From the IMG/VR virus record IMGVR_UViG_3300023703_000810: a stretch of DNA of 59,919 nt. One strand, 5' to 3'. Of this stretch, positions 1 through 59,919 are shown piece by piece. The translations under genes were made by a program, and so were the position numbers. The DNA is from an uncultured virus (IMG/VR IMGVR_UViG_3300023703_000810). Lineage: Duplodnaviria; Heunggongvirae; Uroviricota; Caudoviricetes. The notes beneath the pieces are model-generated. The model was not told where the DNA came from and made no database searches. It worked only from the letters and a program-made list of their open reading frames with translations. How positions within the stretch are numbered: position 1 is the stretch's first letter; every line of letters starts with the position of its first letter.

Positions 1-1
1 T

Positions 2-103
2 CCAACTCGTAAAGAGTTAGAAGACTCTCTGGCATCTCGTTTTCCAGATACAAGATTCGCTGCTACTCCAGAGAATCTGAAGGAAGTTGGGTTTGCTAAA
101 TGA
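2..103 (+). CDS. 3' end of hypothetical protein (truncated by window)
   Basis: Open frame PTRKELEDSLASRFPDTRFAATPENLKEVGFAK*; stop overlaps the next ATG (ATGA). Confidence 0.6.
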   Translation, partial: PTRKELEDSLASRFPDTRFAATPENLKEVGFAK

Positions 104-489
104 GCCCATTCGACTATGTGAAAGCCATCAACGAAACCAAAGTTGATTTACTAGCAGGAGATCCAGAAGCAGTTAAAGACTATAACAAGGTGAAGTTTAT
201 TGTGAACCGAGCCTTGGGATATTTCCCCGATACAGTTATGCAGGCAAACTCGATGAACCAACATCACCAATGCCCACCTGACTGGCAATTTTCTTTTTTC
301 CTAAATACTATTTCGAAGAAGCGTCGTTTCAGTAAATGGGCAAAAGCCGACGCTGAGTCTGCTTCTTTAGAACTCGTAAAAGAGTACTATGGGTATTCAA
401 GCGAAAAGGCGAAAGAGGCACTGAGTGTCCTTTCCGATGAACACTTGATTATGATAAAAGAAAAATTATACAAAGGTGGAAAATCATGA
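100..489 (+). CDS. 62: Clamp loader small subunit (T4 gp62-like)
   Basis: MSPFDYVKAIN...KRRFSKWAK...VKEYYGYSSEKAKEAL signature; immediately upstream of regA. Confidence 0.9.
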   Translation: MSPFDYVKAINETKVDLLAGDPEAVKDYNKVKFIVNRALGYFPDTVMQANSMNQHHQCPPDWQFSFFLNTISKKRRFSKWAKADAESASLELVKEYYGYSSEKAKEALSVLSDEHLIMIKEKLYKGGKS

Positions 490-905
490 CTGTTGAAGTG
501 ATTTATTACGACTGGACTCCTGAGTCCATGCTCGAGGTGACGTTGCCTGAACCAGATGCATTTCTGAAGGTTCGTGAAACTCTAACCCGTATCGGGATTG
601 CCTCAAGAAAAGAACAAAAGCTATACCAATCTTGCCATATCTTACATAAGCAAGGTCGGTACTTCATCGTGCACTTCAAGGAATTGTTTGCGCTCGATGG
701 TAAAGAATCGAATATCACTGCAGGTGATATCGAGAGACGTAACGCAATTGCTAGTTTGTTACAGGACTGGGATCTGTTAAAGATCCTAAATACTACGCAA
801 GCTGATCAAAAGGCTTCGCTATCTCAAATTAAGGTGGTCTCTTATAAAGAAAAAGACCAGTGGGAATTAGTACCCAAGTACAATATCGGTAAGAAAGCTA
901 AGTGA
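486..905 (+). CDS. regA: Translational repressor RegA
   Basis: FLKVRETLTRIGIASRK...LYQSCHILHKQGRYFIVHFKELF signature. Confidence 0.97.
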   Translation: MTVEVIYYDWTPESMLEVTLPEPDAFLKVRETLTRIGIASRKEQKLYQSCHILHKQGRYFIVHFKELFALDGKESNITAGDIERRNAIASLLQDWDLLKILNTTQADQKASLSQIKVVSYKEKDQWELVPKYNIGKKAK

Positions 906-1469
906 TTAGTGCTTCGCCTTTATGTGTCTAGTTAAATTACCTAGATTCATAAAGATACCGCAATGGGGGCATGGAGATTTTTGACAATTCAGTTTAGCAA
1001 AAACGCCATGCTCTTTGTTTTTATGACTAATAGTTTGTTTTGATTCATTAGACATTTTAACTTTACGAGAAATTTTGGTTCTACCAAGAACCCATCCTTC
1101 TGGTATCGGTGAGTTGAATTTAACTCTTTTGTGATTTTTACCGTCATTTATCCAAACAGTTTCGGTATTAACACCAAGGACTCCTGCTCCACCTTTCGTG
1201 GTATTATAGCCAGAATTGATGGAATCAAATTCCTCTATAAAGAACTGCTCCATTGCATTAAGACAGTGCTCTTTATCGGTAGAAACATAAATCTCTTCCC
1301 ATAGAAAAGCACCCCAGCCATATTTTCGTATAGCTGTGTATAGTTTCTTTGGGGAATTTGGATAGAGTGCTTTATGACGAAGTACTCTTTGATGGAAGTT
1401 GGTTGCGAAACCAACATAAACTTTCTTTGTTATTTTGTTGGTAGCGGTATAGATTGAATAAATACTCAT
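906..1469 (-). CDS. GIY-YIG (Seg-like) homing endonuclease
   Basis: SIYTATNKITKKVYVG...GYN motif and C-terminal CPHC...H zinc finger; start placed at ATG 1469 after a GGAG RBS. Confidence 0.8.
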   Translation of the reverse strand: MSIYSIYTATNKITKKVYVGFATNFHQRVLRHKALYPNSPKKLYTAIRKYGWGAFLWEEIYVSTDKEHCLNAMEQFFIEEFDSINSGYNTTKGGAGVLGVNTETVWINDGKNHKRVKFNSPIPEGWVLGRTKISRKVKMSNESKQTISHKNKEHGVFAKLNCQKSPCPHCGIFMNLGNLTRHIKAKH

Positions 1470-1490
1470 GCTGGTTCTCCTAAGTAGATC

Positions 1491-1537
1491 TAGAATGGGT
1501 AGAGACGGCAATCTCGTGACCCATACCAATATTTATA
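1491..1537 (-). promoter_or_regulatory. Late promoter (TATAAATA) plus conserved 5'-UTR hairpin, copy 1
   Basis: 35/38 nt identical to 48070-48107, with compensatory stem changes. Confidence 0.7.
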
Positions 1538-1576
1538 ACATTGGGAATTTCACTATAACATAGGAAAGAAAACAAA

Positions 1577-1756
1577 ATGATTAAACTTGAATTGACTATT
1601 GCAGAAGTAAATACTATTCTTCGTACACTTGGTAAACACCCATTCGATGAGGTTGTAGCTTTGATCGGTAAGATTAAAGAACAGGGCGACCCACAAGCAC
1701 AAGCATTAGAAGCAGAAGCACAAGCTGCTGCAAAAGCTGCCCAAACAGCAGCGTAA
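1577..1756 (+). CDS. Small hypothetical protein (59 aa, MIKLELTIAEVNTILRTLGKHPF...)
   Basis: AGGA RBS and clean ORF; below the ORF-track cutoff. Confidence 0.75.
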   Translation: MIKLELTIAEVNTILRTLGKHPFDEVVALIGKIKEQGDPQAQALEAEAQAAAKAAQTAA

Positions 1757-1759
1757 AGA

Positions 1760-1908
1760 ACCCACCTTAGGGCTGTTGTCGTCTACGGTATAGGCGTCCG
1801 AGAGATTTCACTGGCATTCGTTAATTGCCGCTGGATAAAGTAACCAGCACTGTCTTGCTTTCGAGGAGACAATTTTTATCACTTACTCGCTTAATAGGAG
1901 AAACTCAA
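1760..1908 (+). promoter_or_regulatory. Structured 5' leader of hsp20 (several hairpins, RBS-masking stem)
   Basis: Hairpins CGTCTA/TAGGCG, GGCA/TGCC, GCTGG/CCAGC, TGTCTT/GAGACA; CTC/GAG stem over AGGAG. Confidence 0.5.
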
Positions 1909-2397
1909 ATGACGAAATCATTCGTACCTGCATTCTTTAGCCAAGACCTTTTCAAAGACTTCGACAAAGTGTTTGTCGGTTTCGATGACCAATTCAAACG
2001 CATGCAAGCATTGCATGATGACTTGACTAAAGACATCCCAAACTACCCACCATTCAATGTCCGTAAAGACGGTAACACTTACACAATCGAGATTGCTGTA
2101 GCTGGTTTCGCCACAAACGAAATCGACGTAACAATCGACGGTGGTAAGCTAATCGTTAAAGGCAATACTCAGTCTACTGATGTAGATGAGACTGCTGACT
2201 ATTTGTTCAAAGGTATCGCCAACCGTGCGTTCACTCGTGCATGGGCTATCGGTGATTCTTATGAAGTTAAGGACGCTGAGTTGTTCAATGGCATCTTGAA
2301 GATCGCTTTGGACAAATTGGTACCAGAAGAGCAAAAAGCTAAGAAGGTTCCAGTTAAGGCTGGTAAAGGCAAGCAACTTCTAAACGAAGGTGAATAA
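1909..2397 (+). CDS. hsp20: Small heat-shock protein Hsp20/IbpA-like
   Basis: NYPPFNV...IEIAVAGF...GIANRAFTR...NGILKI alpha-crystallin motifs; AGGAG RBS before ATG 1909. Confidence 0.95.
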   Translation: MTKSFVPAFFSQDLFKDFDKVFVGFDDQFKRMQALHDDLTKDIPNYPPFNVRKDGNTYTIEIAVAGFATNEIDVTIDGGKLIVKGNTQSTDVDETADYLFKGIANRAFTRAWAIGDSYEVKDAELFNGILKIALDKLVPEEQKAKKVPVKAGKGKQLLNEGE

Positions 2398-2555
2398 TGT
2401 TACAAGCACTAAAACAATTCTTTGTTTATGTGTTCCGTGATAGATCCCAAACTTTAGAAGAATACATTTTAGCTCATGACCCTCAGACACCAATGCATGT
2501 CGAACAACTCGAACGACAGTATTATGCGAGAGCGTTAAGAAACAAAATGGCTTAA
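2397..2555 (+). CDS. Small hypothetical protein (52 aa, MLQALKQFF...EEYILAHDPQTPMHVEQLERQY)
   Basis: Coupled to the hsp20 stop (TAATG); followed by a GC hairpin. Confidence 0.65.
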   Translation: MLQALKQFFVYVFRDRSQTLEEYILAHDPQTPMHVEQLERQYYARALRNKMA

Positions 2556-2559
2556 AAGA

Positions 2560-2579
2560 ATGGGGACGCAAGTCCCCAT
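2560..2579 (+). terminator. Hairpin ATGGGGAC-GCAA-GTCCCCAT (weak U tract)
   Basis: Perfect 8-bp stem with GNRA loop. Confidence 0.45.
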
Positions 2580-2587
2580 CATCAATT

Positions 2588-3148
2588 ATGATTCCAAGAA
2601 AATTAACTCAAATAGATCAAGACAAACTTGTTGCGCATTTAACATCGCTACAGGGAGAAGATCGTCGCCTACGTTTTGGTGCGATGGTTTCTGATAACTT
2701 TATAGAGAACTACATCCACTCTTCATTCAATGACGAGTCAAAGTGGTTTGGTTGTGAAGATGTTGATGGTAATATTATTGCTGCTTGTCACGCAGCAGTT
2801 AAAGATTCTGATGCCGAACTTGGTTGTTCTGTAGATAAACAATATCGTGGTAATGGATTAGCTCAAGAGATGTTCGATCGTGCAGTAACTTGGTTACGCA
2901 CTCAAGGCATCAAGGAAGTGTTTATGCACTGCTTGACTGAGAACAAAGCCATGCGTCATATCGCCAGCAAGAATGAGATGACGATCGTTAGTGAGTATGG
3001 TGAGTCCGATGCTACAGTCGGCATCCAACCAGCAACCACAGCGACAGTGATGAAAGACGCATATTTAGATAGAATGGCAGTTTATGATATGATCATAAAA
3101 ACAAATTATAATGCTTTCGACTTCTACTGGAGACGTAATCGTACCTAA
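2588..3148 (+). CDS. GNAT family acetyltransferase
   Basis: AELGCSVDKQYRGNGLA acetyl-CoA motif A; CLTENKAMRHIA. Confidence 0.85.
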   Translation: MIPRKLTQIDQDKLVAHLTSLQGEDRRLRFGAMVSDNFIENYIHSSFNDESKWFGCEDVDGNIIAACHAAVKDSDAELGCSVDKQYRGNGLAQEMFDRAVTWLRTQGIKEVFMHCLTENKAMRHIASKNEMTIVSEYGESDATVGIQPATTATVMKDAYLDRMAVYDMIIKTNYNAFDFYWRRNRT

Positions 3149-3157
3149 ATATTAGGT

Positions 3158-3361
3158 ATGAAAGCAAGACTATCACCCAACCTTATCTCGTTCGTCACCG
3201 TCCGACGTGGCGATTGGATACTCAAGGTATCTGTTTATAAGAACAAACAGATTATGGTAGTCGCACAACACTGCTTCGATATGGAAACTACTCACATAAA
3301 GTTTTTCCAAGACCAAAACGCAGCAGCAGATTTTATTGAACAACTTGTTATAGAGGAATGA
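3158..3361 (+). CDS. Hypothetical protein
   Basis: ORF directly after a CTAAATA late-promoter motif. Confidence 0.65.
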   Translation: MKARLSPNLISFVTVRRGDWILKVSVYKNKQIMVVAQHCFDMETTHIKFFQDQNAAADFIEQLVIEE

Positions 3362-3362
3362 A

Positions 3363-3644
3363 ATGATTAAAGTATTTAAATTGATTAATGGTGAAGAACT
3401 TATTGCTGATGTATCCTCATCTTCTGATAGTGGTTATCATTTAGACAACGCAGCTAATATCGTATTACAACCAACAGACTCTGGCATTAGCGTAGGACTG
3501 GCACCATACATGCCATACGTTGATGGTAAAATCTATCTGAATAAGTCAGCAATTGCATCAGAAGGTGAACCAGCAGTAGAAATGCGAAATGAGTATAGCT
3601 CTCGTTTCGGTACAGGAATCCAGATCGCTAACGTGATGCCTTAA
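3363..3644 (+). CDS. Conserved T4-like small protein (Sm-like fold possible)
   Basis: IKVFKLINGEELIA...APYMPY...YSSRFGTGI pattern common in T4-like phages. Confidence 0.65.
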   Translation: MIKVFKLINGEELIADVSSSSDSGYHLDNAANIVLQPTDSGISVGLAPYMPYVDGKIYLNKSAIASEGEPAVEMRNEYSSRFGTGIQIANVMP

Positions 3645-3646
3645 TC

Positions 3647-4564
3647 ATGCAAGGCGATCTTGCAAAATCCATACTAGAAAAGTATGGTGGAAATTTAGAA
3701 CGTCTAAATGTCCATACACATATGGGATGTAACCTAACTTGCTCTGGTTGCTCTCATCACTCAGAGTTTGTTGATGTCTCCGAATCTGTAGACATTGAAC
3801 AGCTTATCAAAGACTTAGAAATCCTTCTAGAAAAAACTGAGATAAGAACATTCCACATTCTTGGTGGAGAGCCATTGCTCAACCCCAAAGGCACTAAAGC
3901 TGTATGTGAGTATCTTATCTCAAAGGGTAAGAAGGTTAAGTTGTTGACCAATGGTTTCTATGTTAATAAGCATGACGATTGGTTGCTTGATTTAGTTGAA
4001 CGTGGAATGACTTTAAAAATATCAGTCCACGTTGGTCCAGGTGATAAGAGTAGAGACAATCTTGCTGAGAAGGTTTTAGATTTTTATAAGAAAGCTATAG
4101 CCAAAAATATTAAGTTCATGCGAAGAAACACTTTGTATGAAGATCAAGACTTTGGATGGATTGAGATCTCCAATGAATGGCAACGTAAGAAAGAGATCTG
4201 GGGGCATATCATCAAGTATGAAGGTGATAAAGTCTATCCATTTAACTCTGACAAAGACAAAGCATTCAAGATCTGCGAGACTAATTGCCCTCAGTTGTAT
4301 AAGGGTAAATTATATAAGTGTTCTCATACAGCGTACCTTTCAGATATGCTAGCTATTAAAGAACAGCTAGATGATCCAGAGTGGGCTCCATATTTAAAAT
4401 ATGATGGTGTAGATATTAATGATAACTCTGCTGTAGAAGAATTCTTGCAGACTGTTTACACTGCTGAAGATGTATGTTCATCTTGTCCTGAGACAAAACA
4501 GTACATTACAATGAATCAAGACATTTCTATTAAAAAGAAAGTTATCCCAATTAAACATCTTTGA
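3647..4564 (+). CDS. Radical SAM protein
   Basis: CNLTCSGC (CxxxCxxC), GGEPLL, TNG, C-terminal Cys cluster. Confidence 0.9.
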   Translation: MQGDLAKSILEKYGGNLERLNVHTHMGCNLTCSGCSHHSEFVDVSESVDIEQLIKDLEILLEKTEIRTFHILGGEPLLNPKGTKAVCEYLISKGKKVKLLTNGFYVNKHDDWLLDLVERGMTLKISVHVGPGDKSRDNLAEKVLDFYKKAIAKNIKFMRRNTLYEDQDFGWIEISNEWQRKKEIWGHIIKYEGDKVYPFNSDKDKAFKICETNCPQLYKGKLYKCSHTAYLSDMLAIKEQLDDPEWAPYLKYDGVDINDNSAVEEFLQTVYTAEDVCSSCPETKQYITMNQDISIKKKVIPIKHL

Positions 4565-4565
4565 T

Positions 4566-5156
4566 ATGAAAAATGTTCTGTTCCTGCATATCCCAAAAAC
4601 AGCTGGGACATCCATTCGTACGGCACTTGTAGATTCTCCTGATCACAATTTTCCTATTGAGTGGATGGTATCTCATCTAACTCATGCACAGTTAGAGGCG
4701 AGATGTAGGTTCCATAACTTCACACCAGACTACTCATTCACGTTCGTGCGCAACCCATACGATAGAGCAGTCAGTACATATTTCCATTTACAGAAACATA
4801 TCAAGCCACCGCATTTTATGCGAAGAAAGTCTATTGAGTTTTATCAGAAATTTCTAAGTTTAGACTTCAAAGAGTGGTTAAAGTTCTTTCACTTTAACAC
4901 ATTCGAGTTAGCCAACTATCTTACGGTGTCACACCACTTTCTTCTTCAGAGCAGTTACTTGGATTCTAAATCTGATATTAGAATTTTCAAGATGGAAGAT
5001 ATGGAAACATTCCAACGTGAGACTGGTATTGTAGTTCCACAAGAACGTGTCAATCCAGATAGAAAACCAACTGAAGAAATGTATGATGATGAAAGCCGAG
5101 AGATGGTAAGAACTTATTTTAAACAAGATTTTGAAATGTTTGGATACGAACAATGA
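4566..5156 (+). CDS. Sulfotransferase family protein
   Basis: FLHIPKTAGTS PAPS-binding loop and VRNPYDRAVS motif. Confidence 0.85.
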   Translation: MKNVLFLHIPKTAGTSIRTALVDSPDHNFPIEWMVSHLTHAQLEARCRFHNFTPDYSFTFVRNPYDRAVSTYFHLQKHIKPPHFMRRKSIEFYQKFLSLDFKEWLKFFHFNTFELANYLTVSHHFLLQSSYLDSKSDIRIFKMEDMETFQRETGIVVPQERVNPDRKPTEEMYDDESREMVRTYFKQDFEMFGYEQ

Positions 5157-6481
5157 TACACATTTGTACTCTCAAGTATGGTACCAAGTACCCATCAAAG
5201 AATGTGAATCGTTTATACAATAGCATCAAACACATTCCAGATATTCGATTCATTTGTATGACTGAGGATGCTTCTGGATTAGACGAAAATATTGTAGTCA
5301 TACCTATTGGTGAGGATCCTCTTTTAAAAAGACAGTGGAACAAACTTCGTTTCTTCGATCCAAACTTTATTGGTGCTTCTTCTGATGATGAAGTTATCAT
5401 TATGGATATTGATCAAGTGTTCATCGGAGATCCAGAGAAACTTATCAAGTACCCAGTCAATACTGGCGAACAGTTATATGCATTCAGATGGTGGACGAAT
5501 CAGATCGGCACACCTATTAACTCTGGTGTATCAAAGTTCAAAGCAGATGGATCCAACCTCCATGTGCTACAGAAATTCTTAGAACGTCCAAGCTACTGGA
5601 TGATGCATTATCATCTAGGTTCTAAAAGTGGTTTGTATAAAGAGAAGTTCCCACCATTCTTTGGTGAGCAGAGATTCATCTGGCAAAACCTTCAGAAGAC
5701 TCATGACATAGTATTCTGGCCAAAAGAGTATATCGTTAAGTATGATTCTTCTTTAGGATTTATGGATAAGATGGCTGACTTATATCGAGACAGAGTCGGT
5801 GGTGAACTTATTGTTGGTGATAAGCTAAACCCAAGATCTGTTCTTGTTCACTTTGCTGGACCAAACAATGACTACGTTGATGATACCTTTATCTGTTTAC
5901 CGAAAGACTATAGCAAAGTAGTCATTGATTCTGAAACATACAAACAACAGATTGGTGGTAAGGCAGAACGATGGGATAAACGAGGACAGTTCCAACTTCA
6001 ACTTCTTATCGATAATGGATTAAAACCAGAACACAAACTGGTTGATGTTGGTTGTGGTCCATTAAGAGCAGGTGAACATCTGATCTCTTACTTGAACGAA
6101 TCGAACTACACAGGCGTTGATTTTAACGACAGCTTCATCAAAGTTGCAAAAGAGCTAACCGAAGGTTCTGAAAAGAATCCAACTCTATATGTCGTGAAAG
6201 ATTTTCAGTTCGAAGGTAAGTTCGACTACATCCTGCTCTTTTCCGTTCTGAACCACTGCACCTCAGAAGATCGCCTGAAGTTCTTTACGAATGTCCGAGC
6301 AAACCTAAAAGAAGGCTCTAAAATCGTCATCTCGCATGCTTGGTGGCTTACCGAAGACCTGTACCCTAAGATCGGTCTAAGACCCTCTAAAAGCCTCTCT
6401 AAAGGTTCCTACGACCTCCCAGAGTGGGGGTTCCAGCCCCTGAATGACGTGTTCCCTATACACGTCCTAGAAGCCTTCTAA
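5153..6481 (+). CDS. Glycosyltransferase (GT-A) fused to class I SAM methyltransferase
   Basis: N-terminal LKYGTKY...WNKLRFF...MDID...HFAG; C-terminal LVDVGCGPLRAG. Confidence 0.75.
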   Translation: MIHICTLKYGTKYPSKNVNRLYNSIKHIPDIRFICMTEDASGLDENIVVIPIGEDPLLKRQWNKLRFFDPNFIGASSDDEVIIMDIDQVFIGDPEKLIKYPVNTGEQLYAFRWWTNQIGTPINSGVSKFKADGSNLHVLQKFLERPSYWMMHYHLGSKSGLYKEKFPPFFGEQRFIWQNLQKTHDIVFWPKEYIVKYDSSLGFMDKMADLYRDRVGGELIVGDKLNPRSVLVHFAGPNNDYVDDTFICLPKDYSKVVIDSETYKQQIGGKAERWDKRGQFQLQLLIDNGLKPEHKLVDVGCGPLRAGEHLISYLNESNYTGVDFNDSFIKVAKELTEGSEKNPTLYVVKDFQFEGKFDYILLFSVLNHCTSEDRLKFFTNVRANLKEGSKIVISHAWWLTEDLYPKIGLRPSKSLSKGSYDLPEWGFQPLNDVFPIHVLEAF

Positions 6482-6492
6482 AATCCCTTATA

Positions 6493-6505
6493 AATCAACA
6501 ACTTA
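6493..6505 (+). promoter_or_regulatory. IHF-consensus site upstream of an early promoter
   Basis: AATCAACAACTTA matches WATCAANNNNTTR. Confidence 0.45.
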
Positions 6506-6603
6506 CAATCCCCTCAGGATTGTAGGGTTATTGCATTTAGTTGTTGCCTTTTATTTGATTCTGAGCGATAATATATCTAATGAATCGAGAAAAGGATCTG
6601 AAA

Positions 6604-6801
6604 ATGAGTTTCGAAAAAGACGTGTTGGTTGAAGTGTCTAGTGTTTTGGGTAATGTTCCTGCATCGTTTACTTGCGGTTCGCTGTTCGTTGAGTGTTCAG
6701 TACCTGAAGCTGTCAAACTCGAAACTGCCTTGCTTAAAAAGTTGAAGTGTGGTATAATCATCTCTCGAGTTGGTTCTGAAACTGCGTACGATTTTGTTTA
6801 A
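6604..6801 (+). CDS. Hypothetical protein
   Basis: AAAGGA RBS before ATG 6604 (alternative start 6580). Confidence 0.6.
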   Translation: MSFEKDVLVEVSSVLGNVPASFTCGSLFVECSVPEAVKLETALLKKLKCGIIISRVGSETAYDFV

Positions 6802-6814
6802 TGAAAGGGTGACT

Positions 6815-6958
6815 ATGTTCCAAGTAAAATCCAAAGCTGAGTTGCGTGCTGAAACCGAAAAACAATTGAAGGCTTTTCTCAAACGTGGTGGCACAGTCCA
6901 AGTCATCGAAACCAAAAAGAAGGCTCCATCTGGTGCCCGTACTTGGATGAAGAAATGA
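6815..6958 (+). CDS. Small hypothetical protein (AFLKRGGTV motif; SutA-like possible)
   Basis: RBS and tight gene packing. Confidence 0.55.
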   Translation: MFQVKSKAELRAETEKQLKAFLKRGGTVQVIETKKKAPSGARTWMKK

Positions 6959-7137
6959 GAGTCTTGCAAGAGACAACCAAGGATTGGAGCCAGAAGGTTT
7001 CTAATCACATCTACTATGTCACTGACGATAAGTGCAAGCTGGTTGCGTTCTACAATGTCGATACAAAGACAACGAAGAAGTTTTCCAAGCCTCTGCCCTT
7101 CTACACCAAATATAGAACATTCAAAGAGTTAAAATGA
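6955..7137 (+). CDS. Hypothetical protein
   Basis: ATGA-coupled on both sides. Confidence 0.65.
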   Translation: MRVLQETTKDWSQKVSNHIYYVTDDKCKLVAFYNVDTKTTKKFSKPLPFYTKYRTFKELK

Positions 7138-8429
7138 ACATCCACAAATTCCTCGAATCCCTCGCTGCTAACTCATCTCGCAACTTCAAACGTGATCAGT
7201 TGGAAGCAAACAAAGACAATGAGTTGCTACGTGAAGTGATTCGACTGGCATTGTGTCCATTCACTCAATTCTATCAACGCAAGATTCCAGCGTACACACC
7301 TAACACGACTGGACATCCTGCTTCATTAGCATCAATGCTCCCTGCTCTCTACGATCTGCGTGAGCGTTTGGTTACTGGTAACGCAGCCATTGACCACTTA
7401 ACTAATATCCTACAAGCCCTCTCGCCTGATGATGCTAAGGTTATGGAGAGAATCATCCAGAAAGATCTGAAGTGTGGTGTGCAAGCATCTACTGCCAATG
7501 ATGTGTGGATGGGTTTGATTATAGAATATCCTGTTATGCTCTGCTCACCTTTCGAGCAGAAGCTAGTGGATAAGATTAAATTCCCAGCAATGGTTCAGCT
7601 GAAGATGGATGGTATGCGATTCAACGCTATTGTTCGTGATGGTAAATGCGAATTTCGTAGCCGAAATGGTAAAGAGATTCAACTGCTTGGCAACCTCGAA
7701 CAAGACTTCATCGATATGGCTGGTCCAATAGACTGCGTGTTCGATGGTGAACTTCTGGTCATGGAAGGTGACAAGATTCTCGATCGTCAAACTGGCAACG
7801 GTATTCTTAACAAAGCAAACAAGGGTACAATCTCTGCAGCCGATGCAGCGAAGGTTCGTGCCACTGTTTGGGATATCATCCCTTATGTAATGTTCGAAAC
7901 TGGATACTGTGGTACACCATATTCGAAACGAATCGAAACTCTGGCTAATCTTCTGGCTACTCATGAGCCAGACAAAGTTTATTTGGTCCAAAAGACTGTT
8001 GTTCAGAATATCGAAGAAGCCAATGTAATCTTCGAACGATATCTGTCCATGGGTCAAGAAGGTATCATCCTGAAAGACCTCAGTGGTGTTTGGGAAGATA
8101 AACGATCCAAGACTCAGATCAAATTCAAAGGTGAGTTGGAATGCGATCTGAAGATTGTAGGTATCGAAGAAGGTACTGGTAAGTATGCAGGTATGCTTGG
8201 TGCAATTCTCTGTGAATCTGCCGATGGTGTAATTAAAGTTCGAGTTGGCTCTGGCTTCTCTGATGACCAACGCAAGACTCTCGGTAAAGAAATAATTGAC
8301 AAGATCGCAGCGATCAAGTATAATACTAGAATCAAGAACAAAGCTGGGGAAGAATCTTTGTTCCTCCCTATCATTCTCGAGATTCGTGATGACAAAGAAG
8401 TTGCGGACTCGTCTAAGGACATTAAATGA
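7134..8429 (+). CDS. 30: ATP-dependent DNA ligase (gp30-like)
   Basis: KMDGMR adenylation motif, FDGEL, EGIILK, VGSGFSD. Confidence 0.95.
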   Translation: MNIHKFLESLAANSSRNFKRDQLEANKDNELLREVIRLALCPFTQFYQRKIPAYTPNTTGHPASLASMLPALYDLRERLVTGNAAIDHLTNILQALSPDDAKVMERIIQKDLKCGVQASTANDVWMGLIIEYPVMLCSPFEQKLVDKIKFPAMVQLKMDGMRFNAIVRDGKCEFRSRNGKEIQLLGNLEQDFIDMAGPIDCVFDGELLVMEGDKILDRQTGNGILNKANKGTISAADAAKVRATVWDIIPYVMFETGYCGTPYSKRIETLANLLATHEPDKVYLVQKTVVQNIEEANVIFERYLSMGQEGIILKDLSGVWEDKRSKTQIKFKGELECDLKIVGIEEGTGKYAGMLGAILCESADGVIKVRVGSGFSDDQRKTLGKEIIDKIAAIKYNTRIKNKAGEESLFLPIILEIRDDKEVADSSKDIK

Positions 8430-8779
8430 AAGTTGTAATCAATCGTTGCTTTGGTGGCTTTGGTTTGAGCCATGAGGCTATTGTGAAGTATGCAGCACTG
8501 GCTGGTATCACCATGATCGTTGTGGACAAGTATCCAGAACGAAGCATCATGCGTTACGAGTACTACAGAGATAGTATTTCTGATGAGAACTACTGGAGCG
8601 AGTATGAGATCGAACGGACTGATCCAAACCTCGTGAAAGTTGTCGAGCAGATGGGTGAGGCATCATGGGGTGATTGCGCAGAGTTAGCTGTTGTGGAAAT
8701 CCCAGATGGAATTAACTGGCACATCGGAGAGTATGATGGTATTGAACACATCGCTGAAAATCATAGAACTTGGGGATAA
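8426..8779 (+). CDS. Conserved phage hypothetical protein
   Basis: MKVVINRCFGGFGLS...EYDGIE motif. Confidence 0.75.
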   Translation: MKVVINRCFGGFGLSHEAIVKYAALAGITMIVVDKYPERSIMRYEYYRDSISDENYWSEYEIERTDPNLVKVVEQMGEASWGDCAELAVVEIPDGINWHIGEYDGIEHIAENHRTWG

Positions 8780-8781
8780 TA

Positions 8782-9189
8782 ATGGATGATATGAAAGAGT
8801 ATGACGCCTTTGCTAAACGGATGGAGGAAGAATATCCTGCTATGTTCGTTGGTGCTTATGGTGGCTTTGCCATAGGTAAAGGTTGGTGGCCAATCATTAG
8901 TGTGCTTTGTGCCAATATCCAACAACACATTGACTGGGCTAACCGAAATGATCAAGTTGTACCTCAGGTAGTTGTGGCTCAGATTAAAGAGAAGTTCGGT
9001 GGACTGCGTTTCTACTATGATGGTGGAGATGACTACGTTCGTGGTTTAGTACAGATGGCTGAAGACTGGGCTAATCGTACATGTGAAACTTGCGGTGAAC
9101 TTGGTAAGCAACGTGGTGGTGGATGGATTCGCACTCTGTGTGATAAACACGAAGCAGAATATCAAGCAAGAAAGAATAGCAATGACTGA
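8782..9189 (+). CDS. Conserved phage hypothetical protein with Zn finger
   Basis: QIKEKFGGLRFY...CETCG...LCDKH. Confidence 0.75.
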   Translation: MDDMKEYDAFAKRMEEEYPAMFVGAYGGFAIGKGWWPIISVLCANIQQHIDWANRNDQVVPQVVVAQIKEKFGGLRFYYDGGDDYVRGLVQMAEDWANRTCETCGELGKQRGGGWIRTLCDKHEAEYQARKNSND

Positions 9190-9388
9190 TCGATTTGTTT
9201 TAGAGCAGCAGCTCCTCGATGCATGGAAAGTTACTGATGACATCCAGCTAGCATATGAATTGTCAATGGAAGGTAATGATCCAGATCAACTGGCTAATCT
9301 GTTGCTCGGTTTGAAGACTTTGTATGATATCAAATTTAATAAATTGTGGGATACATTTGAGAGTTGCGTTAGCAACCGAGAGGTTTAA
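9182..9388 (+). CDS. Hypothetical protein
   Basis: MTDRFVLEQQLLDAW; overlaps the previous stop. Confidence 0.65.
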   Translation: MTDRFVLEQQLLDAWKVTDDIQLAYELSMEGNDPDQLANLLLGLKTLYDIKFNKLWDTFESCVSNREV

Positions 9389-9390
9389 TT

Positions 9391-9963
9391 ATGTTTATGT
9401 TCGACGTTGAAACACTTGGTGTTGAGTCCAATGCTGTAGTTCTATCTGCAGCATTGGTCTATTTCGATCCAGAAAAGAAACCATCCTACCAGCAGATGTT
9501 GGATGAAGCATGCTTTGTGAAATTCAAAGCCAAAGAACAGGCGAAGATCGGGCGCACTGTAACTCTGTCCACACTTGAGTGGTGGCAGAATCAACACGAG
9601 TATGTTCGTCGTGTTTCCCTTGATCCATCTAGCGAAGACGTTTCAGCCGAAGATGGTATGACGATTCTTCATAACTATATGAACAAGTACCCAGACTCAC
9701 GTAAACAAACTATGTGGGCACGTGGTTCCCTTGACCAGTTAGCCATCGATTCATTGGCTACAAAATTAGGCATGGAGCCGTTGACAGGATATGCACAGTG
9801 GCGTGATGTACGCACTGCAGTAGATATCTTGTACGGCACAACAAATGGTTACTGTGGTGTTGATCATCCAGACTTCGAGCGAGCACAAGTTATCAAACAC
9901 CATCCAGTGCATGATTGCGCATATGATGCTATGCAACTACTTTATGGTAAAGCAGTTAGCTGA
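9391..9963 (+). CDS. DEDDh 3'-5' exonuclease (DexA-like)
   Basis: FDVETLG ExoI motif, WRDVRT, HHPVHDCAYD. Confidence 0.85.
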   Translation: MFMFDVETLGVESNAVVLSAALVYFDPEKKPSYQQMLDEACFVKFKAKEQAKIGRTVTLSTLEWWQNQHEYVRRVSLDPSSEDVSAEDGMTILHNYMNKYPDSRKQTMWARGSLDQLAIDSLATKLGMEPLTGYAQWRDVRTAVDILYGTTNGYCGVDHPDFERAQVIKHHPVHDCAYDAMQLLYGKAVS

Positions 9964-10547
9964 GCACACCTGTTGAAATGATATCTAGTCATATTACCAC
10001 CTTTGCCAGATTTACCACAATGCGGGCATGTAACTAAGTTTAGCGTCTTGGATATACCTTTTCTAGAATCTGACATTTTCTGTTTTACTTCAGGAGAATG
10101 TTTCTTACCCTGACGATATTCTGATATTTTTCTTAGATGTTCTTCAGAAAATGGACCACGTTTTATTCCTAGTTGCCCTTTGCTAATATTTTCTCGATGG
10201 GATTGTGATAACTTTTTACCCAAATTTCCATGGTGCCCTCTCCCATAGAATTTCTCATCTCCGTTATGCCTGTTTAGCCATTTATCTGACTGTGCTGCTT
10301 TGACTTTATTTAAGAATCTAGATTCCCATTTTCTAGCCTCTTCTGCTGTATTAAATATCTTTCTCACAGATACCGTGAACGCATCTTTACCGTGTTCTAA
10401 GATTAGTTGTTTTATAACTTTAGATGATGTATAATATACTGACCATAAGTCAGATGGGTTGCATCCTTTTCTATATCGAGAACCATAATAATATTGGTCT
10501 GTCGCTTTGAAGTGGATAAGATAGGTAAATGGGATAGTAGGTTTCAT
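9942..10547 (-). CDS. Putative homing endonuclease (GIY-YIG-like N-terminus, NUMOD3 repeats, Zn finger)
   Basis: FTYLI...YYYGSR...YYTSS; GKKHSPEVKQKMS; CPHC; TATAAATA 5 nt before the ATG. Confidence 0.75.
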   Translation of the reverse strand: MKPTIPFTYLIHFKATDQYYYGSRYRKGCNPSDLWSVYYTSSKVIKQLILEHGKDAFTVSVRKIFNTAEEARKWESRFLNKVKAAQSDKWLNRHNGDEKFYGRGHHGNLGKKLSQSHRENISKGQLGIKRGPFSEEHLRKISEYRQGKKHSPEVKQKMSDSRKGISKTLNLVTCPHCGKSGKGGNMTRYHFNRCAQLTALP

Positions 10548-10593
10548 ACTTTTATTTATAATTTTTAATGTTTCTAATGTACGGAAAGAACTA

Positions 10594-13080
10594 ATGGAAT
10601 TTTACACATCAGCCCACGCAATGGGGGACAAGATCCTTGTGCGTGGTTACGAGAATGGTCGTCCTTACAAACGTAAGATCGACTTCTCCCCAACTCTCTA
10701 TGTCCCAGCAAAGAAACCCTCCAAGTGGCAAACACTGGAGGGCACATTCGTTGATGAAGTCAAGCCTGGATCTATTCGAGAGACTCGTGACTTCATTAAA
10801 CGTTACGAAGGTATCGAAGGTTTTCCAGTCTATGGACAGACCAACTACGCCTACCAATATCTCAGCGACACTTACGACACCCTTGTTAACTGGGACATGG
10901 ATCTATTCAAGATCTTCACTATCGACATTGAGACAAAGACTGAATCTGGATTTCCAGATATCAAAACTGCCAATGAAGAAGTGACACTGATTACGATTAA
11001 AGATCTATTCACTAAGCGTATCATCACGTTCGGTGTTGGTGCGTTCGTTCACAATCGTGACGATCTAGTTTATATCAACTGTGCCACAGAGCATCAACTC
11101 CTTAAAGAGTTTATGATTTTCTGGCAGGGTAACTATCCAGATGCCATTACTGGTTGGAACACTGACTTTTTTGACGTGCCATATTTGGTTCGTCGAATTG
11201 CGCGTGAACTTGGTGAGACTTTTGCTAATAAGATTAGTCCATGGGGCTATGTCAACGAGCGTAAGACTTTCATTAAAGGTAATGAAGAGATTCATTATGA
11301 CATCGTGGGTATTGCTCAGCTGGACTACCTTGAACTTTACAAGAAGTACACTTACCAAAAGCAAGAGTCATATCGTCTTGACTACATTGCCGAGCAAGAA
11401 CTTGGAGATCGCAAGAAAGAAAATCCAGGCGAATCATTCAAAGACTTCTACACGAACCATTGGCAACAATTCGTCGAGTATAACATCCATGACGTAGAGT
11501 TGGTTGACCGAATGGACGATAAGATGCGTCTGCTTGAATTGCATCTGACCATGGCTTACCAAGCCAAGATCAATATGGAAGATGTCTACTCACAGGTACG
11601 TATGTGGGACTCTATCATCTATAACCATCTGCGCGCAAAGGGTATTGTCATTCCAGCCAAGTCTTACTCTGGTAAAGATGCTCAGTTTGAAGGTGCGTTC
11701 GTTAAAGATCCATTGATTGGTCTACACAAGTGGGTTGCTTCGTTCGACTTGAATTCATTGTATCCTCACTTGATTATGCAATACAACATTTCACCAGAGA
11801 CTCTGACTTCAGAGAAACTCCCAGTGACTGTTGAGAAGCTACTCAACCAAGAAGTTGATACTAGCTACGCTCACAAGCGAGACCTAACTGTAACTGCCAA
11901 TGGTTGGTGTTATCGTAAAGACATCAAAGGGTTCATGCCCGAGTTGATGGAGAAGATGTACAAAGACCGTTCTAAGTTCAAGAAGCAGATGCTTGGTGTT
12001 GAACAAGAGTATCAGAACGATAAGTCAAAGGTTCATCTCCTAAAAGAGATTAGCCGACTGAACAACCTGCAGATGGCGATGAAGATTGCTTTGAACTCTG
12101 CTTACGGTGCGATGGGTAATCAGTATTTCCGATACTTCGATATTCGTATGGCTGAGGGTATTACTACATCGGGTCAGTTGTCCATTCGTTGGATGGCTAA
12201 CAAGATCAATGCATATATGAACAAGGTGATGAAGACTGAAGGTAAAGATTACATTATTGCGATCGATACTGACTCAATCTACCTGACTCTGGAAACTCTG
12301 GTTGAACATACTTGTGCTGGTAAGACCACTGAACAGAAGATCAAGTACATGGACAAAGTCTGTGAAGAGATTTTCCAACCATTCATTGATACTGGTTATC
12401 AGGAATTGGCTCAATATATGAATGCGTATTCTCAGAAGATGGTTATGAAGCGAGAAGTTCTTGCTGACAAAGCCATCTGGACTGCGAAGAAGCGATACAT
12501 TATGAACGTCCATAACTCCGAAGGTGTGCAGTTCGCTAAGCCTAAGGTTAAGGTTATGGGTCTTGAGATGGTCAAGTCATCTACTCCAGCCGTCATCCGC
12601 GACAAGCTAAAGGATTCCATTAGTGTTATTCTAGAAGGTGATGAAAAGAAACTCCATAAGTATGTCACAGACTTCAAGATGGACTTTGACAAGATGCCTC
12701 TAGCTGACGTAGCATTCCCTCGTGGTGTCAACGGTATGAAACAGTATGCTGGTTCTCCAATTTATACGAAGGGTACTCCAATCCATGTTCGTGGTGCGTT
12801 ACTTTATAACCACTACATCAAGAAGCATGGACTTGATAAGAAGTACGCTGCGATCCGAGATGGTGATAAGATCAAGTTCGTGTATGTTCGTACTCCGAAT
12901 CCTCTGCAGGAAGATGTGATTGCGTTCAGCCAAGAGCTACCTGCCGAATTTGGATTGAATACATATATTGACTATGACAAACAATTCGAAAAGGTATTCT
13001 TGGATGCCTTACAAATTGTCATTGAGCCACTAGGTTGGAAGACGCAAGAGGAAAGTTCGTTAGAGGGTTTTTTCGGGTGA
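10594..13080 (+). CDS. 43: Family B DNA polymerase (gp43)
   Basis: DIET exonuclease motif, SFDLNSLYPH, KIALNSAYG, IDTDS. Confidence 0.98.
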   Translation: MEFYTSAHAMGDKILVRGYENGRPYKRKIDFSPTLYVPAKKPSKWQTLEGTFVDEVKPGSIRETRDFIKRYEGIEGFPVYGQTNYAYQYLSDTYDTLVNWDMDLFKIFTIDIETKTESGFPDIKTANEEVTLITIKDLFTKRIITFGVGAFVHNRDDLVYINCATEHQLLKEFMIFWQGNYPDAITGWNTDFFDVPYLVRRIARELGETFANKISPWGYVNERKTFIKGNEEIHYDIVGIAQLDYLELYKKYTYQKQESYRLDYIAEQELGDRKKENPGESFKDFYTNHWQQFVEYNIHDVELVDRMDDKMRLLELHLTMAYQAKINMEDVYSQVRMWDSIIYNHLRAKGIVIPAKSYSGKDAQFEGAFVKDPLIGLHKWVASFDLNSLYPHLIMQYNISPETLTSEKLPVTVEKLLNQEVDTSYAHKRDLTVTANGWCYRKDIKGFMPELMEKMYKDRSKFKKQMLGVEQEYQNDKSKVHLLKEISRLNNLQMAMKIALNSAYGAMGNQYFRYFDIRMAEGITTSGQLSIRWMANKINAYMNKVMKTEGKDYIIAIDTDSIYLTLETLVEHTCAGKTTEQKIKYMDKVCEEIFQPFIDTGYQELAQYMNAYSQKMVMKREVLADKAIWTAKKRYIMNVHNSEGVQFAKPKVKVMGLEMVKSSTPAVIRDKLKDSISVILEGDEKKLHKYVTDFKMDFDKMPLADVAFPRGVNGMKQYAGSPIYTKGTPIHVRGALLYNHYIKKHGLDKKYAAIRDGDKIKFVYVRTPNPLQEDVIAFSQELPAEFGLNTYIDYDKQFEKVFLDALQIVIEPLGWKTQEESSLEGFFG

Positions 13081-13644
13081 TGTCTTGCAGTTATTGAAGT
13101 GCCATCTAAGCATTGCGTTTAGTTTACCTTCTTTACTGCAATGTGGACATTTTGTTATAACTTGTCCTTCTTTTAGGTTTAACTCTGTTATTAGAGGGGA
13201 ATCTTCTGGAAGATAATAAGACTTTTTACCGTCGTTATAATGTTTATGTTTTACTTTGTAACGATCTTTCATAGACTGTTTATGGGACTCGCTTTTAGGT
13301 TTTCTAAAATTAGTTTTCTTAGACTCTGGTAGTTTATATCCACCTTTGTTTTTGAACTTGTAGTCTCCATTTTGACAGTTTAGCCAGACCTCTGACTTAG
13401 CAGCATTAAGTTTAGATAAGACTTTAGTCTCCCATCTAACCGCTTCTTCTGCAGTTAAGAATGTCCTTCTTATCTGAGTTTGGAAGTTTTCTACTCCATA
13501 TTTTTCGATTAGAGTATGAACTCTTTTAGATGATGTGAAGTATGAGTTCCAGAGTTGGTCTGGGTGGCAGTTTGATGAGTACCGAACACCATAGTAAACT
13601 TGGTTAGTTGGGATACACTTAATAAGGTAGGTAAATGGTTTCAT
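13060..13644 (-). CDS. Putative homing endonuclease (paralogous to 9942-10547)
   Basis: MKPFTYLI...YYGVR...YFTSS; CPHC...RWHFNNC. Confidence 0.75.
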   Translation of the reverse strand: MKPFTYLIKCIPTNQVYYGVRYSSNCHPDQLWNSYFTSSKRVHTLIEKYGVENFQTQIRRTFLTAEEAVRWETKVLSKLNAAKSEVWLNCQNGDYKFKNKGGYKLPESKKTNFRKPKSESHKQSMKDRYKVKHKHYNDGKKSYYLPEDSPLITELNLKEGQVITKCPHCSKEGKLNAMLRWHFNNCKTSPEKTL

Positions 13645-13679
13645 ATAAGTATATAGGAATTTAACCTTTTTGGATTACT

Positions 13680-14219
13680 ATGAAGAACATTAGAATCATT
13701 AAGACTGGTTTAAATGTGTCAAAGATTTTGGCACAGTTAGAAAAATACCCAGAGGACTGGGGAGTTCAGAAAAGAGTAGATGGAGTTAAGTCCATGCTCT
13801 CATATGGATTCCCCGAAGTTCAAGCTGGTGTATTGCAGCTTGTGATGGGTGGTGTTGAACATATAGACCAGTACGTTGGAGACACAGAGTATTGTATTCC
13901 AACTCCAGCTATTCAACACCACACAGAAGTCATTGGCTTCGTTAAGCGACACTTTAAGAAAGTCAGTCGATGTGGTTTCCTATCTCTGCCAGTTGGTGGA
14001 GAAGTTGGAACGCACATTGATATTGGAAGTTACTACCAAACTAGAGACCGCTATCATCTGTCCATCCAAGGCAGATACATATACACAGTGGGAGATGAAT
14101 CTGTTACGGTAGAACCTGGAACCCTGCTATGGTTCAACAATAAACTACCCCATGGGACTAAGAACATAGGCGACTGTGTTCGTGTAACCTTTGTATTTGA
14201 CGTACCACATAAGAAATGA
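13680..14219 (+). CDS. Aspartyl/asparaginyl beta-hydroxylase-like 2OG-Fe(II) oxygenase
   Basis: HID...RYHL...WFNNKLPH...N...RVTFVFD. Confidence 0.8.
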   Translation: MKNIRIIKTGLNVSKILAQLEKYPEDWGVQKRVDGVKSMLSYGFPEVQAGVLQLVMGGVEHIDQYVGDTEYCIPTPAIQHHTEVIGFVKRHFKKVSRCGFLSLPVGGEVGTHIDIGSYYQTRDRYHLSIQGRYIYTVGDESVTVEPGTLLWFNNKLPHGTKNIGDCVRVTFVFDVPHKK

Positions 14220-14794
14220 ACGTTCTATTTTTACATATACCTAAGAATGCTGGCTCTGCTGTCCGCCATGCTATGATTGATAGTCCAGACATCAACTATC
14301 AGAAGTGGATGAACAATCACCATTTCTTATCTACTTTGGTTAATCGTTGCGAGTATCATAAGTATAAACCCGACTTCTCTTTTTGTATTGCAAGAAACCC
14401 ATACGACAGAGTCGAGTCTATCTTTTCTTACTCTAGGATTATGTACAAAGATTACTATGATACATATTCTTTACAACAGAAGAAAGCTGACTACCAAGAC
14501 TACGTGGCATATATGAATTTTGATTTCAAGCCATGGTTAAAGTACGTGCTGTTTAATCGAACTAAGAATTCTACAGACAGCATCAGCCGAACTCAGAGTA
14601 TGTTCATTGACTGCGATTATCCGATTGAGATATTCAAGTATGAAAACTTGGAGCCTCTGGAAAGTCGTCTTGGTGTTAAGTTACAAACAGTCAACTCCCA
14701 TCCGAAACAAAAGGTTGAATGGGATGATGAGACTAGAGATATGGTTCGTCTTTACTACAAGAAAGATTTTGAACAGTTTGGTTACGAATTATAA
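14216..14794 (+). CDS. Sulfotransferase family protein
   Basis: FLHIPKNAGS and ARNPYDRVES; paralog of 4566-5156. Confidence 0.85.
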   Translation: MNVLFLHIPKNAGSAVRHAMIDSPDINYQKWMNNHHFLSTLVNRCEYHKYKPDFSFCIARNPYDRVESIFSYSRIMYKDYYDTYSLQQKKADYQDYVAYMNFDFKPWLKYVLFNRTKNSTDSISRTQSMFIDCDYPIEIFKYENLEPLESRLGVKLQTVNSHPKQKVEWDDETRDMVRLYYKKDFEQFGYEL

Positions 14795-14823
14795 TTGCCT
14801 TGCATACGGTGATAGTGTATAAT
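14795..14823 (+). promoter_or_regulatory. sigma70-type promoter
   Basis: TTGCCT-N17-TATAAT. Confidence 0.6.
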
Positions 14824-14843
14824 ATATTTTTAGGAGATAAGTT

Positions 14844-15092
14844 ATGAAAGTTTTTAAATTTTATGCCGAATGGTGTGGTCCATGTAAAGGACTCAGTATG
14901 GTTGTTAAAGGCGCAGCCGATAAGATTACAATTCCTATCGAAGACGTGAACATTGACGAGAACATTATGCTTTCTCAAGAGTTCAAAGTTCGTTCTGTAC
15001 CAACTATGATTTTAGTTGATGACCAAGAGAATGAAATCAAACGCCATGTAGGTTTGATGAATGAAGCCCAACTATTGGAATGGTTGAAATAA
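14844..15092 (+). CDS. trxA: Thioredoxin
   Basis: WCGPC active site, SVPT. Confidence 0.92.
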   Translation: MKVFKFYAEWCGPCKGLSMVVKGAADKITIPIEDVNIDENIMLSQEFKVRSVPTMILVDDQENEIKRHVGLMNEAQLLEWLK

Positions 15093-15476
15093 ATGCGTGA
15101 CCCATTAAGGAATGTTATGAATAGTGTAAAGATGAATCGTCTTGAGTTGCTCAAGATCGTGAAAGAAAATGCCACCAAGCATGTGGCTGATTATGATGAA
15201 GCTGTAGCAGATTACAAACTCGCAGTTGTGAAACTTGCTAAAACGAATCTGAAGTTGGCCAACACTGGCGAATTAGAACAGATTCGTAAGATTAAAAATC
15301 TTCCACAAAGCCCACAGAATTACGCTGACAACTACAGCCGAGCGATTCGTATGCTTGAGTTATCGGTTGAAGAAATCATCGAAGTCGAAGAACACATCTT
15401 TAATCAGTTGGTTCTCGACGAGTGGGGTTGGAAGCAACAATTCGTGGCACAATCTGCCTTGTATAAATCTCTGTAA
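15093..15476 (+). CDS. Conserved phage hypothetical protein
   Basis: YSRAIRMLE...VLDEWGWK motif; start may be 15117. Confidence 0.7.
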   Translation: MRDPLRNVMNSVKMNRLELLKIVKENATKHVADYDEAVADYKLAVVKLAKTNLKLANTGELEQIRKIKNLPQSPQNYADNYSRAIRMLELSVEEIIEVEEHIFNQLVLDEWGWKQQFVAQSALYKSL

Positions 15477-15484
15477 GGATAATA

Positions 15485-16555
15485 ATGAGCATTCTTGATA
15501 AAATCAAGAAGAACACTACGATTAAGGACTCTGCAGTCCTTAACGTATCTAAGTTCTTCACTAAGAAGGATATGATTCCTACTTCTATTCCAATCATCAA
15601 CGTTGCCTTATCTGGTCGTCTTGATGGTGGTCTAACTCCAGGGCTTACAATGTGGGCTGGTCCATCTAAACACTTTAAGACCGCATTCAGTTTGCTGATG
15701 GCCAAGTCTTACCTTGACAAATATCCAGACGCTGCTCTGTTGTTCTATGACTCTGAATTCGGTACTCCACAGTCTTACTTTGATTCCTTTGGTATTGATA
15801 CTAACCGTGTTCTCCATACACCTATTACTGACGTAGAACAATTGAAGTTCGACATCATGCAACAGCTTCAGAACGTAGATCGTGGAGATCGTCTGATGAT
15901 TGTTATTGACTCAATCGGTAACTTGGCTTCTAAGAAAGAAGTTGAAGATGCTTTGGATGGCAAGTCTGTTGCCGATATGTCTCGTGCTAAACAGATGAAG
16001 TCTTTATTCCGCATGGTCACACCTCACTTGTCTATCAAAGACATCCCGATGGTTGTAGTGAACCACACCTACAAAGAAATTGGTTTATATCCAAAGGATA
16101 TCGTTGGTGGTGGTACTGGTTCTTACTACTCTGCCGACAACATCTTCATTCTTGGTCGTCAGCAAGAAAAAGAAGGTACTGAAGTTATCGGTTACAACTT
16201 CATTATCAACGTAGAGAAAAGTCGTTATGTTAAAGAAAAATCTAAAATCCCTGTCAGTGTATCTTTCGATGGCGGTATTAGCAAGTGGTCTGGTCTGCTT
16301 GATGTTGCACTCGAATCAGGACACGTTATCAAGCCTAGCAATGGTTGGTATTCGCAAGTAAACCAAGAGACTGGTGTTGTTGAAGACAAGAAGTATCGTC
16401 TCAAGGATACAGATACCAAAGAGTTCTGGATGCCTCTGTTGACTCAGAAGTCGTTCTATGATTACATCAAGAACAAATACTCTATGGGTCAATCTGATAT
16501 GATTCAATCTGACGATCTAGACAAAGCCTTAGAGGAATTGGAATTCGATGAGTGA
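15485..16555 (+). CDS. uvsX: RecA-like recombinase UvsX
   Basis: GPSKHFKT P-loop, YDSEFG, IDSIGNLASKKE. Confidence 0.97.
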   Translation: MSILDKIKKNTTIKDSAVLNVSKFFTKKDMIPTSIPIINVALSGRLDGGLTPGLTMWAGPSKHFKTAFSLLMAKSYLDKYPDAALLFYDSEFGTPQSYFDSFGIDTNRVLHTPITDVEQLKFDIMQQLQNVDRGDRLMIVIDSIGNLASKKEVEDALDGKSVADMSRAKQMKSLFRMVTPHLSIKDIPMVVVNHTYKEIGLYPKDIVGGGTGSYYSADNIFILGRQQEKEGTEVIGYNFIINVEKSRYVKEKSKIPVSVSFDGGISKWSGLLDVALESGHVIKPSNGWYSQVNQETGVVEDKKYRLKDTDTKEFWMPLLTQKSFYDYIKNKYSMGQSDMIQSDDLDKALEELEFDE

Positions 16556-16880
16556 CCATCTAGCTAAACCACCATTCGTAGTCTTGGAGAGTCGCAGTGG
16601 CGAACAAGACCGAATCAAGTTGACAGAAGGTGAATACTCAGGTATAATCTTCTCTTACGGTGCGGTTAGCTTTGATGAAGACGGTGACACCTGCAAAATG
16701 CATTTCGATTATGAGGTGCATGAAGATGCAGGTGTCACTTATATCAAAGAAGAACTAGAGCACTATCTCGGTGACTTGCTCCAATTTATAATTATGGACC
16801 AGTTACAAAAGAATAGTATTTCCTACACAGGCGGGGTTGATGAGATTAGAACAACAGATTCTGAGCAGACTGATTTATGA
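16548..16880 (+). CDS. Hypothetical protein at the gp40 position
   Basis: Between uvsX and 41, as for T4 gene 40. Confidence 0.6.
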   Translation: MSDHLAKPPFVVLESRSGEQDRIKLTEGEYSGIIFSYGAVSFDEDGDTCKMHFDYEVHEDAGVTYIKEELEHYLGDLLQFIIMDQLQKNSISYTGGVDEIRTTDSEQTDL

Positions 16881-18234
16881 TGAGAACTACTGCCGAAAAG
16901 TAATTCCGTTTTTGAAGCGTGAGTATTTTATCGACAGAAAAGAGTCGATCATTATCAACGAGATTTCAGAATTCTTCACGAAGTATAACAAGCCAGTAAC
17001 AAAAGAGATTCTGGCAATCGAGGTAAGTAACCGAACTGACATCAACGAAAAAGAACTTGTTGAAGTCAGTTCGTTTATTGATACGCTTGTTGATGCACCA
17101 ATCAATGAAGACTGGTTGCTTACCAACACAGAGAAGTTTTGTAAAGACAAGGCGGTGTATAATGCAATCCTTACCTCCATCCGAATCCAAGAAGGTCGGG
17201 ACAAGACGTTCACTACTGATTCAATCCCATCTATTCTCTCTGATGCTCTTGCCGTTTCATTTGATAATCATGTTGGTCACGATTATCTTGATGACGCTGA
17301 CTCTCGCTATGAGTTTTATCATCGTGTTGAAGAGAAGGTTGCTTTCGACCTTGAGATGTTCAACAAGATTACCAAGGGTGGTCTGTCCAAGAAAACTCTC
17401 AATATCGTCCTAGCTGGTACTGGTGTTGGTAAGTCTCTGTTTATGTGTCACGTTGCTGCTGGTGCTCTAAGTGCTGGTAAAAATGTTTTATACATAACAA
17501 TGGAGATGGCTGAAGAACGTATCGCCGAACGTATTGACGCGAACCTTCTTAACCTGACCATGGACGAATTGAAAGTGATTGACAAGGATATCTACGAATC
17601 ACGACTGGCTAAGTTGGCCAAGAAGACTCAAGGTAAGTTGATCATCAAAGAATACCCGACTGCTGGTGCCCATGCTGGACACTTCAGAGCCTTGTTGGAA
17701 GAGTTAAAGTTGAAGCGTGAGTTTAAACCCGATATCATTATGATTGACTATTTGAACATCTGTGCTTCTCAACGAATGAAGCAAGGTGGCTCAGTTAACT
17801 CTTATACATATATTAAGGCAATTGCTGAAGAGTTACGTGGTCTTGCAGTTGAGTATAACGTACCGATCGTATCGGCTACTCAGACTACTCGTTCAGGTTA
17901 TACAAACAGCGATCCAGGGCTGGAAGATACCTCAGAATCTTTCGGTCTACCTGCCACTGCTGACTTTATGTTTGCGTTGGTAAGTAATGAAGAATTAGAG
18001 CAGTTGAATCAGATTATCGTTAAACAACTCAAGAATCGTTACAACGATCCAGGTTTTTACAAACGATTTGTTATCGGAGTTGATCGAGCTAAGATGAAAC
18101 TTTACGATGTGGAAGCATCCGCACAAGAAGGTTTGATGGACGCTGGTCATAAGAAGGATGATGTTCCGATGTTTGATAAGAGTGATTTTGGTCAACGTGC
18201 TAAGGCTGAGAGTTTTGACGGTTGGAAATTTTAA
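16840..18234 (+). CDS. 41: Replicative helicase (gp41)
   Basis: AGTGVGKS, ITMEMAEE, IDYLNIC, SATQTTR, KNRYND. Confidence 0.97.
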   Translation: MRLEQQILSRLIYDENYCRKVIPFLKREYFIDRKESIIINEISEFFTKYNKPVTKEILAIEVSNRTDINEKELVEVSSFIDTLVDAPINEDWLLTNTEKFCKDKAVYNAILTSIRIQEGRDKTFTTDSIPSILSDALAVSFDNHVGHDYLDDADSRYEFYHRVEEKVAFDLEMFNKITKGGLSKKTLNIVLAGTGVGKSLFMCHVAAGALSAGKNVLYITMEMAEERIAERIDANLLNLTMDELKVIDKDIYESRLAKLAKKTQGKLIIKEYPTAGAHAGHFRALLEELKLKREFKPDIIMIDYLNICASQRMKQGGSVNSYTYIKAIAEELRGLAVEYNVPIVSATQTTRSGYTNSDPGLEDTSESFGLPATADFMFALVSNEELEQLNQIIVKQLKNRYNDPGFYKRFVIGVDRAKMKLYDVEASAQEGLMDAGHKKDDVPMFDKSDFGQRAKAESFDGWKF

Positions 18235-18245
18235 GGAGAAGAGAA

Positions 18246-19616
18246 ATGGTTAAAGTAATTGTAGCAGAAAGAAAATATGACTGCGCTCATCTTGAGGGTC
18301 AATTCCTAGATGAATCACATTACGACATTTTGGTTGATGAAGACGCTGACGTTTATATGCCAGCTAACTGTGACATTGCAACTCAAGCTGAGTGTGGTAC
18401 TGGAAGAGACTGCTCATCTTGTGACAAGGGTACTGACGAACTGCGCATCGCATTTAAGTTCCGTAAGAACTACTTCAGTAAAGAACAACAAGACGCAGCT
18501 TATGCTGGTCTGCGTGAAGCTGCAGTAGAGACACAGAACCGTGGTATGGCTGCTGGTCCACGTGGCGAGAAGCTAGGTAATCGTGAGTGGGTTACTGAGT
18601 ACGAGTACGATGTCATCGACTATTTCTCTAATCCATCTGCCAACTTGTTTGGTGAAGATCCAATTGAAGAGATCCGTGCATCGCACAAAGGTAAGAAAGA
18701 ACAACCATCTACACGTAACAACGTTTGGGGTATCCAAGCAGTTAAGAAAGATGGCTTCGACTTCGAAACTTGGGTTGATGCAACTAAGAAACTCTCAAAT
18801 GATGAGATGAAAGCAGAAGCAGATCGAATCGTTAAGAAGTATGTGTGTTCCACTACTTACGCCAATGGTGTGTTCTCTGGTATCGCTGGTTGGTTCGATC
18901 GTTATCCACGAATCCCTTATGGTCGTGCAACATCTTACACTCAACGTGAACCAGAAAAGTTTGCGATGGCATTCCCATTCCTACAGACTCTTGCTAAAGG
19001 TTTCAAGGACTTGCTCCCATGGCGTTACAACAACCAGATGGAAGCTGCCAAGAAAATTGATCAAGGCTTCTTAGTTCCAGGGACTCCATTCACTACAATC
19101 ACTGTGAACAAGACATTCAGAACTGCTGCTCACTACGATGCTGGTGACTTGCAGACTGGTTTATCTAACCTGTTGGTTCTTTCCAACAATGGTAAATACT
19201 CTGGTGGATATTTGATCGCTCCTGAGTATCGTGTTGCTGTGAACGTGCGTCCAGGTGACTTACTCTTGATCAACAACCACGAAGTTATGCATGGAAATAC
19301 TCCGATTGTTCTTGAAGACGAATCTGCCGAGCGTATTTCTTTGGTATGCTATTTCCGTGAGAAGATGCTTGAGTTAGGTTCTAAGGCATACGAAGATTGT
19401 CGTTATGAATATGTTGAATCTCGTCGTCTTGATAAAGAACATCCAGGTCATAAGAATGAAGATGGCTCTGCTCGTCACTTGTGGAATGGTGTGAGTCAAG
19501 GTATGTGGGAAGACAAAGAGTGGTATGATTACCTAGAACGTAAACTTGGTACTGAAGAATTGCACAAGTATCATCCACAGTCTATCAAGTCCAACGACTT
19601 AGAAAGTTTCTTTTAA
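18246..19616 (+). CDS. TET/JBP-family 2OG-Fe(II) 5-methylpyrimidine dioxygenase
   Basis: FTTITVNKTFRTAAHYDAGD (HxD), HEVMHGNTP, RISLVCYFRE. Confidence 0.85.
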   Translation: MVKVIVAERKYDCAHLEGQFLDESHYDILVDEDADVYMPANCDIATQAECGTGRDCSSCDKGTDELRIAFKFRKNYFSKEQQDAAYAGLREAAVETQNRGMAAGPRGEKLGNREWVTEYEYDVIDYFSNPSANLFGEDPIEEIRASHKGKKEQPSTRNNVWGIQAVKKDGFDFETWVDATKKLSNDEMKAEADRIVKKYVCSTTYANGVFSGIAGWFDRYPRIPYGRATSYTQREPEKFAMAFPFLQTLAKGFKDLLPWRYNNQMEAAKKIDQGFLVPGTPFTTITVNKTFRTAAHYDAGDLQTGLSNLLVLSNNGKYSGGYLIAPEYRVAVNVRPGDLLLINNHEVMHGNTPIVLEDESAERISLVCYFREKMLELGSKAYEDCRYEYVESRRLDKEHPGHKNEDGSARHLWNGVSQGMWEDKEWYDYLERKLGTEELHKYHPQSIKSNDLESFF

Positions 19617-20302
19617 TGTGTGCTGTTATCGGTGCTGTGATTCAAAAACCCACAGCAACCCACTTTGATATGATTAGAAATGTATTCCACGAATCTCGTA
19701 TTCGTGGACTGCATGCGACTGGATTATCCTACCTCAAAGGTGGGGTAATCCATACTTTTAAAGAACCAGTCCCAGCGGATGAATTCAGAAAACTAGATGA
19801 TTTAGAGGAGATGGTTGATGACGATGGTACTCTTTACCTTATTGGTCACTGCAGATATAGTACTAGCGATTTATTGTATAACCAACCGATAGCAAATGAA
19901 TCAACATCAATTGTCCATAATGGTGTTATTACTCAGCACGATCCTGCTGATTGGGAAGTCTTGCACGGATACGCATGCGATGGTAAGAACGACACCGAAC
20001 TATTACTCCGTTCACTCGCTGACTACAGCCCACTAGAGCACTGGAAAGATGCAAGCCTTGCTGTTTGTGAATTACACACAGACAGAACACTGCGCACATA
20101 CCGCAATGGTAAGCGACCATTATATTTGACAGTTTTGGATGACGGATGTATAATTACTTCTACGGCTAACGTTGCTAAACGCGCCAACCTAAACTATACA
20201 ACTGTTCCATTGTCTATGAACATCTACCATACTATCGACGCTGACTTGTCTCATACTCTCGAGAAAGTAGACATCGAAGGTGCAGTAGATTACCAATTAT
20301 GA
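19616..20302 (+). CDS. Class II (Ntn) glutamine amidotransferase-like protein
   Basis: N-terminal M-C, RGLHATG, GHCRYST, HNGVI, DTE, RPL. Confidence 0.85.
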   Translation: MCAVIGAVIQKPTATHFDMIRNVFHESRIRGLHATGLSYLKGGVIHTFKEPVPADEFRKLDDLEEMVDDDGTLYLIGHCRYSTSDLLYNQPIANESTSIVHNGVITQHDPADWEVLHGYACDGKNDTELLLRSLADYSPLEHWKDASLAVCELHTDRTLRTYRNGKRPLYLTVLDDGCIITSTANVAKRANLNYTTVPLSMNIYHTIDADLSHTLEKVDIEGAVDYQL

Positions 20303-20940
20303 TTCTTGTAAACTCAACCAAAGTACAACAGCTTATCGGATCGAGTCCAGCTGGTAAGAACACCAAGTTCTTATCGGCTGCACACTCATTGTGGACTCGT
20401 TTCCATAACTACGATAAGTCTCTGCCAATGGCTTACGAAGTCAACGGTGAAGTTGTCTCTCTAATCTTTGCTACATTTAATCGGGATGGATATGCCAACC
20501 TCTACGAAATCGTCACGCTCGAAGGGCAAGAAGGTAAAGGCTATGCGTCCAAGTGCTGGGACGCGTGGATCAAGTACGCAGTCGAAGAACGAAAAGTCCA
20601 ACGACTTAAAATCTCTTGTACTCCCTCAAGTGTCGGCTGGCACAATCGGAATGGTTTGGTGTTTTGGGCAGTTGACCCGACTGGTTCACTCCGCTCAGAC
20701 CAGCCACTATTCGCTACACGTGCCGAACAAATTGCCTACAGAGACAACGCAATCGTAAACCCACTTCAAGCATTACCACCAGCTAAGGCTCGTGCTCAAT
20801 TCCTTGCTGAAGGTTTAGAGTCATACACTTGGGGCGAAAAGAAGAAAGCTAAGACACAAGCTGCTATTGATACAGTCGGTAAGGCTTGGTTAAGAGAAGC
20901 ACTGATGGATCAACCATCACTTGAGGACTTTTTGAAATAA
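20299..20940 (+). CDS. GNAT-like acyltransferase
   Basis: NLYEIVTLEGQEGKGYAS resembles GNAT motif A. Confidence 0.65.
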   Translation: MILVNSTKVQQLIGSSPAGKNTKFLSAAHSLWTRFHNYDKSLPMAYEVNGEVVSLIFATFNRDGYANLYEIVTLEGQEGKGYASKCWDAWIKYAVEERKVQRLKISCTPSSVGWHNRNGLVFWAVDPTGSLRSDQPLFATRAEQIAYRDNAIVNPLQALPPAKARAQFLAEGLESYTWGEKKKAKTQAAIDTVGKAWLREALMDQPSLEDFLK

Positions 20941-21959
20941 TGGATTATCGCTTAAAAGAAAACCGACGTGAAGCGTTCATCCGTTGGTATGCTTGGTCAT
21001 TACAGTATAATGATTGTGACCCAGCTGTATGGGCTACAAACTATCTCAATGATCGCTATGAGCATAACGATGAAGAACGCATCTGGCTTGCATGGCTATA
21101 TGGAAACACGTATCAACTCCCAACTGCATGGGTGTTGAAGAATGAATTCCCTGACTACGAACTCGCTGACCTTGGACGTATCACTGACTGGAATTCTAAG
21201 AACTACAAACGTCTCCGTTATCAGACAGACACTAAGTGGAACAAGGGACATCTACCTGTGATGTTCGAATCATATCAGAAATTTATTGGAAATGGATCAC
21301 AACGTGAAAAACTCGAATCGTTCTATGTGGGTAGCTCTAAGCAAAACTTTGATGTACTTTGGGGAGTACTTAAGACAAACCTTCACAAGTTTGGGCGTTA
21401 TTCTACTTGGTTCTATATGCAGCATCTTAAACACACTGCTGCTATTGACATTGAGCCTACTTCTCTCATGCTTGACGATTATGATGGTTCCCGTTCTCAT
21501 CGTAATGGATTACTTCTTGCCATTGGGAAAGACGACGACTATGATCGAAAACTTACTCAACAAGAATATCGAGACCTTGAATCTATTAGCAGTGGAATTA
21601 TCGCTGAGATGAAAGATAGGTTTCCACATCTTGCGAGTCAAATTGACTACTTTACGATGGAAACCTGCCTCTGTTCATTCAAGAAGATCTTTCGCCAGAA
21701 ACACGGACGTTATCTTAGCTACTATCTTGACCGACAAGCTGAAGAGATTCAAGTTGCAGAGAAAGACGGATGGACTGGTATTGAATGGAATGTACTCTGG
21801 GATGCTCGCAATGAAACAATAGATTTGCGCTTGGATCGTAAACAGGGTATAATTAAGGAAAGGTTTGGCGACTTCTTAGCTACAGGTAGACTAGATGGGC
21901 TAGACTGGATGTTTAATGATGAAGAACGTGTTGCAATTGGATTGGAGAATTTTTTATGA
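20940..21959 (+). CDS. aGPT-PPlase / amino-acid:DNA transferase (HhH-glycosylase-like fold)
   Basis: DCDP...WLAWLYG...FGRYSTWFY...ETCLCSFKK motifs; context with TET/JBP and a kinase. Confidence 0.75.
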   Translation: MDYRLKENRREAFIRWYAWSLQYNDCDPAVWATNYLNDRYEHNDEERIWLAWLYGNTYQLPTAWVLKNEFPDYELADLGRITDWNSKNYKRLRYQTDTKWNKGHLPVMFESYQKFIGNGSQREKLESFYVGSSKQNFDVLWGVLKTNLHKFGRYSTWFYMQHLKHTAAIDIEPTSLMLDDYDGSRSHRNGLLLAIGKDDDYDRKLTQQEYRDLESISSGIIAEMKDRFPHLASQIDYFTMETCLCSFKKIFRQKHGRYLSYYLDRQAEEIQVAEKDGWTGIEWNVLWDARNETIDLRLDRKQGIIKERFGDFLATGRLDGLDWMFNDEERVAIGLENFL

Positions 21960-22420
21960 CAGATGCTATTGGTGATGTTATTGTTGATAACGGTGATTTG
22001 AAAATTATGACTAACAATGGATTACAAACCATTATGTCTAACGCAGTTCTTACTGCTCCATCTTCTATTGGCGTTAGCTCGTGGAGTGCCAATAATGTTG
22101 TTACTGCTGGACAAGGTGGGTTCACCATCAAGGTAGACCCAAATGAAATGCTCGAGAAATATGAGTTCAACCAATTCGTTGTTGAGCATAAAGTTCAAGA
22201 GCAAGAACTCTTAAAGTTGAAAGAAACCAACGTCAACTATGCTGAAGAAATCAAAGAAGCAATGGCAAAGAATTGTGCACGTGAGTTCATTAAAAAACTA
22301 TCGTTCTCTAAGAAGCATGACCCTGATACTTCTACTCACTCTTTCCGTGGTCGCGTTTGGGTGTTCACCCGAGAAGAATTGGTAAACCTAATCGAAGACG
22401 TCAAAAAAGGTAACGTATGA
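21956..22420 (+). CDS. Hypothetical protein in modification operon
   Basis: ATGA-coupled on both sides. Confidence 0.7.
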   Translation: MTDAIGDVIVDNGDLKIMTNNGLQTIMSNAVLTAPSSIGVSSWSANNVVTAGQGGFTIKVDPNEMLEKYEFNQFVVEHKVQEQELLKLKETNVNYAEEIKEAMAKNCAREFIKKLSFSKKHDPDTSTHSFRGRVWVFTREELVNLIEDVKKGNV

Positions 22421-23022
22421 TGATTGATAAATTTGGTGTTCAAGACGAGATCAAAGTCGAGTTGATCAAGAACACTCTGAAGACTCGAAAGATTATTGCC
22501 GTTGGTGGTGTTCCAGGGACTGGTAAGACTACACTGTTTCGTAAATACATGGAAGATAAAAACTGGATCGAAACTGCTCCCGCCAAGTTAGTAGTTGCCA
22601 GCTATAATACTGACCGAGACTTGTATGTTCTTGGTAAGTACGATGAGGGTGAAACCTTTGCTGGTACAGATCGTCTTTCGATGGCAGTTCAACCTCCACT
22701 GCAAGAATGGATCGCGTCCCATAACTGTAATATCCTTTTTGAAGGTGACCGAGTATTTAATCAGTCATTCCTAGAGTTTTGTATGGGTCTACCGAACACC
22801 GAACTTCAGGTGGTCTATTTGAAGGCTCCACAGGCTATGTTGGAACAGCGCTACAAGGATCGAGGCTCCGATCAGTCCGAGCAATTCCTAAGAGGTAGAG
22901 AAACTAAATATAGTAACATACTGTCTAATTTCGACTTGATGTCCTATATTACTGAGTTTAATAATACCAACTTAGAGGAGCAATCGAAAGTCCTTGCACA
23001 TTTGGAGAAGCAATTTAGTTAA
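22417..23022 (+). CDS. P-loop nucleotide/DNA kinase of base-modification clusters
   Basis: GGVPGTGKT, FAGTDRLSMAVQP, FEGDR, RGSDQ. Confidence 0.8.
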   Translation: MMIDKFGVQDEIKVELIKNTLKTRKIIAVGGVPGTGKTTLFRKYMEDKNWIETAPAKLVVASYNTDRDLYVLGKYDEGETFAGTDRLSMAVQPPLQEWIASHNCNILFEGDRVFNQSFLEFCMGLPNTELQVVYLKAPQAMLEQRYKDRGSDQSEQFLRGRETKYSNILSNFDLMSYITEFNNTNLEEQSKVLAHLEKQFS

Positions 23023-23042
23023 GCAAGACTTTCTGGGAGGCT

Positions 23043-23738
23043 ATGCAATTCCTAGAAAATGCAAACTACGACTGGCTGGAGTTGTTAAACTTCAGCACAC
23101 GCCCATTTAGAGCGAAATTCATTCCATCTAAAATTTGGAGAGACCTAGACAGGTATCGTAATGATTCTGTCGGTCTCTCCAACTACGTTAAGAAGTGGCG
23201 CACTAAAATTGAGTGGCAACCTCAGAAATCAAAAGCCAAGGTCTATGACACTTACCTTGCACTAGGTGGAGAATACTCTCCCGAAGATCGCCAGTGCATC
23301 ATACAAATACTAACCCAAGATTTCAAGAACTTCAAGTTCTCAGAAGAGTCATGGGATAAATTAAAATTCCGTTTTATTCAAACTCTTATGCATGAGATGA
23401 TTCACTTCATGCAATACGATCGTCGAGATGATCAGTGGAGTAACTACGTAGTTCCATACAAACGAGTTGGTCACAAAAAGAAAGACGAAGAGAGAAGATA
23501 CCTTTCAGAGTTTGATGAGATCCAAGCGTATGCCCACTGCATATATCTTGACTTCAAAATGTATCGCCCGAATGTCCCAATAGAAGTATTACTAAGTCGT
23601 TGTAAGAAAAAGATAGACTCAAGAACTCTACACTATGTTCTTAAGACATTTGACTACGATTTTAACAACAACCATTCTCCGCAGATGATCATCCAGCAGA
23701 TAGGTAAGTGGGACAGGAAGTATAATCGCTTGACCTAA
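23043..23738 (+). CDS. Hypothetical protein with HExxH metallopeptidase motif
   Basis: LMHEMIHFMQ...EIQAYA. Confidence 0.6.
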   Translation: MQFLENANYDWLELLNFSTRPFRAKFIPSKIWRDLDRYRNDSVGLSNYVKKWRTKIEWQPQKSKAKVYDTYLALGGEYSPEDRQCIIQILTQDFKNFKFSEESWDKLKFRFIQTLMHEMIHFMQYDRRDDQWSNYVVPYKRVGHKKKDEERRYLSEFDEIQAYAHCIYLDFKMYRPNVPIEVLLSRCKKKIDSRTLHYVLKTFDYDFNNNHSPQMIIQQIGKWDRKYNRLT

Positions 23739-23768
23739 ATAGTTAGTTATTACTATAATCGACTAACT

Positions 23769-25148
23769 ATGGCAGCTTACAAATACGGAGAGATGGCTTT
23801 AACAGCTAAAAGCATTTCAGACTTTCTAAAGAAGAAGGGTCTGACTGCTTCTATTAAAATATCACGTTATCAGACTCAAATCAAGTCTGTGGAAGTTGCG
23901 TTCCCTGGATCTTTAGAAGAAATGCTGAAGAAAGCTGGTATCACTGCCAAGCTAGCAGACATCTCTACTACTGATGAGAAAGCTATCTCAGGTAAGTACA
24001 AAGCCAAGTTGATGACTCTATCAACGACTGTTGCTGGTTGTACAAAAGGATCTACTTGTTTCATCCTGAATACCTATACTGAAAAAGGTTCTTTAAAGAC
24101 TAAAGACTTAGCTCCAGACAAGTTAGATCTTGTTGGAGCAAAAGGATATACCACTCTGGCATCTTTCGATAAGGCAGTCTACTCTGGTATCGAAAACCTT
24201 AAAGTTGGTTCAGAGATTAAGACAGCCCTGACTTCTCTGTATAAAACAGTGGCAGACAATAAAGCCAAGACTGATACTGTGGCATTTAACGCTACAGCTA
24301 AAAAGGCTATGGCAACAATAAAACCCCAAGACAAACAAGCCATCGGTAAAGACTTCGGTGAGATTCTATCACTGCGTTGGTATCTAACTCAAGACCATAG
24401 CAAAGGTTGGAATCAGTTTGGCTTCTCAGTTATCTCAAACGAAGCTCTTGTTGACTTCTACGTTAATAAATTGGTTGGTGGTAAGAAAGTCAAGACAGAT
24501 GTATCTGCTAAGTTTGAAGCTGGTGCTGCTCCATCCATCGGTGCCATTGTTGATAACATTGATAAGGTTTACAAGTCACCAAAGGCTGAAGAGAAGAAAG
24601 CTATTGATGTTCTAAAGGCTCTTGCAGGTAAGGATGATAATACATCCACCAAGATCCTGAAGGCGTTCGAGACTCTTAAGCTGCCTGCATATAACAAACT
24701 CAAATCAGTTGTGGGTGCAAGAGGTGCGTTTAGTATCTCCGATGTATCATCTTCTATTCAGAAAATCGCTTCTGCATCAAAGACTCCAGCCAACAGAATC
24801 AAGATGTTCAATACTGAATACTCTAAGATCTACGAAGAGCTAGGAAAGAATGCCAGTCCAGAATCATTGAATGTTGTTTTCAGCACACCAACCTATAAGA
24901 AGTACTACTCTTTGATTCTTGCTCCGATGGGTTATGCCCTCGTGGACTATATGAACAAGAACAAGATCTACCAAGATATCCTAAACAATATCAGCCGAGA
25001 GATGAAGACCGAGCAAGTATATCTAAACTTTGTCGGCGATAAGATGGTGTTCCATAAGAAGCTATTCTCGAATGCTGAGTTTAAGTTCGCTTATGGTGCT
25101 AATGCCAAGGACTCTGACAATACTGGTATCAAGTTCTCGATGAAATAA
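23769..25148 (+). CDS. Hypothetical late protein (possible PD-(D/E)xK-like fold)
   Basis: CTAAATA upstream; KDFGEI...N..LVDF...VSAK. Confidence 0.6.
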   Translation: MAAYKYGEMALTAKSISDFLKKKGLTASIKISRYQTQIKSVEVAFPGSLEEMLKKAGITAKLADISTTDEKAISGKYKAKLMTLSTTVAGCTKGSTCFILNTYTEKGSLKTKDLAPDKLDLVGAKGYTTLASFDKAVYSGIENLKVGSEIKTALTSLYKTVADNKAKTDTVAFNATAKKAMATIKPQDKQAIGKDFGEILSLRWYLTQDHSKGWNQFGFSVISNEALVDFYVNKLVGGKKVKTDVSAKFEAGAAPSIGAIVDNIDKVYKSPKAEEKKAIDVLKALAGKDDNTSTKILKAFETLKLPAYNKLKSVVGARGAFSISDVSSSIQKIASASKTPANRIKMFNTEYSKIYEELGKNASPESLNVVFSTPTYKKYYSLILAPMGYALVDYMNKNKIYQDILNNISREMKTEQVYLNFVGDKMVFHKKLFSNAEFKFAYGANAKDSDNTGIKFSMK

Positions 25149-25191
25149 TAGCGATTATAAATAACTGTATACTACTTTATAGATGGATTAA

Positions 25192-26070
25192 ATGAAAGAT
25201 TACAAACAACTTATAAAAGAACTACCATCCAAAACGGTTGTTCTAGCCTGTGGAAAGTTTAACCCTCCAACGATGGGGCACGAACTTGTTATCAAGGCTG
25301 TCAAAAAACTCGCCGAACAAAGAAGCGCAGACCACGTAATCTATGCATCCGCTGCATCAGATAACAAAAAGAATCCCCTGTTAGTAGAAAAGAAACTCCA
25401 GTATCTTAATCTGGTGTTCCCTAAGACCAACTTTGTTGAGTCTGCAGAGACTTTGCCTAACTTAGTTAAGCAACTCAAAGAGAACTATAAGAATGTCGTT
25501 ATCGTTACCAGTTCAGATAAGGCTGCTGCATTCCGACGTTTAGGTGTTGAGGTTATCGCAGCTGGTGAGAAAGATCCAGACTCTGATGAATCACTCCGTT
25601 CTGCTGCAGCCAAAGGGTTGTATGAAGAATTTAAAAAGGGTCTTCCAACTTCAGTTAGAGAGATCGACTCTCGTCGTTTGATGAACGACGTTCGTATCGG
25701 TACTGGCTTGGAAGCTATCAAAGAACAAATTAACCTAGTCAAAGATGATCTCCGTGAAAAGTATTTCCGTGGAGAAATCTTTAAGGTCGGGGAAATCGTA
25801 GAATCAAACGGTGAACAATTCGAGATTGTGAAGCGTGGTTCTAATCACTTGCTTGTAAAAGAAGCATCAGGTAAACTTACTTCTAAATGGATTCAAGACT
25901 TGCAACCTACTCAAATAAAAACAAGACCAAAGAAGCACCCACAGATTGAGACAGAAAACTGCCCTCAGTGTGGTAAAGAACACACTGGAGTATGTCCAGA
26001 AGATTTTAAACAACCGTTTGATCCTATGTTCAAGGAATCATTCAAAGAGTGGAGAAAGAAAAACAAATGA
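25192..26070 (+). CDS. Cytidyltransferase-like (HIGH) protein
   Basis: GKFNPPTMGH, KKNPL; TATAAATA promoter upstream. Confidence 0.8.
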   Translation: MKDYKQLIKELPSKTVVLACGKFNPPTMGHELVIKAVKKLAEQRSADHVIYASAASDNKKNPLLVEKKLQYLNLVFPKTNFVESAETLPNLVKQLKENYKNVVIVTSSDKAAAFRRLGVEVIAAGEKDPDSDESLRSAAAKGLYEEFKKGLPTSVREIDSRRLMNDVRIGTGLEAIKEQINLVKDDLREKYFRGEIFKVGEIVESNGEQFEIVKRGSNHLLVKEASGKLTSKWIQDLQPTQIKTRPKKHPQIETENCPQCGKEHTGVCPEDFKQPFDPMFKESFKEWRKKNK

Positions 26071-26504
26071 CAGAATTAACAGCAGCCCTAAAGGTGGCTT
26101 TAGCAAACACCTTCGTAATGTACTTTAAGCTACATTCTTTCCACTGGAATACTGAAGGAAGAGACTTCGCTGAGTTCCATGGATTCTTCGGAGACTTATA
26201 CGACGATGTTTATGGTGCAGTAGACCCACTTGCTGAAAACCTTCGTAAGCTAGATGTTTATGCTCCAATGAGTTTGATGGAGTTGTATAATAACAAAACT
26301 ATTATGGAAGAAAGTAGTATCCCAGACATCCAAGGTATGTTGTCTGCTGCATTGGCTGCAAACGATCAAGTCTTGTATAGCCTAAATAAAGTATTCGCCC
26401 TTGCTCAGAAAGAAAACAAGCAAGGACTCTGTAACTTTATTGCAGATCGTATCGATACACACGAGAAGCATGGCTGGCAATTGCGTGCTTCGTTAAAGGG
26501 ATAA
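26067..26504 (+). CDS. dps: Dps/ferritin-like protein
   Basis: HSFHWN...FAEFH...DPLAENLR...HEKHGWQL. Confidence 0.9.
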   Translation: MTELTAALKVALANTFVMYFKLHSFHWNTEGRDFAEFHGFFGDLYDDVYGAVDPLAENLRKLDVYAPMSLMELYNNKTIMEESSIPDIQGMLSAALAANDQVLYSLNKVFALAQKENKQGLCNFIADRIDTHEKHGWQLRASLKG

Positions 26505-26505
26505 G

Positions 26506-27756
26506 ATGAAGTCATTTCTAACTTACTTAAAAGAAGAGAAAGATGCTTTGGGTCATGGATCCAACGCAAAGGATGACCCACAACAACTGAAACATATTCA
26601 CCATGCCGAAGACCGTCCATTGATGCACGGTGCTGGTGGTTTCGAGCATGCTCGTGGTTCTCTTCTCCAAGCCCATGAACACATGAAGGCTGGTCACCAC
26701 AATACTAATCTTACTATGAAGTATGATGGTTCTCCATCTGTAGTATTCGGACACCACCCAAAGTCTGGTAAGTTCTTTGTTGCTTCTAAATCTGCATTCA
26801 ACAAAGACCCTAAGCTAAACTATTCTCATGCTGACATTCAAAAGAACCATGGACATGCTCCAGGTCTTGTCACTAAACTAAGTGCTGCTCTTGAACACCT
26901 ACCTAAAGTTGCTCCAAATCAAGGTGTTTATCAAGGTGACTTGATGCACTCTCATGGTGATGTACAGCATGATAAGAAAACTGGAACTGCTAAGTTCACA
27001 CCAAACACTATTACATATACTGCCCATGGAGAAGAAGCTAAGAAAGCTGCTGCTTCTAAAGTTGGTGTAGTAGTTCACCAGAAATATGAACATGGATCTG
27101 ACAAAGAGTTGCACAATATGTCTGCTACTCCACATCCAGATATGCATAACTTTGGACAACACAAAGATGTCCACTTGAAGTCTGCTGAACACGATACAAG
27201 TAAGATTGACTATCCACAAAAAGATCAAGAAACTTTCCACAAGCACATGGCTGCTGCGAAAGAAATTCACGATACTCATGGAGCTAAGATGTATGGTGCT
27301 ATCCATAAGTCTCATGCTGGTGAAGGTGGACATCTAGGTACTTACATTAACTCTACTGTGCGTGATGCCGAGATCCCAACTGCTGGTGGTTTCAAGAAGC
27401 ACATGGAAGCTCACTTCGAAAAAGCAGCTGGTAAGCTAAAGTCTGAAGCTGGACAAGCTAAGAAAAAAGCTGAAGGTACAGAACATGCTGCTCATATCGA
27501 AGCTAATAAGTCTCATTATGAAAACCTATTGGGAATGCATCAGCATCTACAAAAGGCTAAAGATACATTGGTTACTAACCTAAACAAACACACTGGTGGT
27601 TTTGAACATCATATCGACAGTTCTAAAACTGATCCAGAAGGTTTCGTTGTTAATCATGAACACGAAGGTCGTACTGAACCAACTAAGCTGGTTAATCGTA
27701 AAGAGTTCAGTAAAGCCAACTTACTAAAAATTAAAAAGTGGAATCAAGGCACATGA
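26506..27756 (+). CDS. His-rich late protein with ligase-like nucleotidyltransferase motifs
   Basis: MKYDGSP, YQGDL, EGFV, KLVNR (motifs I/III/IV/V-like); CTS-like N-terminus. Confidence 0.65.
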   Translation: MKSFLTYLKEEKDALGHGSNAKDDPQQLKHIHHAEDRPLMHGAGGFEHARGSLLQAHEHMKAGHHNTNLTMKYDGSPSVVFGHHPKSGKFFVASKSAFNKDPKLNYSHADIQKNHGHAPGLVTKLSAALEHLPKVAPNQGVYQGDLMHSHGDVQHDKKTGTAKFTPNTITYTAHGEEAKKAAASKVGVVVHQKYEHGSDKELHNMSATPHPDMHNFGQHKDVHLKSAEHDTSKIDYPQKDQETFHKHMAAAKEIHDTHGAKMYGAIHKSHAGEGGHLGTYINSTVRDAEIPTAGGFKKHMEAHFEKAAGKLKSEAGQAKKKAEGTEHAAHIEANKSHYENLLGMHQHLQKAKDTLVTNLNKHTGGFEHHIDSSKTDPEGFVVNHEHEGRTEPTKLVNRKEFSKANLLKIKKWNQGT

Positions 27757-27863
27757 AATCATTCATCGACTATCTAATCGAAAACAACTGTACGTGCTGG
27801 AAAGGTTACAAGCACAAGCCTGGAACTAAACCATGTGCTGAAGGTTCTTGTGTTAAAGAGTAA
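27753..27863 (+). CDS. 36-aa peptide MKSFIDYLIENNCTCWKGY...CVKE (putative internal head peptide)
   Basis: ATGA coupling; CTS-like N-terminus; CWKGY motif. Confidence 0.65.
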   Translation: MKSFIDYLIENNCTCWKGYKHKPGTKPCAEGSCVKE

Positions 27864-27867
27864 GACT

Positions 27868-30600
27868 ATGATTACTTTTAAAGAATTATTCGAAGCTAAA
27901 GATGCAGGTGGTCATGGTTCTGAAAAGCACCATGTGACTGCCTTTACTCGTATGAACCCACCTACAACTGGGCACATGCAGGTTATCAACAAGCTACATG
28001 CTGTCGCTAAAAAGCATGGAGCAGAACATTCTCTAGTTGTTTCTCACTCCAATGATGCTAAGAAGAATCCTCTGACTCCAGAGCAGAAAATTAAACACCT
28101 AAAGCGTTACTCTCCAGAGACTAACGTTTCATCTTCTTCTAAAGAATCCCCAACAATCCTACATCATGCAGCTGAGTTGCATAAGAAAGGTGTTGAACAC
28201 CTACACGTTGTTGCTGGTTCTGATCGTCACGAACAACTACATAAGCTATTGCACCAGTACAATAACAAAGAAGCTGGCCATGGCCACTATAACTTCAAGA
28301 GCATTACAATGCACTCTTCTGGAGATCGTGATCCAGACTCTGAAGGTACTGAAGGTATGTCTGGTACTAAGATGCGTCAACATGCGCACGAAAACAATTT
28401 CAAGGAATTCCGTAAGGGTGTTCCATCTCACGTTTCTGACAAACACGCTCATGAGTTAATGAGCGATGTTCGTAAAGGTTCTGGTATTAAAGAAGAAGCC
28501 ATTAGCTATCAGACATTTATGGAAGTGCGTATGACTGCTGCCATGAAGCTACAGAAAGCATTCCAACGTGAACAAGAGAAAGCTGCTTCTGCACGTAAGG
28601 CTGGAGAAGAACTTCTAAAGAAGCCAGCACCACAGAAGACTAACGAGAGCATCACAGAAGAGGAAGAAATGATTTTCACAGAAAGCGTCCACGACAATCG
28701 TACAGGTTTTGCTAAACGTCGTCGTGAAGATGACGAAGGTGGTGAGTTGTATCGTCACACTTACAAGTACAATGTATCAAAGCCTGGAGTTAACGATGGT
28801 AAGAAACATGAGCGTCATGTGACTACTCCATTAACACCTCGTCCAAAGAAAGACTTGGAACATTTGGCTCGTGCTCACTTGACTAAACAAGGTTATCAGA
28901 TTCACGAAGAAGAGAAGCGTGGTGCATATAAACAAAAGTCACCAGTAGTTATCGCTCCGAAAGACCCAAAAGCTAAGAGCTATGGTAAGATCGTTTCTAA
29001 GATCCGCACAATGGCTGAAGAAACTGGTTCTTATGAAAAGTCAGAAGAGAACAAGAAGTCTGCTGACTCTGCTAAAGCGCAGGGTGATATGTTCGCACAC
29101 CACATGCACATGGCTGACCATCACGATAACCTATCTCAATGGCATGGTGAGAAGGGTCGCCATAGCGAAGCTGATCGTCATGCTGAGAAATCAGAACAAC
29201 ACCACGAAAAGGCTATGGGATTTAAAGAGTCTGTTGAACTAGACGAAGGTGTAGACCCTAGCGAAATCGCTGGCAACCCACGTATGTATAGCGCAGACTC
29301 TGCTAAGAAAGCATATTATCACAAACGTGCCACTGATTCTGAAAGAGAATCTCTAGCACGACATCTAGATCGTCATCATGGTAATAAGAACTGGCGCAAA
29401 CCAGTTAAAGAAGAAGCTGAGAGCCTAGAAGAATCTATGGCAGCTTCATGGAAATCAGTTCAATCTATGGACAAAGGTTCAGTTACTGGTGACAAGAGTG
29501 GCGTTGAAAAACGTCTAGCTTACTTGACAGCTGTTCATGCACACCACAAGAAATTCGGTAACGATACTCACAAAGTTCGTAAAGAAATCGAAAGTATCAA
29601 TCGTTCACGTATTAAAGAAGAAACTCAGGAGAACACAATGGGATTAAAGTCATTCATCACCCTAGTTAAAGAAGGTACATTGCAATCGTCTGGTGATGAT
29701 TCTATTCCTACATTGACTAGCGCACCAGCAAAAACAAAGAAGAAAGCTGAAGAAGCTATCGAAGAATCATACGCTAAGGTTGAGACTAAGAAGTATTCTT
29801 GGGGTACTATGAAGACTGCCCATCATGGCGCTTCTTTCTCTGTTCCATTACACCCAGAACACCACCAAGCTATCCATGCTTTGAAGCACGATCAAGAACA
29901 CAAGTTCAAGACTGAAGATGGTCGTCACTGGACTGCAAAGCGTCAAGGTGATGATGTTCACCTACACTCTGCCAACGATGGTCCAAAGACTAAGATCAAA
30001 CACTCTGATCTAAAGGAAGAAGTTGAACAGATCGAAGAACGCAACAAAGAAAACGCTACTAAGCGTAAGATGATGGATGCTTCTCGTGGTGCTCGTTTCA
30101 AACTAAACAATCCAGTACCTGATGCCGAACCAGAACACAAGACTGGTCAAGCACATAACAAGGCTATCGGGCGTGCTCTACGTAAAGAAGATGCTGACTT
30201 GGAAGAAGCTAAAATCAACGCAATGACTCCAGACCAGAAAGACAAACCAGTTGCTCCAAAGAACAAAAAGCCAGCTGTTGAGTCTGACTTGGTAAATGCC
30301 GCTGGTGATAAACCACACGAAGAAAAGTTCGAAACTGTTAAGAAAGAAGGCTTCTCTGTTTCTGAATTGCTCCAAGCACTGAAAGAAGGTATGTGGCCAG
30401 GAACTCCAGAATACAAAGCTAAGTACGATGGTGCTAAGCAAGGTGGTGGTGCTGGTGTTAAGAAGGGTTCACGTTATGGTGGTTCTCTACAGAAAGATGA
30501 ACCAGAAACTGATAATGATGATGCGCCAAAAGCAGGTCGTAAGGTCGGCTCCAAGTCTGGTGCTCGTAAAAATCTCGGCAACTCTAAGTTGCATAAATAA
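27868..30600 (+). CDS. Large late protein: N-terminal cytidyltransferase-like domain plus His/Glu-rich segments (putative internal head protein)
   Basis: RMNPPTTGH, VAGSDR, GMSGTKMR; many [ILV]xE motifs. Confidence 0.75.
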   Translation: MITFKELFEAKDAGGHGSEKHHVTAFTRMNPPTTGHMQVINKLHAVAKKHGAEHSLVVSHSNDAKKNPLTPEQKIKHLKRYSPETNVSSSSKESPTILHHAAELHKKGVEHLHVVAGSDRHEQLHKLLHQYNNKEAGHGHYNFKSITMHSSGDRDPDSEGTEGMSGTKMRQHAHENNFKEFRKGVPSHVSDKHAHELMSDVRKGSGIKEEAISYQTFMEVRMTAAMKLQKAFQREQEKAASARKAGEELLKKPAPQKTNESITEEEEMIFTESVHDNRTGFAKRRREDDEGGELYRHTYKYNVSKPGVNDGKKHERHVTTPLTPRPKKDLEHLARAHLTKQGYQIHEEEKRGAYKQKSPVVIAPKDPKAKSYGKIVSKIRTMAEETGSYEKSEENKKSADSAKAQGDMFAHHMHMADHHDNLSQWHGEKGRHSEADRHAEKSEQHHEKAMGFKESVELDEGVDPSEIAGNPRMYSADSAKKAYYHKRATDSERESLARHLDRHHGNKNWRKPVKEEAESLEESMAASWKSVQSMDKGSVTGDKSGVEKRLAYLTAVHAHHKKFGNDTHKVRKEIESINRSRIKEETQENTMGLKSFITLVKEGTLQSSGDDSIPTLTSAPAKTKKKAEEAIEESYAKVETKKYSWGTMKTAHHGASFSVPLHPEHHQAIHALKHDQEHKFKTEDGRHWTAKRQGDDVHLHSANDGPKTKIKHSDLKEEVEQIEERNKENATKRKMMDASRGARFKLNNPVPDAEPEHKTGQAHNKAIGRALRKEDADLEEAKINAMTPDQKDKPVAPKNKKPAVESDLVNAAGDKPHEEKFETVKKEGFSVSELLQALKEGMWPGTPEYKAKYDGAKQGGGAGVKKGSRYGGSLQKDEPETDNDDAPKAGRKVGSKSGARKNLGNSKLHK

Positions 30601-30626
30601 TAATAGTCCAATCAAGGAGAAATAAA

Positions 30627-31106
30627 ATGGCACTATGGGGAAACAAAGACAGCAAGACTGTCACTGGCACTATCGCTGTAACAAACAACAGTAAAGCAGT
30701 TGTTGGTACAGGTACTACATTTACAACTGAACTTAAGAGTGGTAACACTCTTGTTATCGCTAACGTAGAATATCGCATCGATTCTATCACCGATAACACT
30801 CACCTAACTTTAAACGTAGTTTATGGTGGTACTACAGCTGCTGACTTAACTGTTCTAGCAAACGAACAACCAGCATACATACCAAGCGATTCTTTGGCTC
30901 AAGTTTACGGTGTAGACTCTGGTAGCCCACGCTACGAAGCAGAGTTGGCAGCAAACCGTGCTCGTGGTTTGAAGACTCCAGGTTGGGTTAAGTATACTAC
31001 TTACCAAGACTCTGAAGGTAATACTCGTCACAAAGTTGAGACACTAGTAGCAATGGGTACTATTGCTGGTGATGCTGCTGACGACGCAGTCCTAGCAGAC
31101 GTCTAA
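30627..31106 (+). CDS. Virion structural/tail-associated protein
   Basis: MALWG...GTGTTFTTEL...PGWV...RHKVETLVAM; late promoter upstream. Confidence 0.65.
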   Translation: MALWGNKDSKTVTGTIAVTNNSKAVVGTGTTFTTELKSGNTLVIANVEYRIDSITDNTHLTLNVVYGGTTAADLTVLANEQPAYIPSDSLAQVYGVDSGSPRYEAELAANRARGLKTPGWVKYTTYQDSEGNTRHKVETLVAMGTIAGDAADDAVLADV

Positions 31107-31122
31107 TAAGTAGCTATGTAAT

Positions 31123-31150
31123 AATGGGGGAATTGTTCCCCCATTTTTTT
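31123..31150 (+). terminator. Intrinsic terminator
   Basis: AATGGGGGAA-TTG-TTCCCCCATT plus T tract. Confidence 0.85.
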
Positions 31151-31161
31151 GAAATGTGAGT

Positions 31162-31539
31162 ATGACTGAAAAATTAAATGAGAGTAATTTCCTTCTTTAT
31201 GCGATGCACCACTATGACAATACACAGTGTCATAGCCTTGCCGAGTTTGAAGAAGATCTGAAGAAGATTCTCTATCTTAAAAAACTGCTGTCACGTTATA
31301 AGAACAACGGTGAGTTAAGAGAGAGATTGATTTTGAATCATATCATAGTCTTGTATAACATCTTTGGTGATGCTGCTACAAGAATGCTGTTTTATAAAAT
31401 TGAAGAATCTAGTTGGGATGCCCTGATTACATTCTTAGTATACCTTGAACGTATGCCAGAGATGATTCCTGAATACGGAATTGTTCTCTCAGAAATTAAG
31501 TTAGATGAAACTATCATCTCATCATTGAGAAAATTATGA
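31162..31539 (+). CDS. Conserved T4-like hypothetical protein
   Basis: NFLLYAM...EFEEDL...RERLILNHII.LYNIFG. Confidence 0.75.
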   Translation: MTEKLNESNFLLYAMHHYDNTQCHSLAEFEEDLKKILYLKKLLSRYKNNGELRERLILNHIIVLYNIFGDAATRMLFYKIEESSWDALITFLVYLERMPEMIPEYGIVLSEIKLDETIISSLRKL

Positions 31540-32294
31540 TTGAAAATGTTTATACTAATTCCGATGGTACACAAACTGCTAAGTTATGTATCCCAGAAAA
31601 CCATACAAAATTATGCGTCTCAGTATCGAGTGGTACTGACTCTGCATTAGTTCTATATCTGGTCTGTTCATATATTACAGAACACGATAGAACTGGAGTT
31701 GAAATAACTGCGTTGCATTGCGTTGATTTAGTTCGTGCTCCAAAATCCAAACCAGACTTCGACCTTATTATCGATAGGTTTGAAAAAGAATTCCCGAACA
31801 TTAAATTTGTTAGAAGATATATTCAATTCGTAGAGACCGAGACTGAAAGTAAAGGTTCTGCTATAAAGAGAGAGACTGCTAAGATTATTGCCAACATTGG
31901 CATCCAATCATTCTTTGGTGGGCGCACTAAGAACCCTCCTAAAGAAGTTTGCGAATCTTTTGGTATACCGTTTCCACCTGCCCTTGTTAGACGAGAAGGT
32001 GAGAACGTACCGCAAGAGCATGTTCTAAGTATGATGGATAAATATAACAAGAAGACTGACAACCCAGATGAGTGTGTTGTTATGATTTCTAGGTTTTTGG
32101 GTAACGTTGATCGTTCATTCATAGCTGAGTATTACAATAAGATTGAGTTTCTAAAGAAACTGTTTCCACTAACAAAGTCTTGCATTAGCTCCGACATTCT
32201 ACAAACAGATGGTTGGAGAAAACCTTGTATGAAGTGTTGGTGGTGTAAAGAGAAGTTTTGGGCATTCCATCAGTACGATGGTGGCTCATTATAA
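31536..32294 (+). CDS. PP-loop ATPase, QueC-like
   Basis: SSGTDS PP-loop; TKSC...PCMKCWWCKE Zn motif. Confidence 0.65.
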   Translation: MIENVYTNSDGTQTAKLCIPENHTKLCVSVSSGTDSALVLYLVCSYITEHDRTGVEITALHCVDLVRAPKSKPDFDLIIDRFEKEFPNIKFVRRYIQFVETETESKGSAIKRETAKIIANIGIQSFFGGRTKNPPKEVCESFGIPFPPALVRREGENVPQEHVLSMMDKYNKKTDNPDECVVMISRFLGNVDRSFIAEYYNKIEFLKKLFPLTKSCISSDILQTDGWRKPCMKCWWCKEKFWAFHQYDGGSL

Positions 32295-32305
32295 TAGGAA
32301 AATAA

Positions 32306-32845
32306 ATGTCAAGAATCGTAGACAATTTAATCGCATTGAGAATCGTTAGAATGATCACTCAGAACTTTGAGGACACTGAAGCCTTCAAGTTAGGTATCAT
32401 CGATCATCAAGGTAACAATCTACGTAAGATGAGCACTCTCACTACTGATCAAGAACGTAGTGCATACACTTATCTAAATCGTCTAGTATTCAACATGAAG
32501 AAAATTCTGAACCGTCTTCCAGGTGGTGAGAACAGAATGAAGTCTCTTGTTGGTGCTCTATGGTTAGTCAAAGAATACTATGAGAGTGGTGCCCGCACTA
32601 CATCTCTAATGGAAGACCGCTACAAGCACATTATGCGTATCATCGATAGCGATGTAGTGCTTGCCGAAGAACAACTGATTGTCAACAAAGTTCTATCTGA
32701 AGAAGGTATGGGTGTTGCTGCTGTCGGTGGTGCTCCAACAAACAATACTGCTGGTCCAGTATCTGTACAAGAACCAAAAATACAAAAGAAGAACATTAAG
32801 AAGTATCAGATCATGGCTCGCCGTGGCAGCCCAGTAAAGGCTTAA
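32306..32845 (+). CDS. Conserved T4-like hypothetical (likely virion) protein
   Basis: AFKLGIID..G...AYTYLNRLVFNMKK. Confidence 0.7.
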   Translation: MSRIVDNLIALRIVRMITQNFEDTEAFKLGIIDHQGNNLRKMSTLTTDQERSAYTYLNRLVFNMKKILNRLPGGENRMKSLVGALWLVKEYYESGARTTSLMEDRYKHIMRIIDSDVVLAEEQLIVNKVLSEEGMGVAAVGGAPTNNTAGPVSVQEPKIQKKNIKKYQIMARRGSPVKA

Positions 32846-32846
32846 T

Positions 32847-33437
32847 ATGTGGATACTTGATTTCCTACCATTCTGGGTATTCCACCTAGTCTTATTGGCT
32901 GGTGTTGTCGGTCTTTTTGTCTCATTCTTTGTCGGTTCAATCCCATTCATAAACACATATCTACTCCCTGTGAAGATAGCATCAGCATTTTTGCTGATTT
33001 TTGGTCTTTACATGGAAGGTGGTATCTCAAACCAAGATCGTTGGGAAGCCAAAGTAGCTGAAGCTAAACTGGAAATGGCCAAGAAAGAGGTAGCTTCTGC
33101 TGAAGCCTCAACTAAGGTTATTACTAAATATATTACAAAAATCGAAATTGTCAAGGAGAAGGGTGATGCAATCCTTAAAGAAGTGCCAAAGTTTATCACT
33201 GCGTCTGATGATGGTCAGTGTGTTATCCCTAATGGTTTCGTCTTGCTCCACGACAGTGCCAGTCGCAATGAAGTTCCCAACTCCTCCAGAGGCGTTGATG
33301 AAGGAGCCTCCAGCGTTAAACTCTCTGGCGTCGCAAACACAGTCACAGAAAACTATACCCTCTACCACCAAGTAAGCCAACAGTTGAATTCACTTCAAGA
33401 GTGGGTTAGAGAACAACAATCAATCTACAATAAGTGA
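32847..33437 (+). CDS. rz: Inner-membrane spanin (Rz-like)
   Basis: N-terminal TM helices, coiled coil, C-IP.GFV.LHD; embeds a lipoprotein ORF. Confidence 0.75.
   Translation: MWILDFLPFWVFHLVLLAGVVGLFVSFFVGSIPFINTYLLPVKIASAFLLIFGLYMEGGISNQDRWEAKVAEAKLEMAKKEVASAEASTKVITKYITKIEIVKEKGDAILKEVPKFITASDDGQCVIPNGFVLLHDSASRNEVPNSSRGVDEGASSVKLSGVANTVTENYTLYHQVSQQLNSLQEWVREQQSIYNK
33166..33375 (+). CDS. rz1: Outer-membrane spanin lipoprotein (Rz1-like), embedded in +1 frame
   Basis: Basic N-terminus, hydrophobic stretch, VSSC lipobox, Pro-rich mature part. Confidence 0.7.
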   Translation: MQSLKKCQSLSLRLMMVSVLSLMVSSCSTTVPVAMKFPTPPEALMKEPPALNSLASQTQSQKTIPSTTK

Positions 33438-33446
33438 ACTATACCA

Positions 33447-33803
33447 ATGGAAACAGAAAGAATTGCTAAATTGGAAGCACAAGTCGAAGGTATCAAAGAT
33501 GACGTCAAAGACCTTAAAGCTGACGTCAAAGAAGTACATTCCAGAATAACCACTGGCAACAGGGAAATTATGGAAAAGATCGATAACATGGATAAGAGCC
33601 TAACTGCAAAGATGGCTACTAATTCAACTAAGAGCGCCGAACAGCATGAAGAGATCCAAAAGGAAATCAAAGCTGACATCGATAAGATTGCAAAACGTGT
33701 AGACGTTCTTGAAAATTGGAGATGGATGATTGTTGGTGGTGCAATTGCAGTAGGATATGTTGTAGGACATTTAGAGATTTTCTCAAAGTTCTTCGGCAAA
33801 TAA
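33447..33803 (+). CDS. Coiled-coil protein with C-terminal TM (holin/XhlA-like possible)
   Basis: RVDVLENWRWMIVGGAIAVG; next to the spanins. Confidence 0.55.
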   Translation: METERIAKLEAQVEGIKDDVKDLKADVKEVHSRITTGNREIMEKIDNMDKSLTAKMATNSTKSAEQHEEIQKEIKADIDKIAKRVDVLENWRWMIVGGAIAVGYVVGHLEIFSKFFGK

Positions 33804-33807
33804 AAGT

Positions 33808-33836
33808 TTGCTTGCAACTCCACGTTAGGGTATAAT
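33808..33836 (+). promoter_or_regulatory. sigma70-type promoter
   Basis: TTGCTT-N17-TATAAT. Confidence 0.6.
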
Positions 33837-33862
33837 AGTACCTTATCGTGGAGTTTTTCATT

Positions 33863-34894
33863 ATGCTATACATTGATGCAAAGTATGCTCAAATCTTGGG
33901 TGGTCGCCTAAGAAATTTCAAACAAAAGAAAGATTACCTCTGGAACTTCAGTTGTCCAGTTTGTGGGGATAGTACACGCAATAAAAATAAAGCACGTGGT
34001 TACATCTATCGTGCTCGTGCTGACCTTCTTGCAAAGTGTCACAAGTGCGGTTACTCGTCCAACATCGGTAACTTAATCAAGTATGTTGACGCAACTCTCT
34101 ACGATGAGTATGTTCTTGAACGCTACAAAGCTGGAGCGACTCGATACCATGACCACAAAGACGTCTCAGACACTCGAGTTGTTTTAGAAACTCCAACAGT
34201 TGACTTGCTTGAAGACGATGTCCTAGAATCTCTGACACGGATGGATAAGTTACCAATGACACATCCAGCACTGAAGACATTGATTGATAGGAAGATCCCC
34301 AGAGAGTTCTGGAATCTTCTCTACTTTGCTCCAAAGTTTAAGGCATTCGTTAATTCGGTAACACCGAAGTTTCAAGAGCCGATTGTAGATGAACACCCAC
34401 GACTGATCATCCCGTTCTTTACTAATGCTGGTAAGTGTTTTGCTTTTCAAGGCAGAGCGTTCGGAGATGAACAACCTAAGTATTACACAATTAAAGTAGA
34501 CGAGACTGAGGAGAAAATTTATGGACTCGACAGAATTGATTTCAGCAAACGAATCTATGTTGTGGAGGGTCCACTCGACTCTCTCTTCATCCCCAATTGC
34601 ATTGCTGTGTCAGGAAGCTCTTTTGACACCCCTACTGTGCGGAGCCTTCTTACTAATGCAACGCTAGTAATGGACAATGAGCCTCGTTCTAAAGATATCT
34701 GCAAATTACTTGCTAAGAACATTAAGGCTGGATACAGTGTTTGTATGTTTCCCGAAAACATCGAACAAAAAGATATCAATGATATGATAATTAAGGGTGG
34801 TTTGACACCCGAGGAGATTCTCGAAACGATAAATACAAATACCTTTTCGGGAATTGAAGCGACACTTAGATTTAGTACATGGAAGAAAATATGA
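33863..34894 (+). CDS. 61: DNA primase (gp61)
   Basis: CPVCGDS Zn ribbon, VVEGPLDSLF TOPRIM, DNEPR, KDINDM. Confidence 0.95.
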   Translation: MLYIDAKYAQILGGRLRNFKQKKDYLWNFSCPVCGDSTRNKNKARGYIYRARADLLAKCHKCGYSSNIGNLIKYVDATLYDEYVLERYKAGATRYHDHKDVSDTRVVLETPTVDLLEDDVLESLTRMDKLPMTHPALKTLIDRKIPREFWNLLYFAPKFKAFVNSVTPKFQEPIVDEHPRLIIPFFTNAGKCFAFQGRAFGDEQPKYYTIKVDETEEKIYGLDRIDFSKRIYVVEGPLDSLFIPNCIAVSGSSFDTPTVRSLLTNATLVMDNEPRSKDICKLLAKNIKAGYSVCMFPENIEQKDINDMIIKGGLTPEEILETINTNTFSGIEATLRFSTWKKI

Positions 34895-35559
34895 AAGTCA
34901 GAATGATTAGTTATAGCAAACCCTCTCGTGAGATGTACGATGAAGGTTTGATGGACGTACAAGAGTTAATTGCGTTTTGTGCCCGAGTGTCCAATCCAAG
35001 CAATCAATTCAACACAGAGACATCAGAGAAGTTAATTAAGTATCTCATCAAACACCAACACTGGTCACCACTTGAAATGGTGTCAGCTTGTTTGGAAGTT
35101 GAGACTACTCGAGATATCGCTCGCCAGATTCTCCGCCACCGTTCTTTCTCATTCCAAGAATTCAGCCAACGTTACGCAGATCCAACTAAAGATTTGGACT
35201 TTGTGCTCCGTGAGGCACGACTACAAGACGAAAAGAATCGTCAAAATAGCGTTGGTACTGATGATGCGGAATTGAAAGCATGGTGGGACGCTAAGCAAAA
35301 GTTTATCATCGACATTGTCAAGACAACATACGGTGAAGCTATTGCTAAAGGAATCGCAAAAGAACAAGCGCGTGCTATCTTACCAGAAGGTAACACTGTG
35401 TCTCGTTTGTATATGAATGGTACTATCCGTTCATGGATCCACTTTATCCAAGTCCGTGGTGGCAACGGTACTCAAAAAGAACACATGGAAGTCGCAAGAG
35501 AATGCGCAAGGGTCATCGCAGAGGTATTCCCTCTAGCAGATGAGTTCGTAACAAAATAA
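34891..35559 (+). CDS. thyX: Flavin-dependent thymidylate synthase
   Basis: HWSPLE, RHRSFSFQEFSQRY. Confidence 0.97.
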   Translation: MKVRMISYSKPSREMYDEGLMDVQELIAFCARVSNPSNQFNTETSEKLIKYLIKHQHWSPLEMVSACLEVETTRDIARQILRHRSFSFQEFSQRYADPTKDLDFVLREARLQDEKNRQNSVGTDDAELKAWWDAKQKFIIDIVKTTYGEAIAKGIAKEQARAILPEGNTVSRLYMNGTIRSWIHFIQVRGGNGTQKEHMEVARECARVIAEVFPLADEFVTK

Positions 35560-35573
35560 TAACAAGAGGCATT

Positions 35574-37370
35574 ATGCAAGAAACAGTGCATGGCATAAAG
35601 GTTGACTACACCCGAGATAGTCTGTTCGATGAATTAGGTTTAATTAGATTAAAAGAAAGTTACATGAAGGATGACGAAACGTCACCACAAGAGAGATTCG
35701 CGTTTGTTAGTTCTACTTTTGGTAGTAACCCAGAGCATGCTCAGCGCCTGTACGAATATTCAAGCAAGCACTGGTTGTCGTATTCAACGCCAATTTTATC
35801 TTTCGGACGTTCCAAGCGTGGTCTGCCAATTTCCTGTTTCTTAAACTACATTGAAGATACTGCCGAAGGTTTAGTAGATAACTACAGCGAAACAAGCTGG
35901 TTATCAATGATGGGCGGTGGTGTTGGAATTGGTTTTGGTATCCGTTCTGCCAGCGATAAGTCTACTGGTGTTATGCCTCACTTGAAGACATATGATGCTT
36001 CTTCTCTTGCATACAAACAAGGCAGCACTCGTCGTGGTTCTTACGCTGCTTATCTGAACATTGATCATCCAGATATTATCTCCTTCTTGGAAATGCGTAA
36101 ACCAACTGGTGATCCAAACATGCGTTGTCTGAATCTGCACCATGGTATTAACATTCCAGATCGTTTTATGGAAATCATTGAACGTGCTATGGTTGATGAT
36201 CATGCTGATGACTCATGGGAATTAAAAGACCCAGCATCTGGCGAAGTTCGTGAAGTTGTATCAGCCAAAGAACTATGGCAACGTATCCTTGAGATGCGCA
36301 TGCAGACTGGTGAGCCATACATCCACTTCATTGATGAATCAAACCGTAAGCTGCCTAAGCATTTGAAGGATCTGGGGTTAAAGGTTCATCAGTCCAATCT
36401 TTGCTCTGAGATTATCTTACCGACGAATGAAGAGCGAACAGCCGTTTGTTGCTTGTCTTCTTTGAACTTGGAATATTATGATGAGTGGAAACACGACACA
36501 TTATTCCTCAAAGACATTGCTGAGATGCTAGATAACGTACTTCAGTATTTTATTGATAACGCACCCGACTCTATTGCTCGCGCTAAATACTCTGCTATGC
36601 GTGAACGCTCAATTGGTATCGGTGCACTAGGTTGGCATGCTTTCCTACAGCGTAACAATCTACCATGGGAAAGTTCTTTGGCTGTTGGAAAGAACAAACA
36701 AATCTTCTCATATGTAAGAGGTAAATTAGATGAAGCGAACAAAGAGTTGGGATCTGAACGAGGTGAAGCGCCAGATGCAGTGGGTACTGGGAATCGCTTT
36801 AGTCATCTTATGGCTATTGCTCCCAATGCTTCTTCTTCCATTCTCATGGGCAATACTAGTCCTTCTATTGAACCTTATCGTGCCAATGCTTATCGCCAAG
36901 ACACTCTATCGGGTTCTCACCTAAACAAGAACCGCTACTTAGATGCAATCATTCAAAAAGAAGCAGTCAATCATAAAGAGGGTTGGGCAGATGAAGTATG
37001 GTCGAGCATCATTGCGAATGATGGTTCAGTTCAGCATATCGATTGGATGGACGCGTGGACAAAAGATGTTTTCAAAACTTCTATGGAAATCGACCAGCGC
37101 TGGGTCGTCCAACATGCAGCAGATAGGCAAGTACATATAGATCAAGCTCAGTCCTTGAATGTGTTCTTTAGACCAGACAGCCACATCAAGTACATCCACG
37201 CAGTTCATTTCCAAGCATGGAAACAAGGATTGAAGACTATGTACTACTGCCGTTCTGATAAGATCGCTAAGGCTGACAAAGTTTCTAAGCGTATCGAACG
37301 TGAAGTTATGAAAGAGATTGACCTTCATGCTTTGACAGAAGGTAATGATTGTCTTGCTTGCGAGGGTTAA
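35574..37370 (+). CDS. nrdA: Ribonucleotide reductase class I alpha subunit (no ATP cone)
   Basis: ISCF, QSNLCSE, APNASSS, KTMYY, CLACEG. Confidence 0.96.
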   Translation: MQETVHGIKVDYTRDSLFDELGLIRLKESYMKDDETSPQERFAFVSSTFGSNPEHAQRLYEYSSKHWLSYSTPILSFGRSKRGLPISCFLNYIEDTAEGLVDNYSETSWLSMMGGGVGIGFGIRSASDKSTGVMPHLKTYDASSLAYKQGSTRRGSYAAYLNIDHPDIISFLEMRKPTGDPNMRCLNLHHGINIPDRFMEIIERAMVDDHADDSWELKDPASGEVREVVSAKELWQRILEMRMQTGEPYIHFIDESNRKLPKHLKDLGLKVHQSNLCSEIILPTNEERTAVCCLSSLNLEYYDEWKHDTLFLKDIAEMLDNVLQYFIDNAPDSIARAKYSAMRERSIGIGALGWHAFLQRNNLPWESSLAVGKNKQIFSYVRGKLDEANKELGSERGEAPDAVGTGNRFSHLMAIAPNASSSILMGNTSPSIEPYRANAYRQDTLSGSHLNKNRYLDAIIQKEAVNHKEGWADEVWSSIIANDGSVQHIDWMDAWTKDVFKTSMEIDQRWVVQHAADRQVHIDQAQSLNVFFRPDSHIKYIHAVHFQAWKQGLKTMYYCRSDKIAKADKVSKRIEREVMKEIDLHALTEGNDCLACEG

Positions 37371-37577
37371 ATGGACGCATACGATCTATCGTCTCAGATG
37401 AAAAAACTGTGGGGAGAAGAATATCTCCACTGGCAAGATTCAGCTGAGACGAATAAAGAAAAGATAATTGTGCCAGTCTATGTTTATACAGACAAAGGTG
37501 CAGTAAAAGTTAAATCTATCGGTGTGGATCCCACACTCGGTATTATGTTGGAGTTAGAAGATGGTAAAGAAGAGTAA
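37371..37577 (+). CDS. Hypothetical protein between nrdA and nrdB
   Basis: ORF abutting the nrdA stop. Confidence 0.6.
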   Translation: MDAYDLSSQMKKLWGEEYLHWQDSAETNKEKIIVPVYVYTDKGAVKVKSIGVDPTLGIMLELEDGKEE

Positions 37578-38553
37578 TAGTAGATTGACGGATGAGCGTA
37601 CTCACTTCAAACCGTTCAACTACCCATGGGCATATGACGCATGGTTAAAACACGAACAGGCACATTGGTTGCACACCGAAGTGCCAATGATGGAAGACGT
37701 AAAAGACTGGAAGAAAAAACTAACAAATGAAGAAAAGAAATTCCTTACTAACATTTTTAGATTCTTTACTCAGGGTGACATTGACGTTGCTGGTGGTTAC
37801 GTTAATAATTACCTTCCCTATTTTCCTCAGCCTGAAGTTAGGATGATGCTTCTTGGTTTCGCTGCACGTGAAGGGTTGCACATCGCTGCTTACTCTCACT
37901 TGATCGAAACCTTGGGTATGCCTGAGTCGACTTATAATGAGTTCTTGGAATACCAAGAGATGAAAGACAAGCACGACTATGTAACTGAGTTGTCTTCTCG
38001 TAATGGAACATTGGCATCTACTGCAGAACATATCGCTGTGTTCTCTGCATTCACTGAAGGTATGCAACTGTTCTCTTCATTCATTATGTTGTTGAACTTT
38101 CCTCGTCATGGTTTGATGAAGGGTATGGGACAGATCGTTACTTGGTCTATCGTTGACGAAACAATGCATGCCGAGAATATGATTCGTCTATTCAAAGAGT
38201 TCATTAAAGAGAATCCAGAGATCTGGAACGATGAACTAAAGGGAAAGATATATACAATCGCTGAAAAGATGGTTGAACTTGAAGATAAGTTTATTGATCT
38301 ATCTTTCGCTGGTGCTGACATGCGTGATCTAACAGCAGCAGAAGTTAAGCAGTACATTCGTTATATCGCAGACCGTCGCCTAATCTCATTAGGAATGAAG
38401 GGTATTTTCAAAGTTAAAAAGAACCCGCTACCATGGGTCGAAGAGATGATCAATGCACCTGTGCATGGTAACTTCTTCGAAAATCGTGTAACCGACTATG
38501 CTAAAGGTGCGCTTGGTGGTACGTGGGACGACGTATGGGGAAAGGCAAAATAA
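37561..38553 (+). CDS. nrdB: Ribonucleotide reductase class I beta subunit
   Basis: FFTQGD, EGLHIAAYS, EGMQLFSSF, DETMH, NFFENRVTDY. Confidence 0.96.
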   Translation: MVKKSNSRLTDERTHFKPFNYPWAYDAWLKHEQAHWLHTEVPMMEDVKDWKKKLTNEEKKFLTNIFRFFTQGDIDVAGGYVNNYLPYFPQPEVRMMLLGFAAREGLHIAAYSHLIETLGMPESTYNEFLEYQEMKDKHDYVTELSSRNGTLASTAEHIAVFSAFTEGMQLFSSFIMLLNFPRHGLMKGMGQIVTWSIVDETMHAENMIRLFKEFIKENPEIWNDELKGKIYTIAEKMVELEDKFIDLSFAGADMRDLTAAEVKQYIRYIADRRLISLGMKGIFKVKKNPLPWVEEMINAPVHGNFFENRVTDYAKGALGGTWDDVWGKAK

Positions 38554-38705
38554 TGGCAGTCACAAAACATTTCGAATGCAACAGCTGTGAGGCAACAGGT
38601 AAGATCGTCGTAAAGGGTGACGATCACAATCTATCTGATATCGTCTACTGTCCAGTTTGTTCAGCAGACATCTATGAAGAAGAAGAGTTCGACGAGGAAC
38701 AATAA
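38553..38705 (+). CDS. Small Zn-ribbon protein
   Basis: CNSC...YCPVC. Confidence 0.7.
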   Translation: MAVTKHFECNSCEATGKIVVKGDDHNLSDIVYCPVCSADIYEEEEFDEEQ

Positions 38706-39667
38706 TGAAAATTTTGGTAACTGGTGGGTTGGGTTTGATTGGTCACAATGTAGTTCAACGACTGCAATCATTGGGACATGAAGTTGTTATCGTTGATACG
38801 AGAACTACATACGGTATCATCCCACAAGCTGAGATTGATCATTTGATGGAAGAACGTATGAAGAAGATCGCTCCTTATACAGTAATCTATCCATACGATA
38901 TCTCAAATTCTGATGATATGGATTTTGTTATGGCAACTCACAAGCCAGATGTTGTTATGCATCTGGCGAGTTTCCCTCGACAAAAGGTAGTAAACTCAAA
39001 CCCACAACTGGGCGCAAAGACTATGTGCGAGGGTTTGCTTAATCTTCTTGAGACTTCTGTTGCTAATGGTATTGATAAATTCCTCTACATTAGCTCAAGT
39101 ATGATTTACGGTGAGTTCAAAGACAATGTAAAGGAAGACGCCATCTGTAAGCCAGAAGGACAGTATGGTATTATGAAGTACATGGGTGAGAAGTTAGTGC
39201 AAGACTACGAACGTAAAGGTTTGTTGAAGTCTATCACTATTCGTCCATCTGCTGTGTATGGACCACTGGACGTTGAAGACCGTGTTATCTCTAAGTTCTT
39301 ACTCACTGCAATGCGCGGTGGAGTTCTTAAGGTTAATGGTGTTCACGAGGTTCTAGACTTTACTTACGTTGACGATGCAGCTGATGGTATCGTTGCTGCT
39401 GCTCTCTGTGAAGAAGCATACGGTGGCACTTACAATATCACTAAGAGTCATAGTGTTTCTCTACATCAAGCTGCTCAGATGGCTGTTAAATTGGCTGGTA
39501 AGGGTAGCATCGAAGTTCGAGATAAGGATGCAGACTTTCCTTCACGTGGTGCTTTAGATATCACGAAGGCTAGAACTACATTCGGGTTCGATCCAAAGGT
39601 TGATGTCGAAGAAGGATTCGTTCGCTACTATGAGTGGTTGAGGGATTCTAGATACTATAACAAGTAA
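38705..39667 (+). CDS. NAD-dependent nucleotide-sugar epimerase/dehydratase
   Basis: TGGLGLIG, SSS, YGIMK, DFTYVDD. Confidence 0.92.
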   Translation: MKILVTGGLGLIGHNVVQRLQSLGHEVVIVDTRTTYGIIPQAEIDHLMEERMKKIAPYTVIYPYDISNSDDMDFVMATHKPDVVMHLASFPRQKVVNSNPQLGAKTMCEGLLNLLETSVANGIDKFLYISSSMIYGEFKDNVKEDAICKPEGQYGIMKYMGEKLVQDYERKGLLKSITIRPSAVYGPLDVEDRVISKFLLTAMRGGVLKVNGVHEVLDFTYVDDAADGIVAAALCEEAYGGTYNITKSHSVSLHQAAQMAVKLAGKGSIEVRDKDADFPSRGALDITKARTTFGFDPKVDVEEGFVRYYEWLRDSRYYNK

Positions 39668-39680
39668 TAAATAGTCCACT

Positions 39681-40106
39681 ATGTGGACATTTAATAACGT
39701 TATCGTTGAATCATTACCAGAAGACTGTGTTGGCTTTGTTTATTTAATTACGAACAAAGCCAGCAGTCGTATGTACGTTGGGAAGAAGTTAGCCAAGTTT
39801 TCTAAGACAACCTATAAAATGGTTACTCAGAAAAATGGTGTGAAGAAGAAAAAGAAGATCAAGTCGAAGATCGACTCTGATTGGATGGACTACTATGGTT
39901 CAAGTATCGAGCTAAATAAAGACGTAGAGTCTCTCGGGAAGGAAAACTTCACTCGTGAGATTCTTTTCTTTTGTAAGTCCAAAGCTGAGTGCTCTTACAT
40001 TGAGGCAAGAGAACAATTTTCAAGGAGAGTATTAGAATCAGACGACTACTACAATGGGCAGATTTCTGTCCGAGTCCATGGTTCTCATATCAAGAATAAA
40101 TTATGA
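39681..40106 (+). CDS. Single-domain GIY-YIG endonuclease
   Basis: GFVYLITN...MYVGKK...YYGSS...YYN. Confidence 0.8.
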   Translation: MWTFNNVIVESLPEDCVGFVYLITNKASSRMYVGKKLAKFSKTTYKMVTQKNGVKKKKKIKSKIDSDWMDYYGSSIELNKDVESLGKENFTREILFFCKSKAECSYIEAREQFSRRVLESDDYYNGQISVRVHGSHIKNKL

Positions 40107-41287
40107 CATATTTACTTTTCGCTATCGCATTAGGTTTATCCACAGTCGCCGAATGGTACGCCATTGTCGGTCTAATGGCTATCTTCGCATCAGCTCCAAT
40201 TCCTATCGCAATTATGGGTGGTCTGCTAGGTGCAGCTAAACTTGTAATCGCATCTTGGTTATATCGTAACTGGAAAGAAATTCCAGTACTGATGAAAACC
40301 TACTTCACGATCTCTCTACTAATTTTGATGTTCTTAACTTCAATGGGTATCTTTGGATTCTTATCAAAGGCTCACTTGGATCAGGCTGTCCCATCTGGTG
40401 ATGTTATGGCTAAGTTGAGTATCGTTGATGAGAAGATTAAAACTGAGAAGGATAATATTGATGCAAACCGTAAGGCTCTTAAACAGATGGACGAGGCTGT
40501 TGACCAAACAATGGCACGCACAGATAATGAAAACGGTGCCACTAAAGCAGCATCTCTGCGTAGATCGCAGCAGAAAGAACGTGGTCAATTGGCTTCGGAA
40601 ATATCCAAATCACAGACTAACCTTGCTGCCTTACAAGAGCAGCGTGCGCCCATCGCTTCTGAGGTACGAAAGGTTGAGGCTGAAGTAGGTCCAATCAAGT
40701 ACATTGCAGCTGTAATCTACGAAGGTACTCCAACCGATGACATCCTCGAAAAGGCAGTTCGATTCGTTACTATGATGATCGTTGCTGTGTTCGATCCACT
40801 GGCAGTTCTTCTATTGATCGCAGCTAACTGGAATATGAAGAGAAAAGATGCTAAAGTTCCAGAGCCTGAAGACGATTATCGATTACCAGACCCATACGTA
40901 GCTGATGTAGGTGAGCCACCAACGGCTGAAGAAAAGGTTGTATGGGAAGGTATTGATCATACACGTCTTTCATCAGATTCTGACGAAGAAGATGAGTTAC
41001 CAGAACCTGCCAAATCGTTGATTGCAGCTGCTAAAGAAGCCGAAGAGAATATTGCTCTAATCAACAATGAGATGGTAGTTGACCCCGAAGATGAACTTGA
41101 ACTAACTGTTGAAGAACCGTCTAAAGACTGGGAGCCTGCACTCTATGCTAAGAACTACCCTAAGAATACCGAAGAGAATGTCGGCTCTAGAGCACAATCA
41201 TTCTTGAATAAGGTTAAGGGTGCTGCAGGCGTGGAAATCAAGACTATTGAATCCGAAGTAGAAGAGTTGCAACAACCAAAATCCTAA
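40103..41287 (+). CDS. Membrane protein with coiled coil and acidic tail
   Basis: TSMGIFGFLSKAH, EVGPIKYIA, FDPLAVLLLIA. Confidence 0.7.
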   Translation: MTYLLFAIALGLSTVAEWYAIVGLMAIFASAPIPIAIMGGLLGAAKLVIASWLYRNWKEIPVLMKTYFTISLLILMFLTSMGIFGFLSKAHLDQAVPSGDVMAKLSIVDEKIKTEKDNIDANRKALKQMDEAVDQTMARTDNENGATKAASLRRSQQKERGQLASEISKSQTNLAALQEQRAPIASEVRKVEAEVGPIKYIAAVIYEGTPTDDILEKAVRFVTMMIVAVFDPLAVLLLIAANWNMKRKDAKVPEPEDDYRLPDPYVADVGEPPTAEEKVVWEGIDHTRLSSDSDEEDELPEPAKSLIAAAKEAEENIALINNEMVVDPEDELELTVEEPSKDWEPALYAKNYPKNTEENVGSRAQSFLNKVKGAAGVEIKTIESEVEELQQPKS

Positions 41288-41433
41288 ATATGTTGTAGCT
41301 TAGTTTACAACTTAAAGGCTTGCAATGCGCAAAAAAGATCACGGTTGTGGTCTTTTTGTCATGTCTATATCAATCGTTTCTGATTCGATAACACCACAAC
41401 AAAACATTATTCCTATCACCGAGGGTGCGTGAT

Positions 41434-42216
41434 ATGGATCCACTAACACTTTTTATGTTGGCCAACTCCGCTGTCGCAGCGGTGAAGCAGGGGTGTAAGC
41501 TCTATAAAGACATCAAGAGTGCTGCTGGGGAAGTCAAAGATGTTCTCAAAGACCTTGACGAACAATTCCATAAATTACACCCACCTGAGAAACCTGCTAC
41601 CGTAGAGCAGAAGAATCAATTCATCGAAGAAAAGAATAAAGTTCGTGAATTGAACAAGAAAGCCAACTCTGGCGAACACGATGGTATCTACCGTGAAATC
41701 GGTGAACATCTTGGTACTTACTACGATAACTTCTACAAGTGCTTGGCCATTATGGAAGAAGAAGAGCGTCGCGCCGAAACTGAAGTTTACACTGGCGATG
41801 CCTCTCTAGGTAAACGTGCCCTACAACGTGTTCTAATGCGTAAGCAATTAGAACAGATGTCTGTAGATCTACGTGAACTAATGGTCTACCAATCTCCACC
41901 TGAACTTGGAGCACTCTACACTGAAGTAGAGGCTATGATGAAACACATGGGTCAAACCCAACGTGTGCTTATCGCCAAACAGATGCGCGATCAAGAACGC
42001 ACTGAAAAGAGAAGAAAACATAGAATGCAAAAGCTACGCGCTGAGATCGCTATCGGTATCGGTGGTCTGCTAGTAGCTATATTCATCGGGTCGCTATTCG
42101 TATATGTGATTGATGATAGAATTAAGAAGTACCCGCATCTAGGTACTGAGTGGATACCTAAGACAGAAGAGCAGCGAAGAATAGAAGCTGCTCCAAAGAT
42201 ATGGACAGGAAGATAA
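41434..42216 (+). CDS. Hypothetical protein, C-terminal TM
   Basis: MDPLTLF..AN.AVAAVK; single hydrophobic helix. Confidence 0.65.
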   Translation: MDPLTLFMLANSAVAAVKQGCKLYKDIKSAAGEVKDVLKDLDEQFHKLHPPEKPATVEQKNQFIEEKNKVRELNKKANSGEHDGIYREIGEHLGTYYDNFYKCLAIMEEEERRAETEVYTGDASLGKRALQRVLMRKQLEQMSVDLRELMVYQSPPELGALYTEVEAMMKHMGQTQRVLIAKQMRDQERTEKRRKHRMQKLRAEIAIGIGGLLVAIFIGSLFVYVIDDRIKKYPHLGTEWIPKTEEQRRIEAAPKIWTGR

Positions 42217-42217
42217 G

Positions 42218-42364
42218 ATGTCTCTTAAAAAGAATTGGGATGATCTAATGGAATACAGTTTGGCTCTGGCTGCTGGTTTAGTAATGGTTATGGGAGCAGT
42301 TGGAGTATTATTCTGCGTAGGCTTGGCAGTTGTAGTATCAAAGGTGATGGATTTCATCAAGTAA
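42218..42364 (+). CDS. Small membrane protein (48 aa)
   Basis: Clean ORF, one long hydrophobic stretch. Confidence 0.55.
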   Translation: MSLKKNWDDLMEYSLALAAGLVMVMGAVGVLFCVGLAVVVSKVMDFIK

Positions 42365-42391
42365 TAAATAAAAGAAAACATGAGGTAATAA

Positions 42392-42928
42392 ATGGCAGAA
42401 GAAATCAAAAAGGCACCAACACGTAGCGAACGTGAAGCCGCAATCAAAGACAAAGCAGGTTTAGTAATCGTTGTTATGGCACTGTTCCTAGCATTGAACA
42501 CTTACTACTCAAACTCATTCAGCGGTGCTGCAATGACTAACTTGATCGAAGCATCCGACACTTATGGTTTCTTCCAAGCTAAGTCTATTAAGCAAGCTAT
42601 TGCTGAAGGTCAACTCGAAGAAGCCAAGAGTCCAGAACGTAAAGCTGCACTACAAAAGAAGATTGATCGTTATGAGTCTGATCCAAAGTCAATGGAAGGT
42701 AAGAAAGAACTTCTTGCAAAGGCTCAACATCTAAAGGAAATGCGCAACGAGGCTAAGTTACATAGCCCATGGTTGACTTTCTCTGGAATGCTATTCCAAC
42801 TTGCAATCGTACTCTTGTCTGCTTCTATCATTGCAGTTGACATTCGTATGTACTGGGGATCTTGGGGTGTGGGTGCTCTTGCATTATTCCTAATGACGCA
42901 AGGTATGTGGCTCTGGTTACCACTGTAA
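42392..42928 (+). CDS. DUF4337-like membrane protein
   Basis: ASDTYGFFQAKSIK, FQLAIVLLSAS. Confidence 0.7.
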   Translation: MAEEIKKAPTRSEREAAIKDKAGLVIVVMALFLALNTYYSNSFSGAAMTNLIEASDTYGFFQAKSIKQAIAEGQLEEAKSPERKAALQKKIDRYESDPKSMEGKKELLAKAQHLKEMRNEAKLHSPWLTFSGMLFQLAIVLLSASIIAVDIRMYWGSWGVGALALFLMTQGMWLWLPL

Positions 42929-42953
42929 TACTTTAGTTTTCTCTAACCAGAAT

Positions 42954-42977
42954 AACCCCTCTGCAAAGAGGGGTTTT
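42954..42977 (+). terminator. Intrinsic terminator
   Basis: AACCCCTCT-GCAA-AGAGGGGTTTT. Confidence 0.85.
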
Positions 42978-42987
42978 CATTTATCCC

Positions 42988-43016
42988 TTGACAAAACACT
43001 TGACTTAGGGCATAAT
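42988..43016 (+). promoter_or_regulatory. sigma70-type promoter
   Basis: TTGACA-N17-CATAAT. Confidence 0.7.
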
Positions 43017-43047
43017 TCACTGTGTTAGGGTTCATTGAGGAATAAAT

Positions 43048-43434
43048 ATGAAACTGTTATTGATTCGTGGTCTTCCAGGTTCTGGTAAGTCCACTTTAGC
43101 TAAGAACTTGATCGGATGGTACTGGCATCTGGAAACAGACCAGTTCTGGGGAAAAGACTACGCATTCGATGTAGCGAAGCTGGGCGAAGCCCACAAGTGG
43201 TGTCAAGATGAAACACGCAAGCTGTTGACTCGTGGCTTCTCTCCTGTAGTGTCTAACACATTCACTACTAAGAAAGAGTTACAACCTTACTTTGACATTG
43301 CAAAAGAATTTGGTATAATTCCAACTGTTATTCTGTGTCAGAACTCATTCGGTTCTGTTCACAACGTTCCAGAGGAAACTCTGAAGCGTATGGCAGATCG
43401 TTTTGAATATGACATTGGAGAATTGTATGAATGA
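43048..43434 (+). CDS. P-loop kinase (AAA_33/N4BP2-like)
   Basis: IRGLPGSGKST, AHKWC, VSNTFT, HNVP. Confidence 0.85.
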   Translation: MKLLLIRGLPGSGKSTLAKNLIGWYWHLETDQFWGKDYAFDVAKLGEAHKWCQDETRKLLTRGFSPVVSNTFTTKKELQPYFDIAKEFGIIPTVILCQNSFGSVHNVPEETLKRMADRFEYDIGELYE

Positions 43435-43690
43435 GACAGATGAGATTTTGCTTATCGGACAAGAAGAATGTGCCGAAGTAACCCAAGCGATTAGCAAGGT
43501 ATTTCGTTTCGGTATGGACAGCGAACACAATGGTAAATCTAACAAGCAACACCTAGAAGAAGAACTTGGTGACTTGCTTTGTATGATTGAATTGATGATC
43601 GAGAGAGGTATCGTCGATGGACAGGCTGTTGCACAAGCTGGTGTAGCTAAGAAACAAAAACTTGCCAAGTGGTCCAACATCGGGAAATAA
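43427..43690 (+). CDS. MazG-like NTP pyrophosphohydrolase
   Basis: EECAEV...EEELGDL. Confidence 0.8.
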   Translation: MNETDEILLIGQEECAEVTQAISKVFRFGMDSEHNGKSNKQHLEEELGDLLCMIELMIERGIVDGQAVAQAGVAKKQKLAKWSNIGK

Positions 43691-43691
43691 G

Positions 43692-43850
43692 ATGACAGAA
43701 GATCGTCAAGCAGTAATGCTAAAGGTTATGGCTGGTGAACTACCTGCAACGGCAGTCACCATGGAAGAATTACAAGAAGTAGAAGAACTACTTTTTGAAC
43801 TAATCGCAGACAGGGTAACACCGTTTGCAACTCACGAGACACTACAATGA
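43692..43850 (+). CDS. Hypothetical protein
   Basis: Tightly packed ORF. Confidence 0.55.
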   Translation: MTEDRQAVMLKVMAGELPATAVTMEELQEVEELLFELIADRVTPFATHETLQ

Positions 43851-43853
43851 AAG

Positions 43854-43882
43854 TTGCTTTGTAAAAAGTTATGGCGTATAAT
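43854..43882 (+). promoter_or_regulatory. sigma70-type promoter (probably leaderless transcript)
   Basis: TTGCTT-N17-TATAAT, ATG 6 nt downstream. Confidence 0.6.
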
Positions 43883-43888
43883 AAAAGT

Positions 43889-44032
43889 ATGAAACCTAGA
43901 GATCTGGTCGCAAAAGACCTTCGAACTCCCAAGTACCGCATGCGTGTAGTTGAGAGCAAGGTTAAGTACACACGCAAAGCTAAACACAAGAAAGAGTCTT
44001 ATGAAAGAGAGCAAAGTTCTTTACAAGGGTGA
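43889..44032 (+). CDS. 47-aa basic protein, ArfA-like
   Basis: LRTPKYRMRVVESKVKYTRKAKHK resembles the ArfA core (PLFRQRVEK...SYxRKGKH). Confidence 0.55.
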   Translation: MKPRDLVAKDLRTPKYRMRVVESKVKYTRKAKHKKESYEREQSSLQG

Positions 44033-44237
44033 GTTGTTTCGTGCTGGTCTTATGACTAGCGTTGATGTGATCGAACACGACTATGATGTCATTGAGGTTA
44101 CACTTCGAAAACAACTGCCTGATGATACTGGTGATTACATTCTAGACAACAAGTACCAGATGTTCTTCACTAACCGTGAATTTGAAGAGTTTTTTAAACC
44201 GTTTTTATATAATATGAAGGAAAGATTTGATGAGTGA
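44001..44237 (+). CDS. Hypothetical protein
   Basis: ORF from ATG 44001. Confidence 0.6.
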   Translation: MKESKVLYKGELFRAGLMTSVDVIEHDYDVIEVTLRKQLPDDTGDYILDNKYQMFFTNREFEEFFKPFLYNMKERFDE

Positions 44238-44493
44238 TATTAACCTTGATCCACTAAAAGAGGCAATTCTTGAAAAACTGCGCACTGACGAAGCAACCGT
44301 CAAATTCACAAAAGCCGATGGTACAGAGCGTACCATGCGATGCACCCTTGTCGAGTCTAAAATTCCACTCGACAAGCGACCAAAGTCAACAGAGGCGCAA
44401 AGTGCCAGCACTGTTGGATCCGCTGTTCGGGCATTCGATCTCGACAAAGGTGAATGGCGCTCTTTCCGTTTGATGTCAGTTATTTCTTTTTAA
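44230..44493 (+). CDS. WYL_2/SH3-like phage protein
   Basis: VKFTKADGTERTMRCTL...FDLDKGEWRSFR. Confidence 0.8.
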   Translation: MSDINLDPLKEAILEKLRTDEATVKFTKADGTERTMRCTLVESKIPLDKRPKSTEAQSASTVGSAVRAFDLDKGEWRSFRLMSVISF

Positions 44494-44505
44494 AAGGTGA
44501 TTATT

Positions 44506-44685
44506 ATGGGTAAAATTTTGATTTTGTTGATGGCCATTGCATTGGTCGTGTTGTTCCCCTTGGCTGTTATCTGGTCAGTGAACATGTTGTTCCCAGTTGC
44601 TGCAATTCCAGTGTCGTTTGATACTTGGTGTGCTGTGGTTGTGTTGGGTATGTTCTTCCGTGGTGAAGCTAAGTTTAAGGCTTAA
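44506..44685 (+). CDS. Small membrane protein
   Basis: Two hydrophobic segments; AAAGGTG RBS. Confidence 0.65.
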   Translation: MGKILILLMAIALVVLFPLAVIWSVNMLFPVAAIPVSFDTWCAVVVLGMFFRGEAKFKA

Positions 44686-44687
44686 AC

Positions 44688-45209
44688 ATGGAATATGAAA
44701 TTGCATTCGCATTAGCGTTCGGTGCTCTTTGCGCTGCCATCTTTTGGGCTCATCGTCGTAGTGCTCGTCTTGAGAAAGAACGACACGATCGTGTGATGCG
44801 TGAGATTGAAGAAAACAACGAGCGTATTCGTCAAGCACGTGCTGACCGTCGATCGAAACTGGCTAACTGGGCTACAACCCCAACTCCAGTTTCTGCCACT
44901 AAGGTAAATGAGACTCTTGCTCATCGTCGTCGTTACTCTGACGATCGTACTATGATCTACAACGATGATAGTGGTGATATTCTTACTGCAATGATTCTTC
45001 AGAATGCTCTGAACAGTCCTTCTGATACTGTTTCTGGTTCTGTTCGTTGGGATAATGATACACCGACTATCACTCCAACTCCATCGTACTCTCCATCTTC
45101 TTACGAATCTTCTAGTTCGTCTAGCTCTTACTCTAGCTACTCATCTAGTGATTCTTCTTCGAGTTACAGTTCTTCTGACAGTGGCTCATCTTCTTCATCA
45201 TGTGATTAA
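44688..45209 (+). CDS. Membrane-anchored protein with Ser-rich C-terminus
   Basis: N-terminal TM; low-complexity S/Y/D tail ending SSCD. Confidence 0.7.
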   Translation: MEYEIAFALAFGALCAAIFWAHRRSARLEKERHDRVMREIEENNERIRQARADRRSKLANWATTPTPVSATKVNETLAHRRRYSDDRTMIYNDDSGDILTAMILQNALNSPSDTVSGSVRWDNDTPTITPTPSYSPSSYESSSSSSSYSSYSSSDSSSSYSSSDSGSSSSSCD

Positions 45210-45217
45210 GGACATAT

Positions 45218-45478
45218 ATGATTTCATCCCCAGCAGACCGTAAAAAGTTTAAAGACGCTATCCAAGAGATTAGCAACTCAATGACTCGAAAAGAAGCCGA
45301 GTCTGATTTGATTCGAGAGATCGTGAAAGAACTCAATGCTGAGTTCCAACTCCCAAAGAAAATCATCAATAAGATTGCAAAGACTTACCACAAGCAGAAC
45401 TTCACTCAGGAGTTGCAAGACCATGAGGACTTCGAGACGCTGTACGAGGAGGTCACTGGAGTCCAAAAAAGTGCTTGA
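45218..45478 (+). CDS. dsbA: dsDNA-binding protein DsbA (T4-type)
   Basis: EISNSMTR.EAE...KIAKTYHKQNF...FETLYE. Confidence 0.8.
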   Translation: MISSPADRKKFKDAIQEISNSMTRKEAESDLIREIVKELNAEFQLPKKIINKIAKTYHKQNFTQELQDHEDFETLYEEVTGVQKSA

Positions 45479-45503
45479 CACTTAACCCGAATTGCGGTAT
45501 AAT
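45475..45503 (+). promoter_or_regulatory. Consensus sigma70 promoter
   Basis: TTGACA-N17-TATAAT. Confidence 0.8.
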
Positions 45504-45530
45504 ATATTATTAATTGGAGGCTAAGAACCT

Positions 45531-46634
45531 ATGGCGACTACCGCAAAACGTGCAAAAGCACACGCAACCCTGCGTAAGACTATCGATGAACCAATGTTGG
45601 ATCAGGACAACTATAATGTTTCCCTGACCAACGCCTTGGTTTGGTATCGTGATAACCTAGATGAGAAGAAGATTCGCAAATTCGCTTTGGAATACTTCGC
45701 AAAACTCGGCAAGAAGAAAGAAGTTCTTGCTATCAATAAAGCAGATGACTATGATGTTCGCCAACTTGGTGTGCTCTGTCGTCTCGTGTCAAACGAAAAT
45801 GTACTTAGCGATGACCACATGAAGACCATTGACAATATGGTTAATCACATCATCCGCAAAGAAGCATTACCCCAAAAGATTAAAGAAGATAAAACAGTTG
45901 CTGTTCCAGTGGCAACAGTATCAATCCAAGACCGCATGGACGAAAAAGCCCATGAGTTGGCTGGTGAGATTGAAGGTGCCATCGATGAGTTCACAACAAC
46001 AAAATCCTCTAAATTCTCTACAAAGAGTTACCTTGCTGCAAACCAAGTCGCAGCACCCATCGCAAAACGTATCGGTGATTTCTTCGCAGGACGTATTCCA
46101 GAAGTCAAAGAAGCACTTGATGGAGACGACAAGCAATTGGTTGAGGGTTACTCCAACTTCACAAAGCGAGAACTAAAGAAGTTCTTGACCTTCTTGGAAG
46201 AGATCGTCTCTGACTGCCAACAACAAGTTCAGACTGCTAAGGCTAATCGTGCTCCACGTAAACGTAAAGCAGTGTCTCCTACCAAGCTAGTGTCCAAGAT
46301 GAAGTTCATGCGTGAGTTCCCAGAACTTAAACTGAAGTCTTGCAAGCCAGAAGACATTATCACCTCCACTGAATTGTGGGTGTATAACACCAAGTACCGT
46401 AAGGTCACTGTGTACAAGTCTGATGGTGGTACACTGTCAGTCAAGGGTACAACAATCCTTGGATTCGATATCAAAGAGTCCAAGACACTTATGCTCCGCA
46501 AGCCAGAAGAATTCTTCAAGGGTCTTGCGTTAGGTAAGCGTGCACTGAATGGTGCACTAAAGAAAATCACCACAAAGCCTACTGTGCCGAATGGTCGAGT
46601 TAACGAAGAATGTATTTTGCTTGGAGCATTTTAA
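45531..46634 (+). CDS. Conserved T4-like hypothetical protein upstream of rnh
   Basis: QLVEGYS...LWVYNTKYRK...VKGTTI...LRKPE...NGRVN. Confidence 0.75.
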   Translation: MATTAKRAKAHATLRKTIDEPMLDQDNYNVSLTNALVWYRDNLDEKKIRKFALEYFAKLGKKKEVLAINKADDYDVRQLGVLCRLVSNENVLSDDHMKTIDNMVNHIIRKEALPQKIKEDKTVAVPVATVSIQDRMDEKAHELAGEIEGAIDEFTTTKSSKFSTKSYLAANQVAAPIAKRIGDFFAGRIPEVKEALDGDDKQLVEGYSNFTKRELKKFLTFLEEIVSDCQQQVQTAKANRAPRKRKAVSPTKLVSKMKFMREFPELKLKSCKPEDIITSTELWVYNTKYRKVTVYKSDGGTLSVKGTTILGFDIKESKTLMLRKPEEFFKGLALGKRALNGALKKITTKPTVPNGRVNEECILLGAF

Positions 46635-47527
46635 TGATACTAATTGATTACAGTCAGGTGGCGCTTAGCACCATCTTGACATTCCAACGAGAGTTGAAGG
46701 GTACTGAGTCTGAGGTTAAGAACCTTATTCGTCACGTAACTCTTTCAACGATCAAGTCATACAAAAAGAAGTATGGTAAAGAGTATGGAGAGATTGTAAT
46801 CTGTTGCGATGGTCGTAAGTACTGGCGCAAAGAATACTTTGAATTCTACAAAGCCTCTCGTAAAAAGAACCGTGATGCTTCTGATCTAGATTGGAAACTC
46901 ATCTTTGATACACTCACTGAGTTGCGTGAAGACATCGCCAAACATTTCCCATATCGAGTTATTCACGTTGATCGTGCTGAAGCCGATGATGTGATTGCTG
47001 TTATGACGAAGTGGGTTCAGACCAATCAGTTAGTCCAAGAAGGGCTTGTTGAAGAGTCTCAGAAGGTTCTGATTCTTTCTTCTGATAAAGACTTCAAACA
47101 ACTGCAACTCTATCCGAACGTGAACCAGTGGTCACCGATGCTCAAGAAGTACATCAATGCCACTAAGAAAGAGATCCAAGAGTTTATGATCGAGCATATC
47201 GTTAAGGGTGATGCTGGTGATGGTATCCCTAACATCTTGTCCAAAGACGATGTATTTGTTATTGGTGAGCGTCAGAAGCCAGTCTCTGCCAAACGTCTTG
47301 CTGAGTTCATTGAACTTGGGTACGATGCTTGTCGTAATGACGATGAACGCCGTAACTGGAAACGTAACTCTGTCCTTGTAGCATTCGATAACATTCCACC
47401 AGATGTGGATGAAGAGATCGTTGTAACATATCTAAATAACAAACCGACAGGTGATAAAATGTCGATCATGAGCTACTTGATCACGCATAAATGTCGTCTG
47501 TTGTTAGATGATCTGGAAGATTTTTAA
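46634..47527 (+). CDS. rnh: T4-type RNase H / 5'-3' exonuclease
   Basis: YWRK..F..YKASR, EADDVIA, SSDKDFKQL, GDAGDGIPN. Confidence 0.95.
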   Translation: MILIDYSQVALSTILTFQRELKGTESEVKNLIRHVTLSTIKSYKKKYGKEYGEIVICCDGRKYWRKEYFEFYKASRKKNRDASDLDWKLIFDTLTELREDIAKHFPYRVIHVDRAEADDVIAVMTKWVQTNQLVQEGLVEESQKVLILSSDKDFKQLQLYPNVNQWSPMLKKYINATKKEIQEFMIEHIVKGDAGDGIPNILSKDDVFVIGERQKPVSAKRLAEFIELGYDACRNDDERRNWKRNSVLVAFDNIPPDVDEEIVVTYLNNKPTGDKMSIMSYLITHKCRLLLDDLEDF

Positions 47528-48048
47528 AACTTACTTCTGAAGTGTTTAAGTTCACCTGATAGATAGCGAGGGTCTTGTTTAGTTATTCTACACATGTTAC
47601 CATCTCTATCCTTAGCTAGGAATGTTCCTTTAAGTGGACTTGGCACTTTCTGTTTGTATCTTGATCCCTTTGCTACACCTACAAGTTCACCTGATAGATA
47701 GCGAGGGTCGTTTTTACTAACTAGGAATTTGTTCCCACTAGAGTCTTTAACCGAAATCATACCTTTAGCGATTCCTACAAGTTCACCCGATAAGTATTTT
47801 GGGTCATCTTTACAAACGCTATATGTGATTCCATTAGAGTCTTTAACTGATATTTTACCTAGTCTTGCGTCGCTCATGAGTTTTATAGATTTCTTTGTGT
47901 GTGACCTACCATACATACCATTACAGTCGCCAAATAACTTTGGACCAATATTGGTGTATGGAAGTAATGGCTCTAGTTTAGAGTAGTCGGGAAACGTTGT
48001 TTTTAGAGATTCGAAGACTGGGTCTTCATTTGGTGTATAAGTATACAT
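47524..48048 (-). CDS. HEG-derived DNA-binding protein (NUMOD3 plus 3 repeats ending DP(K/R)YLSGEL), no visible nuclease domain
   Basis: NGMYGRSHTKKSIKLMS; three ~33-aa repeats. Confidence 0.65.
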   Translation of the reverse strand: MYTYTPNEDPVFESLKTTFPDYSKLEPLLPYTNIGPKLFGDCNGMYGRSHTKKSIKLMSDARLGKISVKDSNGITYSVCKDDPKYLSGELVGIAKGMISVKDSSGNKFLVSKNDPRYLSGELVGVAKGSRYKQKVPSPLKGTFLAKDRDGNMCRITKQDPRYLSGELKHFRSKF

Positions 48049-48069
48049 GCTGGCATAGTCCTTTTATGT

Positions 48070-48115
48070 TAGAATAGGTAGAGACGGCAATCTCGTGACC
48101 TACACCATTATTTAG
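48070..48115 (-). promoter_or_regulatory. Late promoter (CTAAATA) plus conserved 5'-UTR hairpin, copy 2
   Basis: 35/38 nt identical to 1491-1528. Confidence 0.7.
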
Positions 48116-48140
48116 TAATTTTAAAATTTGAGGACTTTTA

Positions 48141-48563
48141 ATGAGAAAATACTTAACACAGATGCTTGCAGAGATCAACGATGATCCAAAGCAGATTGAA
48201 AAATATAGAGGTGACGCTGTACTGAAACTTGCTTTCGAGTACGCATTCGACCCGAAGAAGAAGATGATTCTTCCAGAAGGTACACCACCTTACAAGCCAG
48301 CTGCTGAACCGATGGGTATGACACCAACGAATCTCTTTAGTGAGATGCGTCGTCTATACGTCTTCTGTCGTGCTGACTTGAAACCATTGAAGCGTGAAGG
48401 CTTGTTCATCTCTCTGTTAGAAGGTGTACATCCTGAAGAAGCTGAAGTGTTAATTGCTATTAAAGACCAAGTGTTGCATAAGATGTTTAAGAAGATTACC
48501 CTTAAACTTGTAACTGAGGCTGGCTTCTTACCACAAGTTGAAAAGAAAAGTGCGACATCTTGA
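48141..48563 (+). CDS. Conserved T4-like hypothetical protein
   Basis: LPEGTPPYKP...KREGLFISLLEGVHPEEAE. Confidence 0.75.
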   Translation: MRKYLTQMLAEINDDPKQIEKYRGDAVLKLAFEYAFDPKKKMILPEGTPPYKPAAEPMGMTPTNLFSEMRRLYVFCRADLKPLKREGLFISLLEGVHPEEAEVLIAIKDQVLHKMFKKITLKLVTEAGFLPQVEKKSATS

Positions 48564-48768
48564 AGATGAAGACAGAGAGTTTCTTCTCTTTCTTTTAAGT
48601 CTTCACGAAGACGAATTCAAAATGATGCTGGACAGTATGAACCAAGATGATGCTATGCGAGTCTTGGTTATGATACAGTTGGCCAAGGATGAATTGTTCG
48701 ACGATGAGATGGAAGAAGATGGAATGAAAGAAGCCAATGAAGTGCTTGACAGGATTATGAGATTATGA
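48538..48768 (+). CDS. Acidic hypothetical protein
   Basis: ORF coupled to the next gene; start uncertain. Confidence 0.55.
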   Translation: MKRKVRHLEDEDREFLLFLLSLHEDEFKMMLDSMNQDDAMRVLVMIQLAKDELFDDEMEEDGMKEANEVLDRIMRL

Positions 48769-49196
48769 AACAAAAGTGGATAGAAGCATTTATGGACACA
48801 GCGGAGCGATTCGCCAAGTTGTCCAGTGCCAAGCGATTGCAGGTTGGTGCGGTAGTCGTAAAAGATGAACGCATCACTTCAATCGGCTACAATGGTACAC
48901 CAGCAGGTTGGGATAACAACTGTGAGTTCGAGTACGTGAACCCTCAGACAAAGGTTGCAGAGATTGTGACCAAGAAAGAAGTTATCCATGCAGAAGCCAA
49001 CGCCATCTCTAAGTTGGCAAAGTCTGCAGACTCTGGAGAAGGTGCTTCTATCTTTGTTACTCATGCTCCTTGTGTTGAGTGTGCCAAGCTAATCTATGGT
49101 GCTGGCATCAAGCATGTCTACTACCGCAACTCCTACCGCAATGAAGATGGGTTAAACTTTCTAGTGAAGTGTAACATCGAGACAGAAAAGTGTTGA
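48765..49196 (+). CDS. cd: dCMP deaminase
   Basis: VGAVVV, GYNG, HAEANA, PCVEC. Confidence 0.93.
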   Translation: MKQKWIEAFMDTAERFAKLSSAKRLQVGAVVVKDERITSIGYNGTPAGWDNNCEFEYVNPQTKVAEIVTKKEVIHAEANAISKLAKSADSGEGASIFVTHAPCVECAKLIYGAGIKHVYYRNSYRNEDGLNFLVKCNIETEKC

Positions 49197-49360
49197 CTTG
49201 CAAATCTACTTGATGTATACTCTTATCTTCGGTTGGGATGCCCTCCCAAAAATAAATTCAAAATACTTGACAAAAAGTTCAATCTGAGCTAAAATTTTGT
49301 CTAAATAGATCTACAGGTGGTTAAAAACTGCTTGTCTTCAATCAACTTTTAGGATATAAT
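49193..49360 (+). promoter_or_regulatory. Three tandem sigma70 promoters upstream of the leader ORF
   Basis: TTGACT-17-TATACT (49193), TTGACA-17-TAAAAT (49267), TTGTCT-17-TATAAT (49332); also CTAAATA at 49301. Confidence 0.7.
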
Positions 49361-49370
49361 TCTTTCTACT

Positions 49371-49502
49371 ATGAGACTCTCTTGTTCCAATATGCATAAA
49401 CAGCTACCGTTGAATAACGGATGGACAAGCACACGCCCATCATTTGTAGAAGGTTCTGGCTATGCGATTGAGGATACGAAGGGTTTTGGTAAGAAGAAGT
49501 AA
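49371..49502 (+). CDS. Putative attenuator leader peptide (43 aa, all 20 amino acids)
   Basis: MRLSCSNMHKQLPLNNGWTSTRPSFVEGSGYAIEDTKGFGKKK*; 3' end overlaps the antiterminator strand. Confidence 0.65.
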   Translation: MRLSCSNMHKQLPLNNGWTSTRPSFVEGSGYAIEDTKGFGKKK

Positions 49503-49557
49503 GAGAACTTAGTCTCTTTACCAAAACCCTCGAAGATGTGAATCTCGAGGGTTTTTT
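49480..49557 (+). terminator. Mutually exclusive antiterminator/terminator
   Basis: AGGGTTTTGGTAA(49480-92) pairs TTACCAAAACCCT(49518-30); AAAACCCTCGA(49523-33) pairs TCGAGGGTTTT(49545-55), ending in a T6 tract. Confidence 0.85.
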
Positions 49558-49598
49558 GCTTTATAGTCTACCACGATGTGGGGTCTTTAAAGAAGGTG

Positions 49599-49835
49599 TT
49601 GACAGTAAAGCACTTGTGCTGTATAATCAATGCTTAGTTAGTGTGAAGAACGATGAAGAAAGAAACCCTACTGTTAGTAAGGTCTTTCAGAAAGTTGTTG
49701 ACACTAACGCTGATGTGATGTAAGATTACGTCTTAGGTTGAGTTAGAAATTATTTTTGACTTGTCCTTAGAAACCCCACGAAAGTGAAGGTTACTAAAAA
49801 TAGGTGTTGACTTTATATCTTAGCTGATGTATAAT
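49599..49835 (+). promoter_or_regulatory. Three further tandem sigma70 promoters for the tRNA array
   Basis: TTGACA-17-TATAAT (49599), TTGACA-17-TAAGAT (49698), TTGACT-17-TATAAT (49807). Confidence 0.8.
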
Positions 49836-49852
49836 CAATACCTCGGATGCTC

Positions 49853-49885
49853 TGCTCTTTAGCGACATCTTTAGATCTTTAAAAA
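49853..49885 (+). promoter_or_regulatory. boxA-like antitermination elements
   Basis: TGCTCTTTAGCG and GATCTTTAAAAA versus rrn boxA TGCTCTTTAACA. Confidence 0.55.
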
Positions 49886-49903
49886 TCTGTACCAGTTTTT
49901 ATT

Positions 49904-49982
49904 GCGACTTAGGTTAGAAAGTCGGGGTAAGTGATTTGGCTAACGCCGATATCGACCGCCCTGTTAGTATTACCTAAGTCGT
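49904..49982 (+). ncRNA. Structured leader element
   Basis: GCGACTTAGGT/ACCTAAGTCGT closing helix. Confidence 0.45.
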
Positions 49983-49986
49983 ATGT

Positions 49987-50060
49987 TCCCGAGTGGTGTA
50001 ATGGTAGCACAATTGACTTTGACTCAATTAGCATAGGTTCGATACCTGTCTCGGGTGCCA
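49987..50060 (+). tRNA. tRNA-Gln(TTG)
   Basis: Cloverleaf, ATTGA-CTTTGAC-TCAAT, CCA. Confidence 0.9.
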
Positions 50061-50164
50061 AACAGAAATATACTCAAAGGCAAGCGCAAGCCGATGTAGC
50101 GGATTACAGCCTTTGGTTTCAGAGGTAGGCAGGTTCGACTCCTGCGGAGTATTTTTCTGTTTGG
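50058..50164 (+). ncRNA. tRNA-like element closed by a long helix starting at the upstream CCA
   Basis: CCAAACAGAAA.ATACTC/GAGTAT.TTTCTGTTTGG; T-arm GCAGG-TTCGACT-CCTGC. Confidence 0.55.
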
Positions 50165-50189
50165 TAAGTTTATTAACAAGGAGAGTAGC

Positions 50190-50213
50190 ATGAAACGTTC
50201 AGGTAAACGTTAG
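50190..50213 (+). other. Amber-terminated minigene MKRSGKR* followed by a hairpin
   Basis: AAGGAG RBS; GTGTCACTCAAGATC/GGTCTTGGGTTGGCAC hairpin starts at the TAG. Confidence 0.45.
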
Positions 50214-50276
50214 TGTCACTCAAGATCCCGTATTGGTCTTGGGTTGGCACGTAAAATCAAAATAATTACGATCAAC

Positions 50277-50352
50277 CCACCCTAGATGTTATTGGTAGCA
50301 TACTAGACTCTTAATCTACGAGGACTGAGTTCGAATCTCAGAGGGTGGACCA
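50277..50352 (+). tRNA. tRNA-Lys(CTT)
   Basis: Loop CTCTTAA; CCACCCT/AGGGTGG; CCA. Confidence 0.88.
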
Positions 50353-50356
50353 ATAC

Positions 50357-50433
50357 GGGTTTATAGTTTAACGGCTAAAACATCTGGCTTTTAACCAGTA
50401 AGACTCTCGGTTCGAATCCGAGTAGACCCACCA
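50357..50433 (+). tRNA. tRNA-Lys(TTT)
   Basis: CTGG-CTTTTAA-CCAG; CCA. Confidence 0.9.
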
Positions 50434-50526
50434 TATAAAAACATACTACTGTGTGTATTTGTGAATAATGAGTACATGAAGGTTTCGGGCGTGATACCTG
50501 CGGTTTGGTAGTGTGTTTTTATATGG
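50431..50526 (+). ncRNA. Long-helix spacer element starting at the tRNA CCA
   Basis: CCATATAAAAACATACTAC/GTAGTGTGTTTTTATATGG. Confidence 0.55.
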
Positions 50527-50531
50527 TTTAT

Positions 50532-50606
50532 GGAGTTGTTAGTTTAGTGGTAAAACCACGGGTTGTGATTCCGTTATCACGAGTTCGATTCTCGTACATC
50601 TCCCCA
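50532..50606 (+). tRNA. tRNA-His(GTG)
   Basis: G-1:C73; ACGGG-TTGTGAT-TCCGT. Confidence 0.88.
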
Positions 50607-50610
50607 ATTT

Positions 50611-50686
50611 GCCTGTGTAGCTCCAATGGTAGAGCAGTGGATTGAAAATCCATGTGTTAGTGGTTCGAGTCCACTCATAGGCACCA
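50611..50686 (+). tRNA. tRNA-Phe(GAA)
   Basis: GTGGA-TTGAAAA-TCCAT; CCA. Confidence 0.93.
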
Positions 50687-50694
50687 AAGTATTT

Positions 50695-50769
50695 CCTCTT
50701 GTAGCTCAATGGTAGAGCACTCGCTTGATAAGCGATAGACCTAAGGTTCGATTCCTTTCGAGAGGACCA
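50695..50769 (+). tRNA. tRNA-Ile(GAT)
   Basis: TCGC-TTGATAA-GCGA; CCA. Confidence 0.9.
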
Positions 50770-50775
50770 AATTAT

Positions 50776-50850
50776 GGCGCATTCATATAATGGCTATTAT
50801 CGTGGATTGTCTATCCATAGACGGGAGTTCGATTCTCCCATGCGTCGCCA
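50776..50850 (+). tRNA. tRNA-Asp(GTC)
   Basis: GTGGA-TTGTCTA-TCCAT; G73 CCA. Confidence 0.88.
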
Positions 50851-50855
50851 ATTTT

Positions 50856-50925
50856 AGGATGAGTTCTGCAATTAACTAGAACACCAAACTCTTAATTTGA
50901 CATGTTCGTCAAAATCATCCTGTTG
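50856..50925 (+). ncRNA. Helix-CNGCA family RNA copy 1 (Lys-CUU anticodon loop)
   Basis: AGGATGA/TCATCCT, GTTCTGCAA, 3' GTTG. Confidence 0.7.
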
Positions 50926-50932
50926 TTTTTAT

Positions 50933-51011
50933 TCCGAGAAACCCAAGCAAGGTGCAGGGGCTTGACTGTTAATCAATGGTTAGATGAGTTCGATTCTCAT
51001 ACTCGGAGCCA
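50933..51011 (+). tRNA. tRNA-Asn(GTT)
   Basis: TTGA-CTGTTAA-TCAA; G73 CCA. Confidence 0.85.
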
Positions 51012-51094
51012 GAGCAAATAGTAATCTTGTTTTGATGCATGGTTACTCAATGTTTGTTAGTTTCAATGGGTGCTATAGAAACTAACACCAATTT

Positions 51095-51169
51095 GGGGAC
51101 AGTAGTGGGCTACGGTTCTCCCTTGCAAGGAGGATGTCTAGAAGGATTCGATTTCCTCGGTCTCCACCA
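51095..51169 (+). tRNA. tRNA-Ala(TGC), atypical D and T arms
   Basis: TCTCC-CTTGCAA-GGAGG; G3:U70; A73 CCA. Confidence 0.7.
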
Positions 51170-51175
51170 AATTAC

Positions 51176-51281
51176 ACACTGCTGAGGTGGTGTTAGAAGT
51201 TCTGCAGGATGACTAGCATAAGGCTACCCGCCTGATGTTTCAAATACTCTGGGGCGGCAGGTTTCGAGTCCTGCGTAGTGT
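51176..51281 (+). ncRNA. tRNA-like RNA (acceptor-like helix plus T arm, no canonical D/anticodon arms)
   Basis: ACACTGC/GTAGTGT; GCAGG-TTTCGAGT-CCTGC. Confidence 0.45.
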
Positions 51282-51312
51282 GGTTTAATATAGAGTTTAC
51301 ATTCATCATCAA

Positions 51313-51394
51313 TTTTCATACAGGTACTATGGAGTACGAGGGGCTTTGAAACGTTCGGTAGGTGCGAGGTTCGATTCCCGCACTTGTGTGAAAA
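51313..51394 (+). ncRNA. Degenerate tRNA-like element with extended acceptor helix, no CCA
   Basis: TTTTCATACAGGT/ACTTGTGTGAAAA; T-loop GGTTCGATTCC. Confidence 0.45.
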
Positions 51395-51405
51395 TTAATG
51401 ATTAT

Positions 51406-51480
51406 GGAGCTATCGTCTATCGGTTAGGACACTGGGTTTTCAACCCAGTAAGAGGGGTTCAACTCCCCTATCGAGTACCA
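51406..51480 (+). pseudogene. tRNA-Glu(TTC) with unpaired acceptor stem
   Basis: D, anticodon and T arms intact, but GGAGCTA cannot pair with ATCGAGT. Confidence 0.7.
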
Positions 51481-51485
51481 ATTAT

Positions 51486-51561
51486 CTCTGTAAAGCGTTA
51501 TCAGGTTGCGTACACCGTTTGGGGCGGTGTGGTGAAGGTTCGAATCCTTCTACGGAGACCA
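51486..51561 (+). tRNA. tRNA-Pro(TGG)
   Basis: CACCG-TTTGGGG-CGGTG; C1:G72, A73. Confidence 0.88.
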
Positions 51562-51563
51562 AG

Positions 51564-51710
51564 AATTAGTCGGAGTAATTAACCGAAAAGTAAACAGTAG
51601 ACGATCCCGCCATCTCGGTCGTCTTTGCAGTGTATACTGCGTCAGGAAGCTCGCAGGGGTAACTTGAGAAATGCTGGGGTAAGAGTCCCAATTGATCGAT
51701 GTGCACTAAT
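51564..51710 (+). ncRNA. Unknown multi-hairpin RNA
   Basis: AATTAGT/ACTAATT closure; AGACGATC/GGTCGTCT, GCAGT/ACTGC, TGGG/CCCA hairpins. Confidence 0.45.
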
Positions 51711-51714
51711 TTAT

Positions 51715-51790
51715 GCCTCTGTAGTTCAACGGATTAGAATACGGTGCTACGAACGCTGAGACGGGAGTTCGATTCTCTCCAGAGGTACCA
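51715..51790 (+). tRNA. tRNA-Arg(ACG)
   Basis: CGGTG-CTACGAA-CGCTG; CCA. Confidence 0.9.
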
Positions 51791-51795
51791 GTTAT

Positions 51796-51869
51796 GCGTG
51801 GTTAGTTTAATGGTAAAATCAGACGTTGCCAACGTTTAGTTAAGAGTTCGATTCTCTTACCCCGCACCA
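51796..51869 (+). tRNA. tRNA-Gly(GCC)
   Basis: AGACG-TTGCCAA-CGTTT; CCA. Confidence 0.87.
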
Positions 51870-51874
51870 GTTTT

Positions 51875-51931
51875 AGGTTTCTTTCAGCAATTAAAATCTT
51901 TTTTGGAATAAAAGCAAAGCGAAACCTGTTG
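51875..51931 (+). ncRNA. Helix-CNGCA family RNA copy 2
   Basis: AGGTTTC/GAAACCT, TTTCAGCAA, CTTTT-TTGGAAT-AAAAG hairpin, 3' GTTG. Confidence 0.7.
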
Positions 51932-51937
51932 TATAAT

Positions 51938-52027
51938 GGAGATATGGTCGAGTCTGGTTTATGGCACTTGTCTAGAAAACAAGCAACCCGAAAGGGTTCG
52001 TGGGTTCAAATCCTACTATCTCCGCCA
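51938..52027 (+). tRNA. tRNA-Ser(AGA)
   Basis: CTTGT-CTAGAAA-ACAAG; long variable arm; G73. Confidence 0.88.
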
Positions 52028-52032
52028 AATAT

Positions 52033-52124
52033 GGAAAGTAATGCAGCTGCGTTGGTGCGGCGACGAGCCTTGAAAACTCGGTTCTCAGAAATGGGATGGG
52101 GTTCGACTCCTCTGCTTTCCGCCA
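52033..52124 (+). tRNA. tRNA-Ser(TGA)
   Basis: Loop CTTGAAA; long variable arm; G73. Confidence 0.87.
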
Positions 52125-52130
52125 AAATTT

Positions 52131-52189
52131 AGGATGCGTCCAGCAATTTTCCAAATTCAACTTGTAATTGAAAAATAAGCATCCTGTTG
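52131..52189 (+). ncRNA. Helix-CNGCA family RNA copy 3 (Thr-UGU anticodon loop)
   Basis: AGGATGC/GCATCCT; TTCAA-CTTGTAA-TTGAA. Confidence 0.72.
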
Positions 52190-52212
52190 TTTAACTTGAA
52201 ATGGAGTTTGAT

Positions 52213-52791
52213 ATGCCAAGTGTATTTTTAACAAGTGATACGCACTTTGGTCACGCTGGTGTATGCAAATTCACTGAAGCTGACGGAGTTACGAAAATTC
52301 GACCATGGACTGATCCAGAAGAAATGGACGAAGCCATGGTCAAGATGTGGAATGAAACTGTCCGTCCAACGGATAAGGTTTACCACTTAGGTGACGTTGT
52401 CATTAATCGTAGAGCATTAAAGATTATGCATCGGTTAAACGGTGACAAGGTTTTGATTAAAGGTAATCACGACATCTTTAGATTAGAGGAATATACTCCA
52501 TTCTTTAGAGACATTCGTGGTTCACATGTGATGAATGGTATGATTTTAACTCATATCCCAGTCCATGAAAGCAACTTGTATCGCTTCGGTACTAACATCC
52601 ATGGTCATACTCATACAGCACGTGTGACAAAGATTGACCAGTATGGTGTTGAACGAATCGATCCTCGCTATCAATGTGTGTGCGTTGAACAAACAGACTT
52701 CAGACCCATCTTGTTTGAAGACGTAATCAAGCGCATTGAGAGAGAAGGTGGTACTGTCGGATTCAAAAACGGCAATGGACCAACGATGTAA
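52213..52791 (+). CDS. Calcineurin-like metallophosphoesterase
   Basis: SDTHFGH, HLGD, GNHD, THIP, HGHTH. Confidence 0.9.
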   Translation: MPSVFLTSDTHFGHAGVCKFTEADGVTKIRPWTDPEEMDEAMVKMWNETVRPTDKVYHLGDVVINRRALKIMHRLNGDKVLIKGNHDIFRLEEYTPFFRDIRGSHVMNGMILTHIPVHESNLYRFGTNIHGHTHTARVTKIDQYGVERIDPRYQCVCVEQTDFRPILFEDVIKRIEREGGTVGFKNGNGPTM

Positions 52792-52871
52792 TGTGTTGCA
52801 ACTAATCTCAGGGAGTCGTCGTTAGCCTGAGTTAAAATGACAAAAATCGTGGCCAACATTAGGAGAATGGA

Positions 52872-53000
52872 ATGCCAAAAGCAAAAGAAACATTAGAAAA
52901 AGCGTATGGCTCCATTCCGAAAGAAGTGGGGTTCTATTTTGAGATCCCAGTTCGTGGATTAAAGTACTATTGGTTAAGACTAATACGACGTATAAGATAA
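52872..53000 (+). CDS. 42-aa hypothetical protein (MPKAKETLEKAYGSIPKEVG...)
   Basis: AGGAG RBS; clean short ORF. Confidence 0.55.
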   Translation: MPKAKETLEKAYGSIPKEVGFYFEIPVRGLKYYWLRLIRRIR

Positions 53001-53003
53001 GAT

Positions 53004-53090
53004 GGAAGATGTGTTGCAAGGTGCGACAGGAGTTTGCTAAACTCTCGTTCAGAAATGGGCTGACAGGTTCGATTCCTGTATCTTCCGCCA
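53004..53090 (+). tRNA. tRNA-Ser(GCT)
   Basis: GGAGT-TTGCTAA-ACTCT; long variable arm. Confidence 0.87.
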
Positions 53091-53095
53091 GTTAT

Positions 53096-53182
53096 GCGAG
53101 TATGGTGAAATAGGTAGACGCAACAGACTTAAAATCTGTCGGACGCAAGTCCATGTCGGTTCGATTCCGACTACTCGCACCA
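53096..53182 (+). tRNA. tRNA-Leu(TAA)
   Basis: ACAGA-CTTAAAA-TCTGT; long variable arm. Confidence 0.93.
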
Positions 53183-53188
53183 AGTTAA

Positions 53189-53265
53189 GCGCCTATAGTT
53201 CAGCTGGATAGAACAGCGGTCTTCTACACCGCATGTCGGGGGTTCGAATCCCTCTGGGCGCACCA
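53189..53265 (+). tRNA. tRNA-Arg(TCT)
   Basis: GCGGT-CTTCTAC-ACCGC. Confidence 0.92.
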
Positions 53266-53270
53266 AGTTT

Positions 53271-53347
53271 GGGTCAGTAGCTTAGTGTCCCAAAGCAGGG
53301 TACTCATAATGCCTTGATCGTGGGTTAGAATCCCACCTGACCCACCA
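53271..53347 (+). tRNA. tRNA-Met/Ile2(CAT)
   Basis: GGGTA-CTCATAA-TGCCT; CCA. Confidence 0.85.
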
Positions 53348-53349
53348 AT

Positions 53350-53426
53350 GCGGATATGATGGAATTGGTATACGTGCCTGCCTCAAAAGCAGGATTCTGC
53401 GAGTTCGAGTCTCGCTATCCGCACCA
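53350..53426 (+). tRNA. tRNA-Leu(CAA), short variable arm
   Basis: CCTGC-CTCAAAA-GCAGG; Leu-type D loop; variable region only ~5 nt. Confidence 0.85.
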
Positions 53427-53433
53427 AATTTAT

Positions 53434-53511
53434 GTCTGGGTGCCCGAGTGGTCCAAGGGAACTGATTGCAAACCAGTAAAGCCGTGAGTTCAAATCTCAC
53501 CCCAGATTCCA
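53434..53511 (+). tRNA. tRNA-Cys(GCA)
   Basis: Loop TTGCAAA; U73 CCA. Confidence 0.88.
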
Positions 53512-53519
53512 GATAGTTG

Positions 53520-53548
53520 TTGACTTACAAGGTAAGTTGATGTATAAT
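53520..53548 (+). promoter_or_regulatory. sigma70 promoter, near-identical to 59273-59301
   Basis: TTGACTTACAAGGTAAGTTGATGTATAAT. Confidence 0.8.
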
Positions 53549-53556
53549 AGTTATAT

Positions 53557-53632
53557 GCACGATTCGTCTATCGGTTTAGGACACCAGCCTTTCACGTTGG
53601 TAAGACGGGTTCGATTCCCGTATCGTGTACCA
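53557..53632 (+). tRNA. tRNA-Glu(TTC)
   Basis: CCAGC-CTTTCAC-GTTGG. Confidence 0.92.
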
Positions 53633-53639
53633 AGTTTTT

Positions 53640-53725
53640 GGATGTGTAGGAAAATTGGTAACCCCAGGAGACTGTAAATCTTCCGCCTTATGGCATTGCT
53701 GGTTCGAGTCCAGCGGCATCCACCA
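53640..53725 (+). tRNA. tRNA-Tyr(GTA)
   Basis: GGAGA-CTGTAAA-TCTTC; variable arm. Confidence 0.9.
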
Positions 53726-53883
53726 GAATCGAGCAACGTCAGTTGCTTGTCAATCCAGACAAAGGGTCTGGCGTGTTAATTCGGGTTGCTTGCTAGCAAT
53801 CTTTTCGGTACTCACGATAGAAGTACGGCTAAAGTTCGTAATGCACAATATTCAAAATTACTAAATAGATGTAGGAGGAATAA

Positions 53884-54393
53884 ATGTTCTACTATCTCTA
53901 TGAAGTAAAAAACGATGTAAATGGTAAAATTTACGTCGGTGTTCATAAAACAACAGACATGAATGATGGCTATATGGGCTCTGGTTCTATTATCAAACGT
54001 GCCATCAAGAAATATGGAATTGATAATTTTACCAAAACAGTGTTAGAAACCTTTAACTCAGAAGAGGAAATGTTCCAAAGAGAAAAAGAGTTTGTAACCG
54101 ATGAGTTCTTAATGCGTGAAGATGTCTACAATTTAAGGCGTGGTGGTCTGGGTGGTTTTGATCATATCAATAAACTCGGTATCAACACCAAAAATATATG
54201 GTCAGATGAAGTCTCTGAACGTAGAGCCAAGACTAGAAAAGAGAAAAAGTTTCAACAAGGTTGTAATAATACTCAGTTCGGTTCTATGTGGATAACTGAT
54301 GGTTCTTCTAATAAGAAGATTCCAAAAGATTCAGAGATTCCATTTGGTTGGAGAAAGGGTGCCACATTGAGTGGACGCCCTAAGAAAGTTTAG
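53884..54393 (+). CDS. GIY-YIG (Seg-like) homing endonuclease in the tRNA array
   Basis: YLYEVKN..NGKIYVGVH...YMGSG...YNL; CTAAATA promoter upstream. Confidence 0.88.
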   Translation: MFYYLYEVKNDVNGKIYVGVHKTTDMNDGYMGSGSIIKRAIKKYGIDNFTKTVLETFNSEEEMFQREKEFVTDEFLMREDVYNLRRGGLGGFDHINKLGINTKNIWSDEVSERRAKTRKEKKFQQGCNNTQFGSMWITDGSSNKKIPKDSEIPFGWRKGATLSGRPKKV

Positions 54394-54467
54394 GTCTCAA
54401 AGTGTTCATGGACGCACGTAGCACTGTCACTGCTAAAGAAGGGGATCGTTACCCCTTGAGACCGCCA
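54393..54467 (+). tRNA. tRNA-Asp(GTC), atypical T loop
   Basis: TAGCA-CTGTCAC-TGCTA; GGTCTCA/TGAGACC; G73. Confidence 0.82.
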
Positions 54468-54470
54468 AGT

Positions 54471-54633
54471 TTTGTAAGTGTAGATGTTGAGAAAGCAGGA
54501 ACTCGAAATCCCTGCGAGTTGTCAGTGCGACAACCTTGTATCAACTATTACTACGTACCTCTAACCAGTCTGCAGCTTCAAAGAAAATACTGGTAAAATG
54601 ATGGAAAATGAGCGAGGTTCCATTACTTACAAA
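54471..54633 (+). ncRNA. Unknown ~160-nt structured RNA
   Basis: TTTGTAAGT/ACTTACAAA closure; GCAGG/CCTGC, GTTGTC/GACAAC, ACCAGT/ACTGGT helices. Confidence 0.5.
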
Positions 54634-54642
54634 TTTAATTCG

Positions 54643-54650
54643 TATAAATA
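54643..54650 (+). promoter_or_regulatory. T4-type late promoter directly before the suppressor tRNA
   Basis: TATAAATA. Confidence 0.7.
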
Positions 54651-54657
54651 CGATTAT

Positions 54658-54732
54658 GCGTTTGAAGCTGTATGGTATAGCAGGAGCCTCTAAAACTCTG
54701 GATAGCAGGTTCGATTCCTGTCAGACGCACCA
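54658..54732 (+). tRNA. Amber suppressor tRNA (CTA)
   Basis: GCGTTTG/CAGACGC acceptor, loop CTCTAAA, GCAGG-TTCGATT-CCTGT, A73 CCA. Confidence 0.85.
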
Positions 54733-54754
54733 CTTTTTATTGAAAGGAAAACAG

Positions 54755-54790
54755 ATGAAAGATTTCCGTTTGTAGATTCGCCCTCCGTAA
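54755..54790 (+). promoter_or_regulatory. Amber-containing leader minigene MKDFRL*IRPP*
   Basis: AAAGGA RBS; followed by anti-SD TTTCTTCTTG (54792-54801) complementary to CAAGGAGAAA (54828-37). Confidence 0.6.
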
Positions 54791-54841
54791 GTTTCTTCTT
54801 GGGCATTGAAAACAATTTTATAAAACACAAGGAGAAATTAA

Positions 54842-55222
54842 ATGAGTATCGAATTAAAAATTAAAGCAAAACACCTCGCTCTTGAGCCACAAGTTATTCG
54901 TCACGAAGAAGCTAAACTTAAGAAGCAAATCAAGTATCATCGTTCAAGCGACGAAGTATCAGCCTTTACTCTGGCACGAAAGCTAGATGAGTTGATTACC
55001 CATCGTCGTTGGAATGTCCGTAACGAATCCCGAGCAACTACCTTGGCAAGAGCGTTTCTTGCAGGTAAAATGTACTCTTCTGTTGAGAAGAGAAGCAAAG
55101 CGAATGATATGATGTTCTTTATGTACATCCTACCTCGCATACATGTTATGGTGACAAAGTACGGTAAAGGTGACCAACGCAAGATGACACGTGATGACAT
55201 CTGGCAATGGTCAAAGAAGTAA
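54842..55222 (+). CDS. Basic hypothetical protein (ESRATTLARAFLAGKMY..VE motif)
   Basis: AAGGAG RBS, 126-aa ORF. Confidence 0.8.
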   Translation: MSIELKIKAKHLALEPQVIRHEEAKLKKQIKYHRSSDEVSAFTLARKLDELITHRRWNVRNESRATTLARAFLAGKMYSSVEKRSKANDMMFFMYILPRIHVMVTKYGKGDQRKMTRDDIWQWSKK

Positions 55223-55227
55223 ATTAT

Positions 55228-55303
55228 TGCGGCGTGGAGAAATGGTATCTCATCAGTCTCATAAGCTGAAGATAGTAGGTTCGATTCCTACCGTTCGCAA
55301 CCA
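55228..55303 (+). tRNA. tRNA-Met(CAT), initiator-like
   Basis: TCAGT-CTCATAA-GCTGA; A11:U24-type D stem; AACCA end. Confidence 0.8.
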
Positions 55304-55309
55304 AGTTTT

Positions 55310-55371
55310 AGGATAGTTACAGCACTCAAAAAGCTAACTATGGTTGTCTAGCGACAAAAGCTATCCTGTTG
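55310..55371 (+). ncRNA. Helix-CNGCA family RNA copy 4
   Basis: AGGATAG/CTATCCT, TTACAGCA, 3' GTTG. Confidence 0.7.
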
Positions 55372-55383
55372 ATTAAGACCGTT

Positions 55384-55501
55384 AGAATCGTTACAGCAAT
55401 TAAAATAATCTTTCTGTAAAAAAGAGGGTCTGGGTTCGAGTCCCAGCGCAGAGTTGGTCTTCTGTGTGGTGTAATGGTAGCACGTAAAAAGCGATTCTGT
55501 T
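55384..55501 (+). ncRNA. Helix-CNGCA family RNA copy 5, with a circularly permuted tRNA-Tyr-like domain
   Basis: AGAATCG/CGATTCT; order anticodon arm, T arm, closed acceptor stem, D arm. Confidence 0.78.
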
Positions 55502-55505
55502 ATTT

Positions 55506-55579
55506 GCCCTTGTAGTATATTGGTATTACAGTTGCCTTGTAAGCATCAAAAGAAGGTTCGATTCCTTACTGGGGCACCA
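55506..55579 (+). tRNA. tRNA-Thr(TGT)
   Basis: Loop CTTGTAA; CCA. Confidence 0.85.
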
Positions 55580-55705
55580 TATTGAAATACATTCATCATT
55601 GATAGTAGACTTCGAGCAACTTGGTTAATAGTTGAGTCTCACTATGAAGCAGCCTAACCAGCGCGATGAAAAGACCCCTGACGTCGAGAGTGTGTTTCAA
55701 TATGG
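55577..55705 (+). ncRNA. Long-helix spacer element starting at the tRNA CCA
   Basis: CCATATTGAAATACATTC/GAGTGTGTTTCAATATGG. Confidence 0.55.
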
Positions 55706-55779
55706 TGATGTAGTTCAGTTGGTAGAACACCTCCTTCATACGGAGATTGTCGGGAGTTCAAGTCTCTCCATCACCACCA
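55704..55779 (+). tRNA. tRNA-Met(CAT)
   Basis: CTCC-TTCATAC-GGAG; CCA. Confidence 0.85.
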
Positions 55780-55836
55780 AAGCCTCGCCCTTACACATGG
55801 CGTATAATGAGATAAGTAGTGTGTAACGAATTTTAT

Positions 55837-55911
55837 GCCTCGTTAACTCAGCGGTAGAGTAGCTCCCTTACAAGGAGACGGTCGGCGGTTCAATCCCGTC
55901 ACGAGGTACCA
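55837..55911 (+). tRNA. tRNA-Val(TAC)
   Basis: CTCC-CTTACAA-GGAG; CCA. Confidence 0.88.
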
Positions 55912-55916
55912 GTTTT

Positions 55917-56028
55917 AGGATGTTTCCCGCAAATATTTTTAACTTTAAGCCAAACAGCAGGTTCGGTTCGATTCCGACTAGTAGTGTAATGGTAGCACAG
56001 CCGTCAAAAGTAAAAAAGCATCCTGTTG
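55917..56028 (+). ncRNA. Helix-CNGCA family RNA copy 6, with permuted T arm then D arm
   Basis: AGGATGT/GCATCCT; TCGG-TTCGATT-CCGA then GTGT-AATGGTA-GCAC. Confidence 0.75.
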
Positions 56029-56032
56029 ATTT

Positions 56033-56106
56033 CTCGGGTTAGTTTAGTGGTAAAACTCGTGGTTTGGGACCATGGGTCGGAAGTTCGATTCTTCCACCCG
56101 AGACCA
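56033..56106 (+). tRNA. tRNA-Pro(TGG)
   Basis: CGTGG-TTTGGGA-CCATG; C1:G72. Confidence 0.9.
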
Positions 56107-56160
56107 ATATTGAGATACGTGTTTTCCTAAGTAATAGCATGTGCTACAAAAGGTAATAAC

Positions 56161-56619
56161 ATGAGAAATGACATAGAACCAAGAAAAGAAGAAATTCTTG
56201 GTTGGATTGCAGAAGATAGATCAAAAGCTGAGATAGCTAAACTTCTTTGTTGTCGGGTTGGTACTCTTCAAAATGCCCTCTCTAGGATGGGTATTGAGTA
56301 TAACGGTAATAAAGGTAGTAGAGGTAGAAAATCAGACAAGAAATATAAATCTGCTGAGGTTTATATGACAGGAGATACCTATATCTCTAGTCATAGATTA
56401 AAATTAAAACTTATCAGAGACGGTGTTAAAGAACACCGTTGTGAAGTTTGTGGTACTACAGAATGGATGGGAAATCCTGTTCCAGTTGAATTGGATCATA
56501 TTGATGGTAATCGCTACAATAATGATCTAAGTAATCTGAGAATTATTTGTCCAAACTGTCATGCACAAACTGATACATATTCTGGTAAGAATGTAGGTAA
56601 GTATGGGGATGTGATGTAA
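56161..56619 (+). CDS. HNH homing endonuclease
   Basis: CEVC...ELDHIDGN..NN...NL..ICPNCH; 3' end overlaps tRNA-Leu. Confidence 0.9.
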   Translation: MRNDIEPRKEEILGWIAEDRSKAEIAKLLCCRVGTLQNALSRMGIEYNGNKGSRGRKSDKKYKSAEVYMTGDTYISSHRLKLKLIRDGVKEHRCEVCGTTEWMGNPVPVELDHIDGNRYNNDLSNLRIICPNCHAQTDTYSGKNVGKYGDVM

Positions 56620-56688
56620 TTGGTAGCCATGCGAGTCTTAGAAGCTCGTGCCTTGTGCGTGTCGGTTCGAGTCCGACTATCCCCACCA
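56605..56688 (+). tRNA. tRNA-Leu(TAG)
   Basis: CGAGT-CTTAGAA-GCTCG. Confidence 0.9.
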
Positions 56689-56693
56689 ATTAT

Positions 56694-56769
56694 TCTCCTA
56701 TAGCTCAGTTGGTAGAGCGTTTGACTGTTAATCAAAATGTCCGTGGTTCGAGCCCACGTAGGGGAGCCA
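56694..56769 (+). tRNA. tRNA-Asn(GTT)
   Basis: TTTGA-CTGTTAA-TCAAA; G73. Confidence 0.93.
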
Positions 56770-56777
56770 AGTTTAAT

Positions 56778-56853
56778 GCTGCTTTAGCTCATTTGGTAGA
56801 GCAACGCTCTAGTAAGGCGTGGGTGGTCAGTTCGAATCCGACAAGCAGCACCA
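56778..56853 (+). tRNA. tRNA-Thr(AGT)
   Basis: ACGCT-CTAGTAA-GGCGT; GCTGCTT/AAGCAGC. Confidence 0.9.
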
Positions 56854-56867
56854 GTTAGGAGATTTTT

Positions 56868-57035
56868 ATGAGTGACGGTGGTAAAGGCGACAAACGTCGT
56901 CCAGAAGATAAAGATCAATGGGACAACGGATACGATCGTATCTGGGGTAACAAAAAGAAAGTCGATGAGTCTGAAGACAAACCGACTAGAAATAATGAAG
57001 AGACCCAAGAAGTCTTGAAACTGAAAGATAACTAA
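56868..57035 (+). CDS. 55-aa conserved phage peptide (MSDGGKGDKRRP...YDRIWG)
   Basis: AGGAG RBS; TAATG-coupled to the next gene. Confidence 0.7.
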   Translation: MSDGGKGDKRRPEDKDQWDNGYDRIWGNKKKVDESEDKPTRNNEETQEVLKLKDN

Positions 57036-58507
57036 TGATTACTGTTGGTATCGGTAAGGCATATCATGACTGCAGTATTTGTGTTAATGTTGATGGTGTA
57101 GTTAAATATGCTAAATGGGAAAGACAAGTACAAGATAAACATGCTAAAGCCCCTGACTGGTGGTTTTGGCAAAAGCTATCTGATTGGAATATACCGTTCG
57201 ACCAGATTGATTTAATTGTAGAAACCGATGGCGGTGGTGTATCAAACTTTCATAAGATAACAAGACTACCATATGGTGGTAATACATCAATTCGAAAGAA
57301 TAAAAAACATTTTATACTTGATCATCATTTAGCTCATGTGTGGTCTATATCATCGTATAATAATGATAATGCTGTAGTCATTGATGGTAAAGGTTCTGGT
57401 GACCATACTGTTATGGTAAAGAATAATGATAACATAACAAGACTAAAGTGTAGTAATCCAGCGCATATTTTTGATAATATTGGTAAGATACTAAATCTTG
57501 GTTCTAAGCATACAGACTATGCTGGTAAAGTAATGGGGTTAATCCCATATGGAAAGCCAGTAAAAGAAGTTTTTGATTTACTAAAAAAAATTAGTTCGAA
57601 TAATTTATCTGATTGCTTAAAATGCGTAAATATAGGTACGAATTCTCCTCCAGACGAGAAATCTTGTTTTGATGATGATTGGATTAAACGTCTAAACGCA
57701 ATTTCAACTGTTAACGAAATTTGTTATGATTTTGTTAAGTTACAGTTTAGCTCTCTGGACAAATCTAAACCTGTTTATTATTCTGGCGGTGTCGCTTTGA
57801 ATGTTGACTGGAATCGAAGACTACTAGATGATGGTTACAACTTAATAGTTGAACCTGCTTCTTATGATGGTGGATTGTCTATTGGTTGTATGAGATATGC
57901 ATGCTACATGCTTAAAGTTGATCAGCCAGTGATTAAAGATTTTCCTTATATCCAAGATGATGAGGCTCCAGATTCCACTCCATCTATTTCAACGATTAAA
58001 AAAGTAGCTGAGATGCTCGCTAACGGTAAGATTGTAGGATGGTATCAGGGACATGGTGAACTTGGACCACGTGCTCTAGGTAATAGATCTATTCTAATGA
58101 ATCCAACGATCAAAGATGGTAAGGATATTTTGAATAGTAAAGTCAAACGTAGAGAATGGTTTAGACCTTTCGGTGCCAGCGTTAAGAAAGATAAAGCAAG
58201 TAAGTATTTTGATTTGGATGAAAATCCATACATGCTATTTACTGCGAATGTTATTGATAAGAACTTACCTGCAATAACTCACGTTGATGGCACTTGTCGT
58301 CACCAGACAGTTACTGTAGAATCAAACAGATTGTTCTATTCTCTGTTAGATGAGTTTGAATCATTAACAGGATTGCCAGTATTGTTGAATACCTCGTTGA
58401 ATCTAGGTGGTAAACCTATAGCTGGCAGAATACAAGATGCAATTGAATTGTTCAATACTACAGAGATGGATGCTCTTTGTGTTGGTGATACGTTGTATAT
58501 AAAATAA
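57035..58507 (+). CDS. NodU/CmcH-family O-carbamoyltransferase
   Basis: HDCS, DHHLAH, GKVMGL, GGVALN, ELGPRALGNRS, REWFRPF, LNTSLN. Confidence 0.93.
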   Translation: MITVGIGKAYHDCSICVNVDGVVKYAKWERQVQDKHAKAPDWWFWQKLSDWNIPFDQIDLIVETDGGGVSNFHKITRLPYGGNTSIRKNKKHFILDHHLAHVWSISSYNNDNAVVIDGKGSGDHTVMVKNNDNITRLKCSNPAHIFDNIGKILNLGSKHTDYAGKVMGLIPYGKPVKEVFDLLKKISSNNLSDCLKCVNIGTNSPPDEKSCFDDDWIKRLNAISTVNEICYDFVKLQFSSLDKSKPVYYSGGVALNVDWNRRLLDDGYNLIVEPASYDGGLSIGCMRYACYMLKVDQPVIKDFPYIQDDEAPDSTPSISTIKKVAEMLANGKIVGWYQGHGELGPRALGNRSILMNPTIKDGKDILNSKVKRREWFRPFGASVKKDKASKYFDLDENPYMLFTANVIDKNLPAITHVDGTCRHQTVTVESNRLFYSLLDEFESLTGLPVLLNTSLNLGGKPIAGRIQDAIELFNTTEMDALCVGDTLYIK

Positions 58508-58508
58508 T

Positions 58509-58585
58509 GACTCGGTAGCTCCAATTGGCAGAGCAGGGGATTCCAAATCCTCGTGTTGGGGGTTCGAATCCCTCTCGGGTCGCCA
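58509..58585 (+). tRNA. tRNA-Trp(CCA)
   Basis: GGGGA-TTCCAAA-TCCTC; G73. Confidence 0.9.
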
Positions 58586-58590
58586 TTTAT

Positions 58591-58667
58591 GCGGGTATAG
58601 TGTTTAACGGCTAGCACGTAAGTCTTCCAAACTCAAAGTTGGGGTTCGAATCCCCATACCCGCTCCA
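58591..58667 (+). tRNA. tRNA-Gly(TCC)
   Basis: Loop CTTCCAA; U73. Confidence 0.9.
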
Positions 58668-58697
58668 ATTTTTTAATGAGGTGAAAAGAGGTGTAAT

Positions 58698-59180
58698 ATG
58701 CGTAAAATCGATATCGATGAAGTTAAAGCATTCATCGAGGCTCAAAGTCCAGAAACTAAAATCTACATTGGTGGAGATTCTGAACGATTTAATATTGGTA
58801 AAGACTGGTATGCAGATTACACACTCGCCGTAGTAGTACACATCGATGGTAAACATGGATGTAAGATCTTCGGTGAAGTACAACGCGAACGTGACTACGA
58901 TCAAAAGAAGAATCGTCCACGTATGCGTTTAATGAATGAAGTTTACAAAGTAGCAGAATTGTACCAAAAGTTGCATGACGTTTTGGAAGATCGTGATGTT
59001 CAAATCCACTTGGACATCAACCCTAACGAAATGCATGGTAGCTCTTGTGTTATCAACGAAGCAACTGGCTACATTCGTGGTATGTGCAACGTAGTGCCAA
59101 TGGTTAAACCAAATGCATTCGCTGCTTCTTACTGCGCTGATAGAATGAAACACATTCTGAGCAACCGTAAGGCTGCCTAA
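58698..59180 (+). CDS. RNase H-like YkuK (DUF458) protein
   Basis: IYIGGDS, RLMNEV, IHLDIN, KPNAFAASYCAD. Confidence 0.85.
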   Translation: MRKIDIDEVKAFIEAQSPETKIYIGGDSERFNIGKDWYADYTLAVVVHIDGKHGCKIFGEVQRERDYDQKKNRPRMRLMNEVYKVAELYQKLHDVLEDRDVQIHLDINPNEMHGSSCVINEATGYIRGMCNVVPMVKPNAFAASYCADRMKHILSNRKAA

Positions 59181-59222
59181 ATAGATTACCAGCTAGACTG
59201 GAACAGGTGGAGACACCTTTCG

Positions 59223-59251
59223 TGCAGAGGAATCCCCTCTGCACTTTTTTT
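59223..59251 (+). terminator. Intrinsic terminator
   Basis: GTGCAGAGG-AATCC-CCTCTGCAC plus T tract. Confidence 0.85.
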
Positions 59252-59272
59252 ATAAAAAGAACAAAATACTTG

Positions 59273-59301
59273 TTGACTTACAACGTAAGTTGATGTATAA
59301 T
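59273..59301 (+). promoter_or_regulatory. sigma70 promoter for ncRNA copy 7
   Basis: TTGACT-N17-TATAAT. Confidence 0.8.
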
Positions 59302-59313
59302 TTAGTCTGAATT

Positions 59314-59588
59314 GGGATGATTACAGCATTTTAAACAATACTGTGCTAAGAGTAGTTTCAACAGGAGGAAACGTCGTAAGGCGTCATAACTGAAACTAGG
59401 TTGGAAAGACTATTGCATGCTCTTATGCCTTGTGCCCCTATTAGGGGTCAGATAGTTACACCCGAATGTGTACCAAGTTGCCTGAACTTGTCAGGCTATA
59501 CCAGCGAACTGGACGATTCTCGTGGGGCTAAGCCGAAAGGAGCACGATGGTTTAAGTAACCAAAATTATTTACCCGTTCATCCCGTTA
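59314..59588 (+). ncRNA. Helix-CNGCA family RNA copy 7 (~275 nt, multi-hairpin)
   Basis: GGGATGA/TCATCCC, TTACAGCA, 3' GTT; no long ORF. Confidence 0.7.
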
Positions 59589-59594
59589 TTTTTG

Positions 59595-59623
59595 TTGACT
59601 TTATTCTAGGTGTGAAGTAGAAT
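59595..59623 (+). promoter_or_regulatory. sigma70 promoter for ncRNA copy 8 and the downstream gene
   Basis: TTGACT-N17-TAGAAT. Confidence 0.7.
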
Positions 59624-59634
59624 AGAGTTTCGTT

Positions 59635-59761
59635 AGGTTAGTTTCAGCAATCAACAGCGACTAATAATCGCATCGTTTGATGATGTCACCGAAAGGTTAC
59701 ATTATCTCTCATGTTAGCTAGATCATGAGAAAATAAAATCGGGCAAAGAACTAACCTGTTG
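59635..59761 (+). ncRNA. Helix-CNGCA family RNA copy 8 (~127 nt)
   Basis: AGGTTAGTT/AACTAACCT, TTTCAGCAA, 3' GTTG. Confidence 0.72.
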
Positions 59762-59802
59762 TCCCTTAGGCGAATCCTCGCCTGTTACTTGAAAGAAAAT
59801 AT

Positions 59803-59919
59803 ATGAACACTTTTGTTAATGCCGTTGTTAATCAAGAAGCCCGTACTGAAAATGGTATGCGTGCTCGTAAGTCCACTGCCAATGCTCTTGTAGACCTGTT
59901 CTTCAAAGCTGGCGCATCA
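59803..59919 (+). CDS. 5' fragment of a DUF2828-like protein (truncated by window)
   Basis: MNTFVNAVVNQEARTENGMRARKSTANALVDLFFKAGAS; TENG...ST...VDLFF..GA is the N-terminus I associate with DUF2828. Confidence 0.6.
   Translation, partial: MNTFVNAVVNQEARTENGMRARKSTANALVDLFFKAGAS

Follow-up and report, generated by a model that had tools for sequence, protein, structure and literature searches.

A predicted post-replicative route to thymidine hypermodification, with glutamine as the putative amine source, in an uncultured T4-like phage

An uncultured T4-like phage carries, directly after its gp41 gene, an operon of six plus-strand open reading frames (ORFs) at positions 18246-23022 of the window, by which we mean the whole 59,919-nucleotide stretch of DNA that was analyzed. 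Five of them encode a Tet/JBP dioxygenase (TET), a class II glutamine amidotransferase domain (GAT), a GNAT acyltransferase, an amino-acid:DNA transferase (AADT), and a P-loop kinase. We consider it fairly probable that these enzymes convert T to 5-hmU, 5-phosphomethyl-U (5-PmU), 5-aminomethyl-U with ammonia from glutamine, and an N-acetylated base, wholly after replication. This would be a new route to 5-acetamidomethyl-dU (5-AcNmdU), the predicted product.

An earlier note, made from the sequence alone, had called this a candidate new pathway, and that claim stands in part. Clusters of TET, kinase, AADT, and GATase are already listed, without chemistry, in Lee 2022 (PMC8989533) and O'Toole 2026 (PMC13229309), and the likely product is known from phage PaMx11. 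However, the accessible parts of both reports give no reaction for the GATase and report no GAT-AADT fusions, which leaves the glutamine-using step unexplained there. Added here are GAT-AADT fusions, the pairing found in one phage genome (G001), the swapping of a gene slot in 80 loci, and an AADT pocket lacking known determinants.

Operon layout and genome content

The TET start lies 11 nt past the gp41 stop (18234), and at each of the five internal junctions the stop and start codons overlap as TAATG or ATGA, as expected from the earlier description of six coupled genes directly after gp41 (Table 1). The five family assignments in that note were also right: an HMM check placed the Tet_JBP, GATase_6, Acetyltransf_1, ADDT, and Ploopntkinase3 matches above the Pfam gathering cut-offs, which, together with intact catalytic residues, counts in favor of the main reading. 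Of 80 related loci, 79 have gp41 no more than two ORFs upstream of TET and 76 have GAT no more than two ORFs downstream of it; since these positions recur, the gene order is not due to chance. GAT sits between TET and AADT in all 80 non-redundant loci holding both, and the operon is kept across dozens of genomes. The 154-aa ORF, which has no Pfam family and no match in the ESM Atlas, is dispensable and occurs in only part of the non-redundant AADT-to-kinase spans. Some relatives carry inserted radical-SAM, small 2OG-oxygenase, or endonuclease-like genes; these are sporadic and were left out of the pathway.

Table 1. Features of the operon and related genes in the window
Feature	Position	Strand	Evidence or remark
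gp41-type replicative helicase	16837..18234	+	DnaB_C E 2e-21; fixed upstream neighbor, outside the pathway
Tet/JBP Fe(II)/2OG dioxygenase, 456 aa; predicted T to 5-hmU in DNA	18246..19616	+	Tet_JBP E 1.9e-26
Class II (Ntn) glutamine amidotransferase domain (GAT), 228 aa; predicted ammonia donor to AADT	19616..20302	+	GATase_6 E 2.4e-9
GNAT acyltransferase, 213 aa; predicted N-acylation (probably acetylation) of the 5-aminomethyl group	20299..20940	+	Acetyltransf_1 E 5.6e-6; GxxGKGYA motif
Amino-acid:DNA transferase (AADT, aGPT-Pplase clade 2), 339 aa; predicted phosphate displacement from 5-PmU via a Cys-C6 adduct	20940..21959	+	ADDT E 1.2e-20
154-aa ORF, no family	21956..22420	+	in 59/79 AADT-to-kinase spans
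P-loop kinase, 201 aa; predicted 5-hmU DNA kinase	22417..23022	+	Ploopntkinase3 E 1.1e-7
HExxH zincin-like protein; candidate seventh member, beyond the six-gene span	23043..23738	+	in 62/66 informative spans
ThyX thymidylate synthase	34879..35559	+	Thy1 E 3.1e-42
dCMP deaminase	48765-49196		confirmed by Pfam scan

The genome is 96% complete. Pfam scans of 193 ORFs from the window and genome, each of at least 90 aa, found no thymidylate-synthase-family enzyme (dUMP hydroxymethylase), C5-DNA methyltransferase, or ParB, and the presence of ThyX and dCMP deaminase and the lack of a dUMP hydroxymethylase and a cytosine methyltransferase, all reported previously, were thus borne out at that scope. 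An FAD lyase or other FAD-oxidoreductase family member, a PLP decarboxylase, and an amidoligase were likewise not found in the genome by Pfam scans and our own HMMs. Genome family searches for ParB, C5-methyltransferase, and ThyA were also empty; the same search overlooked the genome's own GAT, and the absences rest on the ORF-by-ORF Pfam scans and our own HMMs. Some relatives have a ParB-domain gene, and an HMM built on it matches only two GIY-YIG-like ORFs in the studied genome. Because ThyX is present and ordinary dTMP is made, any 5-hmU must arise after replication.

Enzymes of the proposed pathway

In the proposed pathway, DNA would be replicated with ordinary T, as the presence of ThyX indicates, and the Tet/JBP enzyme would then hydroxylate part of the T to 5-hmU. 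The kinase would convert this base to 5-PmU, as its homologs in ViI, M6, and PaMx11 suggest, and the AADT would form a Cys-C6 exocyclic-methylene intermediate. We hypothesize, from fusions and gene replacement, that GAT frees ammonia from glutamine and that this ammonia serves as the nucleophile, giving 5-aminomethyl-dU, so that GAT and AADT would act as a two-subunit glutamine:DNA amidotransferase. The GNAT would N-acylate the amine, most likely to 5-AcNmdU, the PaMx11 product; in sister phages an amidoligase module would cap the same amine in place of the GNAT step. The likely purpose is to shield the DNA against host restriction nucleases.

The dioxygenase scores 92.7 bits against Tet_JBP (PF12851; cut-off, 34.9), and its best PDB match is TET2. 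The HxD...H iron triad and 2OG-binding Arg (H296, D298, H349, and R363) are each present in 79 of 79 homologs, which places the protein among the Tet/JBP 5-methylpyrimidine dioxygenases. Its substrate is predicted to be T in DNA: according to the accessible part of O'Toole 2026 (PMC13229309), clade C1 phage dioxygenases linked to GATase, kinase, and AADT oxidize T in vivo. The kinase (PF18751, 32 bits against a cut-off of 27) shares Walker A and an EG motif with PaMx11 gp49, M6 gp54, and ViI gp243 at 20-28% identity and, like 5-hmU DNA kinases, is an HMUDK/PLNK3-group P-loop kinase adjoining an AADT. The protein encoded after it keeps its HExxH motif in 63 of 63 cases, has a weak SprT-like match under the cut-off (E 0.043), and matches only unnamed viral clusters in the ESM Atlas; its gene is missing from one locus (L048), where a glycosyltransferase takes the cassette's place. 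A possible role for this protein is that of a protease devoted to removing stalled AADT-DNA crosslinks.

The AADT scores 74.7 bits against ADDT (PF18724; cut-off, 26.2). Its D27, E241, T242, and C245 align with PUGT D24, E243, T244, and C247, and all 57 sequences compared keep them, giving it the catalytic Cys and the Asp, Glu, and Thr metal ligands of aGPT-Pplase clade 2. PDB sequence searches gave no match, and a fold match came only through the fusion model described below. The glycine-binding W146, K150, and K248 of the glycine:DNA transferases (M6 gp51 and PaMx11 gp46) are replaced by Y154, F158, and S246. At the K248/Y257 positions, where diamine:DNA transferases (PhiW-14 and SH-Ab 15599) have Gly and Asp, 56-57 of 57 sequences have Ser and Tyr; Tyr stands at the diamine-binding D238 position in the studied AADT, and the fusions are alike (Ala/Tyr). 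Judged from these residues, neither the known determinants for glycine nor those for diamines are present in the pocket. The closest characterized AADT is the serine O-transferase ViI gp247 (26-27% identity, E 1e-22), ahead of the N-transferases (12-19%); the position after the catalytic Cys is Trp in gp247 and Ser in the studied enzyme. The nearest relatives of all are GAT-fused AADTs. A grouping of ViI with B4 in the AADT tree is a long-branch join and was given no weight.

The glutaminase, its fusions, and the variable slot

GAT aligns with GlmS, and its C2, R30, R80-Y81-S82-T83, N102-G103, and D126 are invariant in 40 of 40 sequences. We assume residue roles as in GlmS, with a glutamine site at Arg73/Thr76/Asp123, an N-terminal Cys, and an Asn-Gly oxyanion hole; GAT thus has the N-terminal Cys, glutamine-site residues, and Asn-Gly of class II amidotransferases. 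It matches GATase_6/7 and not GATase_4 in Pfam. In 91 of 91 sequences its HCRYST motif places an aromatic residue at the position of GlmS Trp74, presumably the gate of the ammonia channel. Among the best 150 relatives, 147 are of stand-alone length. GAT is also fused to GNAT (P0002 and P0004) and to amidoligase (P0005 and P0006), and AADT is therefore not its unique partner. P0003 was not counted as a GAT fusion, since its N-terminus is unrelated and its GNAT is partial.

Eight natural GAT-AADT fusions were found, with mutual identities of 27-76%; such fusions are rare, and for one (P0009) no locus was found. In their AADT halves, identity to the studied AADT is 32-41%, compared with 26% for ViI gp247. 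A model of one fusion, whose AADT half is 41% identical (pLDDT 89.7, pTM 0.82), matches PurF (Z 24.3), GlmS (Z 23.2), and EgtC (Z 20.2) at its N end and PaMx11 gp46/PUGT (8Z2M) at its C end (Z 18.3, rmsd 3.5, 254 aligned). The G001 phage genome (100% complete) combines a fusion with a kinase, a dUMP hydroxymethylase, and an acetyltransferase homologous to PaMx11 gp48 (35%, E 9e-27), an enzyme described in the accessible part of Lee 2022 (PMC8989533) as reacting only with 5-NmdU. A search that found its positive control gave no match to the gp47 FAD lyase in G001. Repeat searches found no further acetyltransferase loci of this type, and G001 is a single case.

Across the 80 related loci, GAT is constant and the slot after it holds GNAT, amidoligase plus GNAT, or amidoligase plus phosphatase; GNAT occupies it in 49 loci, and Amidoligase_2 occurs in 31. 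The AADT has no slot-specific columns (85 sequences). The studied GNAT has an acyl-CoA motif (Table 1), and its model matches polyamine and N-terminal acetyltransferases; BLAST shows no similarity between it and gp48 (E 5.4), and it has no match in cultured phages. Phage Simon carries a glycine-AADT, an FAD lyase, an amidoligase, and an LMW phosphatase, so its amidoligase-phosphatase module lies downstream of a pair making 5-NmdU; a search with positive controls found no GAT in Simon, and repeat searches found no other such amidoligase locus, so that it too is a single case. Together, the GAT-AADT fusions, the G001 locus, and the slot swapping support the chemistry suggested in the earlier note (oxidation of T, phosphorylation, substitution with glutamine-derived ammonia, and N-acylation), with the product deduced. 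We give roughly even chances to a broader reading: GAT and AADT would be a class II glutamine amidotransferase that uses a base in polymeric DNA as its acceptor and, alongside Tet/JBP and the kinase, makes 5-aminomethyl-U from T wholly after replication; the amine would be capped by interchangeable acetyl, amino-acyl, or phospho-acyl modules in hundreds of freshwater T4-like phages; and the HExxH protein may clear AADT-DNA crosslinks.

Known systems and alternative readings

The 5-AcNmdU pathway of PaMx11 comprises gp46 (AADT), gp47 (FAD lyase), gp48 (GNAT), and gp49 (kinase), as set out in the accessible parts of Lee 2022 (PMC8989533) and Wen 2024 (PMC11472151). The kinase, AADT, and GNAT are common to both phages, as are the AADT catalytic Cys/Glu/Thr/Asp, and the end products are probably alike. 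However, PaMx11 obtains 5-hmU through a dUMP hydroxymethylase and its amine from glycine and the FAD lyase, whereas the studied phage would use Tet/JBP after replication and, as predicted, a glutaminase. Its AADT is 12-15% identical to gp46 in alignments and lacks W146/K150/K248, and it has no dUMP hydroxymethylase, gp47 FAD lyase, or gp48 ortholog; the operon would be functionally PaMx11-like but is not a member of that type. The metavirome TET_JBP, 5-HMUDK, and AADT clusters of Lee 2022 (PMC8989533; Fig. 2, sequences 22-25), as far as that source was accessible, have the same families and the same proposal of TET-made 5-hmU. The 5mYOX T-dioxygenases of clade C1 that cluster with a GATase, in the accessible part of O'Toole 2026 (PMC13229309), are alike in gene families and in the proposed supply of 5-hmU by TET, and the studied genome lacks ParB. 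Compared with the 5-NeOmdU pathway of Salmonella phage ViI, whose gp247 is a serine:DNA transferase, the studied phage has no PLP family found, has other pocket residues, and has GAT and GNAT. PurF, GlmS, and AsnB share the Ntn glutaminase and N-terminal Cys, and some phages likewise fuse GAT to an acceptor-activating domain; here, however, that domain would be a base-flipping AADT, usually encoded by a separate gene.

In the accessible part of Lee 2022 (PMC8989533), glutamine amidotransferases and amidoligases are listed for phage thymine-hypermodification clusters but left unexplained. Our proposal assigns them a specific and directly testable role, for which the single-chain fusions are easy test enzymes. 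If it is true, five genes could write an amine handle on T in any DNA with nucleotide pools unchanged, which would be useful in labeling and sequencing chemistry, and a likely restriction shield would be identified for an abundant uncultured phage group (356 IMG/VR matches).

Counting against the main reading are the several fusion partners of GAT, the rarity of the fusions, the single-case status of G001 and Simon, a GNAT unlike gp48, the lack of ParB, an AADT nearer to a serine O-transferase, and the strong EgtC match. The last bears on an unlikely alternative, in which glutamine or a gamma-glutamyl metabolite (e.g., glutathione, or gamma-Glu-Cys in phages with an amidoligase to make it) is first attached by the AADT; the Ntn enzyme would next hydrolyze glutamate off on the DNA, like EgtC in ergothioneine synthesis, leaving an amine for the GNAT to acetylate. 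EgtC is a gamma-glutamyl hydrolase, the 31 amidoligase loci fit, AADT intermediates take thiols such as beta-mercaptoethanol (accessible part of Lee 2022, PMC8989533), and the fusions of GAT to AADT, GNAT, and amidoligase are equally accounted for. However, the GATase_6/7 rather than GATase_4 match, the ranking of PurF and GlmS above EgtC, and the aromatic residue kept at the Trp74 position count against it, and Simon's amidoligase module without GAT misfits a protect/deprotect pair. It is quite unlikely that the AADT transfers serine or another hydroxy or amino acid, as in ViI, with the GNAT acetylating the alpha-amine and the slot enzyme, whether amidoligase or GNAT, amidating the carboxylate with ammonia from GAT. 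In its favor, ViI gp247 and mycobacteriophage B4 gp3 resemble the AADT more closely than the glycine and putrescine enzymes do, and GAT, which always adjoins the slot, occurs in fusions with each of the slot enzymes; gp247 and gp3 also work without a detectable GAT, a weak negative since the search method missed a known GAT. Yet GAT is intact in a genome with no ATP-dependent carboxylate activator, the ViI pocket Trp is Ser/Ala in the studied AADT and the fusions, the nearest AADT relatives are GAT-fused, and G001 couples a fusion with a homolog of the amine-specific gp48.

A different or weak first step, in which the dioxygenase needs a further activator, acts on host-made 5mC, or alters little DNA and so yields few or different modifications, seems very unlikely to us. 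The neighboring ParB activator gene of ParB-dependent clade C1 T-dioxygenases is absent among ORFs of at least 90 aa, and some clade C1 enzymes without ParB were inactive in E. coli (accessible part of O'Toole 2026, PMC13229309). T-dioxygenases that have been assayed also oxidize 5mC, and the cultured relatives DLP6, Cr30, and C48C1 (42-49%) hold the dioxygenase gene apart from any annotated AADT. Against this, the genome has no C5-methyltransferase, the described AADT chemistry requires uracil O4, and the dioxygenase's catalytic residues are invariant within an operon that is itself widely conserved.

The operon and its relatives

The virus record containing the window is 166.5 kb long and 96% complete, with ~4% of the genome possibly absent, and carries T4-like structural and replication genes. 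The earlier note had described six coupled genes after gp41, and the open reading frames agree: they start 11 nt past the gp41 stop and are joined by TAATG/ATGA overlaps. Its family calls stood in Pfam, where Tet_JBP, GATase_6, Acetyltransf_1, ADDT, and Ploopntkinase3 were each over cut-off for the dioxygenase (TET), glutaminase (GAT), GNAT, amino-acid:DNA transferase (AADT), and kinase; no Pfam family matched the fifth open reading frame (154 aa). ThyX and dCMP deaminase were both confirmed in the genome. The earlier note saw no dUMP hydroxymethylase or cytosine methyltransferase in the window, and Pfam found neither the thymidylate synthase family nor a C5-methyltransferase among 193 open reading frames of this 96%-complete genome. 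FAD oxidoreductase, PLP enzyme, and amidoligase were likewise missing from that scan, and purpose-built HMMs detected neither an amidoligase nor an LMW phosphatase in the genome.

Relatives found in IMG/VR numbered 356 for the dioxygenase and 332 for the AADT; 80 from each set were taken for analysis. Eighteen of 98 nonredundant AADT loci stop short of TET; in the remaining 80/80, GAT lies between TET and AADT. After GAT comes a slot with three kinds of content: an operon-type GNAT (49 of these 80 loci), an amidoligase with a related second GNAT (22), or an amidoligase with an LMW phosphatase (9). Slot types switch 14 times on the AADT tree, against a shuffled mean of 31.6, and no slot-diagnostic AADT column was found among 85 sequences. 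Because GAT is constant while the slot swaps and the AADT lacks such a column, we infer that the core seems to yield one intermediate, decorated by differing amide-forming enzymes.

According to O'Toole 2026 (PMC13229309), phage enzymes of clades C1 and C2 act on DNA, oxidising T, and a ParB-dependent subclass is consistently accompanied by GATases, kinases, and AADTs. Clusters of TET, kinase, AADT, and GATase also appear in Lee 2022 (PMC8989533), with no chemistry given. In the texts available to us, literature searches found no paper assigning the GATase a reaction. The operon is therefore a known candidate with unexplained chemistry; the "new pathway" of the earlier note had already been published as a candidate gene set, and what is newly proposed is the specific chemistry of the glutamine step. 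The operon is real and conserved, of a published yet chemically unexplained type, and is a variant of phage thymidine hypermodification.

Glutaminase fusions and the AADT pocket

Searches for longer proteins recovered eight GAT-AADT fusions (P0007-P0014; mutual identity, 27-76%). Fusion is rare, long proteins being 3/150 among the top 150 GAT relatives. The nearest relatives of the operon AADT are the fused AADT halves (32-41% identity), compared with 26% to ViI gp247 and, in alignment, 12-19% to glycine/putrescine enzymes. In the AlphaFold model of fusion P0009 (pLDDT 89.7, pTM 0.82), the N domain matches PurF (Z 24.3), GlmS (Z 23.2), and EgtC (Z 20.2) and the C domain matches PaMx11 gp46 (Z 18.3; rmsd 3.5 over 254); as modelled, the layout is that of a glutaminase plus synthase, as in class II amidotransferases. 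Fusions also occur beside a pre-replicative dUMP hydroxymethylase, and the GAT-AADT module is therefore independent of TET.

The operon enzymes keep their catalytic residues. AADT D27, E241, T242, and C245 are the counterparts of D24, E243, T244, and C247 in PUGT. Pocket residues were defined by Wen 2024 (PMC11472151) and the 2026 dapT paper: K248/Y257 select glycine and G227/D238 diamines. At these positions the operon AADT has Ser/Tyr in 56-57/57 sequences and the fused AADTs have Ala/Tyr (five fusions checked); the W146 and K150 counterparts in the operon AADT are Tyr and Phe. Since the selecting residues are missing, the alignment makes glycine or a diamine an unlikely donor. Judged by aligned residues, the pocket is akin to that of the GAT-fused AADTs.

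Proposed chemistry, natural replacements, and alternatives

We propose that TET would, very probably, convert T (the presumed substrate) to 5-hmU; that the kinase would convert this to 5-phosphomethyl-U, the step held with most confidence; that the AADT, using glutamine ammonia, would likely form 5-aminomethyl-U; and that the GNAT would N-acylate it, acetyl being the likeliest group. The GNAT model resembles polyamine and N-terminal acetyltransferases. We lean toward this sequence of oxidation, phosphorylation, glutamine-ammonia amination, and N-acylation as a whole. The joint action of GAT and AADT is a predicted new enzyme activity, specific and testable.

PaMx11 makes 5-acetamidomethyl-dU by glycine transfer, FAD lyase action, and then the GNAT gp48, which acts on 5-aminomethyl-dU only (Lee 2022, PMC8989533). 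Another virus genome, G001 (105 kb, 100% complete), encodes a GAT-AADT fusion, kinase, HMUDK_hel, a dUMP hydroxymethylase-like gene, and a gp48 homologue (35% identity, E 9e-27). No gp47 match was found in G001, though a control genome did match; thus, the fusion occupies the place of the PaMx11 gp46+gp47 pair. Among the remaining four fusion loci, a GNAT is nearby in L178 and L180 (L181 is a near-duplicate of L180), and none was seen near the L179 fusion. Phage Simon carries an unannotated M6-like cluster: a glycine-type AADT (40% to gp46), FAD lyase (42% to gp47), amidoligase (41% to the T4-like type), LMW phosphatase (34%), kinase, HMUDK_hel, and dUMP hydroxymethylase. No GAT was found in Simon. 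Its amidoligase and phosphatase follow the AADT and FAD lyase, and the slot module thus occupies the place of gp48. By analogy, G001 and Simon point to 5-aminomethyl-U as common intermediate, and Simon is predicted to make an undescribed acylated form of it. Repeat searches gave no further case of either type, each resting on one genome.

Several observations count against the glutamine-ammonia reading. GAT is also fused to slot enzymes (amidoligase in two proteins, operon-type GNAT in two), no similarity was found between the GNAT and gp48, and ParB was not found among the 193 genome open reading frames scanned by Pfam. The AADT might instead install glutamine or a gamma-glutamyl metabolite that the glutaminase then trims on the DNA, as EgtC does in ergothioneine synthesis; this is unlikely. 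A ViI-like amino-acid adduct followed by amidation could accommodate the slot fusions and is quite unlikely; the ViI AADT has Trp at the first of the two selecting positions. A weak or different first step would fit the finding of O'Toole 2026 (PMC13229309) that certain C1 members without ParB were inactive, but is very unlikely: TET catalytic residues H296, D298, H349, and R363 are kept in 79/79 homologues. The glutaminase N-terminal Cys, RYST, NG, and Asp126, aligned to GlmS, are kept in 40/40.

Neighbouring genes and palindromes

The HExxH gene downstream is tightly linked to the cassette. It is missing from L048, where a glycosyltransferase takes the cassette's place, and a search of three TET-only phages of greater distance did not find it. 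Its product has a sub-threshold SprT-like match; speculatively, it might be a protease clearing AADT-DNA crosslinks. At two TET loci (L048, L022), a glycosyltransferase-like gene follows TET in place of the cassette, which suggests a base-J-like glycosylated 5-hmU.

CCGG has 0 sites in the 166.5-kb genome. Among 4-base palindromes, depletion is strongest for three that are all T-free (CCGG 0.00, GGCC 0.26, CGCG 0.51); GCGC, also T-free, shows no depletion (1.06), but CATG does (0.58). This pattern fits, weakly, a shield over T-containing sites only.

Coordinates of the features discussed
Feature	Source	Position	Strand	Remark
Six-gene operon	window	18246-23022	+
HExxH zincin-like protein	window	23043-23738		after kinase in 62/66 informative spans
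Carbamoyltransferase	window	57035-58507
Sulfotransferase	window	4566-5156
Sulfotransferase	window	14216-14794
NAD epimerase	window	38705-39667
Methyltransferase-domain protein	window	5153-6481
Glycosyltransferase after TET	L048	2685-4031		close relatives
Glycosyltransferase-like gene after TET	L022	3532-4200		close relatives
GAT-AADT fusion, dUMP hydroxymethylase	L177	5983-11883
GAT-AADT fusion, dUMP hydroxymethylase	L179	5944-11730
M6-like cluster	phage Simon (L165, PQ683277)	2930-10531		unannotated
ParB_N-domain gene	L020	9127-10422
Anti-CBASS Acb1 homologue	L170	16952-17443	(-)	outside window
NAD-salvage pair, NAMPT + NUDIX-nucleotidyltransferase	L171	5144-7532	(-)	outside window

The carbamoyltransferase, sulfotransferases, NAD epimerase, and methyltransferase-domain protein probably serve surface or glycan modification, without link to the operon. 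At several amidoligase+GNAT loci (e.g., L020), a ParB_N-domain gene with a GIY-YIG-like N terminus precedes the AADT and may be a mobile endonuclease or activator. B12-binding radical SAM genes lie between AADT and kinase in L007, L008, L012, L045, L115, and L147. The cultured phages DLP6 and Cr30 (L082, L083) carry a 48%-identical Tet/JBP gene labelled "SNF2 DNA repair protein," likely a misannotation.

Follow-up and report, generated by a model that had tools for sequence, protein, structure and literature searches.

A short ORF encoding all 20 amino acids as a probable ribosome-operated attenuator before the tRNA genes of an uncultured T4-like phage

Just upstream of about 34 tRNA genes in an uncultured T4-like lake phage, with a genome of 166.5 kb, lies a short leader ORF that ends inside one of two mutually exclusive RNA helices. 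Judging from sequence comparison and RNA folding, we consider it probable that this leader is a ribosome-operated transcription attenuator heading the phage tRNA operon, and that its product is a near-minimal 'pangram' peptide of the 20 amino acids; on the same grounds, the phage probably makes more tRNA when its ribosomes decode slowly. The evidence obtained here comprises the anatomy of the element, its conservation, coding selection on the ORF, covariation of the helices, near-equal energies of the two competing folds, the place of the element before the array and the compositional completeness of the peptide. All coordinates refer to the window, which is the whole stretch of 59,919 nucleotides that was analysed.

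Results

A nearly leaderless ORF with all 20 amino acids

The leader ORF occupies 49371-49502 on the plus strand and comprises 43 codons specifying the peptide MRLSCSNMHKQLPLNNGWTSTRPSFVEGSGYAIEDTKGFGKKK*, in which all 20 amino acids occur. It is preceded on the same strand by the leader promoter at 49332-49360 (TTGTCT at 49332-37, a spacer of 17 nt and TATAAT at 49355-60), whose -10 element ends 10 nt before the ATG at 49371; the predicted leader is 2-4 nt long and no Shine-Dalgarno motif precedes the start codon. An earlier note on this DNA, made from the letters alone, had read this promoter and the nearly leaderless ORF correctly, as it had the presence of all 20 amino acids, the 33 distinct codons among the first 37 and the individual codons that it listed. 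Its suggested comparison with random 37-codon windows places this diversity far above background, since it is reached in a fraction of 5e-5 of 39,280 such windows from the ORFs of this genome, the choice of the 'first 37' being post hoc; over all 43 leader codons, the distinctness is matched by 0.9% of random windows. Of protein windows, 0.6% have all 20 amino acids within 43 residues, as do 2 of the 435 short ORFs of the genome. In the window alone, this composition is unusual and not decisive; it is the relatives that make the case. For this peptide, the count of distinct codons lies at z = +1.45 against genome usage and at z = +0.46 against even synonymous use. As the latter value is barely above even use, the strict pan-codon reading of the earlier note was dropped; what stands of it is a leader that is pan-amino-acid and pan-isoacceptor, and coverage of amino acids and isoacceptors is the description that we prefer.

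Five further sigma-70-like promoters surround the leader on the plus strand. Two lie upstream, at 49193-49221 (TTGACT-17-TATACT; 10/12 matches) and at 49267-49295 (TTGACA-17-TAAAAT; 11/12 matches), and transcripts starting from them would carry the leader ORF behind a 5' leader that has no Shine-Dalgarno motif. The remaining three, at 49599-49627 (12/12), 49698-49726 (10/12) and 49807-49835 (11/12), stand between the predicted terminator and the first tRNA, where the earlier note had placed them as a caveat, and bypass the switch in this phage. They are carried on an insert of ~380 nt that is found only in the close relatives of the window, in which the gap between terminator and tRNA is 376-429 nt. 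With three strong promoters after the terminator and two before the leader promoter, the switch can govern only part of the flux into the array.

The stretch is also present at 100% identity in four freshwater metatranscriptome runs, as 7.6-kb contigs that span the whole region; these data are strandless and may include DNA carry-over, and the contigs carry no information on transcript starts or ends, so that they are no evidence either way on the switch.

Conservation of the element and selection on its peptide

An nhmmer profile located the element at 110 related viral contig loci in addition to the window. These 110 elements reduce to 71 distinct peptides with a typical length of ~36-45 codons, and the alignment of relatives that the earlier note had proposed finds the ORF in every relative that keeps the terminator. 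Most relatives were retrieved with a pattern requiring the 3' arm of helix A and terminator T (described below), so that those segments are invariant by construction. Another DNA pattern, independent of the first and built on two ORF boxes, recovered the element at 5 of the 119 loci listed; 2 of these were new and both keep the pairing, which makes this pattern of little use as an unbiased sample. Among 50,697 GenBank phage records, neither megablast nor blastn gave a match to 49150-49990, and no cultured relative was found; the neighbouring RNase H has at most 44% identity to cyanophage and Pelagibacter-phage proteins.

The synonymous share of single-nucleotide codon differences is 42% in the frame of the leader ORF, compared with 7-26% in the other five frames, and at the Leu and Pro columns an invariant amino acid is specified by 3-5 different codons. 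By these comparisons, the leader ORF frame is under coding selection, purifying at the amino-acid level, and we infer that the ORF is translated in vivo. An antisense gene was considered and rejected: although two antisense frames are often open (in 49 and 36 of 66), synonymous changes make up 11-26% of their differences, compared with the 42% of the sense frame. A promoter with at least 9/12 matches that places the AUG at or near +1 was identified in 58 of the 68 relatives of typical length, and the distance from the end of its -10 element to the ATG is 6 nt in 27 of these, 7 nt in 16 and 10 nt in 15, the window included. A gap of 6 or 7 nt, as in 43 of the 68, predicts an mRNA that would be truly leaderless, while about ten relatives have a longer leader with AAGGA instead.

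All 20 amino acids are present in 55 of the 71 distinct peptides, 19 in a further 14 and 18 in one, the remaining peptide having been shortened by the ATG-only start rule. The background frequency of complete sequences is 0.12-0.84% among protein windows of 36-45 residues, next to the 2 of 435 short ORFs given above. When the core columns were kept and the variable sites redrawn, 0.5-4.2 complete peptides were expected among 61, whereas 48 were observed. The family sequences are related to each other and these counts are not independent; after clustering at 70% identity, 16 of 19 clusters include a member with all 20.

Individual residues behave in a manner that bears directly on this completeness, as Cys, Gln, Tyr, Val and His shift position between relatives yet stay present, mostly in one copy. 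Cys occurs exactly once in 57 of 61 peptides, is absent from 4 and is never found twice, and it is spread over seven alignment columns: 32 peptides have it in columns 4-6 and 22 in column 28, and columns 10, 13 and 24 have it in one peptide each. A single Tyr is found in 61/61 peptides, distributed across 4 columns, and His and Asp are each single-copy in 60/61. On a quick ML tree, a minimum of 9 changes of location state is counted for both Cys and Tyr, and of 5 for Gln. On the evidence of these alignments, selection is on the presence of the residue and not on its position. The peptide sequence shows more than the plain drift anticipated by the earlier note: the rare residues relocate and yet stay present, and a core (LPLxxGW..R..F..AIE.D.GFGK) is conserved, in part because the helices are built from its codons. 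Coverage extends to codon boxes: both Ser boxes and both Leu boxes are represented in 66/66 members, both Arg boxes in 56/66 and ATA plus ATY in 60/66.

Three covarying helices and a near-isoenergetic switch

The leader fold (199 nt) has a z-score of -5.4 relative to shuffled sequences, and its three helices, P, A and T, all display compensatory changes among relatives, so that the hairpins are conserved as the earlier note had suggested should be examined; in the helix alignment, 86.7% of cells are paired, compared with 40-55% when the partners are slid. The inner hairpin P (49407-49420, plus strand; CCGTT-GAAT-AACGG) is encoded by codons Pro13-Gly17 and varies at pair 62-74 (AU 43, GC 17, GU 7) and at pair 63-73 (CG 37, UA 17, UG 4). 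Though covarying, P has no pairing with the helix A arm, and a role as an RNA polymerase pause or synchronising hairpin is our guess. The CACGCCCA box (CACGC box; 49432-49439, plus strand), which spans Thr-Arg-Pro codons, is almost unvarying even at synonymous sites (invariant columns C64, A65, C66, G67 and C70; Arg codon CGC in 56/61), and this invariance points to a constraint at the level of the nucleic acid; that the box acts as a pause site is speculation.

Helix A is built from the last ORF codons (K-G-F-G-K), whose sequence AGGGTTTTGGTAA at 49480-49492 is the exact complement of TTACCAAAACCCT at 49518-49530, both on the plus strand. This is the pairing over 13 bp pointed out in the earlier note, and together with the inner pairs it has a predicted folding energy of -25.9 kcal/mol. 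The last 4 nt of the 3' arm (CCCT, 49527-30) also begin the 5' arm of the predicted intrinsic terminator T, and the 5' arm of A is near-identical in sequence to the 3' arm of T. Terminator T (49527-49557, plus strand) consists of a stem of 7 + 3 bp (CCCTCGA, a bulged A and GAT), a GTGA tetraloop (49538-41), the 3' arm ATC-TCGAGGG (49542-51) and a tract of six U residues (49552-57). Its 10-bp GC-rich stem and GNRA loop reach -17.4 kcal/mol when the flanking A-U pairs are included, and it was missed by a consensus terminator scanner because of the bulge. Compensatory pairs are found in A at 161-191 (AU 34, GC 31) and in T at 213-227 (UA 41, GC 27) and 214-226 (AU 25, GC 25).

At the decision point, the energy of the A-form minus that of the T-form averages 0.15 +/- 2.2 kcal/mol, and the two lie within 2 kcal/mol of each other in 35 of 54 relatives. 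In the modelled A-form, the arm binds at least 4 of the first 5 nt of the T 5' arm in 54/54 relatives; when the ORF end is masked to mimic a ribosome at the stop codon, 54 of 59 relatives form T. One relative, L016, has exchanged the peptide end GFGK for WDG with compensating changes on both arms, and the helix A pairing is kept. No conserved anti-antiterminator (1:2) was seen in the family, and for this reason untranslated transcripts would read through by default, the resting state being probably ON. The 5'-end pairing present in the MFE structure of the window is, as judged by eye, not evident in relatives with different N-terminal codons.

The range of codons that could be sensed was computed with a 12-nt ribosome leading edge. 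Under this model, only the first 27-34 codons, representing 16-19 amino acids, are able to free the antiterminator. Among 57 peptides, Asp occurs solely beyond this range in 56; the same holds for Glu in 39 of them, for Tyr in 15 and for Phe in 11. Asp, and often Glu, stand too near the stop codon to be sensed, and the sensor would consequently cover 16-19 amino acids and not 20. The proposal of the earlier note that a stall at any earlier codon allows read-through is retained for these 27-34 codons and is otherwise too broad.

The tRNA array and the path into it

The array extends over 49987-58667 on the plus strand and begins with tRNA-Gln(UUG). ARAGORN finds 30 genes with default settings and 33 on the plus strand with relaxed settings, and one more, at 55229-55299, is detected by Rfam only; the large array described in the earlier note is therefore present, with ~34 genes in place of exactly 35. 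Its 28 distinct sense anticodons serve all 20 amino acids, and a further tRNA has the amber-reading anticodon CUA. The leader of the window holds a cognate codon for 28/28 of these sense anticodons; random 43-codon windows cover a mean of 18.9 and a maximum of 26, and 0 of 38,164 reach 28. Conversely, 42 of the 43 leader codons are readable by phage tRNAs.

A tRNA lies within 429 nt downstream of the element in 66 of the 71 distinct contexts, the other 5 having at most 300 nt of sequence, and in these contexts the element precedes the tRNA array in 66/66, with tRNA-Gln(UUG) as the first gene in 65/66. The gap between T and tRNA-Gln is only 47-51 nt in 28 contexts, and 27 of the 28 have no sigma-70-like site at a threshold of at least 9/12; there, the first genes of the array would be reachable only through T. 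After T, relatives share a conserved small hairpin and an A/U box, and the short gaps hold a conserved A/T box with -10-like hexamers, where there may be a promoter that has no -35 element. The conserved TTTAAAAAT box before tRNA-Gln was considered as a phage-specific or general late promoter and rejected, since the 166.5-kb genome contains no more than 2 + 2 copies of the 9-mer; it may mark a local promoter.

Discussion

We propose the following mechanism for the switch. Transcription would start at, or within a few nucleotides of, the AUG, such that a 70S ribosome could load only on the nascent 5' end and would then race RNA polymerase. If decoding is fast, the ribosome would reach the last codons or the stop and cover the 5' arm of helix A (49480-92), leaving the shared CCCT free, whereupon T (49527-57) would form and transcription would end before tRNA-Gln. 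If the ribosome lags in roughly the first 30 codons, as a result of a scarce, uncharged or cleaved tRNA or of failed ribosome loading, helix A would form first and sequester the T 5' arm, and the polymerase would enter the tRNA genes. Since nearly every amino acid has a codon in the leader, and Ser, Leu and Arg have both of their boxes there, slow decoding by almost any tRNA would raise tRNA transcription, the outcome being a supply-on-demand loop for the tRNA genes. From the sequences and fold models we infer that T terminates, that the position of the ribosome decides between A and T, and that the switch matters for tRNA output. The attenuator reading put forward in the earlier note is favoured by comparative and thermodynamic support.

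Our literature search found no published account of such a leader; to our knowledge, the control of phage tRNA genes is essentially undescribed, and interest in why phages carry tRNAs is growing. Leader-peptide attenuators are familiar from enterobacterial amino-acid operons, with trpL and hisL and the multivalent thrL and ilvL as examples. In common with these, the phage element has a promoter-proximal short ORF and an antiterminator helix, one strand of which also belongs to an intrinsic terminator. As in trpL-type systems, the end of the ORF lies in the antiterminator 5' arm, and the phage leader is predicted to follow them further, with ribosome position picking the fold and slow decoding giving read-through. 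It differs in that codon runs for one amino acid are replaced by about one codon per amino acid and isoacceptor, in that tRNA genes and not biosynthetic enzymes follow, and in being phage-borne and borne on a leaderless mRNA; moreover, no conserved anti-antiterminator (1:2) was seen in it, and its untranslated default is probably ON.

Individual features are also displayed by other leaders. Polycysteine leaderless short ORFs act as cysteine-responsive attenuators in mycobacteria (bioRxiv 10.1101/834739), and the available portion of that report describes, as here, a leaderless short ORF at a polycistronic 5' end whose own decoding tunes downstream expression. There, consecutive Cys codons serve to sense one amino acid before cysteine-related bacterial operons; the phage leader, by contrast, has each amino acid about once and never two Cys (single in 57/61), is directed at a tRNA array and has an explicit terminator/antiterminator pair. 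The leader-ORF attenuator of vmlR in Bacillus subtilis, which answers antibiotic-stalled ribosomes (PMC9226507), is similar in that a general translation defect is sensed by a short upstream ORF coupled to conditional termination; in the portion of that paper available to us, ribosomes stalled by a drug are the signal, a resistance factor is made in response and the leader is given no compositional completeness. Phage tRNAs have been proposed to serve in codon compensation and to let the phage escape host defences that cleave tRNAs (PMC10264068, PMC11555353); either role would give a phage reason to make more of its own tRNAs once those of the host run short or are cut. In the excerpts available, these two papers concern what phage tRNAs do and not how their transcription is controlled, and describe no attenuator.

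Several alternatives have to be weighed against a ribosome-operated attenuator. The leader could be the ordinary gene of a small protein with a target in trans, such as host translation or a defence system, and one that has its own promoter and strong terminator, its link to the array being synteny only and the array being driven by other promoters. Amino-acid-level purifying selection and the conserved core LPLxxGW..R..F..AIE.D.GFGK would fit such a gene, as would the five other promoters nearby in the window and the fact that gene callers predicted the ORF in public data (a protein homologue search with the leader peptide returned 5 small proteins, all unnamed or 'hypothetical'). We nevertheless think it unlikely, as it leaves unexplained why rare residues relocate and yet are present once each, and why 48/61 peptides contain all 20 amino acids against the 0.5-4.2 expected. 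A gene of this kind would also not call for an ORF 3' end that mimics the T 3' arm and forms an isoenergetic alternative helix, for the exchanged peptide end of L016 with its pairing intact, or for the 27 relatives that have no sigma-70-like promoter between T and tRNA-Gln, and the four family members searched matched no Pfam or PHROG family. We judge it improbable to the same degree that the attenuator responds to general translation capacity (the availability of ribosomes or initiation factors, the efficiency of leaderless initiation or the timing of infection) and not to individual tRNAs, completeness then having no sensing role. The geometry would be identical to that of the reading we prefer, leaderless initiation is conserved, any failed ribosome loading would give read-through where an anti-antiterminator is lacking, and Asp and Glu lie beyond the sensing range; however, the completeness kept through turnover of positions and the coverage of 28/28 sense anticodons would both become unexplained coincidences.

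Clearly less probable than either is the view that the element works as a structured RNA, be it a 5' leader or small RNA with helices that help to process or stabilise the tRNA precursor, or an sRNA released at T, translation being incidental. The strong predicted structure (z = -5.4), the three covarying helices, the invariance of the CACGC box at synonymous sites and the conserved small hairpin and A/U box after T are all in keeping with an RNA of this type, but the sense frame has a clear coding signature, the start codon lies at the predicted transcript 5' end or behind AAGGA in all members, the stop codon holds its place in helix A, and no Rfam family matched 49300-49560 at E<=1.

Returning to the attenuator that senses tRNAs, a broader reading, in which our confidence and our doubt are about equal, is that the element would be a self-contained phage homeostat of translation. 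Its leaderless pangram would sample nearly every tRNA once, and any slow step, be it due to starvation, to decay of host tRNAs after shut-off or to cleavage by host anticodon nucleases, would switch the terminator off and raise transcription of the phage's own complete tRNA set; the phage would then have a built-in means of countering defences that target tRNAs, and no attenuator of tRNA genes would have been known before it. If true, selection of a leader peptide for the presence of every amino acid would be a new design principle for attenuators, yielding a sensor of overall decoding speed across all tRNAs and not of one metabolite, and the leader would be a compact natural part of ~190 nt that reports translation stress. 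Its signature, in which each rare residue is present once and moves among relatives, could guide the search for comparable sensors elsewhere.

Architecture and predicted translation of the leader

In the window, a promoter (TTGTCT at 49332-37, a 17-nt spacer and TATAAT at 49355-60, + strand, from the sequence and a consensus scan) is followed by a 43-codon ORF at 49371-49502 (+), with 10 nt free of a Shine-Dalgarno motif in the window sequence between the TATAAT and the ATG at 49371. The encoded peptide lacks none of the 20 amino acids, and among the first 37 codons of the ORF 33 different ones are used. The last codons contain AGGGTTTTGGTAA (49480-92, +), the exact complement of 49518-30, and these two arms make up a putative antiterminator, helix A, whose 3' arm shares CCCT (49527-30) with the 5' arm of a predicted intrinsic terminator. 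The terminator hairpin (CCCTCGA-A-GAT / GTGA / ATC-TCGAGGG, 49527-51, +) carries a T6 tract directly 3' of it at 49552-57 (+). Folding energies in isolation are -25.9 kcal/mol for helix A and -17.4 kcal/mol for the terminator, and the 199-nt leader fold has z = -5.4 against shuffles. The earlier note had described this promoter, the all-20 ORF and the 13-bp pairing that overlaps the terminator, and a reading of the sequence finds that description correct.

The source genome is a single 166.5-kb contig, and no DNA-level match to the leader region was found in GenBank phages; the flanking RNase H shares 40-44% identity with its counterparts in T4-like cyanophages, Pelagibacter phages and Methylophilales phages. 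Relatives were sampled by fetching 80 IMG/VR loci with the neighbouring dCMP deaminase as anchor, the leader region being alignable in 13, and a profile matched 14 loci plus one truncated copy, with one match only in the window's own genome. A DNA pattern made of the helix A 3' arm and the terminator gave 114 further stretches, bringing the element by profile to 110 loci plus the window, from which ORF extraction yielded 71 distinct peptides, typically of 36-45 aa, for which no Pfam or PHROG family was found. In a divergent subtype (L111 and L189) the leader is 32 residues long and uses 18-19 different amino acids, and in L111 a tRNA-Glu rather than tRNA-Gln follows only 7 nt after the element. 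Also in this region, flanked by the RNase H gene on one side and the genes preceding the dCMP deaminase on the other, a 174-aa ORF (window 47524-48048, -) has a motif of ~35 residues repeated three times in tandem (...KDDPKYLSGELVGIAKG...), which may be a DNA-binding repeat of the homing-endonuclease type.

The synonymous share of single-nucleotide codon differences is 42% in the sense frame versus 7-26% in the five other frames, two of which are antisense and frequently open. Leu and Pro columns keep their amino acid invariant while using three to five codons. Among the 68 members of typical length, 58 have a promoter (at least 9/12) ending 6 nt (27 members), 7 nt (16) or 10 nt (15, the group of the window) before the ATG, so that the mRNA would be leaderless or close to it; in about ten others, a leader of 20-30 nt carries AAGGA. 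The synonymous share, the codon variation and the start context together make translation of this frame the conserved feature, and, judged by sequence comparison, the leader ORF is real, conserved and coding. Within it, a CACGCCCA box (window 49432-49439) is nearly invariant across 69 sequences, synonymous sites included, with CGC as its Arg codon in 56/61 and a fixed spacing to an invariant TGG codon, which suggests a signal at the DNA or RNA level, e.g., a polymerase pause.

Amino-acid and isoacceptor completeness

All 20 amino acids are present in 55 of the 71 distinct peptides (one of which has 36 residues) and 19 in a further 14, in which Val, Cys, Gln or Trp is the absentee; one peptide has 18, and one is shortened by the ATG-only start rule. 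Restricting the set to the 61 distinct peptides of 34-46 aa leaves 48 complete ones, where 0.5-4.2 would be expected by chance when the conserved core columns are kept and the other sites are redrawn from the proteome composition or from the family's own variable-site composition, under a null that assumes independence of sequences that are in fact related. After clustering at 70% identity, 16 of the 19 clusters contain a complete member. As background, 0.6% of 43-residue windows of the phage's proteins and 2 of its 435 short ORFs hold all 20.

A single Cys is found in 57 of the 61 peptides, none in the other four and two in no case; it lies near the N terminus in 32, after Trp in 22 and elsewhere in three. 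Tyr occurs once in 61/61 and is spread over four columns, and His and Asp each occur once in 60/61. On a quick maximum-likelihood tree, location changed at least nine times for Cys, five for Gln and nine for Tyr; these counts are rough minima, as this short tree was built with the columns of the trait itself included. The rare residues thus behave as if selected for presence, not position.

Completeness extends to isoacceptors. All 66 distinct ORFs use both boxes of Ser and of Leu, 56/66 use both Arg boxes, and 60/66 have ATA plus ATY. The window leader has a cognate codon for 28/28 sense anticodons of its own array, while random 43-codon windows match a mean of 18.9 (s.d. 2.25, maximum 26) and reach 28 in 0/38,164. 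Under simple wobble rules, the leaders of the 27 relatives whose fetched 2.5 kb holds at least ten distinct anticodons match every one of these anticodons in six cases, miss one in 15, two in five and four in one. Codon diversity lies above that of random 37-codon windows, as the proposal of a pan-codon leader supposed: at least 33 distinct codons in 37 occur in 5e-5 of 39,280 windows (the choice of the first 37 being post hoc), and the count over 43 codons is matched by 0.9%. Given the peptide, however, the number of distinct codons has z = +1.45 against genome usage and only +0.46 against even synonymous use. The leader is therefore read as pan-amino-acid and pan-isoacceptor, and the pan-codon part of the proposal falls away.

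Conservation and energetics of the putative RNA switch

The consensus fold of an alignment of 69 sequences retains upper helix A and the terminator, T, and compensatory pairs are seen in helix A (alignment pair 161-191: AU 34, GC 31), in T (213-227: UA 41, GC 27; 214-226: AU 25, GC 25) and in P, an inner hairpin within the ORF at 49407-20 (62-74: AU 43, GC 17, GU 7; 63-73: CG 37, UA 17); hairpin conservation among relatives, a check suggested by the earlier note, thus comes out in its favour. Taking P together with full helix A, pairing holds in 86.7% of cells versus 40-55% with the partners slid, and the covariation score is 0.159 versus 0.113 in shuffles (reached by 0/500). Lower A and outer T are invariant, which is uninformative because the fetching pattern required those segments in most sequences. 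Three members outside this constraint are informative: L016, found via the deaminase, changes GGGTTTTGG to GGGTGGGAT and CCAAAACCC to ATCCTACCC with helix A kept and its peptide ending in WDG in place of GFGK; L310 retains the pairing via a G-U pair; and in L256 each terminator arm is one base shorter by deletion.

The two predicted folds are nearly equal in energy. At transcription of the U tract, the gap between the best folds with and without T is 0.15 +/- 2.2 kcal/mol and stays within 2 kcal/mol for 35 of the 54 sequences, A being the more stable in 24. In the T-less fold, the 3' end of the ORF pairs at least four of the first five nucleotides of the terminator 5' arm in 54/54, and when the ORF end is masked, mimicking a ribosome on the stop codon, T forms in 54/59. 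No conserved anti-antiterminator was seen in the element. Untranslated transcripts would probably read through, including those from the two promoters upstream of the leader promoter in the window.

Position before the tRNA genes

Among 71 distinct downstream contexts of at least 150 nt, 66 have a tRNA within 429 nt, and the other five have at most 300 nt of sequence; this first tRNA is tRNA-Gln(UUG) in 65 of the 66. In 28 contexts the gap is just 47-51 nt, and in 27 of these it contains no sigma-70-like site of at least 9/12, so that the first tRNAs there would be reachable only through the terminator. A promoter without a -35 element may nevertheless lie in the short gap, since a conserved A/T box (TTCTTTAAAAATTT or CTTTTACAAT) just before tRNA-Gln contains -10-like hexamers. 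This box follows a small hairpin located after the terminator (L032 5018-5065; same place in L017, L149, L107, L089, L110 and L092), with a covarying stem (GGG/CCC, GGC/GCC, AGC/GCT) and an invariant CATCGT loop; the arrangement could serve for processing, for protein binding or as a promoter of the -10-only kind. The box was rejected as a general phage promoter motif, its 9-mer occurring only 2 + 2 times in the genome.

The window differs in its promoters. A consensus scan places two upstream of the leader promoter (49193 and 49267, +) and three downstream of the terminator (49599, 49698 and 49807, +), giving six sigma-70-consensus promoters, all +, in 640 nt (49193-49835), an unusual density; that at 49599 is a perfect TTGACA-17-TATAAT. 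The three strong downstream promoters lie in a ~380-nt insert found only in the window and its closest relatives, and the switch can therefore only modulate expression in this phage, in agreement with the earlier caveat that it may only boost it. Where the window has its two extra upstream promoters, relatives L032, L017, L035 and L030 have a hairpin (e.g., ATAACCCTAC...GTAAGGTTAT), which could insulate the leader promoter from upstream transcription.

ARAGORN places the first tRNA of the window, tRNA-Gln(UUG), at 49987 (+). Default settings give 30 tRNAs; relaxed settings raise the + strand total to 33, among them one CUA tRNA and genes with 28 distinct sense anticodons that together serve all 20 amino acids. 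Rfam adds one at 55229-55299. The array thus has about 34 genes, in place of the 35 counted in the earlier note. The CUA tRNA (54658-54732), labelled 'Pyl' by ARAGORN, lies inside the array, would read the amber stop codon and has the sole array anticodon without a codon in the leader. The tRNA-like remnants at 50080-50150 and 51415-51469, a T-arm-like GGTTCGACTCC hairpin after tRNA-Gln and a partial Rfam tRNA match (model positions 10-63), suggest decayed tRNA genes in the array.

Proposed mechanism and relation to known systems

Comparative and thermodynamic evidence supports the element as a putative ribosome-mediated attenuator of the tRNA array. A ribosome would load at the 5'-terminal AUG and follow the polymerase. 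On timely arrival at the last codons it would cover the helix A 5' arm, whose core precedes the stop codon by 8-20 nt in the window and by 4-13 nt in short forms, and the terminator, which starts 24 nt past the stop codon and so out of the ribosome's way, would form. If the ribosome lagged, A would form first and the polymerase would read into the tRNA genes. As each amino acid and isoacceptor family is represented by about one leader codon, slow decoding by almost any tRNA would then raise tRNA transcription. The idea that a stall at any earlier codon gives read-through would hold for the first 27-34 codons only, given a 12-nt leading edge, and this range contains 16-19 amino acids. Of 57 peptides, 56 have Asp solely outside it and 39 have Glu solely outside it; these residues occupy conserved columns that lengthen helix A at the nucleotide level, and they may be present for RNA structure.

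The geometry matches that of trp/his-type attenuators. Unlike these, the element has no codon runs, has tRNA genes as its target, occurs in a phage and has a leaderless start. A full-text literature search found no relevant account of a leader-peptide attenuator ahead of phage tRNA genes. Leaderless poly-Cys short ORFs function as attenuators in mycobacteria (10.1101/834739), and the vmlR leader ORF senses drug-stalled ribosomes (PMC9226507). Work on phage tRNAs and tRNA-targeting defences provides a rationale for boosting tRNA supply, and its available portions describe no control of tRNA transcription like that of the element (PMC10264068, PMC11555353). As read here, the element extends known ribosome-mediated attenuation with a new variant.

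Follow-up and report, generated by a model that had tools for sequence, protein, structure and literature searches.

Why does a phage that reads its genes in the standard genetic code carry a tRNA for the amber codon, and why is this tRNA followed by a minute leader ORF interrupted by TAG and by a gene whose Shine-Dalgarno (SD) sequence can be folded away? The locus lies in the window, by which we mean the whole stretch of 59,919 nucleotides that was analysed, and the window belongs to a virus record of 166,547 bases (166.5 kb, 96% complete). PHROG matches to baseplate wedge, tail sheath and tube, portal and major head protein identify a T4-like myovirus, and the same genome encodes gp32-, gp45- and gp59-like replication proteins, two RNA ligases and a gp55-like late sigma factor (phrog_234, late sigma transcription factor, E 7e-62). 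The source is a T4-like freshwater phage. Megablast of the phage collection returned no near-identical DNA, and the contigs of related DNA found in sequencing runs come from freshwater, aquatic, seawater and marine metagenomes and from RNA libraries, which shows presence and not transcription.

A phage that reads TAG as an amino acid throughout (code 15) was considered and rejected, as in-frame TAGs in many long genes were not found. ORFs of at least 100 aa span 78% of the genome in the standard code, and when TAG was read as sense no long gene was meaningfully joined or extended, the TAGs concerned being located upstream of starts or in non-coding frames. The answer argued for here is that the locus is probably a self-contained cassette, which combines a suppressor tRNA, a leader that tests whether UAG is decoded as sense, and a protein whose synthesis reports the outcome of that test.

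Layout of the cassette and its putative promoter

A sequence-only reading of this DNA had described a late promoter motif, a suppressor tRNA, a leader ORF preceded by an SD, a helix masking the SD of the gene that follows, and a 126-aa ORF, and each of these elements was found where that reading had placed it (Table 1). The tRNA, one of 30 tRNA genes called in the window by ARAGORN, has the anticodon loop CUCUAAA, A73 as discriminator and an encoded 3' CCA, and its best match among the other 29 is 71%. Cloverleaf and anticodon CUA assign it to the amber-suppressor tRNAs, and it would presumably be aminoacylated, with indirect support from the selection on the post-TAG frame described below.

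Table 1. Elements of the putative amber read-through cassette, with positions in the window.
Element	Position	Strand	Basis or remark
TATAAATA, T4-late-promoter-like -10 element	54643-54650	+	ends 7 nt before tRNA
Putative amber-suppressor tRNA gene, anticodon CUA	54658-54732	+	ARAGORN; Rfam 52.2 bits against a gathering score of 29
SD of leader ORF, AAAGGA	54743-54748	+	sequence
Leader ORF, first part: MKDFRL, ATG AAA GAT TTC CGT TTG TAG	54755-54775	+	amber TAG at 54773-54775
Putative read-through extension ATT CGC CCT CCG TAA (Ile-Arg-Pro-Pro-stop)	54776-54790	+	TAA at 54788-54790
Anti-SD arm TTTCTTCTTG	54792-54801	+	starts 1 nt past leader TAA
SD-containing arm CAAGGAGAAA of the 126-aa gene	54828-54837	+	10 bp with TTTCTTCTTG, one G-U
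126-aa gene, basic all-helical protein, proposed switch output	54842-55222	+	ORF

Taken by itself, the window is weak evidence for more than chance, and the case rests on comparison with other loci. The hairpin of the window has a predicted energy of -14.9 kcal/mol (z = -2.0) and 8 of 200 shuffled sequences fold equally well, while TATAAATA occurs four times in the window against an expectation of 2.6, a count reached in 21 of 100 shuffles.

The proposal that a late promoter precedes the tRNA held in part. The exact TATAAATA is present in 4 of 56 distinct upstream regions and does not carry the claim, whereas the looser element TA[AT]ATA, ending 4-12 nt before tRNA(CUA), is found in 29 of the 56 against a background of 1%. 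Both components of a T4-type late promoter, the -10 element TATAAATA and a gp55-type sigma factor, are found in the phage, and NATAAATA stands 30-41 nt upstream of three of its structural genes (head scaffold, tail tube and baseplate tube-cap). One RNA-library contig (833 nt, depth 447), derived from a relative with 29 differences, begins at 54653. This is a weak hint of a start here, as the ends of transcripts cannot be read from contigs and libraries of this kind may contain DNA. A dedicated late-type promoter with a start at about the 5' end of the tRNA is plausible on this sequence evidence.

Homologous loci and the decoding of the leader

Searching the phage collection with the 126-aa protein (tblastn) gave matches of 39-41% identity in two records only, both from cultured phages. 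These are Synechococcus phage BUCT-ZZ01, with the host S. elongatus PCC 7942, and phage DSS3_MAL1, whose record names no host. In both, the gene is closely preceded by a tRNA(CTA), and between the two stands a leader that has TAG in frame and ends in Pro-Pro. One of these leaders reads MKS-TAG-IRPPP-TGA and is immediately followed by TCTCCTTGA, which faces TCAAGGAGA; the other reads MGGDAS-TAG-INLKPP-TAA. Among prokaryotes (one genome per species, 185,579 species) a single match was obtained, a 156-kb MAG contig with the tRNA and the leader MTWT-TAG-IFKPP-TAA, which is probably itself a phage. A scan of IMG/VR produced 238 candidate stretches and 100 confirmed relatives, of which the best 80 loci, at 41-97% protein identity, were used. 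The comparison set thus consists of 83 loci (the best 80 from IMG/VR, the window and the two cultured phages, with the MAG contig excluded); two are cut by contig ends, leaving 81 complete loci, and the 83 are related and reduce to 50 distinct leaders.

The sequence-only reading predicted a TAG/RPP-type leader upstream of the homologs, and this prediction was borne out: a leader with an in-frame TAG followed by Pro-Pro is present in all 81 loci with intact upstream DNA. The majority (class 1, 67/81) have the form TAG-x(1-7)-Pro-Pro-(x)-stop and end 35-70 nt before the gene ATG. The class-1 pattern is otherwise rare, occurring elsewhere in the same loci once in 209,682 positions and giving a single in-context match in the whole genome of the window. 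In class 2 (12/81) the frame remains open after TAG and Pro-Pro and continues towards the gene, for up to 22 codons past the TAG; it ends 3-18 nt before the ATG in four loci, overlaps the start as ATGA in six, and is fused in frame to the gene without a stop in two. The remaining two loci are longer variants, L001 with its stop 90 nt upstream of the gene and L061 with TAG, ~90 codons and then VPP-TAA. As no other conserved protein neighbour was found among the homologous loci, the unit appears to comprise the tRNA, the leader and the gene, and comparison across the loci indicates that these three parts have been conserved together.

ARAGORN placed a tRNA(CTA) upstream and on the same strand in 74 of the 81 complete loci, at a distance from the gene that is mostly 94-129 nt, in some loci 208-331 nt, and 815 nt in a single case. 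The 54 distinct tRNA(CTA) sequences among the relatives all have the loop (C/T)TCTAAA. Seven complete loci have no tRNA(CTA) called by ARAGORN: in L075 a tRNA with a CTCTAAA loop is detected by Rfam, L029 and L057 give odd ARAGORN tRNA calls, and L014, L061, L072 and L073 have no tRNA(CTA) nearby. The 150-kb record that contains L061 (75% complete) has no suppressor tRNA anywhere in its sequence.

The use of TAG as a terminator was also compared between genomes. Only 3 of 165 ORFs of at least 100 aa end in TAG in the genome of the window, and the corresponding numbers for three relatives are 7/165, 7/168 and 12/165. Avoidance of TAG was nevertheless rejected as general support for suppression, since in another module-carrying genome 38 of 157 ORFs (24%) end in TAG, and the low use elsewhere can thus not be credited to the tRNA. 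Suppression in that phage would be weak, brief or tolerated.

Several features of the leader point to its translation through the amber codon. In the relatives, the leader ATG has SD-like purine runs ahead of it, and an SD and an ATG are always present; the peptide before TAG has six residues in 30 of the 50 distinct leaders. The Pro-Pro of these leaders varies synonymously, 13 different dicodons being used among the 50, and in 37 it follows R, K or H. A purine following TAG favours amber suppression in E. coli, and the base after TAG is a purine in 48 of the 50 leaders. For a test of frame, loci were picked by Pro-Pro-stop alone without requiring a TAG, which gave 46 distinct loci. There were 45 TAGs in frame against 8 out of frame, while for TAA or TGA the counts were one in frame and 28 out of frame. 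The bias towards in-frame TAG and the varied proline dicodons together argue that the frame past the stop is selected as protein; purifying selection on an in-frame Pro-Pro, as revealed by comparison, indicates that the leader is translated through TAG. The stop also appears to be specifically amber, matching the anticodon of the adjoining tRNA. As for the end of the extended peptide, a C-terminal Pro-Pro is described as interfering with termination and arresting ribosomes 'in all genetic contexts tested' (PMC3834316).

The same leaders might instead report RF1 activity or the state of host translation, with read-through provided by near-cognate host tRNAs or by low RF1, and with the tRNA placed alongside for another reason, e.g. 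shared transcription. This we consider unlikely. The TAG/Pro-Pro leader is indeed kept in L014, L061, L072 and L073, where there is no tRNA(CTA) nearby, and in the 150-kb record without a suppressor tRNA, and because read-through is a competition between tRNA and RF1, the level of RF1 would be sensed in any case. However, a tRNA(CTA) is located directly upstream in 74/81 complete loci over a range of 41-97% protein identity, the in-frame stop is amber in 45/46 distinct loci, in agreement with the anticodon, and the record without the tRNA is only 75% complete. The tRNA is thus better regarded as part of the cassette, and the suppressor tRNA as the input that the leader tests.

The SD helix and the geometry of the proposed switch

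Pairing between the region after the leader and the SD of the gene was assessed in 48 non-redundant class-1 loci, using the 25 nt from the Pro codons onward and the 24 nt before the gene ATG. The mean duplex energy of cognate pairs was -13.3 kcal/mol versus -7.6 kcal/mol for non-cognate pairs, and none of 10,000 permutations reached the cognate mean. The cognate arm was the best partner among all arms in 21 of the 48 loci; compared with all other 25-nt windows of its own locus, it was the best partner of the SD region in 33 (mean z -4.5) and within the top 1% in 41. In per-sequence duplex predictions the two G's of the SD are paired in 48/48 and 47/48 loci, while the flanking helix positions each show three to four Watson-Crick pair types (at position -3, for example, G-C in 21, U-A in 13 and A-U in 11); as these tallies are taken from duplex predictions, they lean towards pairing. 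The 3' arm is itself variable, with 43 distinct sequences among the 48 loci. RNAalifold, applied to a MAFFT alignment of the 48 sequences, returned no consensus structure and no pairs, since the register of the helix shifts between loci, and for the same reason duplex-energy tests were used in place of a covariance model. The comparison supports a helix that pairs with the SD of the gene and undergoes compensatory sequence change across the loci.

The minimum-energy folds of the IRPP subgroup also contain a possible outer helix, in which ATTCGN, the codons directly following TAG, would pair with ATCGAAT in codons 3-5 of the gene. It is not considered established, as the gene side is fixed by protein coding and the other subgroups do not have the pairing.

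The effect of a ribosome on the SD helix was modelled by constrained folding, in which the ribosome footprint was represented by 15 masked nt on either side of the first P-site base. The probability that the SD is unpaired averaged 0.17 in the free RNA and 0.17 with a ribosome at TAG, and rose to 0.64 with a ribosome at the second stop; the increase exceeded 0.2 in 44 of the 50 distinct loci. The corresponding values for the SD in the window are 0.00, 0.00 and 0.85. The geometry put forward in the sequence-only reading, in which a ribosome at TAG leaves the SD closed and a ribosome at the Pro-Pro-stop covers the anti-SD arm, is therefore in agreement with the folding, and the idea that read-through turns the gene on is also mirrored by the natural class-2 variants, where the extended frame runs into the gene start. 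The folds in which the SD opens, the interference of Pro-Pro with termination and the class-2 variants together support a switch in which read-through means ON.

The opposite logic would have termination at TAG allow expression, through re-initiation or an alternative fold, and read-through to the Pro-Pro-stop shut the gene off. It has the attraction of giving a simple negative control if the protein promoted suppression, yet it has no direct support and appears very improbable. A ribosome at TAG leaves the pairing of the SD unchanged whereas one at the second stop opens it, the second stop is 44-62 nt from the gene ATG and thus too far away to occlude it, and the 12 loci with a post-TAG frame reaching, overlapping or fused to the gene start represent positive coupling. 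There is equally little to recommend the view that the hairpin acts at the RNA level only, as a constitutive translation damper or a processing or stability signal after the tRNA, with TAG...CCNCCN...stop never translated: CCNCC does resemble the anti-SD of 16S rRNA and the Pro codons pair with the SD in some loci (e.g. L002, L045 and L064), but in 30 of the 50 distinct leaders CCNCC has a central A, a base that would form no pair with the A of GGAGG, TAG and Pro-Pro are separated by a variable distance while the frame is kept (45 TAG in, 8 out), an SD and an ATG always stand ahead of the leader, and the class-2 variants hold the frame open for up to 22 codons past TAG.

The combined results suggest a model of how a read-through-activated cassette may operate. 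Transcription of the cassette would probably start at a T4-late-type promoter of its own, placed directly before the tRNA, and ribosomes would initiate on the leader to make MKDFRL. If RF1 wins at UAG, the ribosome would depart, the helix between the post-leader arm and the SD would stay closed and the gene would be off. If the suppressor tRNA wins, Ile-Arg-Pro-Pro would be added and the TAA reached, where release would be slow after the C-terminal Pro-Pro. The paused ribosome would then cover the anti-SD arm and free the SD, allowing other ribosomes to start on the 126-aa gene. The charging of the tRNA, the pause itself and the ON direction of the switch are the steps that we infer.

The 126-aa protein and comparison with known systems

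The output of the proposed switch belongs to a large unnamed family. One search gave 315 relatives and another 2,795 cluster representatives at E<=1e-3. The AlphaFold2 model is all-helical (pLDDT 93.7): residues 3-31 and 41-73 form a long hairpin, after which come three short helices. The sequence has no match in Pfam or PHROGs, and a PDB sequence profile and the ESM Atlas gave nothing informative. Searches with the model were similarly unrevealing, with a best E of 0.8 in Foldseek against the PDB, generic helical hairpins only in VIA-align wide (best Z 7.7), and uncharacterised family members only in BFVD. One longer, fused form was found: a single 1.3-kb contig encodes a protein of 333 aa that includes an XPG_I domain. 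A release factor or a mimic of one was rejected as an identity for the protein, which has no Pfam match, neither an RF-1/PCRF domain nor a GGQ motif; there is no RF-1 domain anywhere in the genome of the window. A predicted complex of the 126-aa protein with E. coli RF1 scored 0.00 ('no answer') and counts neither way.

Our best guess is that the protein acts on UAG decoding as a feedback regulator, by binding the suppressor tRNA or the termination/decoding machinery. We lean towards negative feedback, a homeostat in which the protein would limit rather than boost suppression, because one module-carrying phage ends 24% of its genes in TAG. A more ambitious reading, offered tentatively and with clearly less confidence than the cassette itself, is that the locus controls the state of the genetic code, the tRNA changing the meaning of UAG, the leader measuring it and the helical effector acting back on UAG decoding. 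If this were true, the binding target of the effector would be the suppressor tRNA, RF1 or the ribosome, and otherwise standard-code T4-like phages would undergo a controlled, probably late, partial reassignment of UAG. It would be the first natural sensor-effector loop for what a stop codon means, and possibly represent a stage that precedes full recoding.

Even in its simpler form, the cassette would mean that a standard-code phage carrying a suppressor tRNA has at least one gene set up to respond to amber suppression, and would offer a direct and compact read-out for whether that tRNA works in vivo. The function of the protein family becomes a defined question, and the presence of the module in the cultured phages BUCT-ZZ01 and DSS3_MAL1 makes it testable at the bench. 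In the full-text papers searched, no description of this module of tRNA, leader and gene was found.

The closest mechanistic likeness is to the leader-peptide translational attenuators of ermC and cat, where a ribosome arrested on the leader melts a helix that hides the downstream SD. The cassette likewise has a short leader ORF with its own SD, present in 81/81 complete loci, and a compensatory helix that would sequester the SD of the gene until a ribosome arrests. The input differs, being the decoding of the leader stop by a suppressor tRNA instead of a drug or metabolite, and the arrest site would be reached only after read-through; read-through of a stop codon by a cognate tRNA would thus be a new input for switches of this kind. 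The gene for RF2, prfB, is autoregulated by termination efficiency through an early in-frame UGA inside the gene and a +1 frameshift. The two systems share the use of an early in-frame stop that senses the efficiency of termination, which in prfB sets the expression of a translation factor, but the cassette has UAG as its stop, involves no frameshift, places the sensor in a leader of its own, and makes a product other than a release factor. For an arrest at a leader codon that opens a helix, the geometry is supported by the footprint folding, and the arrest at Pro-Pro-stop would be analogous to that known from E. coli (PMC3834316).

A natural leader peptide in which tRNA read-through of a stop changes the site of ribosome stalling is described for E. 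coli pepN, where the leader PepNL arrests at its own UGA and read-through by near-cognate Trp-tRNA relieves the arrest (PMC11890864). As PepNL is presented there, the logic is different from that proposed here: the cassette would read UAG by a cognate CUA tRNA encoded next door, read-through would create the pause, and the stall motif would be Pro-Pro-stop, compared with a mini-hairpin peptide in PepNL. In recoded phages, the suppressor tRNA of a 'code change module' has been proposed to gate late genes post-transcriptionally (Borges et al., 10.1101/2021.08.26.457843). In that account, the structural and lysis genes of the phages contain many in-frame stops, and aaRS or RF genes are carried in some cases, while the phage of the window keeps to the standard code, shows no evident in-frame TAG in its long ORFs, and appears to have a single gated gene and a leader as sensor.

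The design itself has been built by engineers. In the TAG-in-leader switches constructed for unnatural amino acids, downstream expression needs amber suppression (reviewed in PMC6412442), and these were apparently made without a natural precedent. As described in that review the engineered switches are man-made and transcriptional, working via tna and trp leaders, whereas the phage cassette is natural, would act at the level of translation, and carries its own tRNA.

Leader variants among relatives

In L037 and L044, two relatives' loci that carry a homologue of the 126-aa gene, the leader frame beyond the amber codon (VSRSPPKF...) is open into the gene with no intervening stop, so that read-through would yield a version of the protein with a longer N-terminus. 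The leader of a third such locus, L061, lies ~300 nt before the gene and reads MS-TAG followed by ~90 codons with VPP-TAA at their end; its read-through part looks as though it had gained an extra ORF by insertion. No suppressor tRNA was found in the IMG/VR record that holds L061 (150 kb, 75% complete).

RNA genes flanking the module

The 126-aa gene is followed, after a gap of only 7 nt, by a tRNA-like gene with anticodon CAT, which was not called by ARAGORN in the window despite its Rfam score. A tRNA-Met(CAT) is called at the same place in relatives, and the acceptor stem of the window's copy is weakened compared with theirs. In Synechococcus phage BUCT-ZZ01 (locus L001), ARAGORN predicts a phage-encoded tmRNA ~500 nt downstream of the module, in a stretch for which the record annotation lists no RNA genes.

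Protein genes of the tRNA cluster and RNA ligases

The GIY-YIG homing-endonuclease gene lies within the tRNA cluster, and its TAG stop codon extends onto the opening nucleotide of tRNA-Asp (54393). The gene looks like a mobile insertion, since a related phage's contig from sequencing run X20 lacks 544 bases here, jumping from 53844 to 54389. The cluster also encloses a carbamoyltransferase gene of the NodU/TobZ type, a fold that is kin to the enzymes making t6A, and a role of the phage enzyme in tRNA modification is possible.

Features in and around the tRNA cluster (window positions unless stated)
Feature	Position	Strand	Evidence
GIY-YIG homing endonuclease	53884-54393	+	phrog_314, E 9e-42
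tRNA-like gene, anticodon CAT	55229-55299	+	Rfam 53 bits
HNH endonuclease	56161-56619		
NodU/TobZ-type carbamoyltransferase	57035-58507	+	Carbam_trans_N and Carbam_trans_C domains; phrog_1601, E 3e-132
RNA ligase	50952-51443 (genome)	minus	phrog_755
RNA ligase	54011-55060 (genome)	minus	phrog_968
tmRNA, BUCT-ZZ01	3385-3803 (L001)		ARAGORN; tag peptide ANDETFSMALAA

The window and the genome sequence differ by a single base at window position 23363. The genome combines a cluster of 30 tRNAs with two RNA-ligase genes, a pairing reminiscent of the tRNA-repair genes of T4.
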